Part shown: positions 1 to 64,000 of the stretch, one piece after another
Position numbering within the stretch: position 1 is the first letter of the stretch
How the letters are laid out: each line of letters opens with the position of its first letter
Source of the DNA: Profundibacter sp.
GTDB lineage: Bacteria; Pseudomonadota; Alphaproteobacteria; Rhodobacterales; Rhodobacteraceae
Assembly (NCBI RefSeq): GCF_965277155.1
Contig: NZ_CBDIBV010000007.1
Span: forward strand, 37,305-101,304
Reading direction: 5' to 3'
DNA: 64,000 nt
The notes under the pieces: model-generated
What the model saw: only the letters and a program-made list of their open reading frames with translations
What the model was told of the DNA's origin: nothing
Database searches by the model: none
Translations under genes and position numbers: made by a program

Positions 1-1146
1 CACCTGATCGGCCTTGCCCGAAACGCGCAGATCCATATCACCGGTCATGGATTCCCACAGGCTGACGTCCGGATCCAGTTGCGCGCGGTTCTGGTCAAAC
101 AGCGCGATATCCAGATTGGTGCCAAGCGACACGGTGCCGCTATCGGGTTCAAGGCGGCCAATCAGCATGTTCAGCAGCGTGGTTTTCCCCACCCCGTTGG
201 GGCCGACAAAGCCGATGCAATCGCCGCGCTGGATTTTCAGGGAAAAATTGGAAACGATTGTTTTTCCATCATATTTCTTGGAAATATCAATCGCCTCGAT
301 CACCTTTTTGCCGGATTTCTGTCCAGCCTCAAGCACCATCTCCGCCGTGCCTTGGCGTTTGATCTGGGCCGATCGCGTTGCGCGCAATTCCTGCAAGGCG
401 CGCACGCGGCCCTGATTGCGTTTGCGGCGGGCGGAAATGCCTTCAACCGCCCAGCGTGCCTCGGCCTTGATCTTGCGGTTCAGCTTGTGGCGGGCGTCGT
501 CCTCTTCTTCCCACATCTTGTCGCGCCAGGCTTCGAATGCGGCAAACCCTTTTTCCTGGCGGCGCACCATTCCCCTGTCAATCCAAAGGGTTGCGCGAGT
601 TAATGCATTCAGAAATGCACGGTCATGCGAGATAATGACATAGGCGGTGCGTGTGGTTTTCAGATAATCCTCGAGCCAGCCGATGGCCTGAATATCCAGA
701 TGGTTCGTTGGCTCGTCCAGCAGCATGAGTTCCGGCGCTTCGGCCAGCAGTTTTGCCAATGCCGCGCGGCGCCGTTCGCCGCCAGAAGCGGTGGAAACCG
801 CGCCGGCAGGATCAAACTTCAGCCCCTCGGCCACGCGCTCGACCAGATAATCCTCGCCCTCCATCAACCCGCTGGAGGCATAGTCGCCAAGCGTTGTAAA
901 CCCAGCAAAATCAGGGTCTTGTTCCATATAGCCGACCTTGACGCCGGGCGATGTAACCACCGCGCCGCTGTCGGCCTCGACCAGTCCGGCCATCACCTTC
1001 ATCAGGGTGGATTTGCCCGAGCCGTTGCGCCCGACCAGCGCCACACGGTCGCCGGGTTGCACGACCAGCGACAGGCCGGAAAACACCGGATCCCCGCCAA
1101 AGGTTAATGATATGTCGGTCAGTTGTAATAAAGGTGCTCTTGCCAT
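1..1146 (-). CDS. ABC-F family ATPase (Uup/EttA-like), N-terminal ~382 codons; 3' end lies beyond the window edge
   Basis: Not in the ORF track because it runs off the window. Reverse translation from the ATG at 1146-1144 gives MARAPLLQLTDISLTFGGDPVFSGLSLVVQPGDRVALVGRNGSGKSTLMKVMAGL (Walker A). The frame stays open to position 1 (..FDQNRAQLDPDVSLWESMTGD..). The listed + strand ORFs here are antisense shadows. Confidence 0.85.
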   Translation of the reverse strand, partial: MARAPLLQLTDISLTFGGDPVFSGLSLVVQPGDRVALVGRNGSGKSTLMKVMAGLVEADSGAVVTSPGVKVGYMEQDPDFAGFTTLGDYASSGLMEGEDYLVERVAEGLKFDPAGAVSTASGGERRRAALAKLLAEAPELMLLDEPTNHLDIQAIGWLEDYLKTTRTAYVIISHDRAFLNALTRATLWIDRGMVRRQEKGFAAFEAWRDKMWEEEDDARHKLNRKIKAEARWAVEGISARRKRNQGRVRALQELRATRSAQIKRQGTAEMVLEAGQKSGKKVIEAIDISKKYDGKTIVSNFSLKIQRGDCIGFVGPNGVGKTTLLNMLIGRLEPDSGTVSLGTNLDIALFDQNRAQLDPDVSLWESMTGDMDLRVSGKADQV

Positions 1147-1187
1147 GTGGGTTGGCTATGCGGTGGATTGAAAAAGGTCAATGGCTG

Positions 1188-1946
1188 TTATCCGGCAACC
1201 GCGCGCAACAGGCGTTTTCGGGTCTCGGGGATGGCGCTGATTTCAACACCGGTGAACACATGCAGGGTGTTCATTTGCCGATCTATCACCGCGTGGTCCG
1301 ACACCCAGCCGCCCATCGCCAGATAGGTGCGCAGCAAGGGCGGGATGTGGCGGATAGCGTCCGGTGGAACGGGGGCATCCGGCAGTGGCACCACCTCGTC
1401 GGCTTTAACGCCAATGCGCCACGGGTCCGGTGCCAGATGGCGGGCGTTCAGCAGGGCAAAGGCATCCCTGTGGGCGCTGGCATCCGTGCCGCCGAACGAC
1501 GAGCAGCCAAACAGCAGCCGCACCCCTTGCCCATCCACGATCCGCGTCATCGCCCCCCATGCGACACGGAGAATTTCGGGGTCGTGGTGGTCAGGGTGTG
1601 TGCAGAAGCGGCCCAGTTCCAGCAGCGGGGATTTGAACGCTTTTAACGCGGACAGATCATAGAATTGCGCGGAATAGCTTTGGTCAATCGCCACCCCGTC
1701 GGGCAGCAGCATCAGCCGGTAACAGGCCACCAGCGCCCCGCTGTCCTGATCACGCACCAGAATATGGTCGCAACGACTGTCGAACCCGTCCGCGTCCAAC
1801 CCGCACTCATCCCCTGCGAACGCCAGCCCGCGCAGGCGTTGGGCCTGCGTGACCTCGTCCGGCGATTCCGCACGACTGGCGCGATAGCGCCCGCGGTTCA
1901 GGATGTCCATGTTCAACCCCTTGTGATGGCTCTTGCCTTTCATCAC
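1188..1946 (-). CDS. GNAT-type N-acyltransferase, OlsB / N-acyl amino acid synthase-like
   Basis: 252-aa ORF with blocks AQRLRGLAF, LELGRFC and PPLLRTYLAMGGW that I recognise from OlsB-like acyltransferases (from memory). The true start is probably MDILNRG at 1910. Confidence 0.6.
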   Translation of the reverse strand: MMKGKSHHKGLNMDILNRGRYRASRAESPDEVTQAQRLRGLAFAGDECGLDADGFDSRCDHILVRDQDSGALVACYRLMLLPDGVAIDQSYSAQFYDLSALKAFKSPLLELGRFCTHPDHHDPEILRVAWGAMTRIVDGQGVRLLFGCSSFGGTDASAHRDAFALLNARHLAPDPWRIGVKADEVVPLPDAPVPPDAIRHIPPLLRTYLAMGGWVSDHAVIDRQMNTLHVFTGVEISAIPETRKRLLRAVAG

Positions 1947-1993
1947 GTCTGCCTGAATATGGACATGGAAGTCGCGAAAGAACAGGGGAAAAC

Positions 1994-2383
1994 ATGGCGA
2001 AAATCAGCAAAACCGATGCAGAGTGGCGCGAACAGCTGTCCGACCTTGCCTATAACGTGACACGCAAGCACGGAACCGAACGGGCGGGCAGTCACGAGGA
2101 ATTTCCAAAGGGGGCTGGTGTGTTTCATTGCGTCTGCTGTGGTGCGCCCCTGTTTGACCAATCGACAAAATATGAATCCGGCAGCGGTTGGCCCAGTTTT
2201 TATGCACCAATGGACGGTGCGGTGGGCGAATCCGAGGATCGCAAACTGTTCATGCGCCGCACCGAGGTGCATTGCGCAGCTTGCGAGGCGCATCTGGGGC
2301 ATGTGTTTCATGACGGGCCACAGCCAACGGGGTTGCGGTATTGCATGAACGGCGTTGCCTTGCGATTCGAGCCCGAAGAATAA
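1994..2383 (+). CDS. msrB: peptide-methionine (R)-S-oxide reductase
   Basis: 129 aa with two CxxC pairs (HCVCCGAPLF, HCAACEAHLGHVF) and the GWPSF motif typical of MsrB. Confidence 0.95.
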   Translation: MAKISKTDAEWREQLSDLAYNVTRKHGTERAGSHEEFPKGAGVFHCVCCGAPLFDQSTKYESGSGWPSFYAPMDGAVGESEDRKLFMRRTEVHCAACEAHLGHVFHDGPQPTGLRYCMNGVALRFEPEE

Positions 2384-2432
2384 AAGATTCCATGCCTGCG
2401 GCGCGGATATTTGGGCCATTTGGAAAGGGCGG

Positions 2433-5186
2433 TTACGGGCCTGCTTTTTCCACTTTGACCGCTGAAAACTTGAACTCGGGGATTTTGCCGTAAGGGTCCA
2501 GTGCCGGATTGGTCAGGATGTTGGCCGCCGCCTCGACATAGGCAAAGGGCAGGAACACCATGTCGGTCGCCACCGCCCTGTCGGCCCGTGCCATGATTTC
2601 AACCGAGCCGCGCCGCGTGGTCAGGCGGATCATTTCGCCCGGTTCAACCCCCAGCTCCCGCAGGGTGCGCGGGTTGAGCGAACAATTGGCCTCGGGCTCA
2701 AGCGCGTCCAGCACGGTTGCGCGGCGCGTCATCGCCCCCGTGTGCCAGTGCTCCAGTTGTCGCCCCGTGGTCAGAATCATCGGATAATCGGCATCCGGTG
2801 CCTCGTCCGGTGCAATCACGTTGGCAGGGGTGAACAGGGCGCGTTTGTCGTCGCGCGGGAAACCGTCGCCAAATACGATCGCCTGCCCCGGATCATCAGG
2901 ACCAAGCGATGGGTAGGTCACAGCACCTTCGGCTTGCAGCCGCTCCCATGTGATGTTGTTCAGGCTTTTCATATTCAGCGCCATTTCGGCGAAAACTTCG
3001 CGCGGGTGGGTGTAGGTCCAGTCCAGCCCCAGCCGTTTGGCCATTTCCGTTTCAATCCACCAATCTGTGCGGGCCTCGCCCGGCGGGTCCAGCGCCGCGC
3101 GGCCCATTTGCACCTGACGGTTGGTGTTGGTGACTGTGCCGTGTTTTTCCGCAAACGCACTGGCGGGCAGGATCACATCGGCATAATTGGCGGTTTCGGT
3201 CAGGAAGATATCCTGCACCACAAGGTGATCGAGTTTCGCCAGGGCTTCGCGGGCGTGGGTCACGTCGGGGTCGGACATGGCGGGATTTTCGCCCAGAATA
3301 TACATGCCGTTGATCTGCCCGGCATGGACGGCCCCCAGAATTTCGGTGACGGTCAGGCCCGTCTGATCGCTGAAATCGCCCGACTTCCAAACCTCGGTAA
3401 ACGCGCTGCGAACCCCGTCATCGGACACCGACTGATAATCCGGCAGAAACATCGGGATCAGCCCTGCGTCCGACGCCCCTTGCACGTTGTTTTGCCCGCG
3501 CAACGGGTGCAGCCCCGCGCCGGGTTTGCCGACATTGCCGGTCATCAGGGCAAGGCTGATCAGGCAGCGCGAATTATCGGTGCCGTGGATGTGCTGACTG
3601 ACCCCCATGCCCCAGAAAATCATCCCCGCCTTGCCTGCAGCAAAGGTGCGGGCGGCGGCACGGATCTCGTCGGTAGCAATACCACAGATACCGGCCATTT
3701 TTTCGGGGCTGAAATCGGCCAGGTGGTCCTTTTCTGCCTGCCAGTTTTCGGTGTATTTGGCAATATAGGCGTCGTCCTGCAGCCCTTCTTCGACAATCAC
3801 ATGCATCATCGCATTCAGCAGCGACACATCCGCACCGGGCCTAAATTGCAGCATATGCGTCGCATAGCGTTTTAGCGCCTGCCCGCGTGGGTCCAGCACG
3901 ATCAGCTTGCCGCCGCGTTTGGTGAACTGTTTGAAATAGGTGGCGGCGACGGGGTGGTTTTCGGTCGGGTTACAGCCGATCACGATTGCCACATCAGAGT
4001 TGTTAATTTCGTTAAAGGTGGCGGTCACAGCGCCCGAGCCGACATTTTCCAGCAGCGCCGCCACGCTGGAGGCATGACACAACCGCGTGCAGTGATCGAC
4101 ATTGTTGTGGCCAAAACCCTGACGGATCAGTTTCTGGAAAAGATAGGCTTCTTCATTGGTGCATTTGGCCGAACCGAAACCGGCCACTTTGGTGCCGCCC
4201 AGACCGGACAGCCCTTTGGCGGCGAACTCCAATGCCTCGTCCCAAGTTGCCTCGCGGAAATGGGTCAACGGGTTGGCGGGATCGACATTCAGCCCCTTGG
4301 CGGGTGCATCCTTGCGCCGGATCAGCGGTTTTGTTAAACGGTGGGCGTGGTGGATATAATCAAAGCCAAAGCGGCCTTTGACGCACAGACGCCCCTCGTT
4401 GGCAGGACCATCCAGCCCCTCGACATATTTCACCTTGCCGTCCTTGACCTTTAGCGAAATCTGGCAGCCGACACCGCAGAAGGGGCAGACGCTGGCGACC
4501 TCGCGGTCAAAATCGGCACTGTCCCCCTGCCCTGTTTTATCCAGCACGGTGGCAGGCATCAGCGCGCCGGTCGGACAGGCCTGCACACATTCGCCACAGG
4601 CCACGCAGGTGCTGGCGCCCATCGGATCATCCATGTCGAACACCGGATAAGCGTCATGGCCACGGCCCGCCATGCCGATCACGTCATTCACCTGCACTTC
4701 GCGACAGGCGCGCACGCACAACCCGCATTGGATACAGGCATCCAGATTGACCCGCATCGCCACATGGCTGGCATCAAGCAGCGGCACACGGGCGGAATCA
4801 ACTGCGGGAAAACGGCTGTCTGTCACGCCGGTTTGCGCGGCCACATCCCACAGGTGGGCGGATTTATCGTGCGCCTTGTCCTGTTCGGGCTGATCGGCCA
4901 GCAGCAGTTCCACCACCATCCTGCGCGCGGTTTTTGCACGGGCGGAATTGGTGGTGACCTTCATCCCCTCAGACGGGGTGCGGATGCAGGAGGCGGCCAA
5001 TGTACGCTCGCCCTCGATCTCCACCATACAGGCGCGACAATTGCCGTCGGGGCGGTATCCTTTGGCCGGTTTATGGCACAGATGCGGGATTTTCAGACCG
5101 CGCCCGTTGGCCACTTCCCAGATGGTTTCGCCCTCTTGCGCGATGGCCTCTTTGCCATCCAGAATGAAACGGATTTCCTTGGCCAT
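2433..5186 (-). CDS. fdsA: NAD-dependent formate dehydrogenase alpha (molybdopterin/tungstopterin) subunit
   Basis: N-terminal 2Fe-2S and 4Fe-4S cysteine clusters followed by a molybdopterin oxidoreductase body. I place the start at MAKEIRFILDG (ATG 5186-5184), which overlaps the fdsB stop. The 61 upstream codons of the track ORF lie inside fdsB. No in-frame TGA, so this is the Cys type. Confidence 0.9.
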   Translation of the reverse strand: MAKEIRFILDGKEAIAQEGETIWEVANGRGLKIPHLCHKPAKGYRPDGNCRACMVEIEGERTLAASCIRTPSEGMKVTTNSARAKTARRMVVELLLADQPEQDKAHDKSAHLWDVAAQTGVTDSRFPAVDSARVPLLDASHVAMRVNLDACIQCGLCVRACREVQVNDVIGMAGRGHDAYPVFDMDDPMGASTCVACGECVQACPTGALMPATVLDKTGQGDSADFDREVASVCPFCGVGCQISLKVKDGKVKYVEGLDGPANEGRLCVKGRFGFDYIHHAHRLTKPLIRRKDAPAKGLNVDPANPLTHFREATWDEALEFAAKGLSGLGGTKVAGFGSAKCTNEEAYLFQKLIRQGFGHNNVDHCTRLCHASSVAALLENVGSGAVTATFNEINNSDVAIVIGCNPTENHPVAATYFKQFTKRGGKLIVLDPRGQALKRYATHMLQFRPGADVSLLNAMMHVIVEEGLQDDAYIAKYTENWQAEKDHLADFSPEKMAGICGIATDEIRAAARTFAAGKAGMIFWGMGVSQHIHGTDNSRCLISLALMTGNVGKPGAGLHPLRGQNNVQGASDAGLIPMFLPDYQSVSDDGVRSAFTEVWKSGDFSDQTGLTVTEILGAVHAGQINGMYILGENPAMSDPDVTHAREALAKLDHLVVQDIFLTETANYADVILPASAFAEKHGTVTNTNRQVQMGRAALDPPGEARTDWWIETEMAKRLGLDWTYTHPREVFAEMALNMKSLNNITWERLQAEGAVTYPSLGPDDPGQAIVFGDGFPRDDKRALFTPANVIAPDEAPDADYPMILTTGRQLEHWHTGAMTRRATVLDALEPEANCSLNPRTLRELGVEPGEMIRLTTRRGSVEIMARADRAVATDMVFLPFAYVEAAANILTNPALDPYGKIPEFKFSAVKVEKAGP

Positions 5187-6874
5187 CACCCTACCTCGCC
5201 CTTGAAATGTTTCATGGTCAGCCGGATCGCGTTCGGCGCAGCCTGCCCCAGCCCGCAAATGCTGGCATCCGCCATCGCCTGACACAGCTCTTCCAGCAGC
5301 GGCATGTCCCAGTGATCGGCCTGCATCAGTTTCACCGCCTTTTCGCACCCCACCCGGCAGGGGGTGCATTGGCCGCAGCTTTCATCCTCGAAAAACCGCA
5401 GCATGTTCAGGGCGGCGGCCCGCGCGCTGTCCTGATCGGACAGGATCACCACGGCGGCCGAGCCGATGAAGGAGCCATGTGGCTGCAGCGTGTCGAAATC
5501 CAGCGGGATATCGTCCATGCTGGCGGGCAACAGGCCCGAAGACGGCCCGCCCGGCTGATAGGCCATGAAACTGTGACCCTCCAGCATTCCTCCTGCCGCC
5601 GCTATAATATCGGTGATGGTGGATCCGGTCGGCAGCAGATACACACCTGGCCGGTTCACCCGCCCTGACACGGAATAGCTGCGCAGCCCTTTGCGGCCGT
5701 TCTTCTCGACCGAATTCAGCACCTCCGGCCCCTCGCGACACACCCGCGCCACCCAATGCAGGGTCTCGACGTTATGCACCAGCGTGGGGCAGCCAAACAG
5801 GCCGACTTCGGCAACAAACGGCGGACGGTGCCGGGGCAAACCGCGCTTGCCCTCGACGCTCTCGATCATCGCGCTTTCCTCGCCGCAGATATAGGCGCCC
5901 GCGCCGCGCCGCAGCTCGATAAAGCCTTTTGGAACAATAGCTTTGCCTTCCAGCGCCTTGATTTCACGACGCAATATCTCAATCACTGCCGGATATTCAT
6001 CGCGCATGTAAATATAGCAACGCTCGGCCTCAACCGCCCAGGCGGCAATCAGCATCCCCTCCAGCATCAGATGGGGGGTGCGTTCCAGATAGTAACGGTC
6101 CTTGAAGGTGCCCGGCTCGCCCTCGTCCCCGTTCACGGCCAGATAGCGCGGGCCAGCGTTACCCCGCACGAACCCCCATTTGGTGCCGGAGGGAAACCCT
6201 GCGCCGCCAAGCCCGCGCTGGCCGGACGTCAGGATTTTCTCCTGCACCCGCTCCCAGTCCCCGCTATCACGCAGGCGCTGCAATTCAACGTACCCGCCAT
6301 CGGCCATATAGGCCGCCAAATTCTGATAGTCAGGGATATGCACATGGGTATCCCCAGCCGCAACCGCCGCCTGAACCGTTTCAACCGTCGCGTGGTCAAT
6401 ATGGTTATGTCCCAGTTCCACCACCGGCGCGGTGTCACAACGGCCCATGCAAGGTGCGCGAACCACCCGCACTTCACCCGCGTCCAGCCCGCTTTCCAAA
6501 GCCGCCTGCAACTGCGCCGCCCCCGCCATTTCACAGGACAGGCTATCGCAAACCCGAATAGTTAACGCAGGTGGCGGGGTCTCGCCCTCTTTCACCACAT
6601 CAAAATGGGCGTAAAAACTGGCGACCTCGTAAACCTCGGCCTGACTGATGCGCATTTCTTCGGCCAGAGCGCGAAGATGGGGGGCGGACAGATGGCCATA
6701 GGTATCCTGCAAAATATGCAGGTTCTCAATCAGCATATCACGGGCCATCCGGTCGGACGTAATCAGCCCCCGAACCTCGTTCCACGCGCTGTCATCCAGT
6801 TGCCGCCCCTTGGGAACATGCCGCCCCTTGCCACGCCCCGATTTCCAGATGCCGGATGTATCGTCCTTGGCCAT
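5186..6874 (-). CDS. fdsB: formate dehydrogenase beta subunit, NuoE-like (FdsG) + NuoF-like (FdsB) fusion
   Basis: The N-terminal ~150 aa carry a thioredoxin-like 2Fe-2S pattern (CDSLSC..CMGRCDTAP). The rest is NuoF-like (GLGGAGFPSGTKW, ESCGQCTPCR). Start chosen at MAKDDTSG (6874); a TTG at 6892 is also possible. Confidence 0.85.
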   Translation of the reverse strand: MAKDDTSGIWKSGRGKGRHVPKGRQLDDSAWNEVRGLITSDRMARDMLIENLHILQDTYGHLSAPHLRALAEEMRISQAEVYEVASFYAHFDVVKEGETPPPALTIRVCDSLSCEMAGAAQLQAALESGLDAGEVRVVRAPCMGRCDTAPVVELGHNHIDHATVETVQAAVAAGDTHVHIPDYQNLAAYMADGGYVELQRLRDSGDWERVQEKILTSGQRGLGGAGFPSGTKWGFVRGNAGPRYLAVNGDEGEPGTFKDRYYLERTPHLMLEGMLIAAWAVEAERCYIYMRDEYPAVIEILRREIKALEGKAIVPKGFIELRRGAGAYICGEESAMIESVEGKRGLPRHRPPFVAEVGLFGCPTLVHNVETLHWVARVCREGPEVLNSVEKNGRKGLRSYSVSGRVNRPGVYLLPTGSTITDIIAAAGGMLEGHSFMAYQPGGPSSGLLPASMDDIPLDFDTLQPHGSFIGSAAVVILSDQDSARAAALNMLRFFEDESCGQCTPCRVGCEKAVKLMQADHWDMPLLEELCQAMADASICGLGQAAPNAIRLTMKHFKGEVG

Positions 6875-7024
6875 GTCCTTGCCCCGCTGCAAAACAATCT
6901 CGATTGTGAGTCTCTGCCCCTAAGGGGCACAGTTCAAGATTTAATTACACCTAATGGGACGATCATCATATGTAATCCGCGACATTGGTGTGGTGATTGG
7001 CGACATGGGGTTGTGCCGCCTGAC

Positions 7025-7111
7025 GGCGTCACCCAGCGCGCGTCACCCCTGCCGGGGCGCGCGCTTTTGCCTCCGGCGGAGGTATTTTCAGCAAGAAGAA
7101 GCCCATCGCCT
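7025..7111 (+). repeat. GC-rich intergenic repeat unit (copy 1), ends ..TTTGCCTCCGGCGGAGGTATTTTCAGCAAGAAGAAG
   Basis: Shares the exact blocks GCCGCCTGACGGCGTC and TTTGCCTCCGGCGGAGGTATTT, and the GCAAGAAGAAG tail, with 50551-50626. Contains three short GC hairpins. Confidence 0.7.
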
Positions 7112-7119
7112 TTCTTCTT

Positions 7120-7207
7120 GCCACAAATACCTCCCGAGCGGAGCGGGAATCGCCCCGAAGGGGCCAAAAACAGAGCGCGCCGCAAGGCGCACCGCTGAAT
7201 CAGCGCA
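7120..7207 (-). repeat. Degenerate inverted copy of the same repeat (tail-to-tail with 7025-7111)
   Basis: The reverse complement ends ..CGGGAGGTATTTGTGGCAAGAAGAAAG and mirrors the tail of copy 1 across a 9-nt centre. The upstream part is GC-hairpin rich but diverged. Confidence 0.5.
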
Positions 7208-9266
7208 ACGCGGCTTCGATATTGCCGCCGTCCACCGTCATCACATGCGCCGTGGTGCGTTCGGACATCGCCAGCGCCACGAAAGCATCGGCCACATGGC
7301 GGGCCTCGACCTCGCGGCGGATCAGGTTGCCGGCCATATAGGTGCCCTCGTCAATGCCGCGGGCCTTTGCGCGTTCCTTGATGAAATCATCATCCAGCAG
7401 GCCCGAGCGGATACGATCGGCGTTGATGCCGTTCACCCGCACGCCCATAGGTCCCAGCTCCAGTGCGAACTGGCGTAGCAAGAAGAACGTCGCGGCCTTG
7501 GGCAGGCCATAGGCGCCGAACCCCTTGCCCGGGTTCACCGCCTGTTTCGAGACGTTATAGAGCAACTGCCCGCCGCGCCCCTGTGTCTGGAACACCTTCG
7601 CGGCAGCCTTGGAGAATGTCTGATGGGCAAAGAAGTTCAACTCGAAGCTTTTGCGTAAGCTTGCGTCATCCAGATCGATCATTTCACCCGTCCAGGCCGC
7701 GCCCGCGTTGGAGACCAGAATATCCACCCCGCCAAAGCGCGCCACGCAGGCATCAATCGCCTTTTGCGCCGCCCCACCGGCCGTGATGTCCAGCGCAATG
7801 CCGTCGTGGTCCGGCCCCAGTTGTTCCAGCCCCTTGTCCAGCGCCTCGTCAAACAGATCGACCAGCAGGATATTGGCGCCCAGATCGGCAAAGGCCTGTG
7901 CGGTGGCCAGCCCGATTGCCCCGCCGCCACCGGTAACGATCACCGTATGGCCGGCAAAACGCGGGTAGTTGCGCGAGGGCAGTTTGGCCTGTTCCAGCGA
8001 CCAGTATTCCATGTCGAACAGATCTTCTTCGCCCACAGGGTGGAATCCGCCGCAATCCTCGCCCATGCTCATGGCGGCAATGTTCTGTTCCGCCAGATCG
8101 GCGGCGATACGGGCCTCGCCTGCGTTTGCGCCCATGCCGATGATGCCGATCCCTTCGATCCAGGCCATATCCGGCACAGGGTTCAGCATGATCTTGCCGC
8201 CGCCAACGCGGGCGTTGTTGCGTTCGAAATAGGCCTTGTAATCCGCGATATAGGCGTCAACAGCGGAGGCAATCGCATCGGCGCCACCGGCCAGTATTTG
8301 CGTGGTCAGAACCAGTGGGAAATTCTTGGTGCGGATCACATGATCGGGCGTTGCCACCCCGCGTTTGGCCAGGTCCTGCCAATCCGCGCGGGCCAGAAAT
8401 TCCTGCACATTGTCGCCTGCCCGCAGATCCATCACCGGCATGAAAGTATCGCGATTGCCCAGAAATTCGGCGCGCCGCGCGCCAAGAATACCGCGCAGAA
8501 CCGGCATCACCTGAACCGCTTTGGCCTTGGTTGCCGCATCCGCCGGGCCGGACAGTTTCAACTTGCGTCCCATCTTCTGCGCCACCCAGTCCTCGACCAT
8601 GTTCACATGGGTGATCATCCGGTCATAAGCCAGCTTTGCGCTGTCGCCAAAGGTGAAATGCCCGTGGTTCAGCAAAAGCAAACCCTCGACTTCGGGATTG
8701 GCCTCGTAAACTGCGGCCGCCGCCTTGCCCAGATCAAACCCCGGCATGTGGAAGGGCACAACGGCCACCTTGCCGCCGAAAATCTCGTCCACCACCGCAG
8801 CCGCATTCGGCAGATCGGCAATCGCCAGCATCGTGGTGGCGTGGGTGTGGTCGATAAAACCGTGCGGCAGATAGGCGTGCAGCAGGATTTCAACCGACGG
8901 ATTCGGCCCGCTGGCGTCCAGCATGTTGCAACGCACGGTGTTCACCATGTCCTCGTCACTTAGGCCATCCAGTGCGCGCAGGGCCAGCAGCGGCTCCAGC
9001 CGCACCGCCGGCATCCCAGCCGGGGTGATCTGCGCCAGATCATGGCCGCTGCCCTTCACATGCAGCACCTTCACATCATTGCCGAACAAATCCTTGCGCA
9101 CCACCTTGCAGGATGTATTGCCGCCGCCGTGCTGCACCAGCGCCATACCGGCCCCCAACAGCCGCGAGGCATAAGCCTGAACCGCCAGATCCTGATCGGC
9201 CGGATCACCCCCCGCCTCTGCCGCAATCTTTTTTGCCTCGATGTCGTCCCAACGGTTTGCAACCAT
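7200..9266 (-). CDS. bifunctional class II aldolase / short-chain dehydrogenase (RhaD/RhaEW-type)
   Basis: 688 aa from MVANRWDD. The N-terminal domain has the HGGGNTSCKV block of rhamnulose-1-P aldolase-type fusions. The C-terminal ~250 aa form an SDR (TGGGGAIGLATA Rossmann motif, YGLPKAA catalytic Y-x3-K). Confidence 0.85.
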   Translation of the reverse strand: MVANRWDDIEAKKIAAEAGGDPADQDLAVQAYASRLLGAGMALVQHGGGNTSCKVVRKDLFGNDVKVLHVKGSGHDLAQITPAGMPAVRLEPLLALRALDGLSDEDMVNTVRCNMLDASGPNPSVEILLHAYLPHGFIDHTHATTMLAIADLPNAAAVVDEIFGGKVAVVPFHMPGFDLGKAAAAVYEANPEVEGLLLLNHGHFTFGDSAKLAYDRMITHVNMVEDWVAQKMGRKLKLSGPADAATKAKAVQVMPVLRGILGARRAEFLGNRDTFMPVMDLRAGDNVQEFLARADWQDLAKRGVATPDHVIRTKNFPLVLTTQILAGGADAIASAVDAYIADYKAYFERNNARVGGGKIMLNPVPDMAWIEGIGIIGMGANAGEARIAADLAEQNIAAMSMGEDCGGFHPVGEEDLFDMEYWSLEQAKLPSRNYPRFAGHTVIVTGGGGAIGLATAQAFADLGANILLVDLFDEALDKGLEQLGPDHDGIALDITAGGAAQKAIDACVARFGGVDILVSNAGAAWTGEMIDLDDASLRKSFELNFFAHQTFSKAAAKVFQTQGRGGQLLYNVSKQAVNPGKGFGAYGLPKAATFFLLRQFALELGPMGVRVNGINADRIRSGLLDDDFIKERAKARGIDEGTYMAGNLIRREVEARHVADAFVALAMSERTTAHVMTVDGGNIEAALR

Positions 9267-9314
9267 GATGCACCTGTGTAATTTCTGATCCATGCCTCGC
9301 CAAACGGGGCTTTT

Positions 9315-9326
9315 TGACAATTGTCA
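9315..9326. promoter_or_regulatory. 12-bp perfect palindrome TGACAATTGTCA in the aldolase-SDR / sorC divergent spacer
   Basis: Read directly. Same TGTCA/TGACA half-site as the palindrome at 12993-13010, with a further TGTCA at 9335-9339. Confidence 0.35.
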
Positions 9327-9359
9327 GTATATAGTGTCAAATATAAATAAGGAATAGAA

Positions 9360-10331
9360 ATGGCAACAGTCACGCGCAGACGAAACACCGGGCAGGTCAC
9401 GGGCGAAAGCATCGTGATCGAGGCGGCGTGGCTGTATTACCATGATGGCATGAACCAGACCGAAATTGCCAGCCATCTGGGCGTTTCGCGCGCCACAGTG
9501 GTCAACTACCTGCAAGAGGCCAAGGAACGCGGGTATATCCGCATATCGCTGGCGCCCAAGGCATTCACCACCCACCGGCTGGCCGAGGAAATGCGCGAAC
9601 GCTTTGGCTTGGCGGCGGTTTATGTGGTGCCCGACGGCACCGGTACCGAGGAAGACGCACTGTTGCGGGTGGCGCGCGGGGCGGCGGAATGGCTGCCATC
9701 CTTGCTGGAACCGGGTGACAAGCTGGGCGTGTCCTGGGGGCGCACGGTTTACGAGATGGCCGAGGCCATGCCGCAGGTGCAGACCGATCATATCACCGTG
9801 TCGCAACTGGTGGGGTCGATGGCCACGCCCTACGGGTTTACCGCCGAAATCTGTTCCGCCCATCTGGCACAGCGGCTGGGCGCCAAATTGATCAACCTGC
9901 ACGCCCCGGCGGTTCTGAGCGATCCCGAACTGGCGGCCCGCCTGCGGGCCGAGCCGATTATACGAGATCAAATAGACGCGTTAAGCCACTGTAACAAAGC
10001 GATATTTGCCGCTGGCTCATGTGACCACAGCAGCCATATCGTCAGCAGCGGCTTGGCCAGCCATTCCGATCTGGACTGGTATATTAAACGTGGAGCTACC
10101 GGCGTGTTATGCGGCCGGTTCATTGACGCTGCCGGGCAGTTCATTCCGGGCGAACTGGATGACCGGATGATCGGGGTGGAGCTGGACAAATTGCAAGGGC
10201 TGGACATGGGCCTGCTGGTTTCGGTCGGGGCCGACAAGGTGGCCCCGATGCTGGCGGCAATCGCCGGTGGCTATGTGACCCATGTGGTGACCAGCGTGGC
10301 CACCGCCAAGGGGATGCTGACGGCAAGCTGA
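9360..10331 (+). CDS. SorC/DeoR-type sugar-binding transcriptional regulator
   Basis: 323 aa. N-terminal HTH block AAWLYYHDGMNQTEIASHLGVSRATVVNYL followed by a sugar-phosphate binding domain. This is the same family as LsrR/DeoR(Bs)/SorC. Confidence 0.85.
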   Translation: MATVTRRRNTGQVTGESIVIEAAWLYYHDGMNQTEIASHLGVSRATVVNYLQEAKERGYIRISLAPKAFTTHRLAEEMRERFGLAAVYVVPDGTGTEEDALLRVARGAAEWLPSLLEPGDKLGVSWGRTVYEMAEAMPQVQTDHITVSQLVGSMATPYGFTAEICSAHLAQRLGAKLINLHAPAVLSDPELAARLRAEPIIRDQIDALSHCNKAIFAAGSCDHSSHIVSSGLASHSDLDWYIKRGATGVLCGRFIDAAGQFIPGELDDRMIGVELDKLQGLDMGLLVSVGADKVAPMLAAIAGGYVTHVVTSVATAKGMLTAS

Positions 10332-10418
10332 TAGCTGCTATTCCAAGGATTGTTCGAGCGGTAGATTGCTGTGCGGCCATTGCCGCTAACAAATCTGTCT
10401 AGATAAATCATCTGTCAG

Positions 10419-10472
10419 AAAAAAGCCCCGCCTGATCTCTGGTTACGATAAATAACATATAACAGGCGGGGC
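10419..10472 (-). terminator. hairpin GCCCCGCCTG..CAGGCGGGGC followed by U6 on the minus strand (downstream of mtnA)
   Basis: 10-bp GC stem read directly with a long 28-nt loop. The A6 at 10419-10424 gives the U-run on the minus strand. Confidence 0.5.
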
Positions 10473-10490
10473 TGATCCGTGAGTGGATCT

Positions 10491-11591
10491 CTAGTTCTGC
10501 ACCCTGTCAGGGAACATCGCGGCCAACCCTTCTGGCGAGGCTTCGCAAACGCCGCGTTCGGTGATCAGGCCGGTGACCAGACGCCGTGGTGTGACGTCGA
10601 ATGCCGGGTTGCCCCCCGGCGTGCCATCGGGGCTGATCTGCACTTCGGTCACGGTTCCGTCGGCCAGTTTTCCCTGCACATGGGTGACTTCGGTATCGGT
10701 GCGTTCCTCGATCGGGATTTCGGCAACGCCGTCCTTGACTGTCCAGTCGATCGTGGGGGATGGCAGCGCCACATAGAAGGGCACGTTGTTGTCCTTGGCC
10801 GCTAGCGCCTTCAGGTAGGTGCCGATCTTGTTGCAGACATCGCCATGCGCCGTGGTGCGGTCGGTGCCAACGATGCAAAGGTCAACCTGCCCGTGCTGCA
10901 TAAGGTGTCCACCTGCGTTATCGACGATCAGGTGATGCGGAATGCCGTGGCTGTTCATTTCCCATGCAGTCAGCAAAGCGCCCTGATTGCGCGGGCGGGT
11001 TTCATCGACCCAAACTTGGATCGGGATGCCGTCCTGCACCGCATGATACATCGGGCTGGTGGCGGTGCCCCAATCGACCGTGGCCAACCAGCCTGCGTTA
11101 CAGTGGGTCAGGATATTCACCACCTCGCCCGGCTTTTTCTTGGCAGCGATTTCGCGAATGATCTCAAGGCCATGCACGCCGATCATGCGGTTGCATTCCA
11201 CGTCTTCATCGGCAATTTCATGCGCCCGTTTCATCGCAGCCGCCGCGCGTTCACCTTCAGGCAGCGGTTTTAGCAGCGCGGTCATTTCGTCCAGCGCCCA
11301 ACGCAGGTTGATCGCGGTGGGGCGGGTTTCGTGCAGGATGTTCCATGTTAAAACCAGCGATTTGTCGGACGGGTCTAACGCCATCTGCACGGCCACACCA
11401 TAGGCGGCGGTGGCGCCGATCAATGGGGCGCCCCGCACCCACATATCGCGGATCGCCACCACGAAATCATCGCGGGTTTTTAGGTCAACCACGCGGAATT
11501 CATGCGGCAGCCAGCGCTGGTCAATGATCTGCACCTGCCCGCTTGGCTGATCGAACCAGATCGAACGGTAATGTTTATCGCCTACTTTCAT
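10491..11591 (-). CDS. mtnA: S-methyl-5-thioribose-1-phosphate isomerase family (MtnA/DrdI-like)
   Basis: 366 aa from [14 protein letters not shown]. Has [23 protein letters not shown] and [21 protein letters not shown] blocks typical of MtnA. The ATGA overlaps the mtnK stop. Confidence 0.9.
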
Positions 11592-12862
11592 GACTCTTTC
11601 CTTTGTCCAATCATACGCGCCTGTGAAATCACGTTGTCCAAATCTGCAAATGCCGCCCTGTTCACGGCCAGCGAGCGGCCCAAGCGCAGGCCCCTGCCCT
11701 CGCACTCGGCGCGCATCGCTTCATCCTCGATCAAATCGTTTTCGGCGATATGGGCCAGGCTAAGTGTGCGGCGGATCATTTCCACACCGGCAAAGCCCAG
11801 TGTGTCCTCGAAAATATGCTTGAGCCGCGCCGCAAGCGCCTGTTCCGACGCCAGATTGTCGCCCTGATCTTCGAACAGGCTGGCCTGATACAGGATGCCG
11901 TTGCGCTCGGTCCGCCACAGGTGCGAGAATTCATCGCAGAACCCGTGCCAGATTTCGCTGATCACGCCCAGAATCCATTCCTGATAGTCCGCCCGCGCCC
12001 CTTCGGATTCGGCGTGACCGGGTTGGGCGTAATAGGCCATAAAGAAGTTGGCCAGCAACATGCCGATGTCAAAGCCCATCGGGCCATAGGTGACAAATTC
12101 GGGATCAATCACCATGGTATCGGTGTCTGTCACCATGATCGAGCCGGTGTGCAGATCGCCATGCAGCATGGTTTCGGCGTTGTTGGCGAATTTCGCCTTC
12201 ATGTCCTGCGCAGCGACCTTCAGGTCAATGTCGGCCCGCAGCCGTTTTACCAGATCATCCAGACCCGGCGTGTGGTGGTTCAGCTCGGCCTCAAAGTAAG
12301 GGTCGGAAAACACAAGGTTTTCGGTGATGTCACATAGTTCGGCATTGTCGGCAAACAGTGCCAGATCGGCCTTGCGTTTGGCGGTGTCCATCGACAGGTC
12401 CGAGCCACGGAACATGGTCTTGCCCAGATAATCCCCCATCACAGCGGCAAGCCCGTCATGTTTTTTGCCGGCCATCAGCGAATGGCGCAGGATGATGTGC
12501 GGCGTTAAGAACTCCATCACGATCAGCGCCTGATCCTCGTCGAAATGATAGATTTCCGGCACCAGACCCGGCGCGCGTTCCTCTTGGCGGATCAAGGCGT
12601 GATATTCAAAGAACGCCCGTTTCAGCGGCAAGGGCCAACTGTCACCGACCAGCCGCACGTAAGGCAGCGCTTGTTTAACGATCACGGCGCCCTTGGGGCT
12701 TTTGACGATGAACACAAGGTTCAGGTTGCCATCCCCCACTTCATCCGCAACCCATGCGGATGTATCCTCTCCCAAGCGTTCCGTAACAGCCGAAATCCCG
12801 CCCAACCGCGCGGGAATCGTTTCTACCGTTAAGGGTTCGTAACCGGAGCTTTGTTCTGACAT
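11588..12862 (-). CDS. mtnK: S-methyl-5-thioribose kinase family (MtnK/DrdK-like)
   Basis: 424 aa from MSEQSS, with GGAGGGG 5 nt upstream. Has GDGNLNLVF, the [11 protein letters not shown] block and an aminoglycoside-kinase-like [11 protein letters not shown] motif. Confidence 0.9.
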
Positions 12863-12992
12863 GGTCCCCTCCATCCTTGGGATCGGCCCCGTTTAACCCT
12901 ATATTTCAAAGGGTTTCGGACAGATCCGCTTTATCGCCCCGTCCTTGAGAAACGCGGCTTGTTAGACATAGCATTGTAAACAGATCGTCATT

Positions 12993-13010
12993 TGTCAATG
13001 GCCATTGACA
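12993..13010. promoter_or_regulatory. 18-bp perfect palindrome TGTCAATGGCCATTGACA (candidate operator, two back-to-back TTGACA boxes)
   Basis: Read directly; the reverse complement is identical. Lies in the 184-bp mtnK / ABC divergent spacer. Confidence 0.5.
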
Positions 13011-13032
13011 TTTGATCACAACGCCATAAGAT
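13005..13032 (+). promoter_or_regulatory. sigma70-like promoter for the ABC/FucU/Rpe/LsrF operon
   Basis: -35 TTGACA (13005-13010), a 16-nt spacer and -10 TAAGAT (13027-13032), 26 nt upstream of the ATG at 13059. Confidence 0.4.
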
Positions 13033-13058
13033 TGCTTGATATCGGGGGAAGGATAAGC

Positions 13059-14591
13059 ATGTCCAAGGCTGCTGTTGAAATTCAGGGACTGACAAAAGCG
13101 TTCGGCACAAACCGTGTGCTGCGTGGTATTGATCTGGAACTGAATTCTGGCGAAGTGACCGTGTTGATGGGCGCCAATGGCGCTGGAAAATCAACGCTGG
13201 TCAAGGTGATCTGCGGCGTTCACCCTGCTGACACCGGCACAATCCGTCTGCACGGGGAAGAGTTGAAAACCACCACCCCGTCCGAGGCAATCCGCGCCGG
13301 TATCGTCACCGTTCACCAGAATATCAATGACGGGGTGATTCCCGATCTGGATGTGGCCTCGAACCTGATGCTGGACACGTTGGCCGAACCCAAAAGCGGG
13401 TTTTTCCTGAAACGCCGCGAGATCCGGCAAAAGGCACGCGAACTGGCCGGGTCCATGGGGCTGGATGTGGACGTAAACCAGCCGGTTAACGAGTTGGCGC
13501 TGGCCGACCGCCAGTTGGTCGCCATTGCCCGCGCGATGGCACATGAACCCAAACTGATGATTCTGGACGAACCCACCTCGTCCCTGTCTGCAACCGAGGC
13601 CGCGCGGCTGTTCACCCTGCTGGACCGTTTGCGCGATGCGGGTGTGGCCATTCTGTATATCTCGCACCGGACCAGCGACATCCACCGCATCGCCGACCGG
13701 ATTGTCAGCATGCGTGACGGCGAAATTGTTGGCACATTCGAGCAAAAGCCGCTGGATTACGAGGCCGCTGTAAACGCCATGCTGGGCCACAAAATGTCCG
13801 AGGTTGATCTGGACATCAAATCCGCTGGCCAGCCGGTGCTGGAACTGAAAGACCTGCAAATTCGCGAAGGCACAGCCAAAATAAACCTGACCGTCCACGC
13901 AGACGAGGTTCTGGCGATTACCGGTCTGGTCGGATCGGGCAAATCCGAACTGGCGGCCATTCTGTATGGGCTGAAGAAACCCGCAGGCGGCAGCATGTCC
14001 CTGCTGGGAAAACCCTATAATCCGAAATCCCCGCGCCATGCGATTGATACCGGTGTGTTCATGTGCGCCAAGGATCGCGGCACCAATGGTGTTTTGCAGG
14101 ATCACAACCTGACCAAAAACATCACTGCCCCGTTTCTGGCGCGGTTTTCCACCCTGTCCTTTGTCAACCGCCGGCGCGAGGCCCGCGCAACCCGAAATAT
14201 GATTTCGGACCTGGGCATTGTCTGCCAGTCCGAGCAGGACGATATCGGCACCCTGTCGGGCGGAAACCAGCAAAAGGTGGTGATCGGCCGCTGGTTAAGC
14301 CAGCCATCCGATTTGTTGATACTGGACGAGCCGTTTCAAGGCGTCGACATCAAGGCCCGCCGCGACATCGGTGCAAAAATCCGCGAAACGGCCAAGGGGC
14401 GGGCGACCATCGTTCTGGCCGCGGAAATGGACGAGGTTCTGGAAATCGCCGACCGGATCATTGTGCTGGCGGATCATGCCATCGTTGGCGAGCACCGCAA
14501 CATCGATCTGGACGTAAAACAGGTGGTGGCCGAAGTTGCAGGCATGACAAACGGCACCAATGGACAAACCAATACTCAAGTGAACGGATAA
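13059..14591 (+). CDS. sugar ABC transporter ATP-binding protein (CUT2, duplicated ATPase)
   Basis: 510 aa from MSKAAVEIQGL, with GGGGGAAGGA upstream. First Walker A GANGAGKST; second signature LSGGNQQKV. Confidence 0.9.
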   Translation: MSKAAVEIQGLTKAFGTNRVLRGIDLELNSGEVTVLMGANGAGKSTLVKVICGVHPADTGTIRLHGEELKTTTPSEAIRAGIVTVHQNINDGVIPDLDVASNLMLDTLAEPKSGFFLKRREIRQKARELAGSMGLDVDVNQPVNELALADRQLVAIARAMAHEPKLMILDEPTSSLSATEAARLFTLLDRLRDAGVAILYISHRTSDIHRIADRIVSMRDGEIVGTFEQKPLDYEAAVNAMLGHKMSEVDLDIKSAGQPVLELKDLQIREGTAKINLTVHADEVLAITGLVGSGKSELAAILYGLKKPAGGSMSLLGKPYNPKSPRHAIDTGVFMCAKDRGTNGVLQDHNLTKNITAPFLARFSTLSFVNRRREARATRNMISDLGIVCQSEQDDIGTLSGGNQQKVVIGRWLSQPSDLLILDEPFQGVDIKARRDIGAKIRETAKGRATIVLAAEMDEVLEIADRIIVLADHAIVGEHRNIDLDVKQVVAEVAGMTNGTNGQTNTQVNG

Positions 14592-14597
14592 CCGAAA

Positions 14598-15644
14598 ATG
14601 CAGGACGGCACGAATACGCACAAAGACATGGCGCCAAAGAAAACGCTGGTGGATTATGCCATCCGTTACGGGTTTCTGACCCTTCTTGCGGGGCTGCTGA
14701 TCTTTTTCTCGGTGGCAACCGACGGCTTCCTTAGCCCCTATAGCGCGGTGTTCATTTTCCAGTCGGTCGCGATCACCGGTATTCTGGCGCTGGGTGTCAC
14801 ATTCACACTGGTGGTGGACGGGTTCGACCTGTCGATCGGATCGACCGCCACCTCGGCGCTGATGCTATCGGCCTATATGATGGTGGTGCTGGGCACCGGC
14901 GTGGTGCCTGCGGTGCTGGCCTGTCTGGTAATGGGCGCGCTGATCGGGCTGGTGAACGGGCTGCTGATCGTAAAGATGAAGGTGCCCGACCTGTTGGCGA
15001 CATTGGGTATGATGTTCCTGCTGATCGGTTTGCAACGGATCCCGACCGAAGGACGGTCCATCGCCACCGGTATGAAACTGCCCGATGGCAGCACCGCGAA
15101 TGGCACGTTTTCACCTGAATTCCTGTGGCTGGGCCGTCACCGGTTCGATTTTTTCATTGATAACCTGATCCCGGTTTCGGTGGTCATTCTGGTGATCGTG
15201 GCCATCCTGTGCTGGGTGTTTTTGGAACTGACCCGCCATGGTCGGCTGATGTATGCCATCGGATCGAACCAGCGGGCAGCGGCACTGGCGGGAACCAATG
15301 TGAATCGCTATAAAATTCTGGCCTATATGATTTCCGGCGTGCTGGCCTCGGTCGGGGGTATCCTGCTGGCGGCGCGTCTGGGGCGGGGTGATATCGCCTC
15401 GGGCAATAACCTGCTGCTGGATTCCGTGGCCGCCGCATTGATCGGTTATGCGGTGATGGGTGCGGCCAAACCGAACGCCTTTGGCACAGCCATCGGGGCG
15501 CTGTTTGTCGGCATCCTGCTGCAAGGGCTGACGATGATGAACGCCCCTTACTATACACAGGATTTCGTTAAGGGGGCGGTGCTTGTGATTGCCCTCGTCT
15601 TTACCTTCGTGCTGACGGGTCGGCGCGGCGGATCAACCCACTAG
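14598..15644 (+). CDS. sugar ABC transporter permease (single permease gene)
   Basis: 348 aa, multi-TM, of the RbsC/AraH type (..AAALAGTNVNRYKILAYMISG..). Confidence 0.9.
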   Translation: MQDGTNTHKDMAPKKTLVDYAIRYGFLTLLAGLLIFFSVATDGFLSPYSAVFIFQSVAITGILALGVTFTLVVDGFDLSIGSTATSALMLSAYMMVVLGTGVVPAVLACLVMGALIGLVNGLLIVKMKVPDLLATLGMMFLLIGLQRIPTEGRSIATGMKLPDGSTANGTFSPEFLWLGRHRFDFFIDNLIPVSVVILVIVAILCWVFLELTRHGRLMYAIGSNQRAAALAGTNVNRYKILAYMISGVLASVGGILLAARLGRGDIASGNNLLLDSVAAALIGYAVMGAAKPNAFGTAIGALFVGILLQGLTMMNAPYYTQDFVKGAVLVIALVFTFVLTGRRGGSTH

Positions 15645-15679
15645 ACTGCACTACAAATTAAAAAAGGGAGAACCATAAT

Positions 15680-16732
15680 ATGAAACTTACACGACGTATC
15701 GTTCTGGGTATGGCAGGCGGGATTGCAGCACTTGCAACCGGCTTTGCCAGCCCGACATTCGCAGGCGACATGCCGGCACCTTTCGACAATGCAGGGGATG
15801 TGAAAATTGCACTGGTGCGCTATCTGTCCACCGGCGATTTCTTTCAGGCCTATCTGTCGGGTGTTGAAGCACAATCCGCTGCCCTTGGTGTTGACCTGCG
15901 GGTATTCGACAGCCGCCAGGACGCCGCATTGCAGGCCGACATGGTGGACCAGGCCATCGCCCTTGGGGTTGATGGCATCATCATCCAGCACGGTCTGACC
16001 GAATCCATGCAAGAGGCCGCACAACGTGCCATTGATGCCGGGATCAAGGTTGTGGCGTTTGACGTGAACGTCAAAAATGACGCGATCCCGCAAGTCGAAC
16101 AATCCGACCGTGATCTGGCCCGTCTGGCGCTGGAACAAGCGATCAAGGACAATGGCACATCATTCAAGGCCGGTTACGTTTACGTTGCCGGTATTGCCCC
16201 GCTGGATCGTCGCGACGAAACATGGGTCAAGGTAAAAGAAGCCAACCCGGGCATCGAAGAAGTCGCCCAGTTCGGCACGCTGGACAACCCGATTGCCAAC
16301 TCTGTTGCCAATCAGGCCCGTTCGGTTCTGCAGGCCCATCCCGACATTCAGGTGATGTTCGCCCCCTACGACGAATTCGCCAAAGGTGTCAAAATCGCTG
16401 TGGACGAAGCCGGCCTGAACGAGCAGATCAAGATTTATTCGGCCGACGTGTCCACCGCCGACATTTCCGCCATGCGCGAACCTAACAGCGCATGGGCCGC
16501 AACTGCCGCCACCAACCCTGCTGTTGTGGGCGAAGTTTCGGTGCGGGCATTGGCAATGTTGCTGGCTGGCGAAGACCCAGGCCACAACGTGATCATTCCG
16601 CCCACCCTGATCACTCAGGCCATGCTGCAAGACAAAGACATCAAGAATATGGAAGAACTGTCGGCCAAACTGCCCCAGTTCGCCCACGCCGATGTTGCCG
16701 TGCCAGCATGGATGCCCCTGCCCCCGCGCTAA
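15680..16732 (+). CDS. periplasmic sugar-binding protein (PBP type I)
   Basis: 350 aa with a signal peptide (MKLTRRIVLGMAGGIAALATGFA) and a ribose-type SBP body. Ligand unknown; I see no obvious LsrB signature. Confidence 0.85.
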   Translation: MKLTRRIVLGMAGGIAALATGFASPTFAGDMPAPFDNAGDVKIALVRYLSTGDFFQAYLSGVEAQSAALGVDLRVFDSRQDAALQADMVDQAIALGVDGIIIQHGLTESMQEAAQRAIDAGIKVVAFDVNVKNDAIPQVEQSDRDLARLALEQAIKDNGTSFKAGYVYVAGIAPLDRRDETWVKVKEANPGIEEVAQFGTLDNPIANSVANQARSVLQAHPDIQVMFAPYDEFAKGVKIAVDEAGLNEQIKIYSADVSTADISAMREPNSAWAATAATNPAVVGEVSVRALAMLLAGEDPGHNVIIPPTLITQAMLQDKDIKNMEELSAKLPQFAHADVAVPAWMPLPPR

Positions 16733-16805
16733 GGGTCAGGTGACGTGATAACAACGGGGGCTGCGGCAAAACTGGTCGCGGCCCCCATTTACGGTAAAGG
16801 AGCAG

Positions 16806-17252
16806 ATGATGCTGATCGGAATAGACGCCAATATGACGCCTGATTTGCTGGATTGCCTGATGCGCATGGGGCATGGCGATGAAATCGTTGTTGCCGATGC
16901 CAATTTCCCTGCCACCTCGACCGCCGCCCATACCCAATGGGGCGACGTGATCCCCCTGCCCGCCATGATGGCCCCCGATGCGATCAAACTGATCACCGGC
17001 GTGATGCCTCTGGACGGGTTCGCCGATGCTTGCGCCCTGCGCATGCAGATTGACAATACGCCCGACGAAATGGGCGAGGTGCATAGACAAGCCTTTGACA
17101 TTCTATCCGCCGCCATGCCCGAAGGTGCCGCCCTTGGCAGCCTGGAGCGACAGGAATTCTATCAGCGCGCCCGTGATGCCTTTGGGGTAGTTGCCACCAC
17201 CGACATGCGGCCCTATGGCTGCTTTATCTTGCGCAAAGGTGTGATCTTTTAG
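16806..17252 (+). CDS. RbsD/FucU family sugar mutarotase/pyranase
   Basis: 148 aa with MGHGDEIVVADANFP, matching the FucU HGDEI..D..FP motif. AAGGAG SD upstream. Confidence 0.85.
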   Translation: MMLIGIDANMTPDLLDCLMRMGHGDEIVVADANFPATSTAAHTQWGDVIPLPAMMAPDAIKLITGVMPLDGFADACALRMQIDNTPDEMGEVHRQAFDILSAAMPEGAALGSLERQEFYQRARDAFGVVATTDMRPYGCFILRKGVIF

Positions 17253-17259
17253 GAACGAC

Positions 17260-17940
17260 ATGATGAGCATCGACGATCTGAAATCCCGCGCCAAAGGCAT
17301 CAGCCTTGGCCTGTTTGCCGCCGATCTGGGAAACCTGCGCCGCGCGGCGCAAAACGTGGCCGAGTGGGGTTGCAACATCCTGCATTTCGACATCATGGAC
17401 GGCGTGTTCGTGCCACAGATGATCGGTGGCCCCGGCTTTGTCGCCGCGATGGACCTTGGCCTGCTGCGCGATGTGCATCTGATGGTGCAAAACCCCGCCG
17501 CCCATGTGGAAAGCTATATCAAGGCCGGTGCCGATATGATCACCGTTCACGCTGAATCCGATAACGCAACCGAAGCGATCAAAATCATTCAGGCATCCAA
17601 CCGCCCCGTCATGGCCGGTCTGGCCCTGATGCCCGGCACCACGCTGGAGGATGCAGCCCCCCTGCTGGCGCTGAACCCCGATATGATCCTTGTGCTGTCA
17701 CTGGACCCGCGTGGCACCCGAGCCGACATCACCGCCGCCTGCACCCGCCTGACCGAGCTGCGCGAAACCGCCCCCAATGCGGTGCTTGCCTTTGATGGCG
17801 GTGTCACGCTGGACAGCATTACAGAAATAGCTGCCTGCGCGCCCGATATGGTGGTCAGCGGCAGCGCCGTTCTGGGCGCCAAGAAACCCAAACGTGCCTT
17901 TGCCGCAATGGTCAAGGCGCTTGAAACCGCTAACACTTAA
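17260..17940 (+). CDS. ribulose-phosphate 3-epimerase family protein (divergent)
   Basis: 226 aa with [12 protein letters not shown] (Rpe H-x-D-x-MDG-x-FVP) and a C-terminal GG..L..I.....D..V.GSA pattern. Confidence 0.8.
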
Positions 17941-17963
17941 ACCCGAAAAGACAGGAACACGAC

Positions 17964-18845
17964 ATGGCAGATATTGATGACATCAAGGACGGCAAAGACT
18001 TTGGCCTGAACACCCCGCAGGACAAACAGGGCTTTTTCCTGAAGGGCCTTGCCAATTACGACTGGGGCATCAAAAATAAGATGAGCCGCATCTTTAACCC
18101 GAAAACCGGCCGCACCGTTATGCTGGCCTTTGACCACGGCTATTTCCAGGGGCCGACAAAGGGTCTGGAACGGATCGACCTGAACATCCTGCCACTGGCC
18201 GAACATGCCGATGTGTTGATGTGTACCCGTGGCGTTCTTCGCTCGATGATCCCGCCAACCCTGACCAAACCGATTGTGATGCGCGCCTCTGGTGGTAACT
18301 CGATCCTGTCGGAACTGTCGAACGAAACCATTGCGGTTGCGATGGATGATGCGGTTCGCATGGGCGTTTGCGCGATGGCCGCACAGGTCTATATCGGGGC
18401 GGAATACGAACATAAGTCCATCACCAACGTGATCCGCCTGATTGACGAAGGCATGCGCGTGGGCATCCCGACACTGGCCGTCTCCGGCGTTGGCAAAGAC
18501 ATGGCCCGCGATGCGCGCTACTTTGGTCTGGCCACCCGGATCGCTGCCGAAATCGGCTCGCATTACGTCAAAAGCTACTTCATCGAGGAAGGCTTTGAAA
18601 AAGTCGTTGCCGGTTGCCCTGTGCCGATCGTGATTGCAGGTGGTAAAAAGCTGCCCGAACTGGACGCGCTGGACATGGCGTTCCGCGCTGTTGATCAGGG
18701 CGCTGCCGGTGTCGATATGGGTCGCAACATCTTCCAATCGGACGCCCCTGTTGCAATGATCAAAGCGGTTTCCAAGGTTGTGCATGAACTGATGCCCGCC
18801 AAGCAGGCCTATGAACTGTATAACGATCTGAAATCCGAAGGCTGA
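17964..18845 (+). CDS. lsrF: LsrF-like class I (DhnA-fold) aldolase/thiolase
   Basis: 293 aa. [13 protein letters not shown].., [52 protein letters not shown] and [11 protein letters not shown] are near-identical to blocks I recall from E. coli LsrF. This has not been aligned computationally. Confidence 0.8.
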
Positions 18846-18870
18846 TAGAGCCTTCAGGCGAAACAGGTTT

Positions 18871-18899
18871 AAGGGCGGCCTTTCGGGGCTGCCCTTTTT
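18871..18899 (+). terminator. intrinsic terminator after lsrF-like gene
   Basis: AAGGGCGGCC-tttc-GGGGCTGCCCTT stem followed by a T-run. Confidence 0.7.
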
Positions 18900-18911
18900 C
18901 ATACCGGACAT

Positions 18912-18952
18912 AAAAAAACCGCGGCCGTTTTACCGGTCGCGGTTTTGTTTTT
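18912..18952. terminator. bidirectional terminator between convergent genes
   Basis: A7, then the stem ACCGCGGCCG/CGGTCGCGGT, then TTTTGTTTTT. Confidence 0.65.
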
Positions 18953-18967
18953 CAAAAGGTTATGACC

Positions 18968-20583
18968 CTAACGCAATTTGTCCTGGTTCGAGCCACGGAT
19001 CCATACTTCGACCCGACGGTTCAACTGGCGTCCGTCCAGCGTTTCGTTACACCCAACCGGCGCAACCGGACCAAACCCGAAAGTTTTGACGTTTGCGGCG
19101 TCCAGAATACCGATAGTGCTGTTCAGAATATCGGCCTTGGCGCGTTCGGCACGGGCCTTGGACAGGGCGATGTTGTTGTTGAACACACCTACCGTATCAC
19201 TAAAGCCAACCAACAGGATGTCGTTGCCGTCAACCAGTCCGTTGCGAACCAGTTCGGAAATCCGGCGAACATCGCGCAGGGCGCGCTCGTCCAGCTGGGC
19301 CGACCCGGATACAAACCGCAATGTTGTCGACAAACGGTCTGCTGTCGAAACCTCGGCCAGATAATCGCGATAGGCATTGATACCGGCGCGGTCAATTGAC
19401 GAGGCAAGCATCGCGGACAACAGACGTTCGCCCTGCTCGCTCATCGGTTGCTTGTCAATTGCCAGACCAACCAGACCGGCCTCCTGTGCAGCGGCCTGTC
19501 CTTCGTTCGAGGACAGGTATTCTGCCAAGCTCTTGGAAAGATCGGGCACATCCTGACCCTGAAGGGTATACAGGTGCCAGCCCATGGTCAGCGGATATTC
19601 TTCGGTTTGCAGCGAAAAGGAATTCGCGCTTGAGAAGATGTTACATGCATTGCGGGTTGTCGGAATGCTGTTGCCTTTGTTTTGTGAACGATAAGATACC
19701 GCAAACGCCATCGGATCATCGGCAATCGCTTTGTTCAACTCGTCCAGTGTTTCATGGACCATCACATTCGCAGCCAACCGCAAACCGCGCGGTGCCAGAA
19801 TATCGCGCTTGATCACCCGTGCCAAATTGCTATCTGCATTCAACACATGCAACTGGATCGCACCATCATCGCCGCCAACATCTTTCCAGTTGGTAACCCG
19901 CCCGGACAGAACATCCCCCATCTGTTTAAGTGACATGGAACGCACGCGGTTTGCAGGGTTCATGGTTGCTGTCAAAGCATCAAGCGCAATTGTCTGGGCA
20001 TTCAGACGCGCGGCCACATCACTGGCCCGCATGTTAACGATCCCTGCAATCTCTTGTGTGGTGAAATCTTCGCGGGTCAGGGCAAAAGCCGCGTCACCCG
20101 AAAACAGCGCCTTGAGGGATGCAATATCATCAGTCGGTGTGACCGTGATACTGGCCACCAGTTCACCTGTATTATTCCCCAGCAGATAGTTCATTTGGGT
20201 TCCGTCATAAGAAATCGAACGCGTCACATTCAGGGATTTTTCATTGGCAAACCGGTTCAGTGCTTTGCCGATAAACTGCTCGCCAACACCAGCCGGGGAT
20301 GCGACCTTGAATTCGGCCACAACTGGGCCAAGATCGGGGCAGACATCGCCCACACATGTCACAAATTCACTGCGGACTGTCAGAACACCCTGTTCGCTTT
20401 CAATCACATAGTTTGTGCCATCATATTCTTGCAGAGTACCGGTAAAGCGTGTGCCGTCCCCCGAAATCAGGCTAACCGTTCTGTCCACTTGCTCTTCGGC
20501 CTTTTCGCTTGGGCAAGAGGCCCCCTCGCAGCTTACGAATTCGCTACGGATGGTCAGAACACCCACAACGGTTTTCAACGTAT
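18968..20583 (-). pseudogene. PstS-like binding domain + C-terminal OmpA-like domain protein, 5'-truncated at the IS boundary
   Basis: The frame stays open up to the IS end at 20584. There is no signal peptide and the first in-frame start is a TTG. A duplicated GVLT(I/V)RSEFV(S/T)C.G..CP motif is present, and the C-terminus reads ..LNRRVEVWIRG (OmpA_C-like). Confidence 0.6.
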
Positions 20584-21865
20584 GGGAACCTCTGTAAATT
20601 CCCGTTTTCGCCTTCTTCGCGGCGGGGTGGACGGTTTTTCGCCTGTCCCGCCTGATTGCTTCGGATCATAAACCCATTTTCACCGGTTTCAAGCCGGTTT
20701 TGGGTATTTCAGGCACACCTCACCCCATGAACCCTTATCCCGGCGCCGCCAGGCCGCATTCGAACTGGACGAAGCGCTTCATGTTGTAGACCAGGTTCAT
20801 CATCCCGATGCGAAATCGCGCCCGCTTCAGGCCGATGGAGCGGATCAGCTTGCCGCCCATGGAGCGCTCCTGAAAAGCGAATACATGCTCGACCCGGACC
20901 CGCACTTTCGAGCGCCTCCGGTTGGCCTTTTGCTGGCGCTCGCCAAGCGGCTTGCCGCGCCTGCCCTTGTGATGGATATGGCTGTGAAGCCCCCGCTCTT
21001 CCAGCTCGCTTTCGATCTTTTGCGAGCGATAGGCGCTGTCGGCCCACAGGTCCGATGAGGTGTTGCTCGCATCAATCAGACCGGCAAGCGCCTGGCTGTC
21101 ATGCACGGCGGCATCGGTGACATCATAAGCGCGGATGAATTTGTGCCGCCGGTCGACATTGATGTGGTTCTTGTAGCCGTAATAGCTCTTGCCGTGCTTC
21201 TTCGTCCAGCGCGCATCCACGTCCTTCTGGCGCTTCTTGTGGGGTTTTTCCTCCCACTCTTCAGGCGTTTCGCCCGCCTTGATTTTCTCGTTCTCGTCCC
21301 TTTTGTTGTGCTGGCGCGGCGCCGGAACGATGCTCGCATCAACAATCTGCCCGCCCATCGCCAGATAGCCCTTTTCGCGCAGAAAGGCATCGAACTTGTC
21401 AAACAGCTCCTTCATCTTCCCGGCCCCGGCCAGCCTTTCACGGTAGGCCCAGATGGTCTTGGCGTCAGGTACGCTGTCTTCAATGCCAAGGCCGAGAAAC
21501 CGCATGAACGACAGGCGGTCGCGGATCTGATACTCGATCTGATCGTCAGAGAGGTTGTAGAGCTGCTGCAAAACCATCGTCTTGAATATCAGCACCTCAT
21601 CCCAAGGCGGGCGGCCAGCGTTGGATTTGCGCTGTTCGGGCGGCGTGCGCCATATGGCCTTCAGCTCGTCCCGGTAATCCTCGAACGGCACCATGTCGTT
21701 GAGCAACACCAGCGGATCACCAGATTTGTCCAGTCCCGCGTATCGGCTGGAAAGATCAAAAAATCCCATCTGACCCATGACAAAACCCCGTCGGTCGAAT
21801 CATTTTCATCCTGATGACGATTCTACCCCGTCAGGCCGGATTTTGGGGGATTTTTAGAGGTTCCC
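20584..21865 (-). mobile_element. IS5-family element type A, copy 1 (1282 bp)
   Basis: Terminal IRs are GGGAACCTCTGTAAATTCCC and GGGAACCTCTAAAAATCCCC (right end, reverse complement). By eye it is identical to 48526-49807. No target duplication at this copy. Confidence 0.9.
20735..21778 (-). CDS. IS5-family DDE transposase (347 aa)
   Basis: DDE_Tnp_1-type sequence (..DASIVPAP.., KHGKSYYGYKNHINVD, ADSAYRS). Confidence 0.9.
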   Translation of the reverse strand: MGQMGFFDLSSRYAGLDKSGDPLVLLNDMVPFEDYRDELKAIWRTPPEQRKSNAGRPPWDEVLIFKTMVLQQLYNLSDDQIEYQIRDRLSFMRFLGLGIEDSVPDAKTIWAYRERLAGAGKMKELFDKFDAFLREKGYLAMGGQIVDASIVPAPRQHNKRDENEKIKAGETPEEWEEKPHKKRQKDVDARWTKKHGKSYYGYKNHINVDRRHKFIRAYDVTDAAVHDSQALAGLIDASNTSSDLWADSAYRSQKIESELEERGLHSHIHHKGRRGKPLGERQQKANRRRSKVRVRVEHVFAFQERSMGGKLIRSIGLKRARFRIGMMNLVYNMKRFVQFECGLAAPG

Positions 21866-22688
21866 CTCAGGTTGCATGGAATGGCAGCTTGCGCCCATGA
21901 TCTGCTGTCCGCGCGCAAGCCGCCAAGTCTGACCACAGCGATAAGGCAACTGATCGACGCCGAGACTGTAGAGCGCCGGGTGCGCTCCATCCAGTATCAA
22001 ATGAGGGTTGCGAAGTTCCCCCATCACAAGGACTTCGCCACCTTCGATTACAGCGCCGCCGCCCTCACCCAGGCCCAGATCGAACCATTCTGCACCGGCC
22101 AGTTCACAGAGGAGGCCCATAACCTCATCCTGGTGGGCGGAACCGGCACGGGCAAAACCCACATCGCCATCGCGCTGGGAACGACGCTGATCAACAACGG
22201 CAAGAAGGCGCGCTTCTTCAACGCCGTCGATCTGATCAACGCCCTGATCAAGGAACAGGCCGACGGCAATGCAGGGAAGATCATCCGGCAGCTCTCGGCT
22301 TTGGACTGCGTCATCATCGACGAGCTGGGCTACATCCCGTTTCCCAAATCCGGTGGCGCGTTGCTCTTCCATCTGATCAGCAAGCTCTACGAGAAGACCA
22401 GCATCATCATCACAACCAACCTTGAGTTCGGTGAATGGGTCTCGGTCTTCGGGGATGCCAAGATGACAACCGCCCTTCTGGATCGCGTCACTCATCACTG
22501 CAACATCATCGAAACCGGCAATACCTCATACCGGTTCGCCCAGAGTAAACGCCGTAGAAAAAACTAGCCGTTCCGCAAGCAAAGCCCCCAGACGGACTCG
22601 CTACATGAAGGCGGCCCGACTGGGGGCTTTGCGCCACAAAGGGGGGGGCAAATTTAAATGCCGAAACCGGGTCAGTTTTAAATGCTCA
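21866..22688 (+). mobile_element. IS21-family remnant (3' part only: truncated istB plus right end)
   Basis: Abuts the IS5 copy directly. The right end carries repeated TTTAAATGC motifs and ends ..GCTCA at 22688. Confidence 0.65.
21872..22567 (+). pseudogene. IstB-like ATP-binding helper protein, N-terminally truncated
   Basis: Walker [10 protein letters not shown] and Walker [10 protein letters not shown], ending ..[19 protein letters not shown]. Lacks the first ~25-30 residues, and no istA lies upstream. Confidence 0.75.
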
Positions 22689-23072
22689 TTGACAGGCAGT
22701 TGCCTCTGTGGCAAAGTTCAGATTATTGCATCGGGGCGTCCATACTGGGTTGGAATCTGTTACTGCCTTGATTGCCGCAAATTCCATGGCACACTTTTTC
22801 ACGCTTCTGCAGTGTTTCCGCAGGACGCTGTGACGATAAAAGGTGAAACACACGACTTTGAGGGGCGGTTTTCCTGCCCCCACTGTGGCTCATCCGTATT
22901 CTCCCGCAGCGATGACGAAATCGAGGTTAACCTTGGATCACTGGATGCTCCTGATCAGCTGATACCAACTTACGAACTCTGGACCATCCGTCGTGAATCC
23001 TGGTTGCCACCGTTTCCGCAGGCAAGGCAATACGAGCGTAACCGTGACACCGACAGCCGCTTTGGGGGTTAA
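22689..23072 (+). CDS. GFA family (glutathione-dependent formaldehyde-activating / CENP-V-like) protein
   Basis: CLCGKV..C.CLDCRKFHG..CPHCGS zinc-cysteine pattern. The start is probably the TTG at 22689, immediately after the IS21 end. The track ORF start at 22605 lies inside IS sequence. Confidence 0.65.
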   Translation: MTGSCLCGKVQIIASGRPYWVGICYCLDCRKFHGTLFHASAVFPQDAVTIKGETHDFEGRFSCPHCGSSVFSRSDDEIEVNLGSLDAPDQLIPTYELWTIRRESWLPPFPQARQYERNRDTDSRFGG

Positions 23073-23149
23073 GATAAGATCCACAATTCAGCCCGCCCAC
23101 TGCGCCAGGCTTCGCCTCTTTGGCGGGGCAAGCTGTTCGGTCTAACATC

Positions 23150-23195
23150 TTGTTTTCTTTTAAAGAAAACAGCCGAAATCTTTTAAAGATTCCGG
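23150..23195 (-). repeat. 46-nt AT-rich double-hairpin element, copy A (acts as minus-strand terminator at rdhA-like 3' end)
   Basis: 43 of 46 nt are identical to 29034-29079. On the minus strand the CCGGAATCTTT/AAAGATTTCGG stem is followed by CUGUUUUCUUU. Confidence 0.7.
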
Positions 23196-24424
23196 CCCCC
23201 CTTCAGCCGCCTCCACCATTCTGTAGGCTTTAACCGCGCCCGCATCCCTTTACGCGCATGCCACTTGCGCGCCAAGGCCCGCCCCCGCGCGCCATGGTCC
23301 AACGCCAGACGGCGCCAGAACTCATCCGCCTTGCCGCCGCGCCGGTTAAACGGGCATACCCGCATGCAGATGGCGCAATCGGTCTTGATCTTGGCCCAGT
23401 AGCCAAAGCATTTCTCGCAATCGGCCGACCATTTCTTCACGCCCTTTACGGTTGACACACTGTCCGACCCAACCTTGGCCGCATCAAACGGCAATGCCTT
23501 TGGCGGGCAGGCATCTGCGCAAACTGTGCATTCATTACAATAAGTTGCCATGCCAAGCTGACGTGGATAATCCGCCAGAAGTGGCAGATTGGTAAAGATT
23601 TTCGAGAACCGCACCCGTGGCCCGAATTCCGGCGTCAGCACCATCTGGTTGCGCCCGTATTCCCCCAGCCCCGCCTTGATTGCATAGGGGATCACCAGCG
23701 CGGTATCGTTCATCGAGGCCACCGCCTGATACCCCAGATTTCGGATATAGGCCGCCAACTGGATCGAGATCGCCGCCTCGTGACTGTATTCCAGCCCTGT
23801 CGAGGCCCCCGCCAATGCGCTGGGATAGGTTTCCACCAGATCAAAATCCATCGCGTGGCCCATGACGATCACATGGCTGATGCCTTCGGGCAGTTCATTG
23901 GCCACAGGCGTCATATCGCGCACATCGGGGCGGTGGGTGTAATGCCAGCGCTCGTCGATTTCCGTGATCCCGACCAGATCGGCCCCGAACATTTTCGCCA
24001 GTGCCTTGATCTCGGCGGTTTCATCGGCGGGATCGCCCAGATCGGCCCGCATCGGCGCCACCGGCGTATCATGGGCAATCGCGCCCTGAAACCCCTCGCG
24101 CAGGCCTGTCGCCGCAGCGCGGTCGGAAATGATGTCCGAAATCGCCCAGGCCGCGTTGCGCAGGGCGAAATCCTTTTGGCTGAACCCGCCTGCCCCGCGC
24201 GGTGCTGCCTCCATCCGGTAGCTGGCAAAAAACGCATCGGTATCGTCGGTCCTGACCAGAGGATCCCAGAACGCCCGCGTAAACATGTCGTTCATCTGGC
24301 TGAACGGCACAAAATCGCGCGTCACCTCGAACCCCGCCTCGGCGTCACTGTCGGCAAAACGGCGCTGCCAGTCGTCCCATTGTTCATCGGAAACGGCTTC
24401 GGGGGAATTCGAGGGCCAGACCAT
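23183..24424 (-). CDS. reductive dehalogenase (RdhA)-family corrinoid/4Fe-4S protein, cytoplasmic type
   Basis: AGLGEYGRNQMVLTPEFGPRVRF, then CNECTVCADACP and CEKC..CAICMRVCP. No twin-arginine leader and no rdhB nearby. Start taken at MVWPSN (24424). Confidence 0.65.
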   Translation of the reverse strand: MVWPSNSPEAVSDEQWDDWQRRFADSDAEAGFEVTRDFVPFSQMNDMFTRAFWDPLVRTDDTDAFFASYRMEAAPRGAGGFSQKDFALRNAAWAISDIISDRAAATGLREGFQGAIAHDTPVAPMRADLGDPADETAEIKALAKMFGADLVGITEIDERWHYTHRPDVRDMTPVANELPEGISHVIVMGHAMDFDLVETYPSALAGASTGLEYSHEAAISIQLAAYIRNLGYQAVASMNDTALVIPYAIKAGLGEYGRNQMVLTPEFGPRVRFSKIFTNLPLLADYPRQLGMATYCNECTVCADACPPKALPFDAAKVGSDSVSTVKGVKKWSADCEKCFGYWAKIKTDCAICMRVCPFNRRGGKADEFWRRLALDHGARGRALARKWHARKGMRARLKPTEWWRRLKGGRNL

Positions 24425-24537
24425 TAGAGCGTTTCGCGCCCGATTGGATACAAGCATTCACCGTCAGGACCGAGGCAGCGTTCGCAATAGCGAATGCGTT
24501 CGGTCCGGTCGGTGAATTCAATTTGGTGCGACATGCT

Positions 24538-25122
24538 CTATTCTTCCAGTTCGGCATCCCAATACAGAAAGTCGATCCAGCTTTCATGCATCAGGTTCGG
24601 GGGGAATCTGCGCCCCATATTGCGCAATTGTTCGGCCTGCGGCTGACGCGGCGGTTTGGTCAGTTGCAGACCCGACGCTCGCAAGGATTTCGATCCCTTG
24701 CGCAGATTGCACGGGCTACAGGCGGCCACCACATTCTGCCAGCTTGTAATCCCGCCCGCCGCACGCGGCACCACATGGTCAAAGGTCAGATCGCCCTTTG
24801 ATCCACAATACTGACAGCGAAACCCGTCGCGCAGGAACAGGTTGAAACGGGTAAAGGCGACTTTGGCCTGCGGCTGAACATAATCACGCAACACCACCAC
24901 GCTGGGAATACGGATTTCCATCGTCGGGCTGTGCACCACCTGATCGTATTCCGCCAGAATATCCACCCGGTCCAGATAGGCCGCCTTGATCGCTTCTTGC
25001 CAGGGCCACAGTGACAAAGGGTAGTAGGATAAAGGCCGGTAATCCGCGTTCAGCACCAATGCCGGATGGTGCCGCAACCCGCTGGGTTCCCTGACAAATT
25101 CGGTCCTGAAATCACCTGACAT
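24538..25122 (-). CDS. HNH endonuclease
   Basis: 194 aa from MSGDFRTEF with an HNH core CQYCGSKGDLTFDHVVPRAAGG..WQNVVAACSPCNLRKG. Confidence 0.8.
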   Translation of the reverse strand: MSGDFRTEFVREPSGLRHHPALVLNADYRPLSYYPLSLWPWQEAIKAAYLDRVDILAEYDQVVHSPTMEIRIPSVVVLRDYVQPQAKVAFTRFNLFLRDGFRCQYCGSKGDLTFDHVVPRAAGGITSWQNVVAACSPCNLRKGSKSLRASGLQLTKPPRQPQAEQLRNMGRRFPPNLMHESWIDFLYWDAELEE

Positions 25123-25256
25123 ATCTTCTTCACCCCTGCAGCGCGTGCAAAGATGGATCGGACGTCCGATACCGGCACGCTCAAGGGCGACTATATATCC
25201 TGTGGGGCGCATGACAACCCCCACTATATGTAGCTGATTTCAGGCCCTAAACAGCC

Positions 25257-25922
25257 TTAGGCAATGCCCAGTTTTTCCCGCATGAACGCCGCCGCCACAC
25301 TTAACCCGTCCGGCGCGATTCCGTGGGCGGTGCCCTTCATCACATGGGCGTAAACCTCGAACCCCGCCGCCGTCAGCGCGTCTGCCGCTTCGGGCAGGCT
25401 GGCCGGTGGCACAACATCGTCCTGATCCCCGTGCACCAGCAGCACAGGCGGCTTCACAACCGCTTCATCTGCCAACAATTCCGGCGACATCAGGCGGCCG
25501 GAAAAGCCGACCACACCGGCCACCGCTTGCGCGCGGCGCGGGGCGACATAGAGCGCCATCATCGTGCCTTGGGAAAAACCGAAAAGGATGGTTTTATCGG
25601 CGCTTATGCCTTCTTCTTGCATCACCGTATCCAGATAGGCATTCAGATCCCCCACTGCACGCTCCATACCGGCGGCAGAGTCTTCTTCACTACTGCCGTC
25701 AATCCACGGGATCGGAAACCATTGAAACCCCATCGGGCTTCCGGCGCAGTGTTCGGGCGCATCCGGTGCAACAAAAACCGTATCGGGCATGTGCTGTGCC
25801 AGAGGATCGGCCAGCCCCAGCAAATCCTGCGCATTGGCCCCGTACCCATGCAGGAACACCACCAGTGACGTCCCCTTGCCCGACGCCGCCGCGCGTCGTT
25901 CGCTGTTTAAAATCCGTGTCAT
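25257..25922 (-). CDS. phospholipase/carboxylesterase-family alpha/beta hydrolase (paralog 1)
   Basis: 221 aa with FLHGYGAN, the nucleophile elbow GFSQG and HG..D..VP. Confidence 0.85.
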   Translation of the reverse strand: MTRILNSERRAAASGKGTSLVVFLHGYGANAQDLLGLADPLAQHMPDTVFVAPDAPEHCAGSPMGFQWFPIPWIDGSSEEDSAAGMERAVGDLNAYLDTVMQEEGISADKTILFGFSQGTMMALYVAPRRAQAVAGVVGFSGRLMSPELLADEAVVKPPVLLVHGDQDDVVPPASLPEAADALTAAGFEVYAHVMKGTAHGIAPDGLSVAAAFMREKLGIA

Positions 25923-26587
25923 CCCTCGATCCCCAGTTTTTCCCGCAAAAACCCCGTTGCCACGCTTAACCCGTCGCTGGCAATCCCGTGTGCGGCGTTT
26001 TCCATCACAAAGGCGTAGACCTCGAACCCCAGCGCATCAAGCGCGAATTCCGCCTTGTTCAGCGCCTCGGGCGGCACCACCTCGTCCTTGTCGCCGTGCA
26101 ACAACATCACCGGCGGTTTTGAAACCACTTCATCGCGCAAATCATCCGGCAACATCAGGCTACCGGAAAAACCGACAACCGCCGCCACTGGTTTTTTGCG
26201 CCGCGGGGCAACCTGTAGCGCCATCATTGTGCCTTGGGAAAAGCCGAACAGCACGATCTGGTCCTCGCTTACACCCTCGTCCACCATCACCTTGTCCAGA
26301 AAGGCGTCCAGATCACCGGCGGCGCGTTTCATCCCTGCCACCGCGTCTTCTTCGCTGGAATTGTCAATCCACGGCACCGAAAACCATTGCAGCCCCTGCG
26401 GATTGCCCACGCATTCCTCGGGCGCATCAGGGGCCAGAAAAACCGTGTCGGGCAGATAGGGGGCCAAAGTGTTCGCAAGCCCCATCAGATCGTCGCCATT
26501 GGCGCCATATCCGTGCAGAAACACCAGAACGGATTTCGTGTTGCCCGATTTGGCGCCGCGCCGCAGGGTTTTCAAGTCTCGTGTCAT
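25919..26587 (-). CDS. phospholipase/carboxylesterase-family alpha/beta hydrolase (paralog 2)
   Basis: 222 aa, collinear with paralog 1 with roughly two-thirds identical residues by eye. 4-nt overlap with paralog 1. Confidence 0.85.
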   Translation of the reverse strand: MTRDLKTLRRGAKSGNTKSVLVFLHGYGANGDDLMGLANTLAPYLPDTVFLAPDAPEECVGNPQGLQWFSVPWIDNSSEEDAVAGMKRAAGDLDAFLDKVMVDEGVSEDQIVLFGFSQGTMMALQVAPRRKKPVAAVVGFSGSLMLPDDLRDEVVSKPPVMLLHGDKDEVVPPEALNKAEFALDALGFEVYAFVMENAAHGIASDGLSVATGFLREKLGIEG

Positions 26588-27211
26588 TTACCGGATGCCT
26601 TCGCGTTGTTTCACCACGCGGTAATAGGACCATAGGCAGCGCGCCGCAACCGCCCGCCACGGCGACCATGCTGCGGCCATTTGTCGGAACTCGCGCTCGC
26701 TCGGGCGTTTGTCCAGATCGAACAGCACACGCGCCGCTTCTTGCAGGGCCAGATCGCCGGGCGGAAACACATCCGCATGGCCCAGCGAAAACATCGCGTA
26801 TATTTCCGCCGTCCACGGGCCGATGCCGGGCACTTTGACCAGGGTCGCGATCACCTCGTCGCTGGGTGTGTCGCGCAGGGCGTTGTAATCGATCCGCGCC
26901 TCGGCCAGCGCGCGGGCATAGCGGATTTTCTGGCTGCTGAGCCCGCAAGCGCGCAGATCATCGTCGCTGGCCCACTTGATCTTGCGCGGGCCGGTCAGTC
27001 TGGCGGTTTTCATCCTGCCCCAGATCGCGCTGGCGGCCGCTACCGAAATCTGCTGGCTGACAATCGCGTCCAGCAGCGCAGTAAAGCCGTCCTTGCGCAG
27101 CCGCAGGGGCAGCGGGCCGGTTTCCTGCAACGCCGCGGCAAAGCGTGGCTCCATTTTCGCCAGTGCCACCGCCCCTTCGGCAACACAGGCATCCGAGGTG
27201 ATGATCCTCAC
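26588..27211 (-). CDS. DNA-3-methyladenine glycosylase II-like (HhH-GPD family)
   Basis: HhH-GPD block VPGIGPWTAEIYAMF. Start placed at the GTG at 27211, which overlaps the cobK stop (GTGA). The longer track ORF would run through cobK. Confidence 0.7.
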   Translation of the reverse strand: MRIITSDACVAEGAVALAKMEPRFAAALQETGPLPLRLRKDGFTALLDAIVSQQISVAAASAIWGRMKTARLTGPRKIKWASDDDLRACGLSSQKIRYARALAEARIDYNALRDTPSDEVIATLVKVPGIGPWTAEIYAMFSLGHADVFPPGDLALQEAARVLFDLDKRPSEREFRQMAAAWSPWRAVAARCLWSYYRVVKQREGIR

Positions 27212-27942
27212 AACAGCCCCCTGACCCAGTCCAGCGCCGTTTTGTCCGTTTCCACCCGATTGCAGGGCAGCAGCGGCGGGCGGTTGATCAGCAGCACGGG
27301 AATTTTCAACTGCCGTGCCGCCACCAGCTTGGTGCGGCTTAACATCCCGCCTGCATTTTTCACCACCAGCCAATCGACCTTGCGCCGCGTGAACAGCTCC
27401 ACTTCTTCTTCCACCGAAAACGGCGGTCGCCCGATCAGATATTCCCCGCCTTCATACGGGAATTCCCCCTCGGAAGTTTCAATCTGTCGGCAAATGATCT
27501 GCCGTCCGGTCAGGTTGTCAAACCGGTGCAGTGTCTGGCGTCCCGTGGCCAAGAACACCGTATCCCCTTGCGGGATATGCTGCGCGGCCTCGCTTTCATC
27601 ATCAATGAAAGTCCACAAATCCCTCGGTTCCGGCTCCCACGCCGGGCGCAGGATTTGTAAGTGCGGGATGTCCAGCTCCTGCGCCACCTCGAAACAGCGT
27701 TTGCTAATGATCTGCGCAAACGGATGGGTGCCATCAATCACCGCATCAAACCCTTGATCTTGCAAGTATTTCCGAAACGCATCACGCCCGCCAAACCCGC
27801 CCGAACGCATCGGCACCGGCAGGTCCAGCGGCTCGCGCGTCACACCGGCAAGCGAGGCGATCACGTCTATTTCCGGTATTTCGGCCAAAGCCCCCGCCAA
27901 ACGGCGTGCTTCGCTTGTGCCCGCCAATAATAACAGCTTCAT
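27208..27942 (-). CDS. cobK: precorrin-6A reductase
   Basis: 244 aa starting MKLLLLAGTSEARRLA, with ..IDGTHPFA.. and ..LATGRQ.. typical of CobK/CbiJ. Confidence 0.9.
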   Translation of the reverse strand: MKLLLLAGTSEARRLAGALAEIPEIDVIASLAGVTREPLDLPVPMRSGGFGGRDAFRKYLQDQGFDAVIDGTHPFAQIISKRCFEVAQELDIPHLQILRPAWEPEPRDLWTFIDDESEAAQHIPQGDTVFLATGRQTLHRFDNLTGRQIICRQIETSEGEFPYEGGEYLIGRPPFSVEEEVELFTRRKVDWLVVKNAGGMLSRTKLVAARQLKIPVLLINRPPLLPCNRVETDKTALDWVRGLL

Positions 27943-28988
27943 TCACCCGCCCTTGCAATGATGTTTCCAGCGCGGTCAATAATCACGATATCCACATTGG
28001 TATCCGTATCCCGCAATATATCCTGAACAGCCAGCAGCGCCTGTGTGGCTACTTTGTCAGCCATCTTTTTACCAGCTATTTCATAGGCTTCCAGTGCGGA
28101 ATTCACTTTTGCCAGCCGATCATCCCCCGCCATCCCCGCCAGCGCCGCGAAATCCACCTGCGAGCGCCCCGAATGCAGATCAACCGCCCCCTGCGCCAGC
28201 TTGGTGATCTTGCCGATACCCCCGCCAATGGTCAGCCGCGCCACCGGATGCCGCCGGATATATTTCAGCAGGCCGCCCGCGAAATCGCCCATATCCAGCA
28301 TTGCGTGATCGGGCAGATCATAAAGCGCCTGCACCGTGGCTTCGCTGGTCGCGCCGGTGCAGCCCGCCACATGGGGCTGTCCCGTGGCCCGCGCCACATC
28401 CACCCCGCGGTGGATCGAGGCAATCCACGCCGCACAGGAGAACGGTCGCACCACGCCGGTGGTGCCCAAAACCGACAGGCCCCCTTTGATGCCAAGGCGT
28501 GGGTTCCATGTTTTCAGGGCCAGCGCCGCCCCGTTTACAATTGAAACCGTTAGGGTAATATCCGTTCTTTTCCCGTATGTTGTGGCCATTTCCTCAACCA
28601 CGCCAAGCATCATTTCGCGCGGTTTCGGGTTGATCGCAGGCTCGCCCACCGGCACCGGCAATCCGGGCTTGGTGACAATCCCCACACCATCGCCCGCCGC
28701 AAACACCACGCCGCCTGTGCTAGCCGAAACCCGCACCCGCACCTCGGCCCCGTGGGTCACATCGGGATCATCGCCCGCGTCCTTGATGATCCCTGCCTCG
28801 GCCCAGCCCTTGCCTGCGCGCGTATTCACCACCGTGAAATCCGGTGTCTCGCCTTTGGGCAGGGTGATCGACACATGTTCGGGAAATCCCTCGCCCCACA
28901 GCGCCATCAACGCCGCCTTGGTGGCAGCGGTGGCACAGGCGCCAGTGGTCCAGCCACGGCGCAGGGTTTTGGCGGGGTCCTGTTTCAT
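27939..28988 (-). CDS. cbiD: cobalt-precorrin-5B (C1)-methyltransferase
   Basis: 349 aa with LRRGWTTGACATAA and IIKDAGDDPDVTHG blocks typical of CbiD. 4-nt overlap with cobK. Confidence 0.9.
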   Translation of the reverse strand: MKQDPAKTLRRGWTTGACATAATKAALMALWGEGFPEHVSITLPKGETPDFTVVNTRAGKGWAEAGIIKDAGDDPDVTHGAEVRVRVSASTGGVVFAAGDGVGIVTKPGLPVPVGEPAINPKPREMMLGVVEEMATTYGKRTDITLTVSIVNGAALALKTWNPRLGIKGGLSVLGTTGVVRPFSCAAWIASIHRGVDVARATGQPHVAGCTGATSEATVQALYDLPDHAMLDMGDFAGGLLKYIRRHPVARLTIGGGIGKITKLAQGAVDLHSGRSQVDFAALAGMAGDDRLAKVNSALEAYEIAGKKMADKVATQALLAVQDILRDTDTNVDIVIIDRAGNIIARAGE

Positions 28989-29033
28989 GGGGGGACTATA
29001 ATGTCCGAAGTCACAGCGGCAAGGGTGAAGGAA

Positions 29034-29079
29034 TTGTTTTCTTTAAAAGAAAACAGCCGAAATCTTTGAAAGATTTCGG
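29034..29079 (-). terminator. 46-nt AT-rich double-hairpin element, copy B, sitting in the cbiD 5' leader
   Basis: On the minus strand the CCGAAATCT-ttcaa-AGATTTCGG stem is followed by CUGUUUUCUUUU, 45 nt upstream of the cbiD ATG. Confidence 0.6.
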
Positions 29080-29154
29080 GGGCGCAGAGAACCGTAAGGG
29101 GAGCTTTTCATTGCATTTACGCAATCCCTTGAATAAGCTTCCCACAATCTATCA
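29080..29154 (-). promoter_or_regulatory. candidate cobalamin-riboswitch-like aptamer fragment upstream of cbiD
   Basis: The minus strand reads GGGAAGCUUAUUCAAGGGAUUGCGUAAAUGCAAUGAAAAGCUCCCCUUACGGU. This has the order GGGA / G.GUAAAU.C hairpin / GCUCCCC / ACGGU, resembling the B12 core (GGGAA..GGUGAAA.CC..GC.GCCCC.GCAAC.GU). I did not find a clear B12 box. Needs cmsearch. Confidence 0.3.
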
Positions 29155-30380
29155 AAGACCTCTGCATGAGGCCATGGCTTTCGGTTGAAGCAAGATTTCG
29201 GCCGCCCACCTTGCGCCCCTGCGGGTCCGGCGGACAGACGGGTGGCGGGGTTTGGGGCTATGCGATTGCGGGGGTTTGCGGGTTGAGGGTGATCCTGTTT
29301 GCGGCCTTGAGCAGGTTTTGCGCGATGGCGGCCATGACCATCTGGGCATGCACCCTGGCGCGCCCGAAATATCTCGCCCGCTGCAGGCCGAAGAGGCGTT
29401 TCATCGTGCCGAAAGTCTGCTCGATGCGGAAGCGGCGTTTCGAAATCAGCCGGTTGAAGCGTTTCTCCGATTGCCGCAGGGGGCGGCCGCGCGCTGCCTT
29501 GCGCAGGATGCCGTCGCGGTATTTGCCGCGCAGCATCTGGCGGTTGGCCTTGCTCGCATAGGCCTTGTCGGCCAGCACCCGCTGCGCCTTTGCGCCCGCG
29601 ATCATGGTGGCGAATTCGGGGCTTTCGGCGGCATTGGCGGGCGTGGTGTGCACCTTGTCGATAAAGCCCTCTTCGTCGCAGCGGGCAAAGCCCTTGTAGC
29701 CGAGCGTGCTCTTGCGGCCCTTCTTGACCCAGCGGGCATCAGGGTCGGCGCTGAAATGCAGCTGTGCCCCGTCGGGTGAGACCTCGGGCGGATCATCCGG
29801 CGTCCCTTCCCTTGCCCCGTCCTCTGCCCGGTCCTGCGGGGCGTCGATATGGGTGCGCGGGCGCGCCGCCGCCGCGATCAGGGTCGCATCAATGATCGCC
29901 GCCTCAGCCTCTTTCAGCTTCAGCCCATGCGCCTCGATCTGGCGGCAGACCTCGGCCAGCAGCTCATCGTAAACGCCACCCCGGACCAGCGCATTGCGGA
30001 ACCGGCAGTGGGTCGTCTCATCCGGCACCGACGCGTGCAGATCGAGCCCGCAGAACAGCATGAAATCCAGCCGCACCTTCAAGGCCCGCTCCAGCTTCGG
30101 GTCGCTCAGCCCGTGCCACTGGCCAACCAGAAGACACTTGAACAGAACCAGCGGATCATAGCCCTGAGGCCCGATCCCCGAGCGCCCCAGACCGCGCCGC
30201 AGGATCGGCAAAAACGAGTTCCAATCCATCAGCGCGTCGATCTTCGACAGAACGTCATCCGCGCCGATCCGTGCCGCCGCTTCGTGCAGGAAAAGGTCCA
30301 TCTATTCACCCCAGAGATTTCCCGGCTAGCTTACCAAAACGGCCAACCCGGGGGAATCCCGATGTTATGCAGAGGTCTTT
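29155..30380 (-). mobile_element. IS5-family element type B, copy 1 (1226 bp) with 4-bp target duplication ATCA
   Basis: The ends are AAGACCTCTGCAT.. and ..ATGCAGAGGTCTTT. ATCA lies at 29151-29154 and again at 30381-30384. Confidence 0.9.
29258..30301 (-). CDS. IS5-family DDE transposase (347 aa, intact)
   Basis: DDE_Tnp_1-type (..IIDATLIAAA.., GYKGFARCDEEGFI, ADKAYAS). Confidence 0.9.
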   Translation of the reverse strand: MDLFLHEAAARIGADDVLSKIDALMDWNSFLPILRRGLGRSGIGPQGYDPLVLFKCLLVGQWHGLSDPKLERALKVRLDFMLFCGLDLHASVPDETTHCRFRNALVRGGVYDELLAEVCRQIEAHGLKLKEAEAAIIDATLIAAAARPRTHIDAPQDRAEDGAREGTPDDPPEVSPDGAQLHFSADPDARWVKKGRKSTLGYKGFARCDEEGFIDKVHTTPANAAESPEFATMIAGAKAQRVLADKAYASKANRQMLRGKYRDGILRKAARGRPLRQSEKRFNRLISKRRFRIEQTFGTMKRLFGLQRARYFGRARVHAQMVMAAIAQNLLKAANRITLNPQTPAIA

Positions 30381-30401
30381 ATCATTGTGAATGCGTGACG
30401 A

Positions 30402-31133
30402 ATGCCAACACTTCTCAAATACCGCCAACCCCTGCCGACTACCCTATTAACGGCTGGCATTGTCGCCTTTACTGTCTGGGTCTTGGCCAACTACATCACC
30501 GGAACCGATTACCTGTGGTTTCGGGTAACAAGTGTATTTGCGCTTGTACTGCTTACCCCCGCCGTGCTCGAACCCGTTGCCGTTGCCATTACCAATTCTC
30601 CGGAAGATCGCAATTTGCGGCTATTGTATGGGGCCTTGGCAGCATATATATTCTGCCTTTTCCCGATTATCGCCTTCTTTGGCTATATCCAGTATTCCTC
30701 GTCTTTCAGCAAACTGCTGCTGGTTACCGTTGCATTGGGAGTCGGCCTCTACGCAGGTCGCAAAACACCTGACATCCCCACGGACATCGTTGAAATCTAT
30801 AAACCTGTTAAAAGCGAGGACCGGAACGGATTTTTTTGGTTCTACTTTCACTACATCTTTCCGCTTCTCTTGATTTTTGAGGTATATAATTCATTGATTA
30901 CACCAACCTTGACTGATGAATCGGCAACAAGAGGCACCGATTTAGCAACTTTGCCGCTCATGTTGGTGATAATTCTCGTGGGTCTATTTCCACTGGATAC
31001 CACACGTCCCAGGAAAAAGGTTTATCTTAGAGGCAAATATATTACCCGCAACGAGGACATCTCTGTTCTCATTGCCACACTAATCGTATTGGCCAATACG
31101 ATTTCACGGCTCCTGTTAAAGGCCTACTCATGA
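30402..31133 (+). CDS. uncharacterised polytopic membrane protein (paralog 1, ~7 TM)
   Basis: 243 aa, hydrophobic segments throughout, no family I recognise. The 3' half is strongly AT-rich: 18 of 60 G+C in 30841-30900 by hand count. Confidence 0.6.
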   Translation: MPTLLKYRQPLPTTLLTAGIVAFTVWVLANYITGTDYLWFRVTSVFALVLLTPAVLEPVAVAITNSPEDRNLRLLYGALAAYIFCLFPIIAFFGYIQYSSSFSKLLLVTVALGVGLYAGRKTPDIPTDIVEIYKPVKSEDRNGFFWFYFHYIFPLLLIFEVYNSLITPTLTDESATRGTDLATLPLMLVIILVGLFPLDTTRPRKKVYLRGKYITRNEDISVLIATLIVLANTISRLLLKAYS

Positions 31134-31807
31134 TCGACCTGCTCCGCTATCGCCAACCTATCCCCGTCACCCTTGCGCTGACCTTGATGATGGCGGCAAT
31201 GGTCTGGGCCGTCGCCACACTCGTCACCGGAACCGATGCCCTGTGGTTCAGGATGGTGTACAGCGCCGCGCTTATCGCGATTACCCCTTACGCCCTTGAG
31301 CCGCTCTCGGTTGCTTTGGCACTGGACCCCGACAATCACTGGCGCAGGGTGGTCTATGGTGTTTTCAACGTATTTCTGGTGGTTCTGCTGGATGCGGCTG
31401 CGGGGTTTCCCTATGTTCAAACGGCGCCTGCAACCGTCAAGCTGGCGGTGCTGCTGGTTGCCATCGCTTTCGGTGTGATGGCCACAATACGCATCCCGCA
31501 ACCCCCTGACTATATTGTGCAGGATTATGACAGGAACAAGTTGCGCACAGACTGGCTTTCCATATTTTTCGTTCCCCTGTTCATGTTCGTGCTAACCTAT
31601 ATCTTGTTGTCGGCCGACTTTGTTTCCGCCAAGCACCAGTCCAACAGAGGCGACCAGATCATCTTTATAGTGTCTGCAGTCATATTTATTAACGGCGGGC
31701 AGAATTCAGTAAAACGCTTTGCGGGCAAATCCGTCCATAACAAACCGGTTTTGTTGCTGGCCAAAGCCGCCATTATCTGTGCCGTTTTGTTCCTTTTACA
31801 CAGCTAA
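31130..31807 (+). CDS. uncharacterised polytopic membrane protein (paralog 2)
   Basis: 225 aa. The N-terminus parallels paralog 1 (LL(K/R)YRQP(L/I)P.TL, TGTD.LWFR, LEP..VA). 4-nt overlap with paralog 1. Confidence 0.6.
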   Translation: MIDLLRYRQPIPVTLALTLMMAAMVWAVATLVTGTDALWFRMVYSAALIAITPYALEPLSVALALDPDNHWRRVVYGVFNVFLVVLLDAAAGFPYVQTAPATVKLAVLLVAIAFGVMATIRIPQPPDYIVQDYDRNKLRTDWLSIFFVPLFMFVLTYILLSADFVSAKHQSNRGDQIIFIVSAVIFINGGQNSVKRFAGKSVHNKPVLLLAKAAIICAVLFLLHS

Positions 31808-31845
31808 CCCTTCCCGCCCCGCATCTGTTTCGCCATAACAGGACC

Positions 31846-33855
31846 ATGAGCGAATCTGTCCCCCTTCCCGATTTTCCCGCCGGCCATGTATGGCTGTGTG
31901 GTGCCGGTCCCGGTGATGCGGGGCTGTTGACGCTGCATGCAGTGAACGCGCTGAAACAGGCCGATGTGATCGTGCATGACGCATTGATCGGGGCGGATAT
32001 ACTGGCGCTGGGCAATTCGGCGGCTGAACGGGTTTACGTAGGCAAACGCGGCGGGCAGTCGGCCACGCAGGCGCAGATTTCGAAAACTCTGGTGGAACTG
32101 GCACAGGATGGCAAGCGGGTGTTGCGGCTAAAGGGGGGCGATCCCTTTATGTTCGGCCGCGGCGGGGAAGAGGCGCAAGTGCTGGCCACCGCGAACGTCC
32201 CATACCGTGTTATTCCCGGAGTCACGGCCGGAATTGGCGGGCTGGCGATGGCGGGTATTCCCGTCACCCACCGCGATGTCAATCAGGCGGTGATTTTCGC
32301 CACCGGCCATGATCCGGCCACCGACTGGGCCGCGATTACCCGCGCGGCACCGGTGATCGTGATCTATATGGGGCTGAAACGGATTAGCGCGATTGCGGAT
32401 GCGTTGATGACGGCAGGTCGCGGCGCAGATGAACCCGTGGCGATTGTCACGGATGCCAGCCTGCCGACACAAAAGATATTGCAAACCACACTGGGCCGCA
32501 TCACCGATGATCTGGCCATCCACCCCATGTCCCCCCCGCCGTTATTTGCATTGGCGGCACCGTGGATATTTTGGAGAGCACCAATGGGTAATGGCCTGAT
32601 CCTGTCCGCCCCCAATTCGGGCGCTGGCAAAACCACCATCACGCTGGGCATCCTGCGGGCCTTGGCCAAACGCGGGGTCATGGTGCGCGGTGCGAAATCC
32701 GGCCCCGATTACATTGATCCGCGCTTTCACGAGGCCGCATGTGGCATCCCCTGCCCTAATCTGGACGCCTGGGCGATGACGCCCGATCGTATCCGGTCAC
32801 TGGCCGCCGGTGACGGTTTGCTGATGGTAGAGGGCGCAATGGGTCTGTTTGACGGCGCGCCCCCTGTTGGCAAAGGCGCCACCGCCGATCTGGCGCGACT
32901 GCTGGACCTGCCCGTGGTGTTGATCGTGGATGCCGCCAAGACTGCGCAATCGGTCGCCCCGCTGGTGGCCGGATTTGCGGGCCATGACAAAGACGTGCGG
33001 ATCGCGGGCATCATCCTGAACAACGTCGGCTCGCCGCGCCATGAATCCATGCTGGCCCGCGCCCTTGCCCCGCTGGGCATCCCGGTTCTGGGCGAGGTGT
33101 ACCGCCAAAGCGGGCTGGAGCATCCCTCGCGCCATCTGGGGCTGGTGCAGGCTGGCGAGCATCCCGATCTGGCGGCCTATCTGGATCGCGCCGCCGAAGC
33201 TGTGGAAAAGGCTCTGGATCTGGACGCCTTGATGAAACTTGCAGCACCCCTGCCCAAAGCCAGCACGCCAAAGCGCCTGAAACCACCGGCCCAAAGCATC
33301 GCCATCGCGCAGGACCGCGCCTTTGCTTTTGCCTATCCGCATATCCTGCAGGACTGGCGGGAAAACGGGGCGCAATTGCAGTTCTTTTCGCCATTGGCAG
33401 ACGAACCTACACCAAAAGCTGACATGATATTTCTGCCGGGTGGCTATCCCGAATTGCATGCAGCACAACTGGCGGCAGCCACCGCATTTCGAACCTCGAT
33501 GCAACTGGCACAGGTGAACGGCACGCTGATCTATGGCGAATGCGGCGGCTATATGGCCCTTGGCAACGGGTTGACCGATGCCGATGGCACCCGCCATGAA
33601 ATGCTGGGCCTGTTGCCGCTGGAAACCTCGTTTGCCAAACGCAAACTGCACCTTGGCTATCGCAACGTGGCCGCCACCGAAGGGCTGTTCACCGGCCTTT
33701 ATGCCGCGCATGAATTCCATTACGCCAGTACGATCCGCGCCGAGGGCACGCCGCTGTTCATGGCAGAAGACGCCGAAGGCAAAGACCTGGGACCAATGGG
33801 CCTGATCCACAACAATGTCAGCGGATCCTTTATCCATCTGATCGAAAAGCTGTAG
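31846..33855 (+). CDS. cobA/cobB: single ORF joining uroporphyrinogen-III C-methyltransferase (CobA/SUMT) and cobyrinate a,c-diamide synthase (CobB)
   Basis: The N-terminal ~230 aa are SUMT (GAGPGDAGLLTL, LKGGDPFMFGRGGEE). From MGNGLILSAPNSGAGKTT (ATG 32584) onward the sequence is CobB. The junction looks like a frameshift artefact of a C7 tract (32531-32537); see findings. Confidence 0.8.
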   Translation: MSESVPLPDFPAGHVWLCGAGPGDAGLLTLHAVNALKQADVIVHDALIGADILALGNSAAERVYVGKRGGQSATQAQISKTLVELAQDGKRVLRLKGGDPFMFGRGGEEAQVLATANVPYRVIPGVTAGIGGLAMAGIPVTHRDVNQAVIFATGHDPATDWAAITRAAPVIVIYMGLKRISAIADALMTAGRGADEPVAIVTDASLPTQKILQTTLGRITDDLAIHPMSPPPLFALAAPWIFWRAPMGNGLILSAPNSGAGKTTITLGILRALAKRGVMVRGAKSGPDYIDPRFHEAACGIPCPNLDAWAMTPDRIRSLAAGDGLLMVEGAMGLFDGAPPVGKGATADLARLLDLPVVLIVDAAKTAQSVAPLVAGFAGHDKDVRIAGIILNNVGSPRHESMLARALAPLGIPVLGEVYRQSGLEHPSRHLGLVQAGEHPDLAAYLDRAAEAVEKALDLDALMKLAAPLPKASTPKRLKPPAQSIAIAQDRAFAFAYPHILQDWRENGAQLQFFSPLADEPTPKADMIFLPGGYPELHAAQLAAATAFRTSMQLAQVNGTLIYGECGGYMALGNGLTDADGTRHEMLGLLPLETSFAKRKLHLGYRNVAATEGLFTGLYAAHEFHYASTIRAEGTPLFMAEDAEGKDLGPMGLIHNNVSGSFIHLIEKL

Positions 33856-33931
33856 GGCAATTCGCGTTGAACCCTGTAGCGATACAATTTCGGGGCTTTT
33901 CCTGCGCCGCCTTCCCCGCTAGGGATGGGAC

Positions 33932-35146
33932 ATGATTGCTGACGTTTCCATATCAACCGCCAAACGCAATGTGGCCATTCTGGTGATGGCGCAGGCCCTT
34001 TTGGGTGCGCAAATGCCGATCATCTTTATTCTGGGCGGTCTGGCGGGCCTTAGCCTTGCCAGTAATCCGTGTTTTGCCACCCTGCCGATATCGGTGATCA
34101 TTCTGGGGTCGGTCCTTGCCGCAACACCGCTGTCGGCCTTCATGCAGAAATACGGCCGGCGCGCGGGGTTTATGCTGGGCACCGCCTTTGGCGCACTCGG
34201 CGCATCTATCAGCGCCTATGGTCTGTTTATCCAGTCGTTTCCGGTGTTCATCGCCGGATCCCTGTTCACCGGTGTTTATATGTCGGGTCAAGGATTCTAC
34301 CGTTTCGCCGCCGCCGATACCTCGACCGAGGATTTTCGCCCCAAAGCGATTTCCTATGTGCTGGCGGGTGGATTGGCCGCCGCCGTGATCGGGCCGCAAC
34401 TGGTGAAACTGACAGCGGACGCAATGGTGATCCCGTTTCTGGGCAGCTATCTGACGGTGATTGTGATTAACCTTGTCGGGTCAATGATGTTCCTGTTCCT
34501 GAATATCCCCACACCCCCTGCACCGGTCGAGGGCGCACCGGCAGGACGCAGCCGGATGGAACTGCTGAAAACCCCGAAAATCGCAGTGGCCATCATCTGT
34601 GCCATGGTGTCCTACGCGCTGATGAACCTGATCATGACATCCACTCCGCTGGCCGTTGTCGGTTGCGGCTTCCAGCGCAATACCGCCGCCGATATCGTAT
34701 CATCCCACGTTCTGGCCATGTATATCCCGTCGTTTTTCACCGGTCACCTGATCGCCCGCTTTGGCCCCGTCAAGATCATCTCGATCGGGCTGGCCATTCT
34801 GGCATCGGCCGGATTGGTGGCGCTGACGGGGGTGGAACTGGACAAGTTCTTTATCGCGCTGATCCTGCTGGGCGTTGGTTGGAACTTTGGCTATATCGGC
34901 GCCACATCCATGCTGGCGGCGTCATACGAGCCAGAAGAACGCGGCCGGATCCAGGGGCTGAACGATATGCTGGTGTTTGGCGGCGTGACGCTGGCATCAT
35001 TAGCCTCTGGCGGGTTGATGAACTGCTCGGGCGGGAATGCACAGGCGGGATGGCAGGCCGTGAACATGGCAATGATCCCGTTCCTGACGCTGGCCGAGGC
35101 TGCGTTGATCTGGCTGGTGTTGAGGCCTAGCCCAGAAGGCCAATAA
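33932..35146 (+). CDS. MFS transporter
   Basis: 404 aa, ~12 TM, with the typical MFS loop G..MQKYGRR. Confidence 0.85.
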   Translation: MIADVSISTAKRNVAILVMAQALLGAQMPIIFILGGLAGLSLASNPCFATLPISVIILGSVLAATPLSAFMQKYGRRAGFMLGTAFGALGASISAYGLFIQSFPVFIAGSLFTGVYMSGQGFYRFAAADTSTEDFRPKAISYVLAGGLAAAVIGPQLVKLTADAMVIPFLGSYLTVIVINLVGSMMFLFLNIPTPPAPVEGAPAGRSRMELLKTPKIAVAIICAMVSYALMNLIMTSTPLAVVGCGFQRNTAADIVSSHVLAMYIPSFFTGHLIARFGPVKIISIGLAILASAGLVALTGVELDKFFIALILLGVGWNFGYIGATSMLAASYEPEERGRIQGLNDMLVFGGVTLASLASGGLMNCSGGNAQAGWQAVNMAMIPFLTLAEAALIWLVLRPSPEGQ

Positions 35147-35460
35147 CCAGCAGCGACAGCTTGCGCCGGAAAGCCGAGGTCTGCAAACGGCCCTGCAACA
35201 CCCTTTCGGGCTGTTTCACCACCCGCTTCAATACCCGCGCGCTATCCCAGCCGGACCGCAAGGCAGGCCCGGCGCAAACGGGTTTTGCCTTGGCCACCTG
35301 TGCCAGCCTGTCCAATCCGTCCTGAGCAAGCGCGGCCAGTGCTTCGGGGCTTTCATCGGGCAAAGGGTGGCGTCCGCGCGGCTTAAGTTCCGGCACCGCG
35401 ATCAGGAAATTCGCCAACCCCACAGCCGTTCCGTAATTGCGGATCGCATCATAATGACGA
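35127..35460 (-). pseudogene. 3' fragment of a squalene/phytoene synthase-family gene, cut by the IS256-type element
   Basis: The frame reads ..RHYDAIRNYGTAVGLANFLIAVPELKPRGRHPLPD.. and is open up to the IS end. The family call is from memory of the G.A.GLA..L.AVP...RGR..LP pattern. Confidence 0.45.
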
Positions 35461-36836
35461 GAGCTATGCCCAAAAGTTGGTGACGCAGTAATCAGGCGGC
35501 ATGTTTTTCCTGCTTGATCCCGTCCTTAAATTCAACCCCTTCGATGATTTCCGGCAATCGGAATGCGCCGTCGAGTTTACGCCATTTCTTCTTTGCCGAC
35601 ATCATCAGGCGGAAGGTCATTGCCAAGGCGGTCTTGCGCCCGAGGCAGCCTTTGGTCTTCTTCGTTCGGTGCCGCACGGTGGCAAATATGCTTTCGATGG
35701 GGTTGGATGTGCGGATGTGTTTCCAGTGCTCGGCAGGGAAGTCGTAGAAGGTCAGCAGCACGTCCCGGTCCTTGGTCAGCTTCCCCACGGCACGCTCGTA
35801 TTTCACGCCATAGGCTTCGATGAAGAAATTGAACGCGGCCTCGGCGTCCCGTTTGTTCTCGGCCATCCAGATGTCCTGTAGATGGCCCTTGGCTTTGGCT
35901 TGCAGCGACTTCGGCATGGCATTCAGGACGTTGCCGGTTTTATGCACCCAGCAGCGCTGCTCCCGGGTCTCACCGAACACCTCCCGCAAGGCGTTCCAGA
36001 AGCCGAGCGCGCCATCACCAACGGCCAGATCAGGGGCTTTTCTGAGGCCACGACGTTGCAAGTCCAGCAGCAGTTCACGCCAGCTCTGGCTGCTTTCTCG
36101 ATACCCGTCCACGAGGCCCAGAACATCCTTGTTACCCCACTCGTCCGCGCCGATGATCACCAGCATGCATTGCTTGTCAGCATCCGTGCGCGGCTTGAAA
36201 TAAACCCCGTCGGCCCAGAAATACACATAGCGTTTGGCCGACAGGTCACGCCGGTTCCAACGCTCGTATTCTGCCCACCACTCCGCCTTCAGGCGCGAAA
36301 TCGTGCTCGATGTCAAACCACCCGCATCAGGCCCCAGAAGGGCCGCCAGTGCTTCGCCGAAATCACCCGTGGAAATACCTTTGAGATAGAGCCAGGGCAA
36401 CAACTCCTCGACCGACTTTGCCCGGCGCAGATACGGCGGCAGAAGCGTCGAGGTGAACCTGATCTTCTCCGCCCCCGTGCCACGATCACGCACCCGAGGC
36501 ACATTCACCGGGACAGGGCCGATCCCCGTCATCACCTCGCGCTCCGGCAGGTATCCGTGGCGAACAAGGCGCTGGCGACCGGCCGAATCCCTCAAATGCG
36601 CGTGTTGCGCCATCAGATCACAAACCTCGGCCTCGACCGCCTGTGCCAACAGATCCCGCGCGCCTTTGCGCAAGATATCCGTCAGCGGATCAGGTGAAAT
36701 TCCGGCTGGATCGGTAAACTCCAAAATAGTATCGTCTTCCATGTGGCATATCCTTTTCTCTCTGAGAATCGCGGCGCGTCAACACCGCCATGATATGCCA
36801 CCCAATCACCCCATCACCAACTTTCGGGCATTACTC
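35461..36836 (-). mobile_element. IS256-family element (~1376 bp), no target duplication
   Basis: The IRs are GAGCTATGCCCAAAAGTTGGTGA and, at the right end in reverse complement, GAGTAATGCCCGAAAGTTGGTGA. The flanks are unrelated gene fragments. Confidence 0.85.
35492..36742 (-). CDS. IS256-family (mutator-type) transposase, 416 aa
   Basis: Typical blocks: YLPEREV.TG.G, WADGVY, QRCWVHKTGNVL, SNPIES.F. Confidence 0.9.
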   Translation of the reverse strand: MEDDTILEFTDPAGISPDPLTDILRKGARDLLAQAVEAEVCDLMAQHAHLRDSAGRQRLVRHGYLPEREVMTGIGPVPVNVPRVRDRGTGAEKIRFTSTLLPPYLRRAKSVEELLPWLYLKGISTGDFGEALAALLGPDAGGLTSSTISRLKAEWWAEYERWNRRDLSAKRYVYFWADGVYFKPRTDADKQCMLVIIGADEWGNKDVLGLVDGYRESSQSWRELLLDLQRRGLRKAPDLAVGDGALGFWNALREVFGETREQRCWVHKTGNVLNAMPKSLQAKAKGHLQDIWMAENKRDAEAAFNFFIEAYGVKYERAVGKLTKDRDVLLTFYDFPAEHWKHIRTSNPIESIFATVRHRTKKTKGCLGRKTALAMTFRLMMSAKKKWRKLDGAFRLPEIIEGVEFKDGIKQEKHAA

Positions 36837-36928
36837 GCACCAATTCCGCCAACCCCTGCAGTTTTACCTACAGACATCCTGCGACGATCCTCGATATTCC
36901 GGCTTCCTCGACGTCCCTGCCACTTCAT
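36837..36928 (-). pseudogene. 5' fragment (~31 codons) of a YpfJ-like neutral zinc metallopeptidase gene
   Basis: The minus strand from the ATG at 36928 reads MKWQGRRGSRNIEDRRRMSVGKTAGVGGIG and then runs into the IS end. The E. coli YpfJ N-terminus as I recall it is MRWQGRRESDNVEDRR. Confidence 0.5.
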
Positions 36929-37048
36929 AGCACTCTCCACATACAGTTTCTCCGCCAGAATAACGGATGATTTACGCCTCGCAATAGCAGATATGCTTGA
37001 CCTCGCGGCCCTGTCATGGTGGATGGACTGAAAACGGGCACAAAAACA

Positions 37049-37627
37049 ATGATCAGGCGACTATACAACTGGACTTTGGCACTGGCCGACAGCCCCTATG
37101 CGCTGTGGGCGCTGGCGTTCGTGGCGTTTCTGGAAAGCTCGGTCTTTCCGATCCCGCCCGATATTATCATGATCCCGATGATCCTTGCCCGCCCCAGCCG
37201 CGCCTTTCTGATTGCCGGTGTGGCGCTGGTGGCCTCGGTGACTGGAGCCTTGCTGGGCTATTATATCGGTGCCAGCCTGTTTGACGTGGTCGGCAAACCG
37301 ATGCTTGAATTTTATGGCAAAACGGACGCGGCCGAACAATTTAACCAGCGTTTCCAAGATTGGGGCGCATGGGCGGTGCTGATCGCGGGTGTAACGCCAT
37401 TTCCATTCAAGGTGATCACCATCATGTCCGGCTGGACGGGGCTGAACCTTGGGGTTTTCATCGTCTCGTCCATCATCGCACGGGGCTTGCGGTTCTTTAT
37501 TGTCGCGGCCCTTTTATGGAAATTCGGCGCACCAATTCGTGACTTTATCGAAAAACGGCTTGGCCTTATGTTCACGTTGTTTATCCTGCTGCTGTTGGGC
37601 GGCTTCTATCTGGTGAAATACATATGA
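37049..37627 (+). CDS. DedA/YqaA-family membrane protein
   Basis: 192 aa from MIRRLYNW, with the FLESSVFPIPPD motif. Confidence 0.85.
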   Translation: MIRRLYNWTLALADSPYALWALAFVAFLESSVFPIPPDIIMIPMILARPSRAFLIAGVALVASVTGALLGYYIGASLFDVVGKPMLEFYGKTDAAEQFNQRFQDWGAWAVLIAGVTPFPFKVITIMSGWTGLNLGVFIVSSIIARGLRFFIVAALLWKFGAPIRDFIEKRLGLMFTLFILLLLGGFYLVKYI

Positions 37628-38082
37628 CACGCAATAATCTGATTATCGTCGCCGCTGGCGGCTCTCTGGCCCTGTTACTCGGGGCCTTTGCCTTTCAATA
37701 TATCGGTGGCATGGCGCCCTGCAAACTGTGCATCTGGCAACGCTGGCCGCACGGGGTGGCGGTTGCGGCTGGCCTGCTGGCGCTGATGATGCGCGGCAAG
37801 TTCTGGCCATTGGTCGGGATGCTGGGCGCGGCAACCACAGGGGCAATTGGCATCTACCATACAGGGGTAGAGCGTAACTGGTGGGAAGGACCGACGTCCT
37901 GCACGTCCTCTGGCACATCGGGCATGTCTGCCGACGATCTGCTGGAACAGATTATGGCCGCCCCCCTGATCCGCTGTGACGAAGTGCCGTGGGAAATGTT
38001 CACCCTGTCGATGGCCACATGGAACGCGATTATTTCCTTCGGTTTGGCCGCGATCTGGCTGATGGCATGGAAACGCAGCTAG
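37624..38082 (+). CDS. dsbB: disulfide bond formation protein B family
   Basis: 152 aa, 4 TM, with the CKLCIWQRWPH (CxxC) motif and a second Cys pair in the large loop. Confidence 0.8.
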   Translation: MTRNNLIIVAAGGSLALLLGAFAFQYIGGMAPCKLCIWQRWPHGVAVAAGLLALMMRGKFWPLVGMLGAATTGAIGIYHTGVERNWWEGPTSCTSSGTSGMSADDLLEQIMAAPLIRCDEVPWEMFTLSMATWNAIISFGLAAIWLMAWKRS

Positions 38083-38132
38083 GCGCAAACCTCTATTAAA
38101 TATCACTAATCTGCCTTGGCTGCGGTTCAATC

Positions 38133-38166
38133 AACATATCCATTAAACCGGTTTAATGGATATGTT
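38133..38166. terminator. 34-bp perfect AT-rich palindrome AACATATCCATTAAACCGGTTTAATGGATATGTT between convergent dsbB and RES toxin
   Basis: Read directly; the reverse complement is identical. Confidence 0.5.
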
Positions 38167-38175
38167 AGCATTGCA

Positions 38176-38853
38176 TTATTCCACCGAAATCACCGGCACC
38201 GGATCACCCTCCCAAGTGAACCTGTATGTCGGTCCTTTGCGCACATTCCCCACCATCGCGGGGCGGAAACAGGCGATACAATCGCCCTTCGTGCGCACCG
38301 ATGGATACAACACCCCCGCCGACCCATCTGCCAGTAGATGTTCCGCCAGGGTTTGCGAGGCCACATAGCTGTCCGCTCTCAGGCAATCGGCAAAATCACC
38401 CTGCCTGCGAATATCGTGAAAATCCCCGCCGAAATCGGCCAGATAATCGTCATAGGTGACGCTTTGCTGCCACCAGTTCACCTCAGCCAGTTCCAGCGCC
38501 TTGTGAAATGCCACTTCGGCTTGCGAGGTCTCAACCTCGAACCCCGCATACCACGCGCCACGATCCGGCTCGTTGAACCGCGCGCCGGTGGGGGCCGCAT
38601 GGCAAAAGGCGGCATTCACCATCCGGTAATGCGGCACCCCGAACACCAGTTCGTCAATGCCGATGCCGGGCAGCAAATTATTCTCTGCCATCAAACGATC
38701 GTTTGTTGCGTGGTCCAGATCGAAAATATCGGCCAGATGCCCGTCATCATCGGCAATCCGCGCCAGCACGCTATCGCCCCCCTCGCTATACTTCGAGGGC
38801 ACAAGATGATGCGTGTCCAGCTGGCGCAGGGTGGTCAGCGGCGGCAGCTTCAC
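38176..38853 (-). CDS. RES-domain toxin (ParT/MbcT-like NAD+-targeting family)
   Basis: 225 aa with ..GARFNEPDRGAWYAG..E.. and ..GVLYPSVR.. (the R-E-S signature residues in context). Confidence 0.85.
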   Translation of the reverse strand: MKLPPLTTLRQLDTHHLVPSKYSEGGDSVLARIADDDGHLADIFDLDHATNDRLMAENNLLPGIGIDELVFGVPHYRMVNAAFCHAAPTGARFNEPDRGAWYAGFEVETSQAEVAFHKALELAEVNWWQQSVTYDDYLADFGGDFHDIRRQGDFADCLRADSYVASQTLAEHLLADGSAGVLYPSVRTKGDCIACFRPAMVGNVRKGPTYRFTWEGDPVPVISVE

Positions 38854-39287
38854 CGCCCGCCCCGCCGGGCATCCAGCAGGCGGCGTACGGTTTGAAACGC
38901 AGGCTGGCCACCGCGCAGCATGTAATCAAGCGGTGCTTTGCCCCCGAAAATCCGGTTGCTGTTGGGCAGGGTGATCCACCTGTCGGCAAGATCTTGATCA
39001 TAAAGGACATTAAGCGCCTTGAAGATGCCGACCAGATAGGAAATCCGCCTGATCCGGTCCTCGTCCAGCCGTTTGCCGCTACCTTTTTTCAGCGTATAGA
39101 ACGCCCCGTTCGACATGCCGCCCAACAGCGCCTTGGCCTGCGTATCATTGATTTTCCAGGCCTCCATGATGTTGAAAAATGCCCGCACCGCACCATCCGA
39201 CAGCCGCTCGCGCGTGTCGCGATCCGTCAAGTCGATCAGCGGGGCGTCTGTGTATTTGGGTTCTGGGGCGACAAGGGTCAGTGCCAT
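38850..39287 (-). CDS. Xre-like/DUF2384 antitoxin (ParS/MbcA-like)
   Basis: 145 aa from MALTLVAPE, preceded by GGAG. C-terminal GGKAPLDYMLRGG block. 4-nt overlap with the toxin gene. Confidence 0.8.
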   Translation of the reverse strand: MALTLVAPEPKYTDAPLIDLTDRDTRERLSDGAVRAFFNIMEAWKINDTQAKALLGGMSNGAFYTLKKGSGKRLDEDRIRRISYLVGIFKALNVLYDQDLADRWITLPNSNRIFGGKAPLDYMLRGGQPAFQTVRRLLDARRGGR

Positions 39288-39311
39288 TTGCGATACTCCT
39301 GTATTGAAGTA

Positions 39312-39340
39312 TATATAACTCCATATCTGTAGTATTTCAA
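39312..39340 (-). promoter_or_regulatory. sigma70-like promoter of the antitoxin-toxin operon
   Basis: On the minus strand: TTGAAA (39340-39335), a 17-nt spacer and TATATA (39317-39312). The flanking TTGAA(G/A)TA inverted repeats are a possible autoregulatory operator. Confidence 0.5.
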
Positions 39341-39795
39341 CCCTTCCCTCCGCGCGTGGACAACAGCAGGTTGGTTTCACTGCGCATCACCCCGTCAATC
39401 CGGCGGATAGCGAATAGCACCTTGTCCAGCTCCTCAAGCGTGTCGGTGCCGATTTCAGCGATCAAATCCCATTTGCCATTGGTTGAATGAACCGCCTGCA
39501 CCGCCGCGATCCCCAGCAGGCGGTGCATGATCTTTTCCGCCCCGCGCCCCTCGATCCCCAGCATCATCATGCCACGCACGGGGGCATGGGCAATGTCGCT
39601 TTTCAGACGCAGGGTGAACCCCAGAATTTCACCCCGCTTGATCAGGCGTTCAATCCGGCTGCGCACAGTGGTGCGCGACAGGCCCAGTTCCGCTGCCAGA
39701 CTGGACAGCGGCGCGCGGGAATCGCGGCGCAGGGTGGCAATCAGCTTTTGATCAGTATCATCCATATCGGAACCTTTAGCATCCATATTGACCAT
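39337..39795 (-). CDS. Lrp/AsnC-family transcriptional regulator
   Basis: HTH block DQKLIATLRRDSRAPLSSLAAELGLSRTTVRSRIERL plus a RAM domain. The start is ambiguous (39795, 39786 or 39765). Confidence 0.8.
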   Translation of the reverse strand: MVNMDAKGSDMDDTDQKLIATLRRDSRAPLSSLAAELGLSRTTVRSRIERLIKRGEILGFTLRLKSDIAHAPVRGMMMLGIEGRGAEKIMHRLLGIAAVQAVHSTNGKWDLIAEIGTDTLEELDKVLFAIRRIDGVMRSETNLLLSTRGGKG

Positions 39796-39884
39796 TCTTC
39801 CTCCGATATAGCCGTTTTGCCTCCTTTGAGCCAGCCTATTTATCAAATTACACATAGGAACAGCGACAGAACAGGTTTTACAAC

Positions 39885-40799
39885 ATGCGAAATATCACCC
39901 TGATCGGGGCGCCCGTGGACAGCGGCAAGCGCCGCCGCGGCTGCCTGATGGGACCGGATGCCATGCGCACCGCCGGTCTGGAACAGGCCATCACCGGCCT
40001 TGGCCACAGTGTCACCGACATCGGCAATCTAACCCCTGCCCCCGTGGACATTCCCGAGGATGGCAAAAGCCACGCCCTGGCCGAAACCGTGGGCTGGACC
40101 CAAACCCTGATGCAGGCCGCGCAGGCGGCCATGCGCGACAGTCTCCCGATCTTCCTTGGCGGCGATCATGCGCTGGCACTTGGCACGGTGGCCGGTGTCG
40201 CCGCCTATGCTGCCGAAGTGAATCGCCCGCAGTTTGTGCTGTGGCTGGATGCCCACAGCGATTTCCACACGCCACAAACCACCGCCAGCGGCAATCTGCA
40301 TGGCACGCCCTTGGGCTATGTCACCGGCTTGCCGGATTTTGACGCCTTCCCCCCGCTACCTGCTGTGGTGCCGATGAACAACCTCTGCCTTATCGGCCTG
40401 CGCTCGGTCGATCCGGCAGAACAGGCAGCGCTGGTGGAAAACAACATCCGCAGTGTCGATATGCGTGCCATTGACGAGGGCGGCATCAAACGCCCGCTCG
40501 AAGCGTTTCTGGACGATGTTTCCCGCGCCAACGGATTGCTGCATGTGTCTTTGGACGTAGACTTCCTTGATCCAGCCATCGCGCCCGCCGTTGGCACCAC
40601 CGTTCCGGGCGGCGCCACCTTTCGCGAGGCCCATCTGGTGATGGAAATGCTGCACGACAGCGGGCTGGTGACATCGCTGGACCTTGTTGAACTGAACCCC
40701 TTTCTGGACGATCGCGGCAAAACCGCAAAACTGATGGTGGACCTGACGGCCTCCCTGCTTGGCCGCCGCGTCTTTGACCGCCCCACACGGAGTTACTGA
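39885..40799 (+). CDS. rocF: arginase
   Basis: 304 aa with GGDHALALG, LDAHSDFHTP, NLHG and SLDVDFLDP metal-binding motifs. Confidence 0.9.
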   Translation: MRNITLIGAPVDSGKRRRGCLMGPDAMRTAGLEQAITGLGHSVTDIGNLTPAPVDIPEDGKSHALAETVGWTQTLMQAAQAAMRDSLPIFLGGDHALALGTVAGVAAYAAEVNRPQFVLWLDAHSDFHTPQTTASGNLHGTPLGYVTGLPDFDAFPPLPAVVPMNNLCLIGLRSVDPAEQAALVENNIRSVDMRAIDEGGIKRPLEAFLDDVSRANGLLHVSLDVDFLDPAIAPAVGTTVPGGATFREAHLVMEMLHDSGLVTSLDLVELNPFLDDRGKTAKLMVDLTASLLGRRVFDRPTRSY

Positions 40800-41572
40800 A
40801 CATGACCATTCCCGCCCCCTCGAAACTGGCCTATGTGCCGTTTGTATCGGTCGACAACATGATGAAGCTGGTGCATCACATCGGCATTGAACAGGTGCTG
40901 GCCGATCTGGCACGCTATATTCAGGATGATTTCGCCCGCTGGGAATTGTTCGACAAAACCCCGCGCGTGGCGTCCCATTCGACCGAAGGCGTGATCGAAC
41001 TGATGCCCACCTCGGATGGGCAGGTTTACGGGTTCAAATACGTTAACGGCCACCCCTCCAACATGAAGAAAGGCCTGCAAACCGTTACTGCGTTTGGGCT
41101 TTTGGCGGATGTGGCCAGTGGTTATCCGGTGATGCTATCGGAAATGACCATCCTGACGGCGCTGCGCACAGCGGCGACATCGGCGATGGTGGCGAAACAT
41201 CTGGCGCCCAAGGGCGCGAAAACCCTTGCGATGATCGGCAACGGCGCGCAAAGCGAATTTCAGGCGCTGGCGATGAAAACCGTCTGCGGCATCGAAAACC
41301 TGCGACTGTACGATATAGATCCCGCCGCCACCGCCAAATGCAAGGCCAATCTGGCCGATAGCGGGCTGAATATCACCGCCTGCCCCAGCCCCGAAGCGGC
41401 AATTGAAGGCGCGCAGATCATCACCACCTGCACCGCCGACAAACAATACGCCACCATCCTGACCGACAATATGGTCGGGGCCGGTGTGCATATCAACGCG
41501 ATTGGCGGCGATTGCCCCGGCAAAACCGAACTGCACCGCGATATCCTGCTACGCAGCGATATATTTGTCGAA

Positions 41573-42289
41573 GGGGCTGACCCAGATAACTACTTCAAGT
41601 AACGCTTAACCCATTGTCTTAGCTGCAATAACTGAGCTGAAGGGTCACTGTTGTTGAAACGCCACTCGCATTCCTTCAAATATAGCCCAAATTGGGCCTT
41701 GGGGACACCGTTAAATCGGCGCATGTGGCGCTTGGCTTGGTTCCAGAAATTCTCGATGCCATTGATGTGGTTGTGACGGTCTGCAAAGAGCTTGGAATGG
41801 TTGATGCGAAAGTGGTGGAAGTCTGACACATCCAGCACATTATAACCGCGCCAACAATCGGAATAGACGATGGAATCCGGCACGACTTTGCGCTCTATGA
41901 TCGGGATCAGAGTGGCGGATTTGGCGTCCGGGATGATCTTGGTGTAAACCTTCCCACCCCTTTTTAATATACCAAAAACGGGAATTTTACCTGCCGCACC
42001 ACGCCCGCGTTTACCTTTGCGTTTGCCGCCAAAGTAGCTTTCGTCCACTTCTATTTCTCCGCCGAACATAGCTTGGCTTTCCGCCTCCAGCTCATAGGCG
42101 ATTATCTCGCGCAGGCGTAGAAAATAAAACGCTGCGGTCTTGCGGTTTACACCACACAAACTGGCTGCTGTTCGTGCTGTCGATCCCGAAACAAAATGCT
42201 CCGTAAGACGGTCTTGCTTGTAGTGGCTCAGGCGACTCTTTCTCATGCTTCCCATCATAACCTCTTTTTAGGTTATCTGGGTCAGCCCC
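41573..42289 (-). mobile_element. IS1595-family element (717 bp) with 8-bp target duplication TTGTCGAA
   Basis: Perfect 18-bp IRs: GGGGCTGACCCAGATAAC at the left end and its reverse complement GTTATCTGGGTCAGCCCC at the right end. The TSD lies at 41565-41572 and 42290-42297. Confidence 0.92.
41590..42258 (-). CDS. IS1595-family (ISXO2-like) transposase, 222 aa
   Basis: Blocks EVDESYFGG.RKG, VYSD.W.GY and INGIENFWNQAKRH. Confidence 0.9.
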   Translation of the reverse strand: MMGSMRKSRLSHYKQDRLTEHFVSGSTARTAASLCGVNRKTAAFYFLRLREIIAYELEAESQAMFGGEIEVDESYFGGKRKGKRGRGAAGKIPVFGILKRGGKVYTKIIPDAKSATLIPIIERKVVPDSIVYSDCWRGYNVLDVSDFHHFRINHSKLFADRHNHINGIENFWNQAKRHMRRFNGVPKAQFGLYLKECEWRFNNSDPSAQLLQLRQWVKRYLK

Positions 42290-42582
42290 TTGTCGAATTC
42301 CCCGAACAAACCCGGATCGAGGGCGAAATCCAGCAGTTGGACCCCGATCACCCCGTGACCGAGATCTGGCAAGTGATCAACGGCACCGCCAAGGGCCGCA
42401 CGTCTGATCGGCAAATCACCCTGTTTGACGGCGTCGGTTTCGCGATCGAGGATTTTTCCGCCCTGCGCTATGTGCACGACCAGTTGCAGGATGGTAATTT
42501 CTATCAGGATCTGGATATGGTCGCCGATCCCGATGATCCGCGTGATCTGTTCGGCATGTTGCAGCGGGCCAAAAGGTAAACC

Positions 42583-42656
42583 GCCGCTCATCAGCCCTTG
42601 CGGGCTTCTTCGCTGCCCAGCGAAGAAAGCCGTCAGGCTTGATGAGCGGCCATTTT
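42583..42656 (+). terminator. long imperfect hairpin directly after ocd stop
   Basis: GCCGCTCATCAGCC..GCTTCTTCGCTG-ccc-CAGCGAAGAAAGC..GGCTTGATGAGCGGC followed by CATTTTC. The U-tract is weak. Confidence 0.4.
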
Positions 42657-42753
42657 CAGCGAAAAAATCCGCATCCCCATTGCACACAACATGTGCCATC
42701 CTGTATAGTCAAAGCAACAAAATACAGCTTCAGGCGAACAGGCGGAAATCCAC

Positions 42754-45483
<2,730 letters not shown>

Positions 45484-45563
45484 ACTCTTTCATTATCGTT
45501 CCCTAAATATCCCGGGGGTGCGGGGGCTGGCCCCCGCTTCTGCCCGACACAAAAGGCATAGAT

Positions 45564-46931
45564 ATGACCGATACACTCCACATCATCGGCGGTGGCATGG
45601 CCGGCGCCGAAGCCGCATGGCAAGCCGCGCAAATGGGCGTGCCTGTGGTGATCCACGAAATGCGGCCTAAGGTAAAAACCTTTGCCCACCGCACCGGCAA
45701 TCTGGGGGAAATGGTTTGCTCCAATTCTTTCCGCTCGGACGATGACGAGGCAAACGCGGTCGGCCTGCTGCATTGGGAAATGCGCACAGCGGATGGCATC
45801 ATCATCACCAGCGCCGATCAACACGCCCTGCCCGCCGGCTCTGCCCTTGCGGTGGACCGCGACCCGTTCAGCGAAACCATCACCAAACGCCTGCTGGACC
45901 ATCCGCTGATCACCCTTGATGGCAACGAGATCACCGAACTGCCGATCGATGGCAACTGGATCATCGCCACCGGCCCGCTGACCTCATCCGCCCTTGGCCA
46001 ATCCATCGCCGCCCACACCGGCGCTGATGCGCTGGCATTTTTTGACGCCATTGCGCCGATTGTCTATGCCGAAAGCATCGATATGGACACCTGCTGGATG
46101 CAGTCGCGTTACGACAAAGGCGACACCGAGGAAGAGCGCAAAGCCTATCTGAACTGCCCGATGGACAAACCCCAGTACGAGGCCTTTATCGACGCACTAC
46201 TGGCCGCTGACAAAACCGAATTCCACGAAGGCGAAGCTGGTTCCTCCCCCAACCCCACCCCCTACTTTGACGGTTGTCTGCCGATCGAGGTGATGGCCGA
46301 ACGCGGCCGCGAGACCCTGCGCTTTGGCCCGATGAAACCCGTCGGCCTGACCAACCCGCACCGTCCCGATGACAAACCCTATGCCGTGGTGCAATTGCGC
46401 CGCGATAACGCCTTGGGAACGTTGTATAATATCGTCGGATTCCAGACCAAAATGAAATACGGCGCCCAGACCGAGGTGTTCAAAATGATCCCCGGTCTGG
46501 AAAACGCCAGCTTCGCGCGTCTGGGCGGCATCCACCGCAATACATTTATCAATTCGCCCACCCTGCTGGATCATCAGTTGCGCCTGAAATCCCGCCCCAA
46601 TGTCCGGTTTGCGGGGCAAATCACCGGAGTAGAGGGCTACGTTGAATCCGCCGCAATGGGCCTGCTGGCGGGCCGGATGGCGGCAGGGGAAATACTGGGC
46701 CGCCCCGTGGAAACCCCGCCGCTGGATACCGCGATGGGCGCTTTGGTCAACCACATCACCGGTGGCGCTGCGGCCAAGACGTTCCAGCCGATGAACGTCA
46801 ACTTTGGCCTGTTCCAACCGATTGACGCCAAACACGGACGCAAGAACCGCAAAACCCGTTACAAGGCCTACACCGACCGCGCCAAAGCGGCGTGGCAGCA
46901 ATGGCTGGACGCGCAAAACGCTTCCACCTAA
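45564..46931 (+). CDS. trmFO: methylenetetrahydrofolate--tRNA-(uracil-5-)-methyltransferase
   Basis: 455 aa with [15 protein letters not shown] (FAD binding) and MVCSNSFRS. Confidence 0.93.
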
Positions 46932-46941
46932 CGTGACGCCC

Positions 46942-47790
46942 ATGCGCACCCGATTTGCCCCTTCCCCGACCGGCCCGCTGCATCTGGGCCACGCCTATTC
47001 CGCAATGCTGGCCTATGACATGACCACCAAGGCGGGCGGTGAATTCCTGCTGCGAATCGAGGACATCGACCAAAGCCGCGCCCGCCCAAAGTGGGAGGCG
47101 CAGATTTATGACAATCTGCACTGGCTGGGGCTGGAGTGGCCGGAACCGGTGATGCGCCAATCAGACCGGATGCCCGCCTATCATAATGCCCTTGCGAAAC
47201 TGGAGGGCATGGGCCTTCTGTATCGCTGCACCTGCAAGCGCCGCGATATCGAAACCGCCGTTTCCGCCCCGCAAGAAGGGGTTGAACCCGCCTATGGGCC
47301 GGACGGGTTGATCTATCCTGGCACATGCCGAAATGCGGGCCACAGGGATAGAAACGCCGCCCTGCGTCTGAATATGGCCAAAGCCTGTGACATGCTGGGA
47401 AATCCGGTGCTGGAGTTTAGCGAAACCGGCCCCGCGCATAAAGGCATCCACCGGATTACCCCTGATGGTCTGATCCACCGCGTTGGCGACATCGTTCTGG
47501 CGCGCCGCGATATGGGAACCTCTTATCATTTGTCCGTGGTGCTGGATGACGCAGCGCAGAAAATCACCAATGTAATTCGGGGTGAGGACCTGTTTAACGC
47601 CACCAAAATCCACGTCCTGCTGCAAACCCTATTAGGCCTGCCCACCCCCACCTATCATCACCACCGCCTGATCCGTGATAACACCGGCAAACGCCTTGCC
47701 AAACGCGACGATGCCCGCGCTATCGCAAAATATCGAGGCGATGGAGCATGCCCTGCGGACATCCGCAAAATGGTCAGTTTGCAAGCCTAG
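46942..47790 (+). CDS. gluQ: tRNA glutamyl-Q(34) synthetase
   Basis: 282 aa from MRTRFAPSPTGPLHLGHAYSA, a truncated GluRS-like catalytic domain with a RLAKRD (KMSKS-like) motif. The track ORF start at 46804 overlaps trmFO. Confidence 0.85.
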   Translation: MRTRFAPSPTGPLHLGHAYSAMLAYDMTTKAGGEFLLRIEDIDQSRARPKWEAQIYDNLHWLGLEWPEPVMRQSDRMPAYHNALAKLEGMGLLYRCTCKRRDIETAVSAPQEGVEPAYGPDGLIYPGTCRNAGHRDRNAALRLNMAKACDMLGNPVLEFSETGPAHKGIHRITPDGLIHRVGDIVLARRDMGTSYHLSVVLDDAAQKITNVIRGEDLFNATKIHVLLQTLLGLPTPTYHHHRLIRDNTGKRLAKRDDARAIAKYRGDGACPADIRKMVSLQA

Positions 47791-48525
47791 TCCAGCGACC
47801 GCCAGGGTTTCGGCAAGAGCACCCAGTGATTATTCACAAAAACCAGCCCGTCAAAGGCCAACCCGCTGGTTTCGCCCTTTTTCACAAACTTGAACCGCAC
47901 AATTGGTACATCGGTTTTGAAATACTGCACCACTTTTCGATAGCCACCAGGAAATTCATCCATAGCCGGATCGCCCGCCGCCAGCTTACCGGTGGTGGTA
48001 TAGACCATATACAGATCATCATGCTCGGGCTTGGGACCAAATTTGATGCCCGGTTTCAAAGCAGCAGCATAGGTTTCAATCATTTTCGAGGCCAGCGGAT
48101 CACTGTAAACCGCACGCACATCTTCGGGCCTGGGCAACAATTCCGCCGTCAGTGCCACAAGATCTTCGTTCGGATCAAAAAACCGCATCAACAGCGCCCG
48201 TGCCTCGGCTTCGCTTCCCGAGGCGGCTTTTCCTGTCTCACCCGAGGCTTTGTCACCTCCGACAAGATCCAGCAGGCTTGCAGTCTGATCCTTGACGCAC
48301 CGTTTTCCTAGATTACGGATAACTGCGTTCAGATTATCCCGGCTCACCGGTCGCACCGCCGATTCCGAGGCTGCAAGATAACCGAATATCCACGCTCCGA
48401 CCTGATCCAGCGTTGCCTCGTCCGCATTGCCGATAATCAGGCTACAGGGTTGGCGCGGATCAAAGCCCTGACCACTGGCAGGTATTGCAGACGCTAACGA
48501 AAGGCTTGCGGAAATGGCAAATATA
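47787..48525 (-). pseudogene. hypothetical secreted protein, 5' end removed by IS insertion (track ORF borrows its first 28 codons from the IS end)
   Basis: The ORF 47787-48611 begins MIRSNQAGQAKNRPPRREEGENGNLQRF, which is encoded by IS sequence 48526-48611. Genomic sequence then follows, starting inside what looks like a signal peptide (PIFAISASLSLASA). Confidence 0.55.
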
Positions 48526-49807
48526 GGGAACCTCTGTAAATTCCCGTTTTCGCCTTCTTCGCGGCGGGGTGGACGGTTTTTCGCCTGTCCCGCCTGATTG
48601 CTTCGGATCATAAACCCATTTTCACCGGTTTCAAGCCGGTTTTGGGTATTTCAGGCACACCTCACCCCATGAACCCTTATCCCGGCGCCGCCAGGCCGCA
48701 TTCGAACTGGACGAAGCGCTTCATGTTGTAGACCAGGTTCATCATCCCGATGCGAAATCGCGCCCGCTTCAGGCCGATGGAGCGGATCAGCTTGCCGCCC
48801 ATGGAGCGCTCCTGAAAAGCGAATACATGCTCGACCCGGACCCGCACTTTCGAGCGCCTCCGGTTGGCCTTTTGCTGGCGCTCGCCAAGCGGCTTGCCGC
48901 GCCTGCCCTTGTGATGGATATGGCTGTGAAGCCCCCGCTCTTCCAGCTCGCTTTCGATCTTTTGCGAGCGATAGGCGCTGTCGGCCCACAGGTCCGATGA
49001 GGTGTTGCTCGCATCAATCAGACCGGCAAGCGCCTGGCTGTCATGCACGGCGGCATCGGTGACATCATAAGCGCGGATGAATTTGTGCCGCCGGTCGACA
49101 TTGATGTGGTTCTTGTAGCCGTAATAGCTCTTGCCGTGCTTCTTCGTCCAGCGCGCATCCACGTCCTTCTGGCGCTTCTTGTGGGGTTTTTCCTCCCACT
49201 CTTCAGGCGTTTCGCCCGCCTTGATTTTCTCGTTCTCGTCCCTTTTGTTGTGCTGGCGCGGCGCCGGAACGATGCTCGCATCAACAATCTGCCCGCCCAT
49301 CGCCAGATAGCCCTTTTCGCGCAGAAAGGCATCGAACTTGTCAAACAGCTCCTTCATCTTCCCGGCCCCGGCCAGCCTTTCACGGTAGGCCCAGATGGTC
49401 TTGGCGTCAGGTACGCTGTCTTCAATGCCAAGGCCGAGAAACCGCATGAACGACAGGCGGTCGCGGATCTGATACTCGATCTGATCGTCAGAGAGGTTGT
49501 AGAGCTGCTGCAAAACCATCGTCTTGAATATCAGCACCTCATCCCAAGGCGGGCGGCCAGCGTTGGATTTGCGCTGTTCGGGCGGCGTGCGCCATATGGC
49601 CTTCAGCTCGTCCCGGTAATCCTCGAACGGCACCATGTCGTTGAGCAACACCAGCGGATCACCAGATTTGTCCAGTCCCGCGTATCGGCTGGAAAGATCA
49701 AAAAATCCCATCTGACCCATGACAAAACCCCGTCGGTCGAATCATTTTCATCCTGATGACGATTCTACCCCGTCAGGCCGGATTTTGGGGGATTTTTAGA
49801 GGTTCCC
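48526..49807 (-). mobile_element. IS5-family element type A, copy 2 (1282 bp)
   Basis: Same sequence and orientation as 20584-21865 (offset 27942). A possible 2-bp TA duplication lies at 48524-48525 and 49808-49809. Confidence 0.9.
48677..49720 (-). CDS. IS5-family DDE transposase (347 aa)
   Basis: Translation identical to 20735-21778. Confidence 0.9.
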   Translation of the reverse strand: MGQMGFFDLSSRYAGLDKSGDPLVLLNDMVPFEDYRDELKAIWRTPPEQRKSNAGRPPWDEVLIFKTMVLQQLYNLSDDQIEYQIRDRLSFMRFLGLGIEDSVPDAKTIWAYRERLAGAGKMKELFDKFDAFLREKGYLAMGGQIVDASIVPAPRQHNKRDENEKIKAGETPEEWEEKPHKKRQKDVDARWTKKHGKSYYGYKNHINVDRRHKFIRAYDVTDAAVHDSQALAGLIDASNTSSDLWADSAYRSQKIESELEERGLHSHIHHKGRRGKPLGERQQKANRRRSKVRVRVEHVFAFQERSMGGKLIRSIGLKRARFRIGMMNLVYNMKRFVQFECGLAAPG

Positions 49808-49987
49808 TAATGATATACGATCACACACAAGTATCTGCATATACCTTTGGTTTATGGGTGAAATCCCCCTACAATACATAAAGTTTGCCCCAAGAATGGT
49901 GATATTTACCTTTCCTTCATTCGCACGGGGTGATGTAACCCTAGAAACAATTTGAATAAGATTCGACGAAAGCAAGGGAGATCACGC

Positions 49988-50479
49988 ATGGCGGGTTCGG
50001 TTAACAAGGTAATATTGATAGGCAATCTGGGCGCTGATCCCGAGGTGCGCACATTCCAGAATGGCGGCAAGGTTTGCAATCTGCGGATTGCAACATCCGA
50101 GACATGGAAAGACAAAAACACCGGCGAGCGCCGCGAGAAAACAGAATGGCACACAGTGGCCATCTTCTCGGAAGGGCTGGTGCGGGTCTGTGAGCAATAT
50201 CTGAAAAAAGGCTCGAAGGTTTATATCGAGGGCGCATTGCAAACGCGCAAATGGCAGGATCAGTCGGGCAATGACCGGTATTCGACAGAAGTGGTTCTGT
50301 CCGGGTTCAACGGCACATTGGTTATGCTGGACGGCCGTAGTGGCGGCGGATCCGGTGGTGGCGGCTATGGCGGCGGTGATCAGGGCGGTTATGGCGGCGG
50401 ATCATCCGGTGGCGGCTATGACAGCGGCCCACAGCAAGGTGGCGGTGGCAGCAATATCGACGACGAAATCCCGTTCTAG
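49988..50479 (+). CDS. ssb: single-stranded DNA-binding protein
   Basis: 163 aa from [19 protein letters not shown], with an OB fold, a Gly-rich linker and the acidic tip DDEIPF. Confidence 0.95.
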
Positions 50480-50502
50480 AAAACGGAAAAGGATTTTTTT
50501 AC

Positions 50503-50536
50503 AAAGGCCCTGATGAAAATCGGGGCCTTTTTTTTG
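50503..50536 (+). terminator. intrinsic terminator after ssb
   Basis: AAAGGCCC-loop-GGGGCCTTT followed by a T9-like run. Confidence 0.75.
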
Positions 50537-50550
50537 TTTTCAGGGTTTGC

Positions 50551-50626
50551 GCCGCCTGACGGCGTCGCCCCGCGCGCCCTGTCGGGCGCGTTTGCCTCCG
50601 GCGGAGGTATTTCAGGCAAGAAGAAG
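50551..50626 (+). repeat. GC-rich intergenic repeat unit (copy 3)
   Basis: GCCGCCTGACGGCGTC..CGCGCCCTGTCGGGCGCG..TTTGCCTCCGGCGGAGGTATTTCAGGCAAGAAGAAG. Matches 7025-7111. Confidence 0.7.
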
Positions 50627-50627
50627 A

Positions 50628-51740
50628 TTAGCGAGCGGCCAGAGCCTGCTCCAGAACGGCCCGTACCACGGCTTTATCCACATCGGATGTAACAAAAGCC
50701 TGCCCGATCCCGCGCACCATGATATAATGGATCGCACCATCAATCACCTTTTTGTCCTGCCCCATCAGGGCAATCAGCGCATCGGCATCCGGCAGATCCC
50801 CCTCAATATCCGACAGGTCGACCTTCATCCCCATATTGCGCAGATGGGCGCGCACACGGCTGGGGTCTTCCTGACTGCACAGGCCCAGACGGGCCGAGAC
50901 CTCGAAGGCCAGCGCACAACCGATTGCCACACCTTCCCCGTGCAACAGACGGTCGGAATAGCCGGTCGCGGATTCAAGCGCATGACAGAAGGTGTGCCCG
51001 AGGTTCAACAGCGCACGGTCCCCCTGCTCGGTTTCGTCCCGCGCCACGATGTCGGCCTTGGCCTGACAGGACCGGCGCACGGCCTCGGCCCGTAGGGCCA
51101 TGTCACCGGCGGCCAATGCAGGGCCGTTGATCTCCAGCCATTCAAAGAAATCCAGATCCCCCAGCATCCCGTATTTCACCACCTCGCCATAGCCGGCCAG
51201 AAAGTCGCGCGGGGTTAGCGTGCCCAGAACGCCAATATCAGCCAGCACCAGGGACGGTTGATGAAAGGCGCCGATCAGGTTTTTGCCCTGCGGCGCATTA
51301 ATGCCGGTTTTGCCGCCGACCGAGCTGTCCACTTGCGCCAGCAGGGATGTCGGGATTTGCACGAAGTGCACCCCGCGCCGCAGCACAGAGGCGGCAAAGC
51401 CGACCAGATCACCAATCACCCCGCCACCAAAGGCCACCACCACATCGCGGCGCTCGATCTTTTGATCCAGCAGCCATTCCACCGTGCGGGTGAATTGTGG
51501 CCATGCCTTGGTCGCCTCGCCTGCAGGCAGCACCAGTGACACCATGTCGATGCCAGCATCTGCCAGACCGGCGCGCAGGGTCTCCAGATGCAACGCGGCG
51601 ACGTTTTCATCCGACACCACCGCCACACGGGGACGCGCCAGCAAGGGGGCGATTTCGGCGCCAGCCTGTTTGATCAGCCCGTCACCTATCCGGATATCAT
51701 AGGCGCGATCGCCCAGTTCCACACGCAGGGTTTCAACCAT
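50628..51740 (-). CDS. aroB: 3-dehydroquinate synthase
   Basis: 370 aa with GGGVIGDL.GFAA, the GGKTGIN block and HGEAVAIG. Confidence 0.93.
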   Translation of the reverse strand: MVETLRVELGDRAYDIRIGDGLIKQAGAEIAPLLARPRVAVVSDENVAALHLETLRAGLADAGIDMVSLVLPAGEATKAWPQFTRTVEWLLDQKIERRDVVVAFGGGVIGDLVGFAASVLRRGVHFVQIPTSLLAQVDSSVGGKTGINAPQGKNLIGAFHQPSLVLADIGVLGTLTPRDFLAGYGEVVKYGMLGDLDFFEWLEINGPALAAGDMALRAEAVRRSCQAKADIVARDETEQGDRALLNLGHTFCHALESATGYSDRLLHGEGVAIGCALAFEVSARLGLCSQEDPSRVRAHLRNMGMKVDLSDIEGDLPDADALIALMGQDKKVIDGAIHYIMVRGIGQAFVTSDVDKAVVRAVLEQALAAR

Positions 51741-52298
51741 CTAATCTGCCTCCAGCACATCGGGGCGGGATTTCAGCGCATCCAGCACCGATGACGCCAT
51801 ATCGTTGATCGAATATTCCGCCCGCCCCTGCACGGCCAGATCGGCCTTTGCGTAAAGCGGCTCGCGGGCCTTGCACAATTCGCGCAGGGTTTCACGCGGG
51901 TTATCCGTGCGCAAAAGGGGACGTGTGTTTTTGTGGCGCACCCGTGCCCATAACAAATCCAAATCCGCCCGCAACCAGACCGCAATGCCCTTGTCAGCGA
52001 TGACATTGCGGTTCCGTTCGGTCAAAAATGCCCCGCCACCAGTGGATAAAATGCCTGTCTTTTCTTCAAGAAGTCGCGTGATCACCTCGGTTTCGCGGGC
52101 CCGAAAGAAGACCTCGCCATCGCGTTCAAACACTTCAGCAATCGACATATTGGCGGCCTTGACGATCTCGTCGTCGGAATCCAGAAACGGCACCGAAAGG
52201 CGTTCGGCCAGGGCCTTGCCGACGGCGGTTTTGCCCGCCCCCATCATGCCCACCAGCACAACCGTCTTTTTCAACACATATGACAAACCGGCAGTCAC
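51741..52298 (-). CDS. aroK: shikimate kinase
   Basis: 185 aa with Walker A GMMGAGKT, DSD and GGG motifs. Directly abuts aroB. Confidence 0.9.
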   Translation of the reverse strand: MTAGLSYVLKKTVVLVGMMGAGKTAVGKALAERLSVPFLDSDDEIVKAANMSIAEVFERDGEVFFRARETEVITRLLEEKTGILSTGGGAFLTERNRNVIADKGIAVWLRADLDLLWARVRHKNTRPLLRTDNPRETLRELCKAREPLYAKADLAVQGRAEYSINDMASSVLDALKSRPDVLEAD

Positions 52299-52439
52299 CC
52301 GCTTAATTCCTAATTATTTACATTCAATGGCGTGAAATTTCATAAAAGGCCATATATAAATCGGGCAAACTGCGTCATAATGCAGGCAAAACAAAAAGGC
52401 AGACGATAATGGGGCGATTGCTAAAGGCACTTATTTTCC

Positions 52440-53665
52440 AAGACCTCTGCATGAGGCCATGGCTTTCGGTTGAAGCAAGATTTCGGCCGCCCACCTTGCG
52501 CCCCTGCGGGTCCGGCGGACAGACGGGTGGCGGGGTTTGGGGCTATGCGATTGCGGGGGTTTGCGGGTTGAGGGTGATCCTGTTTGCGGCCTTGAGCAGG
52601 TTTTGCGCGATGGCGGCCATGACCATCTGGGCATGCACCCTGGCGCGCCCGAAATATCTCGCCCGCTGCAGGCCGAAGAGGCGTTTCATCGTGCCGAAAG
52701 TCTACTCGATGCGGAAGCGGCGTTTCGAAATCAGCCGGTTGAAGCGTTTCTCCGATTGCCGCAGGGGGCGGCCGCGCGCTGCCTTGCGCAGGATGCCGTC
52801 GCGGTATTTGCCGCGCAGCATCTGGCGGTTGGCCTTGCTCGCATAGGCCTTGTCGGCCAGCACCCGCTGCGCCTTTGCGCCCGCGATCATGGTGGCGAAT
52901 TCGGGGCTTTCGGCGGCATTGGCGGGCGTGGTGTGCACCTTGTCGATAAAGCCCTCTTCGTCGCAGCGGGCAAAGCCCTTGTAGCCGAGCGTGCTCTTGC
53001 GGCCCTTCTTGACCCAGCGGGCATCAGGGTCGGCGCTGAAATGCAGCTGTGCCCCGTCGGGTGAGACCTCGGGCGGATCATCCGGCGTCCCTTCCCTTGC
53101 CCCGTCCTCTGCCCGGTCCTGCGGGGCGTCGATATGGGTGCGCGGGCGCGCCGCCGCCGCGATCAGGGTCGCATCAATGATCGCCGCCTCAGCCTCTTTC
53201 AGCTTCAGCCCATGCGCCTCGATCTGGCGGCAGACCTCGGCCAGCAGCTCATCGTAAACGCCACCCCGGACCAGCGCATTGCGGAACCGGCAGTGGGTCG
53301 TCTCATCCGGCACCGACGCGTGCAGATCGAGCCCGCAGAACAGCATGAAATCCAGCCGCACCTTCAAGGCCCGCTCCAGCTTCGGGTCGCTCAGCCCGTG
53401 CCACTGGCCAACCAGAAGACACTTGAACAGAACCAGCGGATCATAGCCCTGAGGCCCGATCCCCGAGCGCCCCAGACCGCGCCGCAGGATCGGCAAAAAC
53501 GAGTTCCAATCCATCAGCGCGTCGATCTTCGACAGAACGTCATCCGCGCCGATCCGTGCCGCCGCTTCGTGCAGGAAAAGGTCCATCTATTCACCCCAGA
53601 GATTTCCCGGCTAGCTTACCAAAACGGCCAACCCGGGGGAATCCCGATGTTATGCAGAGGTCTTT
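52440..53665 (-). mobile_element. IS5-family element type B, copy 2 (1226 bp) with 4-bp target duplication TTCC
   Basis: Same ends as copy 1 (offset 23285). TTCC lies at 52436-52439 and 53666-53669. Confidence 0.9.
52543..53586 (-). pseudogene. IS5-family transposase with premature stop (Q295 to TAG)
   Basis: Single G to A difference from copy 1 at 52704 (29419 in copy 1), which turns CAG into TAG on the coding strand. The ORF ends after 294 of 347 codons. Confidence 0.85.
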
Positions 53666-53762
53666 TTCCTTCTTTTGCTGGGCTTTGTCGCCCTGACGGG
53701 CTATGCCTATCTGGGGGATATGACCCCCGAGGTAAAAGAGGTTAACCAGCCGGTTACACTGG

Positions 53763-55295
53763 ATGTCGAGTAAAAGGTTTTTCATTTTCACAGCCCTTGT
53801 TCTGGGCAATGCCGCGATTGCGCTGGCAGATGCGCCGCTTTCGGCGATTGACTGGCTGTCCGATACGGTGGCCACACCGGTTGTGATGCAACCGCCCACG
53901 GCCACGGATGTTACCCGCGATGCCTCGGTCGAGGATATCACCGTCACAACGCTGGATGGGCCAACGCCGGATGCGGTGGGGTTGTTGCCAGTGTCGGTTA
54001 CCGGGTTGCCGCGCAACTTCTGGGGCGCCACTCCCAGCGAGGAGTTGGCCAATCAGGTGCGGCGTCAACCGGTTCAAAGCCTGCCCGCACTAGAGGATCT
54101 GCTGAAAATGATCCTGCTGGCCGAACTGGATGCGCCACTGGATGCCGATGGCTCCGGCGCGCTGTTTTTGGCGCGGATCGACAAATTGCTGGATATGGGA
54201 TCACTGGATCAGGCGCAGGCCCTGCTGGAACGCGCGGGGCCGGACACGCCTGACCTGTTTCGCCGCTGGTTCGATGTGGCCCTGCTGACCGGCACCGAGC
54301 ATGCCGCCTGTGCCAAGCTGAAAGACAAGGCCGATATCGCCCCCACCTATCCGGCGCGGGTGTTTTGTCTGGCCCGCAACGGGGATTGGAACGCCGCCGC
54401 TGTGACTTTGGAAACCGCCAAGGTGCTGGGCTATATCACCAAAGAGGAAGACGCCCTTTTGGCGCGTTTTCTGGACCCCGAATTATTCGAAGGCCTACCG
54501 CCCCTGCCCGTTCCCAAACATGTCACGCCGCTGATTTTCCGCATGCGCGAAGCGATTGGCGAGCCGATCCCGACAGCCAACCTGCCGCTGGCCTTTGCCA
54601 ATGCGGACCTGCGCAGCAACACCGGTTGGAAAACCCAGATCGAGGCCGCCGAACGGCTGGCCCGCACCGGCGCGATTGATCCGAACCGCCTGTTGGGAAT
54701 TTATACCGAACGCCTGCCTGCTGCTTCGGGCGGTATATGGGAACGCATCGAGGCCGTGCAGCAATTTGATACCGCCATGTCCACCAACGACCCGGGGGCC
54801 GTGGCCACGGCCCTGCCCGCCGTCTGGCAAGAAATGCAGCACGCGCATCTCGAAGTGCCCTTTGCCACGTTATACGGCGAGCGACTGGAACGGTTACCAT
54901 TGCAAGATGAAGCGGCAGAACTGGCGTTTCATATCGGCTTGCTGTCTGCGGATTACGAAAAGGTGGCGGACCATTACAAACCGGTCACGGTGATGGACAA
55001 ATTTCTGGTGGCGATCGCGCAAGGGGACGTGAGTGGCGTGGCTTCGCCCGATGCCAAGGGCAATGTGGTGAAGCCCGCGTTTCAGGCCAACACGGCGCCG
55101 GTCGAATTTGCCCCGCTTCTGGCGGACAACCAGTTGGGCAAGGCGATATTGCAAGCCATCACCCTGTTTGCCCAAGGGGCGGATGGGGATCTGAAAGATG
55201 TGCGCAAGGCCTTGTTATTGCTGCGTTCTGTCGGATTAGAGGACACGGCGCGGCGGGCGGCGATACAATTGATGCTGCTGGAACGGCGCGGCTAG
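53763..55295 (+). CDS. conserved hypothetical secreted protein (510 aa)
   Basis: Signal peptide MSSKRFFIFTALVLGNAAIALA. The body looks helical and repeat-like. No family I can name. Confidence 0.65.
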   Translation: MSSKRFFIFTALVLGNAAIALADAPLSAIDWLSDTVATPVVMQPPTATDVTRDASVEDITVTTLDGPTPDAVGLLPVSVTGLPRNFWGATPSEELANQVRRQPVQSLPALEDLLKMILLAELDAPLDADGSGALFLARIDKLLDMGSLDQAQALLERAGPDTPDLFRRWFDVALLTGTEHAACAKLKDKADIAPTYPARVFCLARNGDWNAAAVTLETAKVLGYITKEEDALLARFLDPELFEGLPPLPVPKHVTPLIFRMREAIGEPIPTANLPLAFANADLRSNTGWKTQIEAAERLARTGAIDPNRLLGIYTERLPAASGGIWERIEAVQQFDTAMSTNDPGAVATALPAVWQEMQHAHLEVPFATLYGERLERLPLQDEAAELAFHIGLLSADYEKVADHYKPVTVMDKFLVAIAQGDVSGVASPDAKGNVVKPAFQANTAPVEFAPLLADNQLGKAILQAITLFAQGADGDLKDVRKALLLLRSVGLEDTARRAAIQLMLLERRG

Positions 55296-55299
55296 GCCG

Positions 55300-56229
55300 A
55301 TGGACGCCCGCCACTGGATCAGCACCTATCTGGACGCCCAAGCCGCCGAAATGGACGCGGCCGCCAACACCCAGTCCGCCTATGCCCGCGACCTGATGGA
55401 TTTTGCCGATTGGCTGTCTGGCAAGGGGCCGGATTTTGCCAGCGCCACCCGCGCCGATGTCGAGGGCTATCTGATCCATTGCGAGGCGCAAGGATTGGCC
55501 CAAGCCACCCGCGCACGGCGGCTGTCGTCGATCAAGGGGCTGTACCGGTTTGCATTCGAGGAAGGCTGGCGCGACGACAATCCCGCAATCCAGATCAAAG
55601 GGCCGGGGCGGGCCAAAAGCCTGCCCAAAACCCTGAGCATTGACGAGGTCGAAGCCCTGCTGACCGCCGCCCGCAGCCATGGGCGCAATACTTCGGACCG
55701 GCTGCGCAATACCTGCCTGATGGAACTGCTCTATGCCACGGGGATGCGGGTAACCGAACTGGTGTCGCTGCCGGTGTCTGCCGTGCGGGGTGATCCACGG
55801 ATGATACTGGTGCGCGGCAAGGGCGGCAAGGAGCGCATGGTGCCGCTGTCCCCCCCTGCCCGTGCGGCATTGGTGGCATGGATCAAACTGCGCGACGAAC
55901 AGGATGATGCGGCCCGCGCCAAAGGGGCTGCACCCTCGAAATTCCTGTTCCCGTCGCGCAGCAAGCTGGGCTATATGACCCGCAACCGGTTTTATCTGCT
56001 GATCAAGGAGTTGGCGGTGCATGGCGGCGTTTCCCCCGCCAAAGTCACCCCACACACCCTGCGCCATGCCTTTGCCACGCACCTGTTGGCCAACGGGGCC
56101 GATCTGCGGTCGATCCAGACGTTGCTGGGCCATGCCGATATTTCCACCACCGAGATTTACACACATGTGCTTGAGGAGCGGCTAAAGGAACTGGTGCTGG
56201 AGCATCATCCGCTGGCCAAGGACAATTAA
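55300..56229 (+). CDS. xerD: tyrosine site-specific recombinase XerD (XerC/D family)
   Basis: 309 aa with ATGMRVTELVSL (catalytic R), HTLRHAFATHLL and LLGHADISTTEIYTHV. Confidence 0.8.
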   Translation: MDARHWISTYLDAQAAEMDAAANTQSAYARDLMDFADWLSGKGPDFASATRADVEGYLIHCEAQGLAQATRARRLSSIKGLYRFAFEEGWRDDNPAIQIKGPGRAKSLPKTLSIDEVEALLTAARSHGRNTSDRLRNTCLMELLYATGMRVTELVSLPVSAVRGDPRMILVRGKGGKERMVPLSPPARAALVAWIKLRDEQDDAARAKGAAPSKFLFPSRSKLGYMTRNRFYLLIKELAVHGGVSPAKVTPHTLRHAFATHLLANGADLRSIQTLLGHADISTTEIYTHVLEERLKELVLEHHPLAKDN

Positions 56230-56321
56230 CCCAACCAAAGGCGGGGTGAACCCCGCCCTACGGACAGCCACTTGAACCGGCGCGCAACAAGCCCCATAAA
56301 GGCAGATAACCCCTTTTAGAT

Positions 56322-57638
56322 GTGAGAGAAATGCCCGAAACCGCCCCTTTCCTTGATACTGCCTTCTGGATCACCTCGGGCTTTATCGCCCTGTTGTTGC
56401 TGTTATCGGCGTTCTTTTCCGGCTCGGAAACCGCATTGACGGCGGCATCACGCGGCAAATTGCGCGCACAGGCCGACAAGGGCAACAAAGGCGCCAAACA
56501 GGCGCTGGATGTGACCGAAGACACCGAACGGCTGATCGGCGCGGTGCTGCTGGGTAACAATCTTGTAAATATCCTTGCGGCCTCATTGGCCACCGCCCTG
56601 TTCACCCGCCTGTTTGGCGAAAGCGGCGTGGCGTTGGCCACTTTGCTGATGACCTTCCTTGTGCTGGTTTTCGCCGAGGTGCTGCCCAAAACCTATGCCA
56701 TCACAAACCCCGAAACCGCCGCCGCCCGCGTGTCGCCGGTTATCCGGCTGGTTGTCAGCGTTTTTTCCCCCATTGTCAGCGCAATCCGCTGGTTCGTGCG
56801 CCTGATGCTGCGGCTGTTCGGAGTCAAGGTGGATCCGGACGGCCAGATGCTGGCTGTGCGCGAGGAAATCGCAGGGGCCATTTCGCTGGGCCATTCCGAA
56901 GGCGTGGTTGAAAAAGAGGACCGCGACCGCATTCTGGGCGCGCTTGATCTGGGCGAGCGCACGGTCGAGGAAATCATGTTGCACCGCTCGAAGATCGAGA
57001 TGATCGACGTTGCGGATGATCCGCAAGATGTTTTGGCGCAATGCCTGAATTCCGCCCATACCCGTCTGCCGCTATTCCGCGATGATCCGGAAAACATCAT
57101 CGGGGTGATCCATGCCAAAGACCTGCTGCGTGCCATGCACAAGTTGATGGTGCAAAAAGAGGCGTCTTTCGAAGCCCTGAATGATTTTGACGTTTTGAAA
57201 GTGGCCAAGAAACCCTACTTCGTACCGGAAACCACCACGCTGGACGACCAGATGCGCCAGTTCCTAAGGCGTCACGCGCATTTTGCGCTGGTGGTGGATG
57301 AATATGGATCGTTGCAGGGGCTGATCACGCTCGAGGATATTCTGGAAGAGATCGTCGGCGAAATCACCGACGAGTTCGACAAGGACGACGAGCCAACGAT
57401 CGGTAAATCCGACGACGGGGGATTCGTGGTCGAAGGCGCAATGACCATCCGCGATCTGAATCGTGCCACAGACTGGAACCTGCCGGATGAAGAGGCCATC
57501 ACGGTTGCCGGGTTGGTCATCCACGAGGCCCAGATGATCCCGTCAGAAGGCCAGGTGTTTTCCTTCCACGGGTTTCGCTTTGAAGTGCTGGAGCGGCAGG
57601 CCAACCGGATTATGAAGCTGAAAATCCGGCCTTTATGA
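56322..57638 (+). CDS. HlyC/CorC (CNNM) family transporter: DUF21 + CBS pair + CorC_HlyC
   Basis: 438 aa with 4 N-terminal TM segments, a CBS region and a C-terminal ..F.F.V.......I..L.I.. transporter-associated domain. Confidence 0.85.
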   Translation: MREMPETAPFLDTAFWITSGFIALLLLLSAFFSGSETALTAASRGKLRAQADKGNKGAKQALDVTEDTERLIGAVLLGNNLVNILAASLATALFTRLFGESGVALATLLMTFLVLVFAEVLPKTYAITNPETAAARVSPVIRLVVSVFSPIVSAIRWFVRLMLRLFGVKVDPDGQMLAVREEIAGAISLGHSEGVVEKEDRDRILGALDLGERTVEEIMLHRSKIEMIDVADDPQDVLAQCLNSAHTRLPLFRDDPENIIGVIHAKDLLRAMHKLMVQKEASFEALNDFDVLKVAKKPYFVPETTTLDDQMRQFLRRHAHFALVVDEYGSLQGLITLEDILEEIVGEITDEFDKDDEPTIGKSDDGGFVVEGAMTIRDLNRATDWNLPDEEAITVAGLVIHEAQMIPSEGQVFSFHGFRFEVLERQANRIMKLKIRPL

Positions 57639-57648
57639 TCACAGGCAG

Positions 57649-57894
57649 CTACTGTTGCTTCATGCGGTTTCTTAGGAAGAGCACCATGACCACAAGTCCA
57701 AGGCAAACCAGCAGCAGCGTGATCCAGACAAGCCCTGCCTGCTCGACATAGACCATGCCCGTTTGCGGATCATAACAACGCCCCAACTCGTTGAAACAAT
57801 CGCGCCACCGGTAATAGCGATCAAAATAGGCAAAGCCGAACAATGCGGCCATGCCCAGCAAGACCGCCAAGATAAGGTTGAAAACCACGGTCAC
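57649..57894 (-). CDS. small two-TM membrane protein (81 aa)
   Basis: Two hydrophobic helices flank a Cys-containing loop (RDCFNELGRCYDP). No known family. Confidence 0.45.
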   Translation of the reverse strand: MTVVFNLILAVLLGMAALFGFAYFDRYYRWRDCFNELGRCYDPQTGMVYVEQAGLVWITLLLVCLGLVVMVLFLRNRMKQQ

Positions 57895-57920
57895 GATGAA
57901 CGGAATTGAAAGGTGATCAA

Positions 57921-59465
57921 TCAGCGCCCCTTGAACAAGGTGCCGAATATCCCGCGCACTATCCGGCGACCCGTGGTGCCCTTCAGCTCTTTCAACACAA
58001 CCGAACTGATCGCATCACCCCAGCTTGCCTCTTTGCGGGTTTTGCGCGAGGTTGACCGCCCCACACGCGCGCCTGAATAGCGGCGACCGGCCTTGTATTC
58101 GCGCAAGGCCATGTCGGCCTCTTCCTCGGCCTTTTCCGCCTCTTCCGCGGCTTTGGCCGCATCCTCGGCGCGTTTTTTCAGCATTTCATAGGCCGACTGT
58201 CGATCCAGCTTTGCCTCGTATTTACCGGCCAAGGGGGATCCGGCAATCACCGCGCGACGCTCGGCATCGGTGATCGGCCCCAGTTGCGAGGATGGCGGGC
58301 GGATCAAGGTGCGTTCGACCATGCCCGGCACGCCCTTTTTCTGCAGGAATGATGTGACGGCTTCGCCCACGCCCACCTCGCGGATGGCCTGGGCGGTATC
58401 GAAACGCGGATTGTCGCGATAGGTTTCGGCCGCCAACCGCAACTGTGTGCGATCCCGCGCGGTAAAGGCGCGCAGGGCGTGTTGCACGCGGTTGCCCAAC
58501 TGGCCCAAAATATCCTCGGGAATATCGCCGGGATTTTGCGTTACGAAATACACACCCACCCCTTTTGAACGGATCAGGCGCGCGACCTGTTCGATCTTGT
58601 CGATCATCGGCTTGGGGGCACCGTCAAACAGCAGGTGGGCCTCGTCAAAGAACAGCACCAGCTTGGGTTTGTCGGGGTCGCCCACCTCGGGCAGTTCCTC
58701 GAACAATTCGCTGAGCAACCAGATCAGGAAGGTGGCATAAAGTTTTGGCGCCGCCATCAGCGCATCCGAGGCCAGAATGTTGATCCGCCCGCGTCCGTCA
58801 GGATCGACCATCATCATATCGGCCAGTTCCAGCGCCGGTTCGCCAAATAGGTTTATCCCGCCCTGATTTTCCAGCACCAGCAAGCGGCGTTGGATGGTTC
58901 CGACCGAAGATGGGGATACATTGCCATAGCGCAGCGACAAATCCTTGCCATTCTGCCCGACCCAGACCAGCAGCGATTGCAAATCCTTCAGGTCCAGCAA
59001 TGGCAGCCCCTGTTCGTCGGCGACACGGAAGGCAATGTTCAAAACACCCTCTTGTGCTTCTGACAGTTCAAGCAGACGCGAGATCAGCAGCGGTCCCATT
59101 TCCGCCACCGTGGTGCGGATCGGGTGGCCGGATTTACCGAACAGATCCCAGAAGGTAACGGGGAAACTGTCGTAGGTGTAATCGTCAAACCCGATCTTTT
59201 GTGCCCTACTCATGAAAGCATCGTGCAGTTTGAAGCTTTCGGACCCCGCCACGGCCAGCCCCGACAGATCACCCTTTACGTCCGACATGAACACCGGCAC
59301 ACCCGCCGCCGACAATTCTTCGGCCAGAATTTGCAAGGTTACGGTTTTCCCCGTCCCTGTCGCCCCGGCAATCAACCCGTGGCGGTTGGCATATTTCAGC
59401 AGCATATCTTGCGGTACGGCATAATTTTCGCCGCCACCCCCTACAAAAATCCGGTCTTTGCTCAC
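57921..59465 (-). CDS. DUF853 / HerA-like P-loop ATPase (YjgR family)
   Basis: 514 aa with HGLIAGATGTGKT (Walker A), LVLFFDEAHLLF (Walker B) and a basic/Ala-Glu-rich C-terminal tail. Confidence 0.85.
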   Translation of the reverse strand: MSKDRIFVGGGGENYAVPQDMLLKYANRHGLIAGATGTGKTVTLQILAEELSAAGVPVFMSDVKGDLSGLAVAGSESFKLHDAFMSRAQKIGFDDYTYDSFPVTFWDLFGKSGHPIRTTVAEMGPLLISRLLELSEAQEGVLNIAFRVADEQGLPLLDLKDLQSLLVWVGQNGKDLSLRYGNVSPSSVGTIQRRLLVLENQGGINLFGEPALELADMMMVDPDGRGRINILASDALMAAPKLYATFLIWLLSELFEELPEVGDPDKPKLVLFFDEAHLLFDGAPKPMIDKIEQVARLIRSKGVGVYFVTQNPGDIPEDILGQLGNRVQHALRAFTARDRTQLRLAAETYRDNPRFDTAQAIREVGVGEAVTSFLQKKGVPGMVERTLIRPPSSQLGPITDAERRAVIAGSPLAGKYEAKLDRQSAYEMLKKRAEDAAKAAEEAEKAEEEADMALREYKAGRRYSGARVGRSTSRKTRKEASWGDAISSVVLKELKGTTGRRIVRGIFGTLFKGR

Positions 59466-59614
59466 TGCGACTTCCCCCGCTTTGATTTTGTTTTCATCTC
59501 ATTCTTGCACATGAAAATACAATGTTAATCATGTTAATCATATTGTGCCAGTGTAGTTTTACATCTCGGGTGTTTGTCCTCTTTCGTCCGGATGTATTTC
59601 CTCCCTGTTAGACT

Positions 59615-59643
59615 GGCCGCGCGTAAAATGCGCGGCCTTTTTT
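59615..59643 (+). terminator. orphan intrinsic terminator 1
   Basis: Perfect 8-bp stem GGCCGCGC-gtaaaat-GCGCGGCC followed by T6. No plus-strand CDS lies upstream. Confidence 0.75.
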
Positions 59644-59681
59644 CGTGAAATATCAGCGCATCCTCTTGAAAAACATAACCG

Positions 59682-59710
59682 TTGACCCATGCGTCAAAAC
59701 GCCGTAGGTT
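59682..59710 (+). promoter_or_regulatory. sigma70-like promoter
   Basis: TTGACC (59682-59687), a 17-nt spacer and TAGGTT (59705-59710). Confidence 0.4.
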
Positions 59711-59716
59711 GTGTTT

Positions 59717-59789
59717 AATAAAAGTCGGCCAGTCCGATGGGGAGCACAGATATAGGAAAAGGGTCCGATACGCGGACCCTTTTTCTTTT
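59717..59789 (+). ncRNA. candidate ~70-nt sRNA or leader/attenuator ending in orphan terminator 2
   Basis: Runs from the predicted promoter to the GGGTCCG-atacg-CGGACCC stem plus TTTTTCTTTT (59761-59789). No credible ORF or SD inside. Confidence 0.3.
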
Positions 59790-59898
59790 CGGCCCCCCGT
59801 AATGGCAAAAAATTGCCCGCAGACATTGATTACACAGAAAACTGACCTGACACTTCTGTTTAGTCATGATAGATGGCGGGTGACGTGACATAGATAAT

Positions 59899-60597
59899 AT
59901 GGAAAAACACATGCCCGATTTTCTGAGACTCATTACGCTTACCGCCGCAATTGCAATTGGCAGCAGCGCTTTTGCCCAAGAGACGACAACCCCGAAACCT
60001 GAAGGGGAAACAGCCGCACCAACGACCGAAACGGCCCCGGCAACTGAAACGACCGATACTGGAACACCGGCAAATGGCGAAACAACGACTGATAATCAGG
60101 TGCCATTAAACATGGGCCAGGAAGTTGTCGATGAGCGCGGGCCCGGGACCACTTATGTAAAAGAACGATTCGAGGCATGGGAATTGCGTTGTGTACGGGT
60201 CGAGGATGGCCAGAAAGAACCCTGCCATCTGTTCCAGTTGATGAAAGATGACAAAGGCGTTCCGATTGCCGAGATGAACATTATTGCATTGCCCAAAGGT
60301 CAACAGGCCGCTGCCGGTGCAACAATTGTCACCCCGCTTGAAACCCTGCTGACGAAACAGCTGACCCTCGAGATCGATGGCGGCGCCAAGAAACGCTATC
60401 CTTTCACCTGGTGTGGCAATGTCGGATGCTATTCCCGCGTTGGCTTTACCAATGGTGATATTGCCGCCTTTAAACGCGGCGCCAAAGCAACACTGACCAT
60501 CGTGCCTGTGTTTGCACCGGATGAAACAATTTCAGTGACACTTTCACTTGCGGGTTTCACCGCAGGCTATAAGGCGCTGCAAGAGACCCTGCACTAA
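59899..60597 (+). CDS. invasion-associated locus B (IalB) family periplasmic protein
   Basis: Signal peptide, a Thr/Glu/Pro-rich linker, then ..FEAWELRC......C.L.Q.. and WCGNVGCYSR blocks typical of IalB. Confidence 0.75.
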   Translation: MEKHMPDFLRLITLTAAIAIGSSAFAQETTTPKPEGETAAPTTETAPATETTDTGTPANGETTTDNQVPLNMGQEVVDERGPGTTYVKERFEAWELRCVRVEDGQKEPCHLFQLMKDDKGVPIAEMNIIALPKGQQAAAGATIVTPLETLLTKQLTLEIDGGAKKRYPFTWCGNVGCYSRVGFTNGDIAAFKRGAKATLTIVPVFAPDETISVTLSLAGFTAGYKALQETLH

Positions 60598-60626
60598 TAG
60601 GTCTTAAGCATTGGAAGTAATGGAAA

Positions 60627-60656
60627 CGCCACCCGCATCATGGGGTGGCGTTTTTT
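60627..60656 (+). terminator. intrinsic terminator after ialB
   Basis: CGCCACCC-loop-GGGTGGCG followed by T6. Confidence 0.8.
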
Positions 60657-60683
60657 CATTTTGTAACCTAACTGGAATACCCG

Positions 60684-61772
60684 TTATTCTTTGTCGTTTT
60701 TCGCAAGCATTGCTTTCAGTTCAGCCACCTGTTTTGCAAGCCTTGGCAGGCGGCGCAGGGCCTTTTGCATATCCATATGGGTTTCCATTTTCACGGCTGG
60801 TGATCCCAGCAATATCCTTCCAGCCGGGGCGTTGGTGAAAATTTTGGTGGCGCCGCCGGCCACCACATCATCACCAACGAAAATATTGTCCGAAACCCCG
60901 CATTGCCCCGCCATCACTACACGGTTGCCGATGCGCGATGACCCTGCAATGCCAACCTGACCGCACAGCAGGCAATCCTCGCCCACCTGCACGTTGTGGC
61001 CGATGTGCACCTGATTATCCAGCTTGGTACCGCGCCCGATGGTGGTGGCGCGAATGGTGCCTCGATCAATCGTCACATTGGCACCGGTTTCCACATCATC
61101 ACCGATTTCAACCGTGCCCAGCGAATGGATACGGGTCCAGCTTTGGGCGCTGGCCTGAACATCCTTGCCCAGTTTTTCGCGGGCCTGTTCCACCGTGGAT
61201 TTTTCCGGCGTGACAAATGAAAATCCGTCCGATCCGATCACACCGCCCGGCTGCGCAATAAAGCGATCGCCGATCACCACTCGCGCACCTATCTTCACAC
61301 CTTGCAACAACAGCGCATCATCACCAATCCGCGCGCCCTCGGCCACGCTGACATGGCTTGCAATCCGTGCGCGGGCGCCAATCACCGCCCCGCGCCCGAT
61401 TACCACGAACGGGCCAATCGCAGCCCCGTCTCCAATCACCGCTTCTGGATGGATCACCGCAGTTGCATGAATACCGGCCTCGATTTCCGGCCCCGCATCC
61501 AGCAGCGCCGTCAACCCCGACATCGCATATCGTGGGCGGGGTACGAAAATGGCGGCCTTAAGTCCCAACGCCTGCCAGTTCGCCCCGTCCCAAAGAACAG
61601 CGGCCAAAGCCTGTCCCTGAGCAAGCCCGTCTGCATATTTCGGATCCATCGCCAGAGCCAGATCCCCTGCCCCTGCCGTTGCCGGCTCAGAGGCACCATT
61701 GATCACAACGTCAACAGCGCCAACGGCTTTCGCCCCCAGCGCTGTTGCAATTTCTGAAACTGTATAGCCCAT
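60684..61772 (-). CDS. lpxD: LpxD-family UDP-3-O-acylglucosamine N-acyltransferase (stand-alone, with internal insertion and C-terminal helix)
   Basis: 362 aa with left-handed beta-helix hexapeptide repeats and an LpxD-type N-terminal domain. It does not sit in a bamA/fabZ/lpxA context in this window. Confidence 0.75.
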   Translation of the reverse strand: MGYTVSEIATALGAKAVGAVDVVINGASEPATAGAGDLALAMDPKYADGLAQGQALAAVLWDGANWQALGLKAAIFVPRPRYAMSGLTALLDAGPEIEAGIHATAVIHPEAVIGDGAAIGPFVVIGRGAVIGARARIASHVSVAEGARIGDDALLLQGVKIGARVVIGDRFIAQPGGVIGSDGFSFVTPEKSTVEQAREKLGKDVQASAQSWTRIHSLGTVEIGDDVETGANVTIDRGTIRATTIGRGTKLDNQVHIGHNVQVGEDCLLCGQVGIAGSSRIGNRVVMAGQCGVSDNIFVGDDVVAGGATKIFTNAPAGRILLGSPAVKMETHMDMQKALRRLPRLAKQVAELKAMLAKNDKE

Positions 61773-61805
61773 CTGCAGCCCCCAACGGTTATGTCGGGAA
61801 CAGAT

Positions 61806-63422
61806 TTAACCCCGAACCGCGCGCAGCACCACCCCGGCTTTGCTAAGGGCATTGAAAATCTTGGCGTCCCGTCCGTAAACGTCCCGACGATATTCCATTC
61901 CCCCCTTTGGCTTGGTGATGGCTGTGCGGTAAATCAGGTGCACAGGTACAGGTGTTTTCAGATCAACCTTTGTCTCGCGTCCGGTTTTCAGGATTGCCTG
62001 AAAATATTCCTGCGGGTTGGACATCTGTTTTGCCAGCAATGCATAGGCAAAATCAAACGGCTGTTGCAACCGGATGCACCCGTGGCTGAACGCCCGCACA
62101 TTGCGGTTGAACAGGTTTTTCGACGGGGTGTCATGCAGGTAAATGTTGTACCGGTTCGGAAACATGAACTTGACCAGCCCCAACGCATTCCCGCGGCTGG
62201 GCGGCTGTTTCAGGTTAAACGGAAAGGTTTTCTCATTGTATTGCGAGAAATCGACCGCGCTACGGTTTACAGTGCGCCCACGTGAATCCACCAAACGCAA
62301 GTGCCCCACCGCATTCGGGTTGCGTTTCAACAGCGGCAGATATTCCTTGATCGCGATAGACCGCGGCACATTCCATGTTGGATTGATGATCATGAATTCC
62401 ATCACATCCGAAAATTCCGGTGTGCGACGGTCGCCTTCATTTTTCCCGACAACCGAACGGGTTACGAAAGTCACTTTGTTATTGTCGATGATTTTCGCAG
62501 TGAAATCGGTCAGGTTAACCAGAATATGACGCTTGCCGCGCGGCTGGTTGAACCAACGCTCGCGTTCCAGGGCGACGATAATCGACCGCAGCCGGTATTC
62601 GGCCGGTTTATTGATTTCGGCCATCGTGGCCTTGCCGGCAACACCATCTGTCGGCAACCCGTGATCCCGCTGAAACAGCTGAATCGCCTTTTGCATTTTG
62701 GCATCATAGGTTTGCGATGAGGACCGCTTCAGATACCCCATTGCCATCAAACGGTTCCGCAACGCAACGACACTTGCGCCGGTCGCACCCGGTTTTAGGG
62801 ATGCAGCGCCGACTTTGGGTCCGAAACCACCCCGCCCCAGCAGTTTTTCCAGCTTGCGCTTTTCTTTCATCAGGCGCAGATATTCGGGCGTTTTAGGGGG
62901 CAGTTTTTTCAGAAACCCCGCCGGAGAACTTTTGGCAAAAGCCTGTAGAGTTTGCAGCCGATCATAATGAAGAACCTGACGCACCATGCCACTGTCGATT
63001 TTGCGCGGATTCACCACACCAGACCGAATATCTTCGGCGTATTGCAAAAACAGCCGGCTCATCTCGACTTCCATGCGGCCACGATCACGGCCGGTTCTGG
63101 CCGCCTTCAGCCGTGCCCGCAGGCCATCAACATCATAGCGTTTAACGGGCAACCCGTGGTCCCCGGCCTTGGCCAACACCGAAAGAAACGCTTTGCGTCG
63201 CTGCCCGTCTTTGCCAATACGGCCTGTCCATATTGATTTGTAATTTCTGGATTTATAGAATTCAGCCAAAGCCGCATCATTGGCAGCAGCCGTCGCAACA
63301 GCCTGTTTATATGCGGTAACCTGCGCATTCGCGGATCCGCTTGATATTAACAATGACAAAACAACGGCCAAAGCCGCGACAAATCTATACCCAAAACGCA
63401 TTTGAAATAGCGCTCTATACAT
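61806..63422 (-). CDS. YcbB/LdtD-type L,D-transpeptidase with PG-binding domain
   Basis: 538 aa with a signal peptide, a PG_binding_1 block (LQRDHGLPTDGVAG) and a YkuD catalytic block (YLHDTP...SHGCIRL). Confidence 0.85.
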   Translation of the reverse strand: MYRALFQMRFGYRFVAALAVVLSLLISSGSANAQVTAYKQAVATAAANDAALAEFYKSRNYKSIWTGRIGKDGQRRKAFLSVLAKAGDHGLPVKRYDVDGLRARLKAARTGRDRGRMEVEMSRLFLQYAEDIRSGVVNPRKIDSGMVRQVLHYDRLQTLQAFAKSSPAGFLKKLPPKTPEYLRLMKEKRKLEKLLGRGGFGPKVGAASLKPGATGASVVALRNRLMAMGYLKRSSSQTYDAKMQKAIQLFQRDHGLPTDGVAGKATMAEINKPAEYRLRSIIVALERERWFNQPRGKRHILVNLTDFTAKIIDNNKVTFVTRSVVGKNEGDRRTPEFSDVMEFMIINPTWNVPRSIAIKEYLPLLKRNPNAVGHLRLVDSRGRTVNRSAVDFSQYNEKTFPFNLKQPPSRGNALGLVKFMFPNRYNIYLHDTPSKNLFNRNVRAFSHGCIRLQQPFDFAYALLAKQMSNPQEYFQAILKTGRETKVDLKTPVPVHLIYRTAITKPKGGMEYRRDVYGRDAKIFNALSKAGVVLRAVRG

Positions 63423-63742
63423 TCCGAACCCCTAAACAGTTTTTTCCATAGTTTCCAATGACGCAGACAATCGTTAATAATCCGGGCCAAGTCCATTCAC
63501 ATTCGCATCATTTTGCCACAAACAATCAGGGCGACGCAATAATGCATCCAAGATTCATCTAAAATACAACAGATTCCAGATTTCAGCAGATTATTGCCGA
63601 TTTTACTGGTTTTAAACAAAATTGAGCAAAGATCGCTTGGCGGTTGATTCGAGATGTGTAATAAGTGGCAAACATCTGGGGATGTATAAGCAATAGTTTG
63701 TTTTTAAAAGCAAACGGTAGCTGTGGGACAGGCGATAAGACA

Positions 63743-64000
63743 ATGACAGACAAGACGACTTCGGGCACGACCAAATCCTTAATCACGCGACGCGGTGTTT
63801 TGCGGGCTTTTGCCGCAACAACACTCGTGGCCGCGCCAACTTACGCCAATGCTGCGGGTTTCCTGCGCGGAGCTGGCGATGTTCGCCGCCTGCGCATGTA
63901 TTCCGGCCGCACGGGCGAGCATCTGGATACGATCTACTGGATCGAAGGCAAGTATATCAAAGACGCCATCAAGGAAATCAACTATTTCATGCGCGACTGG
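63743..64000 (+). CDS. DUF882 (YcbK/MepK-like, peptidase M15 fold) protein, N-terminal 86 codons; continues past window
   Basis: Not in the ORF track because it is edge-truncated. Reads MTDKTTSGTTKSLITRRGVLRAFAATTLVAAPTYANA (Tat-like leader), then ..LRMYSGRTGEHLDTIYWIEGKYIKDAIKEINYFMRDW. Confidence 0.7.
   Translation, partial: MTDKTTSGTTKSLITRRGVLRAFAATTLVAAPTYANAAGFLRGAGDVRRLRMYSGRTGEHLDTIYWIEGKYIKDAIKEINYFMRDW

Follow-up and report, generated by a model that had tools for sequence, protein, structure and literature searches.

A putative uptake-and-catabolism locus for SAM-derived 5-deoxyribose and 5-methylthioribose that may end in the thiolase LsrF

What is degraded by a gene island that joins a 5-methylthioribose kinase and its isomerase to a sugar importer, an aldolase–dehydrogenase fusion, an Rpe-like protein and LsrF, and how does the degradation end? 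The island lies in the window, the whole 64-kb stretch of DNA analyzed here. We read it, with an even chance of being right, as a regulated uptake-and-catabolism unit for 5-deoxyribose (5dR), and probably 5-methylthioribose (MTR), derived from S-adenosylmethionine (SAM), ending via an SDR, the Rpe-like enzyme and LsrF. If this is true, 5dR and MTR, sugar left-overs of SAM chemistry, are imported and broken down by marine Rhodobacteraceae with a thiolase known from autoinducer-2 (AI-2) breakdown. ORF calling found the ten ORFs, each with its expected domains (Pfam, NCBIfam), at the positions given in the first-pass annotation, together with the ATGA overlap of the mtnK stop and mtnA start, the ABC-to-lsrF operon divergent from mtnK, and the terminator. 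The features are:

7174–7193, minus strand: terminator-like hairpin downstream of the fusion gene, 8-bp stem (at 7193–7174)
7200–9266, minus strand: Aldolase_II(long)–SDR fusion, 'bifunctional aldolase/short-chain dehydrogenase' (PF00596 and PF00106)
9315–9342, no strand: candidate operator in the fusion/SorC intergenic region, TGACAATTGTCA plus TGTCAAAT, conserved in L001, L004, L007 and L011
9360–10331, plus strand: SorC/DeoR-type sugar-binding regulator, MtnR-like (PF04198)
10491–11591, minus strand: MtnA (TIGR00512, 423 bits, cutoff 279), overlapping mtnK
11588–12862, minus strand: MtnK, 5-methylthioribose kinase (TIGR01767, 485 bits, cutoff 275)
12993–13010, no strand: 18-bp perfect palindrome TGTCAATGGCCATTGACA in the mtnK/ABC operon gap, candidate operator of the SorC regulator (sequence, promoter scan)
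13059–14591, plus strand: sugar ABC transporter ATPase with two ABC domains (Pfam, NCBIfam; RBS and ATG at 13059)
14598–15644, plus strand: single ABC permease, BPD_transp_2 (Pfam, NCBIfam)
15680–16732, plus strand: periplasmic binding protein (SBP), MtrB/4RY8 type (PF13407; PDB matches)
16806–17252, plus strand: RbsD/FucU-family mutarotase homologue (PF05025)
17260–17940, plus strand: Rpe-family, LsrE-like sugar-phosphate 3-epimerase (PF00834; under the Rpe cutoffs)
17964–18845, plus strand: LsrF, 3-hydroxy-5-phosphonooxypentane-2,4-dione thiolase orthologue (NF006081, 505 bits, cutoff 297)
18915–18946, plus strand: strong intrinsic terminator at the end of the ABC-to-LsrF operon, 13-bp stem with 8 GC pairs and a T tail

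The front end is of a known kind, constituted of an MtrACB-like ABC importer, a FucU homologue, MtnK, MtnA and a SorC/DeoR-type repressor. MtnK, whose 424-residue gene call (P0001) is identical to the window protein, and MtnA both exceed their NCBIfam equivalog cutoffs. The best PDB matches of the SBP are 4ry8 (222 bits) and then 5ulb from Yersinia (146 bits), with LsrB at only ∼36 bits; we take 4ry8 to be the EFI structure with MTR bound. These identities support the kinase-before-isomerase order and the coupling to an ABC importer claimed in the first-pass annotation, and point to the substrate class that it had proposed, 5dR/MTR. The FucU homologue is kept in most relatives, not all, and the ABC–mtnK–mtnA core also occurs with a stand-alone class II aldolase (L010 and L012). 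A predicted MTR transporter, mtrACB, adjoining mtnK/mtnA was published in 2011 (PMC3228920), and clusters of the MtnK/MtnA type that include sugar transporters and a homologue of fucose mutarotase in 2018 (PMC6079011); reports on MtnR, a repressor of the DeoR/SorC type, and on growth with externally supplied 5dR through the DHAP shunt followed in 2024–2025 (PMC10986504, PMC12632272). Like this front end, the published DHAP-shunt/Drd clusters, which serve salvage of 5dR and, in E. coli, the DHAP shunt, contain a DeoR/SorC repressor, transporters and a FucU homologue. The statement that no characterized cluster of this composition was known consequently holds for the back end only; front ends of this kind are already described in these four papers.

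The regulator best matches the Bacillus-type DeoR model of NCBIfam (191 bits), scores under the cutoff of the LsrR model (133 bits) and is 29% identical to Salmonella LsrR. TGTCAA/TTGACA half-sites are common to the fusion/SorC and mtnK/ABC candidate operators, and in the promoter scan the palindrome overlaps a −35-like TTGACA. The motif AAATGTCAA-N5/6-TTGACA(A/T)(A/T)T is kept in L001–L004, L011, L013, L015 and L016, and with a varied left flank in L006 and L007; the candidate operator is conserved across orders. The repressor would govern both divergent promoters via these inverted repeats.

The arrangement of the island is not due to chance. Further Marinosulfonomonas/Rhodobacteraceae assemblies (L001, L004, L011 and L106) hold the same island, which supports the co-conservation across genomes that the first-pass annotation had set as a check, and the Rpe–LsrF pair with the importer is kept in these and in L003, L024 and L107. 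At least 14 top MtnK homologues lie on contigs equal in length to those of top LsrF homologues, co-location being verified in two. Of the LsrF–Rpe metagenome loci, 14 extend 2.3 kb or more downstream, and an SDR is present in all of them, as an aldolase–SDR fusion in seven and alone in seven; the best match of one stand-alone SDR (L050) is the SDR half of the fusion family (NF006196, 333 bits). The order RpiR–SBP–ATPase–permease–MtnA–MtnK–Rpe–LsrF–Zn-dehydrogenase, lacking a class II aldolase, stands on a contig of an Oceanithermus MAG (L109) and in another assembly (L110), and the same compact operon is found in L061. At 353 bits, the LsrF of L109 clears the cutoff of the LsrF equivalog (297). 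The Zn-dehydrogenase of this contig has its nearest kin in L-threonine 3-dehydrogenase (Tdh) and in secondary-alcohol dehydrogenases for sugars (IolM, GatD-like) rather than in AdhP or Ahr. LsrF, the Rpe-like gene and a dehydrogenase are a recurrent module, the conserved back end, in place of the unexplained extras as which Rpe and LsrF had first been left; gene identities, operon structure, conservation and co-occurrence of the module are read directly from sequence and comparison. Counting against the reading through LsrF, Rpe and LsrF also occur in L003 and L107, where the fusion gene is absent beside the cluster (L107 has a family III CoA-transferase instead) and the dehydrogenase would therefore have to be encoded elsewhere. 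Genomes combine either Ald2 or the fusion with either RLP plus transketolase or Rpe plus LsrF, and pSymB of S. meliloti carries ABC, mtnK and mtnA with no back end nearby.

Aligned over 288 residues, LsrF of the window and its E. coli counterpart, the phospho-AI-2 thiolase (3gkf/4p2v), are ∼70% identical, and the Schiff-base lysine falls in register. In the Rpe-like protein the H-x-D, H and D ligands are all invariant. Its identity to Salmonella LsrE is only 29%; its nearest relatives outside MTR-type clusters, at 50–56% identity, lie in canonical lsr operons (L026–L029), between lsrG and lsrA. A further lsr link is seen on S. meliloti pSymB, where the long aldolase-like domain occupies the LsrF position of the lsr operon. 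The fusion of the window passes NF006192 (862 bits, cutoff 639), falls short of the RhaD equivalog TIGR02632 (426 bits, cutoff 568) and is ∼31% identical to rhizobial RhaD. Its longest ORF reaches 9320, but the family model begins at residue 21, which makes the ATG at 9266 the probable start. The initial view of the fusion as a RhaD-type aldolase performing the cleavage is probably wrong; in L109, L110 and L061 the back end occurs with no class II aldolase.

In the proposed pathway, the sugar would enter through the importer and its anomers be equilibrated by the FucU homologue, 5dR and MTR being furanose only because they lack a 5-OH. MtnK would form the 1-phosphate and MtnA 5-deoxy-(or 5-methylthio-)ribulose-1-P. 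The SDR domain of the fusion, the proposed C4 dehydrogenase, would then oxidize the C4 hydroxyl with NAD+, converting the 5-deoxy compound into 3-hydroxy-2,4-pentanedione-5-phosphate (P-HPD), a known LsrF substrate; we calculate that removing 2H at C4 of 5-deoxyribulose-1-P gives exactly P-HPD. Epimerization at C3 by the LsrE-like enzyme, a guess both as a step and in its place in the order, would precede transfer of the acetyl group to CoA by LsrF, yielding DHAP and acetyl-CoA or, from MTR, presumably methylthioacetyl-CoA. We infer the oxidation, epimerization and thiolysis steps, as well as the SBP ligand. The products first suggested were DHAP plus a C2 unit; DHAP with acetyl-CoA is likelier than DHAP with a free C2 aldehyde because the back end accompanies MtnK/MtnA even where a class II aldolase is missing. 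The order resembles that of Tdh/Kbl, in which CH3-CHOH- is oxidized to CH3-CO- before cleavage by CoA. RhaEW gave neither DHAP nor lactate from rhamnulose-1-P when NAD+ was absent (PMC3870299), which fits oxidation preceding C–C cleavage in the fusion family, although the authors of that study took the SDR domain for an aldehyde dehydrogenase. The front end being already published, it is the back end that looks new: a literature search found no paper linking LsrF to the end of 5dR/MTR breakdown, and none documenting P-HPD formation from 5-deoxyribulose-1-P, the latter counting against the proposed pathway.

Other readings of the same genes have to be weighed. With the fold of a class I aldolase and kinship to FbaB and ADH synthase, LsrF might act as a DhnA-type aldolase in a DHAP shunt: the Rpe-like enzyme would turn 5-deoxy-D-ribulose-1-P (3R) into the xylulose (3S), LsrF would release DHAP and acetaldehyde or methylthioacetaldehyde, and the SDR or Zn-dehydrogenase would only oxidize or reduce the aldehyde. 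An aldehyde-handling dehydrogenase follows the known DHAP shunt, RhaW was published as a lactaldehyde dehydrogenase (PMC3870299), and the trio without class II aldolase (L109, L110, L061) fits equally well. We nevertheless find this unlikely: E. coli LsrF is reported for CoA-dependent P-HPD thiolysis, the L109 dehydrogenase has the affinities given above, the window would hold two aldolases, and RhaEW cleavage required NAD+ (PMC3870299). A similarly small chance is given to two branches after MtnA, in which the fusion, aldolase and aldehyde dehydrogenase in one, would carry out the whole DHAP-shunt step on either substrate. Rpe and LsrF would serve a second purpose, removing P-DPD/P-HPD-type diketones or releasing methanethiol from methylthioribulose-1-P by enediol chemistry before LsrF cleaves the diketone, and RLP plus split transketolase would be another form of this second branch. 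The combinatorial genomes, the Ruegeria fusion alone downstream of mtnA, and L003 and L107 agree with it, as does our mass balance, in which methylthioribulose-1-P, once stripped of CH3SH, matches phospho-AI-2 in formula. Yet it does not need the dehydrogenase, the invariant LsrF–Rpe neighbour (14/14); close relatives of the Rpe-like enzyme sit in canonical lsr operons, where thiol elimination is not required, and no precedent for such lyase activity is known in the Rpe family.

Improbable, too, is that mtnK, mtnA and the importer only feed classical methionine salvage (MtnB/C/D or MtnW/X) encoded elsewhere, with fusion, Rpe and LsrF as unrelated neighbours. MtnK and MtnA are canonical equivalogs, pSymB does without a nearby back end, and the view is confined to the 64-kb window of the genome; but Rpe and lsrF lie in the importer operon, before its single terminator, other back-end genes share the candidate operator, and the linkage is kept across Rhodobacteraceae, L109 and L110. 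As the first-pass annotation had noted for the island, no MtnB/C/D-type protein, nor MtnN/P, was found among 20 further ORFs (∼60 called) scanned for Pfam domains rather than with name-specific queries, ∼20 smaller ORFs lying outside the scan. A non-orthologous system for uptake and degradation of AI-2 (DPD), with MtnK in place of LsrK and MtnA in place of LsrG, would explain LsrF, the LsrE-like gene and the lsr-like layout, with SorC regulator and kinase divergent from the ABC–LsrF operon. It is very improbable given an SBP unlike LsrB, one permease instead of two, and an MtnK and MtnA far over their own cutoffs; MtnK acts on the anomeric C1-OH versus LsrK on C5 of DPD, and an FGGY kinase is absent from the 64 kb, where tblastn with the query panel gave no match to LsrG, LsrK, LsrB, RLP, split transketolase or Ald2. 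Least probable is a classical deoxy-hexose or pentose island (rhamnose, fucose, ribose) like rhizobial rhamnose loci: it would account for a fusion architecture common to RhaD/RhaEW, for the FucU homologue and for the ribose-type ABC system, but the fusion fails the RhaD equivalog, RhaI, RhaK and RhaS are absent, and kinase and isomerase are MtnK and MtnA.

Against the pathway through LsrF counts the aldolase-like domain of the fusion, in which the GGGNTS, S-x-E, H-x-H and H-G metal and catalytic residues are all invariant; it may simply cleave the ketose-1-P, and LsrF would then be redundant. It could also perform hydrolytic diketone cleavage or, in a parallel branch, work as a conventional aldolase. 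The fusion occurs without LsrF downstream of mtnA in Ruegeria (L104), and with RLP plus split transketolase in place of Rpe plus LsrF on Hyphomicrobiales plasmids, and can therefore work without LsrF.

The island on the Profundibacter sp. contig is made of ten genes, and an ORF listing with Pfam and NCBIfam scans reproduced the coordinates that the first-pass annotation had assigned to them.

Genes and terminator of the island
7200-9266, minus strand: Aldolase_II-SDR fusion (scores above the cutoff of NF006192; with 426 bits it misses the 568-bit cutoff of the RhaD equivalog TIGR02632)
9360-10331, plus strand: SorC-family regulator (PF04198)
10491-11591, minus strand: MtnA (TIGR00512, 423 bits, cutoff 279)
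11588-12862, minus strand: MtnK (TIGR01767, 485 bits, cutoff 275)
13059-14591, plus strand: ABC ATPase (Pfam/NCBIfam scans)
14598-15644, plus strand: permease (Pfam/NCBIfam scans)
15680-16732, plus strand: binding protein, SBP (PF13407)
16806-17252, plus strand: RbsD/FucU (PF05025)
17260-17940, plus strand: Rpe-family protein (scores under the Rpe cutoffs)
17964-18845, plus strand: LsrF (NF006081, 505 bits, cutoff 297)
18915-18946: terminator with a 13-bp stem, 3' of lsrF

The ATGA overlap of mtnK and mtnA and the strong terminator after lsrF were both confirmed, and a smaller terminator lies 3' of the fusion gene. The island is flanked by NAD-formate-dehydrogenase-like genes on one side and, on the opposite side, by an OmpA/PBP-like gene, beyond which come IS elements. 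The formate-dehydrogenase-like pair (window 2433-6892; one Nuo51/2Fe-2S and one molybdopterin subunit) stands directly upstream of the fusion gene; it is syntenic in the Marinosulfonomonas/Rhodobacteraceae assemblies L001, L004 and L011, and these are therefore probably unrelated neighbours. The closest assemblies are Marinosulfonomonas MAGs (Rhodobacteraceae). A search of genome contigs with MtnK gave only 12 close loci; plasmid and metagenome collections supplied the breadth of the comparison.

The front end of the island is of an already known kind. MtnK and the adjoining MtnA are of the type of the 1-kinase (MtnK/DrdK) and isomerase (MtnA/DrdI) of the DHAP shunt and Drd pathways, and the ribose-type ATPase, permease and SBP beside them are of the MtrACB type. 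The best solved relatives of the SBP are 4ry8 (222 bits) and the Yersinia protein 5ulb (146 bits), against only ~36 bits for LsrB. The first of these is presumably a Thermotoga binding protein solved by the EFI with 5-methylthioribose (MTR) bound; a literature search on the PDB code 4RY8 found nothing. The substrate class proposed at first, 5-deoxyribose (5dR) or MTR, is thus supported by two passed equivalogs and by the nearest solved relative of the SBP, and on this sequence evidence the island probably handles one or the other. The general logic of a kinase-then-isomerase order coupled to import is supported as well, yet it was already published. In enterobacteria, a predicted MTR transporter, mtrACB (with mtrY), adjoins mtnK/mtnA (PMC3228920). 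Clusters of 5dR kinase, isomerase and aldolase with sugar transporters and a fucose-mutarotase homologue have been described, and salvage of exogenous 5dR was explicitly suggested (PMC6079011). The E. coli DHAP-shunt operon mtnK-mtnA-ald2-transporter serves growth on 5dR and has a DeoR/SorC-type repressor, MtnR (PMC12632272). The claim that no characterised cluster has this composition consequently falls for the front end and stands for the fusion/Rpe/LsrF module, which is in no paper found.

The ABC+mtnK+mtnA core is kept well outside this genus. It occurs in Marinosulfonomonas relatives, in Neptunicoccus cionae (L010), in an uncultured Rhodobacteraceae contig (L012) and on plasmids of Mariluticola, Brucella anthropi, Pararhizobium and Sinorhizobium. 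In comparison locus L007, MtnA (5696-6784) is 96% identical to that of the window and the adjacent MtnK (4425-5687) only 71%, which suggests recombination within the mtnKA pair. As is predicted for the island, the DHAP shunt and Drd pathways (E. coli ATCC 25922, Rhodospirillum rubrum and Bacillus thuringiensis) act on 5dR/MTR by kinase and then isomerase, with DHAP among the products. They differ in what follows, namely a stand-alone FucA-like aldolase in the known pathways and, in the island, the Aldolase_II(long)-SDR fusion, an Rpe-family enzyme and LsrF, with acetyl-CoA or acetate as the predicted C2 product and no free aldehyde. A stand-alone FucA-like class II aldolase (~215 aa, Ald2/DrdA type) is absent from the island and the window, and tblastn with a reference panel gave no match in the 64 kb to LsrG, LsrK, LsrB, RLP, split transketolase or stand-alone Ald2. 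The window likewise holds no cupin, RLP or transketolase.

Three other readings are unlikely. In a pure feed into MtnBCD, MtnK and MtnA would act as in classical methionine salvage; the statement that the island lacks MtnB/C/D-type genes holds in Pfam/NCBIfam scans, and Pfam found no MtnB/C/D/N/P-type protein in 20 further ORFs of the ~60 called (~20 smaller ones being left out). A rhamnose or fucose island was suggested by the fusion, which shares with RhaEW and rhizobial RhaD the two-domain architecture, identical catalytic residues and a predicted NAD+-dependent overall reaction from a ketose-1-phosphate to DHAP and an acid. The label 'RhaD-type' did not survive, however, and the rhamnose reading was rejected. 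The fusion belongs to another subfamily (~31% identity to annotated rhizobial RhaD, TIGR02632 missed), no rha genes lie near it, and it is linked to mtnA/mtnK or lsrF, whereas RhaEW/RhaD is linked to rhamnose genes. The resemblance to the AI-2 (Lsr) system includes LsrF, an Rpe-family gene beside lsrF (lsrE in Salmonella) and a SorC-family regulator and kinase divergent from an ABC-to-LsrF operon. The Lsr system nevertheless relies on LsrB and two permeases, LsrC and LsrD, whereas the island has a single permease gene and an SBP that is not LsrB (32 bits on the LsrB model, cutoff 384); MtnK (APH fold) and MtnA stand in place of the FGGY kinase LsrK and of LsrG, and tblastn with Salmonella queries gave no window match to either LsrK or the ABM-fold isomerase LsrG. 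The regulator, unlike LsrR, falls under the LsrR cutoff (133 bits against 486, 29% identity, same SorC family) and scores best on the Bacillus DeoR model of NCBIfam. In addition, the predicted substrate would be one oxidation step more reduced than the DPD of Lsr.

The back end is where the island departs from known salvage clusters. Its LsrF is ~70% identical over 288 residues to E. coli LsrF (3gkf/4p2v), with the Schiff-base lysine aligned. According to a published summary, the E. coli enzyme transfers the acetyl group of 3-hydroxy-2,4-pentanedione-5-phosphate (P-HPD), or of its hydrate, to CoA and yields DHAP and acetyl-CoA (PMC8016206). The Rpe-like protein retains the metal and acid-base residues H-x-D, H and D. 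Orthology with Salmonella LsrE was rejected, as identity is only 29%. Its closest relatives outside MTR-type clusters (L026-L029, 50-56% identical) are encoded in canonical lsr operons (lsrK-lsrR | lsrG-...-lsrB), with lsrG and lsrA on either side, and only for this reason is the label 'LsrE-like' kept. Stand-alone LsrF homologues 80-82% identical to that of the window occur in Rhodobacter capsulatus and on another large contig (L017:10001-10876 and L019:10001-10882), with no lsr, mtn or Rpe genes within 10 kb.

Gene-neighbourhood comparison, the check advised at first, shows that the same island recurs in the Rhodobacteraceae L001, L004, L011 and L106. Rpe and LsrF lie inside the importer operon in the window, in these four and in L003, L024 and L107. 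At least 14 of the best MtnK homologues lie on contigs equal in size to those of the best LsrF homologues, and 2 were verified directly. That LsrF and Rpe belong to an MTR/5dR pathway is best supported by lineages unrelated to this one. On a contig of an Oceanithermus MAG (L109) and in another assembly (L110) the order is, all in one direction, RpiR-SBP-ATPase-permease-MtnA-MtnK-Rpe-LsrF-Zn-dependent dehydrogenase, with no class II aldolase in the operon; L061 has the same core, and the L109 LsrF still scores above the cutoff of the LsrF equivalog (353 against 297 bits). L110 further carries a second MtnA paralogue and a split transketolase.

LsrF-Rpe has a dehydrogenase as its constant partner. 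Of 80 metagenome loci retrieved by alignment to the Rpe-like protein, 29 have an adjacent LsrF, and an SDR comes next in all 14 of these whose downstream sequence reaches 2.3 kb or more. Half of the 14 are Aldolase_II-SDR fusions; the other 7 are SDRs alone, of which two have a short class II aldolase upstream. For the stand-alone SDR of L050, the best match is the SDR half of the fusion family (333 bits on NF006196). The nearest relatives of the L109 dehydrogenase are L-threonine 3-dehydrogenase, scyllo-inosose dehydrogenase and galactitol-1-P dehydrogenase rather than primary alcohol or aldehyde reductases. The same back end is joined to other front ends, such as an FGGY kinase with a GlpD-like dehydrogenase on Sagittula (L020) and Shinella (L021) plasmids, a 3.9-Mb metagenome contig (L018) and a Rhizobiaceae MAG contig (L108), LsrK/LsrG, and a UPF0261 protein (L050, L053, L056). 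The Sagittula FGGY kinase was tried as an LsrK orthologue and rejected (26% identity only). UPF0261 (function unknown), LsrF, Rpe-like protein and SDR form a conserved four-gene unit (L050:7603-11458, L053:7742-11484, L056:1282-4999), preceded in L050 by an AraC-type regulator; UPF0261 may be a kinase or the front end of another entry into the same back end.

The occurrence of the fusion is less strict. It directly follows mtnA in Ruegeria without LsrF, and in Hyphomicrobiales it accompanies RLP and a split transketolase, not Rpe and LsrF; thus, it can act without LsrF. No fusion lies beside the cluster in L003 and L107, and a stand-alone class II aldolase is present in the relatives L010 and L012. 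In L107, a Rhodobacteraceae relative, a family III CoA-transferase (1007-2356) replaces SorC and fusion beside mtnA, which hints at a non-standard acyl-CoA product, e.g. methylthioacetyl-CoA. In locus L057, pdxJ (12891-13598) is next after LsrF-Rpe-fusion. Its substrate is 1-deoxyxylulose-5-P, whose oxidation at C4 would likewise yield P-HPD; the placement may be coincidence.

The recurrent fusion/Rpe/LsrF module most likely links 5dR salvage to the step of AI-2 catabolism in which the thiolase cleaves P-HPD. Oxidation at C4 of 5-deoxyribulose-1-P (CH3-CHOH-CHOH-CO-CH2OP) would give CH3-CO-CHOH-CO-CH2OP, which is P-HPD, the proposed common intermediate with Lsr, so that only a single NAD+-dependent step would separate the kinase-isomerase front end from the LsrF back end. 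C3 would be adjusted by the Rpe-family enzyme, to which P-HPD would resemble 1-deoxy-4-keto-ribulose/xylulose-5-P, and LsrF would then yield DHAP and acetyl-CoA. MTR taken through the same steps would give methylthioacetyl-CoA, to which the L107 CoA-transferase may be relevant. The logic would be that of Tdh/Kbl, where CH3-CHOH- is oxidised to CH3-CO- and CoA-dependent C-C cleavage frees acetyl-CoA; the L109 dehydrogenase is Tdh-like, but substrates are unrelated and Kbl is PLP-dependent whereas LsrF uses a Schiff base, so this is an analogy only. In the RhaEW study, rhamnulose-1-P without NAD+ gave neither DHAP nor lactate, and the dehydrogenase domain appeared essential for aldolase activity to its authors (PMC3870299); these data fit oxidation ahead of cleavage. 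The proposed oxidise-epimerise-thiolyse mechanism has about an even chance of being correct.

Its main rivals keep the substrate class and change the chemistry. The pathway could be a class I aldolase version of the DHAP shunt, in which the epimerase acts first, LsrF is the aldolase and the dehydrogenase works on the aldehyde; against this reading, the L109 dehydrogenase is not closest to aldehyde reductases. Alternatively, fusion and LsrF-Rpe could be two independent branches after MtnA. The aldolase-like half of the fusion retains all class II aldolase ligands, and a plain aldolase role is therefore possible; its long Aldolase_II domain is 22-28% identical to FucA and Ald2. It is also possible that this domain cleaves the diketone hydrolytically. 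This would account as well for S. meliloti pSymB, where the lsrA-C-D-B operon ends in a 416-aa 'class II aldolase' (L103:9019-10269), 42% identical to the N-terminal half of the window fusion, at the position usually occupied by LsrF, as in enterics; no LsrF was found on any Sinorhizobium plasmid record. Elimination of methanethiol, attractive on paper since loss of CH3SH from methylthioribulose-1-P leaves the formula of phospho-AI-2, was demoted because a dehydrogenase is the invariant partner of LsrF-Rpe and the Rpe subfamily is also found in lsr operons.

A branch after MtnA also characterises the MTA-isoprenoid shunt of R. rubrum, with its RLP isomerase acting on methylthioribulose-1-P. 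In five island relatives, a RuBisCO-like protein and a split transketolase (DXS-like N half plus C half) follow the ABC+mtnK+mtnA core in place of Rpe and LsrF, a likeness to this shunt (L010:2904-5038, L012:755-3878, L013:12359-15415, L015:11132-14186, L016:12357-15420). These lie in Neptunicoccus, on an uncultured Rhodobacteraceae contig and on plasmids of Mariluticola, Brucella anthropi (pOANT04) and Pararhizobium. No description of this ABC+mtnK+mtnA+RLP+split-transketolase cluster was found in the literature searched.

Candidate operators would connect the two halves of the island. An operator-like 18-bp perfect palindrome, TGTCAATGGCCATTGACA (12993-13010), lies between mtnK and the ABC operon and overlaps a -35-like hexamer; the motif AAATGTCAA-N5/6-TTGACA(A/T)(A/T)T is kept across Rhodobacteraceae and Hyphomicrobiales plasmids. 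The same half-sites are present in the fusion|SorC intergenic region, which argues that the two divergent units would form one regulon.

Wherever a cell relies on radical-SAM enzymes or makes polyamines, 5'-deoxyadenosine and methylthioadenosine arise, and the sugar parts of these compounds are either toxic or carbon lost. The clusters known to dispose of them are by no means present everywhere (PMC6079011), and the literature searched contained nothing relevant on LsrF with 5dR or methylthioribose. If the model is true, 5dR as a radical-SAM by-product would be disposed of as DHAP and acetyl-CoA by a dehydrogenase/epimerase/thiolase route that sidesteps free acetaldehyde and keeps the C2 unit. 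Marine Rhodobacteraceae would scavenge exogenous 5dR/MTR as a carbon, perhaps sulfur, source. A function would be provided for the long-orphan LsrE and for many LsrF homologues outside Lsr operons, e.g. the 80%-identical Rhodobacter capsulatus copy; quorum-signal degradation would be joined biochemically to SAM by-product salvage, and the RhaEW-type mechanism would be worth re-examination. More tentatively, and with the odds somewhat against it, P-HPD may be a hub common to two SAM-by-product pathways, with LsrF, the Rpe-like protein and a C4 dehydrogenase forming a widespread undescribed route from 5dR to DHAP and acetyl-CoA. The 'quenching' of AI-2 by Lsr would in that case be one specialised application of this back end, LsrE would act as a 3-epimerase on P-HPD (or a deoxypentulose-phosphate), and the whole Aldolase_II-SDR family, RhaEW included, would oxidise its ketose-1-phosphate ahead of cleavage.

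Outside the island, the IS load of the window is heavy. Four IS5-type DDE transposase genes are found (20735-21778, 29258-30301, 48677-49720 and 52702-53586), of which the copies at 20735 and 48677 have identical Pfam scores, together with an IS21 IstB gene and a Mutator-family transposase (21872-22567 and 35492-36742). One IS copy (48524-49809) has terminal inverted repeats of 22 nt, and one IS lies <2 kb from the right end of the island. Finally, a 669-aa ORF (31846-33855) joins a TP_methylase (tetrapyrrole methylase) domain to a CobB/CbiA-type amidotransferase close to a CbiD gene (27939-28988), a fusion unusual for cobalamin synthesis.

Follow-up and report, generated by a model that had tools for sequence, protein, structure and literature searches.

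We found that an intact LsrF-family gene of a marine Profundibacter sp. (Rhodobacteraceae) lies at the end of a cluster for the uptake and salvage of 5-deoxyribose or 5-methylthioribose, and not in an AI-2 lsr operon, a setting which suggests that the predicted LsrF protein serves in catabolism, independently of quorum sensing. The analysis covers 64,000 nt of contig NZ_CBDIBV010000007.1 (the window; all coordinates below are window positions). In the route that we propose, and that we regard as roughly an even bet, the short-chain dehydrogenase (SDR) domain of a neighboring fusion protein would oxidise 5-deoxyribulose 1-phosphate to 3-hydroxy-2,4-pentanedione 5-phosphate (P-HPD), and LsrF would use CoA to cleave this compound to DHAP and acetyl-CoA.

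An LsrF gene closes a sugar uptake and salvage operon

By our annotation, the LsrF gene is the last of a terminator-bounded operon that encodes an ABC transporter, an RbsD/FucU mutarotase, an Rpe-like epimerase and LsrF (Table 1). This operon is divergent from mtnK-mtnA, and the genes for a SorC-type regulator and for a class II aldolase/SDR fusion adjoin. The FucU, Rpe and LsrF genes are separated by gaps of 7 nt (FucU-Rpe) and 23 nt (Rpe-LsrF), and because of this spacing and the strong terminator past LsrF we take all three to form one transcription unit. Some of the starts were chosen within longer frames: the fusion ORF extends to a TTG at 9320 with its likely start Met at 9266, the MtnA start (11591) was set from the point where the HMM alignment begins in an ORF that reaches 11705, and the ATPase likely starts at ATG 13060 within a mechanical ORF from 13005. 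We found no alternative kinase in the window cluster. Downstream, the window also holds four IS copies and further transposase genes.

Table 1. Features of the LsrF-containing cluster in window coordinates.
Feature	Position	Strand	Basis
Terminator-like hairpin directly past the aldolase/SDR stop	7174..7193	-	8-bp stem, 6 G-C pairs, T-run
Class II aldolase-type, middle and SDR domains in one protein	7200..9266	-	NF006192, 862 bits (cut-off 639); Pfam Aldolase_II and adh_short
SorC/DeoR-type sugar-phosphate-binding regulator, LsrR family	9360..10331	+	Pfam Sugar-bind PF04198, 2.5e-52
MtnA/DrdI-type 5-(methylthio/deoxy)ribose-1-phosphate isomerase	10491..11591	-	TIGR00512, 423 bits (cut-off 279)
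MtnK/DrdK-type 5-methylthioribose / 5-deoxyribose kinase	11588..12874	-	TIGR01767, 485 bits (cut-off 275)
Palindromic operator candidate TGTCAATGGCCATTGACA, 18 bp	12993..13010		Divergent mtnK / ABC-operon promoter region
Sugar ABC transporter ATPase	13060..14591	+	Two ABC_tran domains; best models AraG/YtfR/XylG-type, all under cut-off
Single ABC permease	14598..15644	+	BPD_transp_2; RbsC-like, 160 bits, under cut-off
Periplasmic sugar-binding protein, not LsrB	15680..16732	+	Peripla_BP_4
RbsD/FucU-family mutarotase	16806..17252	+	PF05025, 1.3e-29
Rpe-family epimerase paralog, lsr-operon kind	17260..17940	+	123 bits (rpe cut-off 213)
LsrF-family 3-hydroxy-2,4-pentanedione-5-phosphate thiolase	17964..18845	+	Profile, structure-chain and tblastn matches; invariant active site
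Intrinsic-terminator-like hairpin, strong, ending the ABC...LsrF operon	18915..18946	+	13-bp stem, 8 G-C pairs, T-run; 70 nt past the LsrF stop

Judged by its gene content, the window cluster belongs to the DHAP-shunt or Drd type, with the class II aldolase/SDR fusion in place of the usual FucA-like aldolase. The mtnK-mtnA-aldolase gene set has been characterised as a DHAP shunt in E. coli ATCC 25922 (PMC10986504). Like the MtnK-MtnA-Ald2 shunt of this extraintestinal pathogenic strain, the window cluster has a kinase (46% identical to MtnK of E. coli Nissle), an isomerase (63% identical to Nissle MtnA) and an adjacent SorC-type regulator (36% identical to YjhU, a neighbor of the Nissle DHAP-shunt genes), and DHAP is the expected product here as in the shunt and in the DrdK-DrdI-DrdA salvage of Bacillus thuringiensis. 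Some Drd clusters also carry a sugar transporter and a fucose-mutarotase-type gene, a homolog of fucose mutarotase having been seen in a 5-deoxyribose salvage cluster by Beaudoin et al. (PMC6079011). The window cluster differs from these systems in that the FucA-like aldolase of E. coli (Ald2) has no blastp-detectable counterpart in the window, in that a RhaEW-like aldolase/SDR fusion replaces the aldolase and the Rpe-like and LsrF genes are appended, and in that the C2 unit is predicted to leave as acetyl-CoA (or acetate) and not as free acetaldehyde. A Rhizobium plasmid has the same permease and binding-protein genes and mtnA beside a RuBisCO-like protein gene, with no LsrF there; DNA similarity searches of the plasmid collection gave mtnA-level matches only.

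As we read the gene order, the Rpe-like gene and LsrF are a two-gene module added to the end of the 5-deoxyribose / 5-methylthioribose uptake and salvage cluster. Members of the Rpe family catalyse epimerisation at C3 of 2-ketose phosphates. The preliminary description of this DNA had pointed to an Rpe-like enzyme, and the family assignment stands, but the protein is a paralog of the kind found inside alphaproteobacterial lsr operons and not the housekeeping Rpe: it is 31% identical to E. coli Rpe and 48-52% identical to the Rpe-like genes in the Rhodobacterales lsr operons L022 and L027. It is 29% identical to Salmonella LsrE, and we therefore claim no orthology to the enteric LsrE; the Rpe tree had E. 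coli Rpe as its single outgroup.

The encoded protein is an LsrF with a conserved active site

The 293-aa ORF is real, its translation containing all five peptide blocks that had been quoted from it, and what had been called an LsrF look-alike is, on profile and alignment evidence, a genuine LsrF-family protein of full length. It passed the NCBIfam equivalog model NF006081 (505.5 bits, E 4e-152, cut-off 297, residues 1-290 of 291; profile search), matched the solved LsrF chains 3gkf, 3glc and 4p2v over residues 1-288 (E about 1e-139) and shares 69% identity with LsrF of E. coli K-12 (tblastn). The alignment places the catalytic Lys203, Asp251 and His58 and the phosphate cradle Gly226/Gly227/Gly253/Arg254 in the window protein (E. 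coli numbering; active-site list from PMC2728841), and the lysine to which the preliminary description had drawn attention is conserved together with the other known active-site residues throughout the alignment (D57, H58, K203, Y205, G226, G227, K228, D251, M252, G253 and R254 invariant in 86/86 LsrF sequences compared). Proteins from lsr and mtn contexts have 18 conservative differences, most of which follow taxonomy, and 0 of which fall at known active-site positions; we saw no signs of neofunctionalisation of the mtn-context LsrF in the alignment with lsr-context proteins. From its family, the window LsrF is predicted to be a CoA-dependent thiolase. In the account of Marques et al. (2014) given in PMC6410053, E. 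coli LsrF is such a thiolase, converting P-HPD to DHAP and acetyl-CoA, and P-HPD thiolysis is known only from the E. coli LsrF.

A grouping with DhnA-type or FBP-aldolase-type enzymes had been named as the outcome that would speak against an LsrF identity; the protein came out LsrF-type, its family-model scores lying far under the DhnA-type cut-offs. We rejected ADH synthase (DhnA-type) identity at 160 bits against a cut-off of 299 for TIGR01949 and 175 against 241 for NF005556, and archaeal class I FBP aldolase identity at 106 bits against 430 for NF040816. The ADH synthase MJ0400 and the archaeal class I FBP aldolases (DhnA/FbaB relatives) have in common with LsrF the TIM-barrel superfamily and a Schiff-base lysine at the equivalent position, whereas their matches to the window LsrF are weak (119 bits to 2qjg; 61-62 bits to the FBP aldolase chains of T. 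tenax).

The cluster is not an AI-2 lsr operon

Searches of the whole 64 kb with E. coli LsrK, LsrG and LsrB gave a best match of E = 0.07 (tblastn), in line with the earlier statement that LsrK and LsrG are absent nearby. Likewise borne out were the claims of one permease only (a single gene, not two) and of a binding protein without an LsrB signature (32 bits vs. an LsrB model cut-off of 384, the tblastn search with E. coli LsrB being empty), and the window ABC ATPase scored 344 bits against the LsrA model (cut-off 586). The loci of the 85-94% identical LsrF genes contain none of lsrK, lsrG and lsrB; the absence of lsrK and lsrG beside such close relatives agrees with the view that this is not a standard AI-2 operon, and we therefore conclude that it is not a decayed one.

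Compared with the lsr operon of E. coli and Salmonella, the window cluster has an LsrF of the same family at equivalog level, with an identical Schiff-base lysine, Asp251, His58 and phosphate-binding residues, and has an Rpe-family gene and a SorC-family regulator alongside, reminiscent of LsrE (Salmonella) and LsrR (both species); the regulators of close relatives are 27-29% identical to LsrR. In contrast to the lsr operon, it is without the LsrK kinase, the LsrG isomerase, the LsrB receptor and the second permease, its LsrF is partnered by MtnK, MtnA and the aldolase/SDR fusion, and the proposed substrate would come from an oxidised 5-deoxy-ketose 1-phosphate and not from isomerised phospho-AI-2. 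Canonical lsr operons do occur in Rhodobacterales (L022, L026, L027), with LsrF 76-78% identical and, in some, an Rpe-like gene inside.

The adjoining fusion couples an aldolase-type and a dehydrogenase domain

The preliminary description had named the SDR domain of the protein at 7200-9266, which is indeed present; it is the C-terminal domain of a fusion and follows a class II aldolase-type domain with an intact metal site. Its motifs are TGGGGAIG, an Asp after beta-2 and YGLPK, of which the Asp presumably marks an NAD-preferring enzyme. The fusion passed model NF006192 ('bifunctional aldolase/short-chain dehydrogenase') and stayed under the cut-off of the sister RhaEW model TIGR02632 (426 bits vs. 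568). Equivalents of FucA E73, H92, H94 and H155 are conserved in it, though E. coli Ald2 gave no blastp match to the aldolase-type domain. We looked in LsrF-linked fusions for a lost metal site, which would have spoken for cleavage by the thiolase, and did not find one, as E73/H92/H94/H155 were kept in every fusion aligned across the domain, LsrF-linked or not; the metal-site test therefore does not discriminate between the routes considered below.

RhaEW (YuxG; rhamnulose-1-phosphate aldolase / lactaldehyde dehydrogenase) resembles the window protein in its three-part architecture, its class II aldolase-type metal site and its classical SDR, acts on a deoxy-ketose 1-phosphate and requires NAD+ (PMC3870299). 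The window fusion differs in that it belongs to another NCBIfam subfamily, lies beside mtn and not rha genes and is paired with LsrF in this lineage. RhaEW, which alone of the fusion family has been assayed, produced neither DHAP nor lactate without NAD+, free lactaldehyde never having been assayed (PMC3870299), and the lack of DHAP without NAD+ fits an oxidation that precedes C-C cleavage. The published assignment of its SDR domain is aldehyde dehydrogenase, and we found no mechanistic follow-up on RhaEW in the papers searched.

Linkage to LsrF is kept across rearranged loci and is optional

Across four or more gene orders (L003/L009, L008, L012, L017, L092), LsrF proteins that are 85-94% identical remain together with MtnK, MtnA, SorC and the fusion. 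The linkage of LsrF to MtnK, MtnA and the SDR fusion that had been read from the window thus holds across rearranged loci, and LsrF shares a conserved candidate operator with these genes. This palindrome, TGTCAATGGCCATTGACA, matches the window once, where 0.11 matches are expected. Exactly one TGTCAA-N6-TTGACA is present in each of 17/169 loci; it lies shortly upstream of mtnK in the loci checked (L091, L104, L107) and directly before Rpe/LsrF in L008, L017 and L092, which represent three gene orders. LsrF thereby appears to be co-regulated with the mtn salvage cluster through a common candidate operator.

LsrF also pairs independently with the fusion, as MtnA-fusion-LsrF (L065, L085), DhaK-DhaL-LsrF-fusion (L035, L076, L079) and LsrF-fusion (L033, L034, Shinella plasmid). 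In three other loci a stand-alone SDR comes after DhaK-DhaL-LsrF, and no aldolase domain was seen up to 10 kb away (L055, L074, L082); elsewhere an FGGY kinase and a GlpD-like dehydrogenase accompany LsrF (L029, L031, L032, Sagittula plasmids). An SDR-domain homolog was found within 10 kb of 14/47 non-lsr LsrF genes vs. 0/37 canonical ones, where many of the related loci are MAG or metagenome contigs and presence or absence is set by tblastn thresholds. The Sagittula (sp. MA-2), Shinella (sp. H4-D48) and Mesorhizobium quangtriensis records with related operons are cultured strains. A large LsrF clade in marine Rhodospirillaceae that we had classed as 'no context' has upstream genes that look like a suf Fe-S cluster operon (translations judged by eye), an uninformative setting. 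As a clue to a methylthio substrate, the SBP56-family gene in Hoeflea L028 was too weak (159 bits vs. the MtoX cut-off of 650) and was set aside.

The same layout of transporter, mtnK-mtnA, SorC and fusion recurs in at least 11 sister clusters from which Rpe and LsrF were both missing up to 10 kb away, even with matches at E < 0.01 admitted; their fusions are 55-67% identical to that of the window. These clusters suggest that MtnK, MtnA and the fusion are a complete route by themselves and that the LsrF branch is accessory; LsrF is better seen as an optional branch than as the island's core.

Proposed route and alternatives

The protein identities, the operon structure, the conserved linkage and the common candidate operator are established; from them we infer the substrate, the oxidation at C4 and the thiolysis of the oxidised product. 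The sugar would be imported by the ABC transporter with the help of the mutarotase, and MtnK and MtnA would convert it to 5-deoxyribulose 1-phosphate (or methylthioribulose 1-phosphate). The NAD-dependent SDR domain would oxidise the C4 hydroxyl to give a 2,4-diketone that is constitutionally P-HPD, the Rpe-like enzyme may fix the C3 configuration or racemise this carbon, and LsrF would form a Schiff base through its Lys203 equivalent, hand the acetyl (or methylthioacetyl) moiety over to CoA and release DHAP. In LsrF-less relatives the fusion alone would complete the pathway, presumably to a free acid or aldehyde; if it suffices there, the role of LsrF would be that of an optional branch, by which the acyl group is retained as a CoA thioester. 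Indirect support for an SDR that makes the LsrF substrate comes from the SDR-domain homologs found near LsrF in non-lsr contexts only, from the three DhaK-DhaL-LsrF loci with a stand-alone SDR and from the lack of DHAP release by RhaEW without NAD+. Against the proposed route stand the sister clusters that have neither Rpe nor LsrF, the published aldehyde dehydrogenase assignment for the SDR domain of RhaEW, the intact metal ligands of the fusion, given that a conventional aldolase-first order would never make P-HPD, and the FGGY, GlpD-like and LsrF operons, which fit an LsrF acting as aldolase equally well.

Were the fusion to cleave first and its SDR domain to oxidise the resulting aldehyde, as published for RhaEW, the Rpe-like protein and LsrF could form a parallel epimerase/class I aldolase route, in which the epimerase makes the C3 epimer of 5-deoxyribulose 1-phosphate and LsrF splits it without CoA to DHAP and acetaldehyde. 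We consider this quite unlikely. The C3 epimerisation typical of the Rpe family would suit such a route, and the DhaKL-LsrF-SDR and FGGY-GlpD-LsrF operons can be read as kinase, (dehydrogenase), aldolase and aldehyde dehydrogenase. LsrF does belong to the class I aldolase superfamily and has its Schiff-base lysine, but according to the same structure paper it has not kept the residues that serve class I aldolases as proton donors (PMC2728841), and the literature treats the E. coli enzyme as a CoA-dependent thiolase (Marques et al., 2014, cited in PMC6410053). Moreover, the proteins concerned are 67-94% identical to canonical lsr-operon LsrFs with every known active-site residue invariant, and a second aldolase would be redundant beside the intact aldolase-type domain in five fusion-plus-LsrF layouts. 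It is also unlikely, in our judgment, that the Rpe-like protein and LsrF merely share the regulon and act on some other imported or endogenous compound (e.g. a deoxy-ketose or diketone phosphate) supplied by a kinase or dehydrogenase encoded elsewhere, the 5-deoxyribose route stopping at the fusion. Such a division of labor would account for the common LsrF-less clusters, for Rpe-LsrF with a Dak, Fe-ADH and GlpD-like front end (L004, L024, L025) or with a FucA-like aldolase, an SBP56-like protein and a CoA-binding protein (Hoeflea L028), and for orphan LsrFs in R. capsulatus and marine Rhodospirillaceae (gene after the suf operon); however, in L008, L017 and L092 the pair adjoins mtnK/mtnA with the same operator and no enzyme gene between, L065 has MtnA, fusion and LsrF in this order on one strand, and the window cluster is without an alternative kinase.

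We reject as highly improbable that the gene is the leftover of a decayed AI-2 lsr operon that came to lie beside mtn genes by chance, possibly helped by IS elements. The IS copies and transposase genes downstream in the window would be in keeping with such an origin, as would the canonical lsr operons of Rhodobacterales with their 76-78% identical LsrF and, in some, an Rpe-like gene; yet the ORF is intact with a conserved active site, the arrangement is kept in more than 10 MAG or metagenome lineages despite LsrF divergence to 85-94% identity, the genes are closely spaced, the operator candidate is common, and lsrK, lsrG and lsrB are absent from the relatives' loci.

A possible wider role for LsrF

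To our knowledge, LsrF has been known only as the last step in AI-2 destruction, and we know of no function for LsrE. 'Orphan' LsrF genes occur in many bacteria that are unable to import AI-2, and 5-deoxyribose and methylthioribose are universal by-products of radical-SAM and polyamine metabolism. Among the papers searched we found none that combines LsrF with 5-deoxyribose, and nothing relevant on LsrF with MtnK, on LsrF with short-chain dehydrogenases or on LsrF-like or homologous proteins.

Tentatively, and with some doubt, we suggest that LsrF, often with an Rpe-like partner, may be a general back-end module for the thiolytic cleavage of 2,4-diketo sugar phosphates. If so, front ends that comprise MtnK and MtnA (for aldoses), DhaKL (for ketoses), FGGY and GlpD-like enzymes (for polyols) and LsrK and LsrG (for AI-2) would deliver a ketose 1-phosphate or deoxy-ketose phosphate, from which a dehydrogenase would then make the beta-diketone. 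As a corollary, the whole fusion family, RhaEW included, would work oxidation-first, as ketose-1-phosphate 4-dehydrogenases followed by hydrolytic or thiolytic cleavage of the diketone, and AI-2 'quenching' would be a specialised offshoot of older chemistry for the catabolism of deoxy-sugars.

Should the link between LsrF and the salvage cluster hold, LsrF would gain a mainstream catabolic role, in a variant DHAP shunt that depends on CoA and makes no acetaldehyde from 5-deoxyribose or methylthioribose, and the mechanism of the widespread aldolase/SDR fusions, RhaEW among them, would be due for re-examination. The presence of lsrF in marine metagenomes would then be poor evidence of AI-2 signalling.

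Identity and setting of the LsrF gene

The last gene of the cluster had been described as an LsrF look-alike, and the assignment was borne out: the NCBIfam LsrF equivalog model NF006081 matched the ORF end to end (505.5 bits, cut-off 297; E 4e-152), and all five peptide blocks quoted in the preliminary description were found in its translation. The runner-up families, ADH synthase and archaeal class I FBP aldolase, both fell far under their cut-offs, which places the protein with LsrF rather than with the DhnA/FBP-aldolase type. Among solved structures, the Salmonella and E. coli LsrF chains 3gkf, 3glc and 4p2v came top (E ~1e-139, residues 1-288), while the structure matches to M. jannaschii MJ0400 and T. 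tenax FBP aldolase scored 119 and 61-62 bits, respectively; identity to E. coli K-12 LsrF was 69%. Membership of the LsrF family is near certain. In the 86 LsrFs that we compared, residues D57, H58, K203, Y205, G226, G227, K228, D251, M252, G253 and R254 are invariant in all contexts (invariant columns, 108/291), and because all known active-site residues, K203 among them, are thus conserved, the same reaction chemistry is likely for LsrFs of every context. The reported lack of LsrK and LsrG, and the presence of a single permease and a binding protein unlike LsrB, also held: tblastn with E. coli LsrK, LsrG and LsrB over the 64 kb found nothing better than E = 0.07, and the binding protein scored 32 bits against an LsrB cut-off of 384.

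Features of the cluster and of the remaining window
Feature	Coordinates	Strand	Remarks
Formate-dehydrogenase-like genes, NAD-linked two-gene unit	2433-6892	-	Molybdopterin subunit and Nuo51/NuoE-like subunit; directly beside fusion gene
Fusion (class II aldolase-type, middle and classical SDR domains)	7200-9320	-	706 codons; likely start 9266
SorC/DeoR-type regulator	9360-10331	+	
mtnA and mtnK	10491-12874	-	Each well over its equivalog cut-off
Palindrome TGTCAATGGCCATTGACA	12993-13010		18 bp; divergent promoter region
ABC ATPase, one permease, binding protein		+	Upstream of mutarotase gene
RbsD/FucU mutarotase	16806-17252	+	
Rpe-family protein	17260-17940	+	
LsrF	17964-18845	+	ATG start, 293 codons; NF006081 match
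PBP_like_2 (phosphate-binding-protein-like)-OmpA fusion	18968-20578	-	Convergent to LsrF
IS pair	20581-21865 / 48522-49807		99.9% identical; DDE_Tnp_1/DUF772 transposases
IstB fragment	21872-22567		
CbiD	27939-28988		Near the 669-aa ORF
IS pair	29152-30380 / 52437-53665		99.8% identical; DDE_Tnp_1/DUF772 transposases
669-aa ORF	31846-33855		Tetrapyrrole methylase, CbiA and GATase_3 (cobyrinic acid a,c-diamide synthase type)
Mutator-family transposase	35492-36742		

Intergenic gaps are tight (FucU-Rpe, 7 nt; Rpe-LsrF, 23 nt) and a hairpin (13-bp stem, then a T-run) follows the LsrF stop at a distance of 70 nt; LsrF thus closes the transporter operon, which is transcribed divergently from mtnK-mtnA. 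A second terminator-like hairpin directly follows the fusion gene, whose product matched NF006192 (862 bits, cut-off 639) and did not reach the cut-off of TIGR02632, the RhaEW model. The nearest relatives are MAGs of marine Rhodobacteraceae (named Marinosulfonomonas and Aliiroseovarius). The stretch downstream of the LsrF operon is IS-rich, and the remaining window is ordinary chromosome (gyrA, aroB, cobalamin genes, xerC/D-type recombinase); the domain combination of the 669-aa ORF looked unusual.

Linkage to the mtn genes and a candidate operator

The sample comprised 80 genome loci chosen for their LsrF relatives and 80 metagenome loci chosen for relatives of the fusion (L numbers), all scored by tblastn with window proteins, the E. 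coli Lsr proteins and further proteins encountered during the survey; many loci are contigs of MAGs or metagenomes, trimmed at 10 kb, and presence or absence is a matter of tblastn thresholds. All loci with an LsrF 85-94% identical to ours lacked lsrK, lsrG and lsrB by tblastn, so that close relatives carry no lsrK/lsrG beside the gene, and MtnK, MtnA, SorC and the fusion were present wherever the contig was long enough. The window's gene order is repeated in L003, L007, L009, L010, L014 and L139; elsewhere SorC-MtnA-MtnK faces Rpe-LsrF with no transporter between (L008), Rpe-LsrF-SorC is opposed by the fusion (L012), LsrF by fusion-SorC-MtnA (L017), and MtnA by LsrF-Rpe (L092).

The motif TGTCAA-N6-TTGACA, present in the 18-bp palindrome, occurs once in the window (0.11 expected); 17 of 169 loci have it, each in exactly one copy. 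By coordinates, the palindrome (TGTCAAT-N4-ATTGACA) lies just upstream of mtnK in L091, L104 and L107; in L008 (4143-4160), L017 (9580-9597) and L092 (5302-5319) it stands directly before Rpe/LsrF. Its probable role is that of operator for the adjacent SorC-type regulator, with SorC binding predicted. Linkage kept through rearrangement, together with this common candidate operator, speaks for Rpe and LsrF being in one regulon with the mtn genes, and their functional integration in it is highly probable. A related palindrome, TTGACAATTGTCA, was seen between the fusion gene and the regulator gene (about 9314-9326).

The Rpe-like protein is 31% identical to E. coli Rpe and under the rpe model cut-offs; it is 48-52% identical to its counterparts in the canonical lsr operons of L022 (Rhodobacter maris) and L027 (a Rhodobacterales MAG), and every Rpe-like match in the fetched loci shares its locus with LsrF. 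Deletion of Salmonella lsrE, an epimerase homolog, had no detectable phenotype (PMC2728841). One Salmonella lsr locus reads lsrF-lsrG-'epimerase'. Since identity to the Salmonella protein is only 29% and our Rpe tree had a single outgroup, the orthology that we claim from sequence comparison is with the alphaproteobacterial lsr-operon epimerase, and we make no claim for enteric LsrE.

A DHAP-shunt-type cluster with an optional LsrF branch

Kinase, isomerase and regulator all have homologs at one E. coli Nissle locus (MtnK, 46% identity; MtnA, 63%; YjhU, 36%). With mtnK-mtnA, a FucA-like aldolase and a sugar transporter, this locus holds the genes known as the DHAP shunt from work on E. coli ATCC 25922. 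This shunt converts 5'-deoxyadenosine/5-deoxyribose to DHAP and acetaldehyde, and methylthioadenosine/methylthioribose to DHAP and methylthioacetaldehyde (PMC10986504); B. thuringiensis DrdK-DrdI-DrdA is an equivalent pathway proven in vitro, and some Drd clusters include sugar transporters and a fucose-mutarotase homolog (PMC6079011). Unlike these clusters, the window has a RhaEW-like fusion in the place of Ald2 (the E. coli protein had no blastp match in the window cluster) and appended Rpe and LsrF genes; it is a DHAP-shunt/Drd-type system with a different back end. A Rhizobium sp. RCAM05350 plasmid (L001, 6274-15411) pairs the same ABC permease, binding protein and mtnA with a RuBisCO large-subunit-like gene, with no fusion or LsrF, which argues that the front end is modular. 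The same uptake/kinase/isomerase front end is joined to at least four back ends: Ald2, the fusion, the fusion with LsrF, and a RuBisCO-like protein.

At least 11 metagenome loci, free of N runs (L094, L098, L100, L102-L104, L107-L109, L125, L130), share the transporter/mtnK-mtnA/SorC/fusion layout, with fusions 55-67% identical to ours, and have no Rpe or LsrF by tblastn even at E < 0.01; in the five that were checked (L094, L098, L100, L108, L130), convergent genes directly follow the binding protein or mutarotase gene. Also common are loci in which MtnA and the fusion are paired and MtnK is missing (L129, L134, L141-L146, L152). The recurrence of the layout without Rpe and LsrF indicates that the fusion can complete the pathway by itself, with LsrF as an optional branch on the core route. 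The linear kinase-isomerase-dehydrogenase-thiolase island suggested in the preliminary description needs revision accordingly.

LsrF partners outside lsr operons

In a neighbour-joining tree of the 86 sequences, built without bootstrap, mtn-context LsrFs form one clade, and their sisters are LsrFs with Dak-type kinases, Fe-ADH and a GlpD-like dehydrogenase; those of canonical Rhodobacterales lsr operons (L022, L026, L027; 76-78% identical) are interleaved, and enteric LsrFs are separate. The fusion and LsrF meet in several arrangements: MtnA-fusion-LsrF on one strand (L065), MtnA-fusion with LsrF nearby (L085), ABC transporter-DhaK-DhaL-LsrF-fusion in Prosthecomicrobium and two others (L079, L035, L076), and an LsrF-fusion pair in L033, L034 and plasmid p1 of Shinella sp. 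H4-D48 (L172, 8956-18831), the last continuing with ABC transporter, FGGY kinase and GlpD-like dehydrogenase, in that order. In L055 (Mesorhizobium quangtriensis), L074 and L082, the gene after DhaK-DhaL-LsrF encodes an SDR on its own (49-52% identity to the SDR domain of the window fusion), and no aldolase-domain match lies within 10 kb. SorC-GlpD-like-FGGY kinase-LsrF occurs in Celeribacter and Tropicimonas (L029, L031, L032), and plasmid p3 of Sagittula sp. MA-2 (L171, 1132-11039) has the order binding protein, ABC ATPase, permease, SorC, GlpD-like dehydrogenase, FGGY kinase, LsrF; after LsrF, Sagittula plasmids encode a stand-alone protein that corresponds to the aldolase and middle domains of the window fusion, at 41% identity. 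Of 47 non-lsr LsrF genes, 14 had an SDR-domain homolog within 10 kb, against 0 of 37 canonical lsr loci (control); these loci are phylogenetically dependent but comprise at least five independent architectures.

The Sagittula and Shinella records are cultured strains with LsrF in non-AI-2 operons, and are good experimental entry points. A Hoeflea sp. MAG (L028, 57-10879) holds an operon-like run of a xylulokinase-like FGGY kinase, PfkB kinase, DeoR/SorC regulator, 2-hydroxyacid dehydrogenase, FucA-like aldolase, fusion (NF006192, 778 bits), SBP56-family protein (a weak methanethiol-oxidase match), 2Fe-2S ferredoxin, CoA-binding protein, Rpe-like protein and LsrF; the small CoA-binding-domain protein beside Rpe-like/LsrF is suggestive. 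Orphan LsrFs, without lsr, mtn, kinase or dehydrogenase neighbours, occur in Rhodobacter capsulatus and relatives (L005, L021, L023) and in marine Rhodospirillaceae MAGs (L038, L047, L052, L056, L064, L066), where translations read by eye place a suf-like Fe-S assembly operon upstream and a ~770-aa molybdopterin-oxidoreductase-like protein downstream.

A proposed oxidation-first route and its alternatives

As the preliminary description correctly noted, C4 oxidation of 5-deoxyribulose 1-phosphate (CH2OP-CO-CHOH-CHOH-CH3) gives CH2OP-CO-CHOH-CO-CH3, constitutionally 3-hydroxy-2,4-pentanedione 5-phosphate (P-HPD), and LsrF converts P-HPD and CoA to DHAP and acetyl-CoA (Marques et al., 2014, as cited in PMC6410053). 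We propose that the SDR domain would carry out this oxidation, that hydrolysis of the diketone by the fusion alone would yield the acid, and that LsrF would intercept the diketone and conserve the acyl group as a thioester; the Rpe-like protein could act at C3 of P-HPD, where the phosphate-to-C3 spacing would be as in ribulose 5-phosphate. Oxidation first, with interception by LsrF, would account both for the optional status of LsrF and for its association with this dehydrogenase family. A kinase and at least one dehydrogenase were present in every informative non-lsr LsrF context examined (that of Litoreibacter L020 is partly annotated). MtnK with MtnA, DhaKL, and FGGY with GlpD-like proteins offer three ways to a ketose 1-phosphate or related keto-phosphate, the last paralleling erythritol catabolism. 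These contexts, with the SDR and RhaEW data given next, make oxidation to P-HPD followed by LsrF thiolysis the best reading, although as a whole we regard it as evenly poised.

The SDR domain is of the classical secondary-alcohol type, with a TGxxxGxG-type motif, YxxxK and an acidic residue after beta-2, the latter typical of NAD-preferring SDRs, and its closest solved relatives are sorbitol, xylitol and xylulose dehydrogenases. Within the fusion family RhaEW alone has been assayed, and the published measurements cover just the net conversion of rhamnulose 1-phosphate + NAD+ to DHAP + lactate: lactaldehyde itself was never supplied as substrate, and DHAP did not form without NAD+ (PMC3870299). 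Given the scope of that assay, the accepted order of aldolase then aldehyde dehydrogenase is not established for the family, and the NAD+ dependence fits oxidation first and is awkward for aldolase first.

Were LsrF instead a class I aldolase, the epimerase and aldolase would run parallel to the fusion, with the SDR domain as an aldehyde dehydrogenase; the DhaKL-LsrF-SDR and FGGY-GlpD-LsrF operons would fit equally well, but the reading is at odds with the invariance of the LsrF-specific active site and with the fact that LsrF lacks the proton donors usual in aldolases (PMC2728841). It would also leave LsrF redundant next to intact aldolase-type domains, so that we consider it unlikely. It is doubtful that Rpe and LsrF act on a separate substrate. 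That LsrF is the remnant of a decayed AI-2 operon is scarcely credible, given the linkage to mtn genes kept through rearrangement, the common operator and the close relatives devoid of lsrK/lsrG/lsrB.

The LsrF protein family, the DHAP shunt and the fusion family were already known. Their combination is new, and we found neither it nor the two points that follow in the searchable literature: the revised view of the fusion mechanism that our reading would imply, and the gene-neighbourhood evidence for wide use of LsrF outside AI-2 operons, together with sugar kinases and dehydrogenases.
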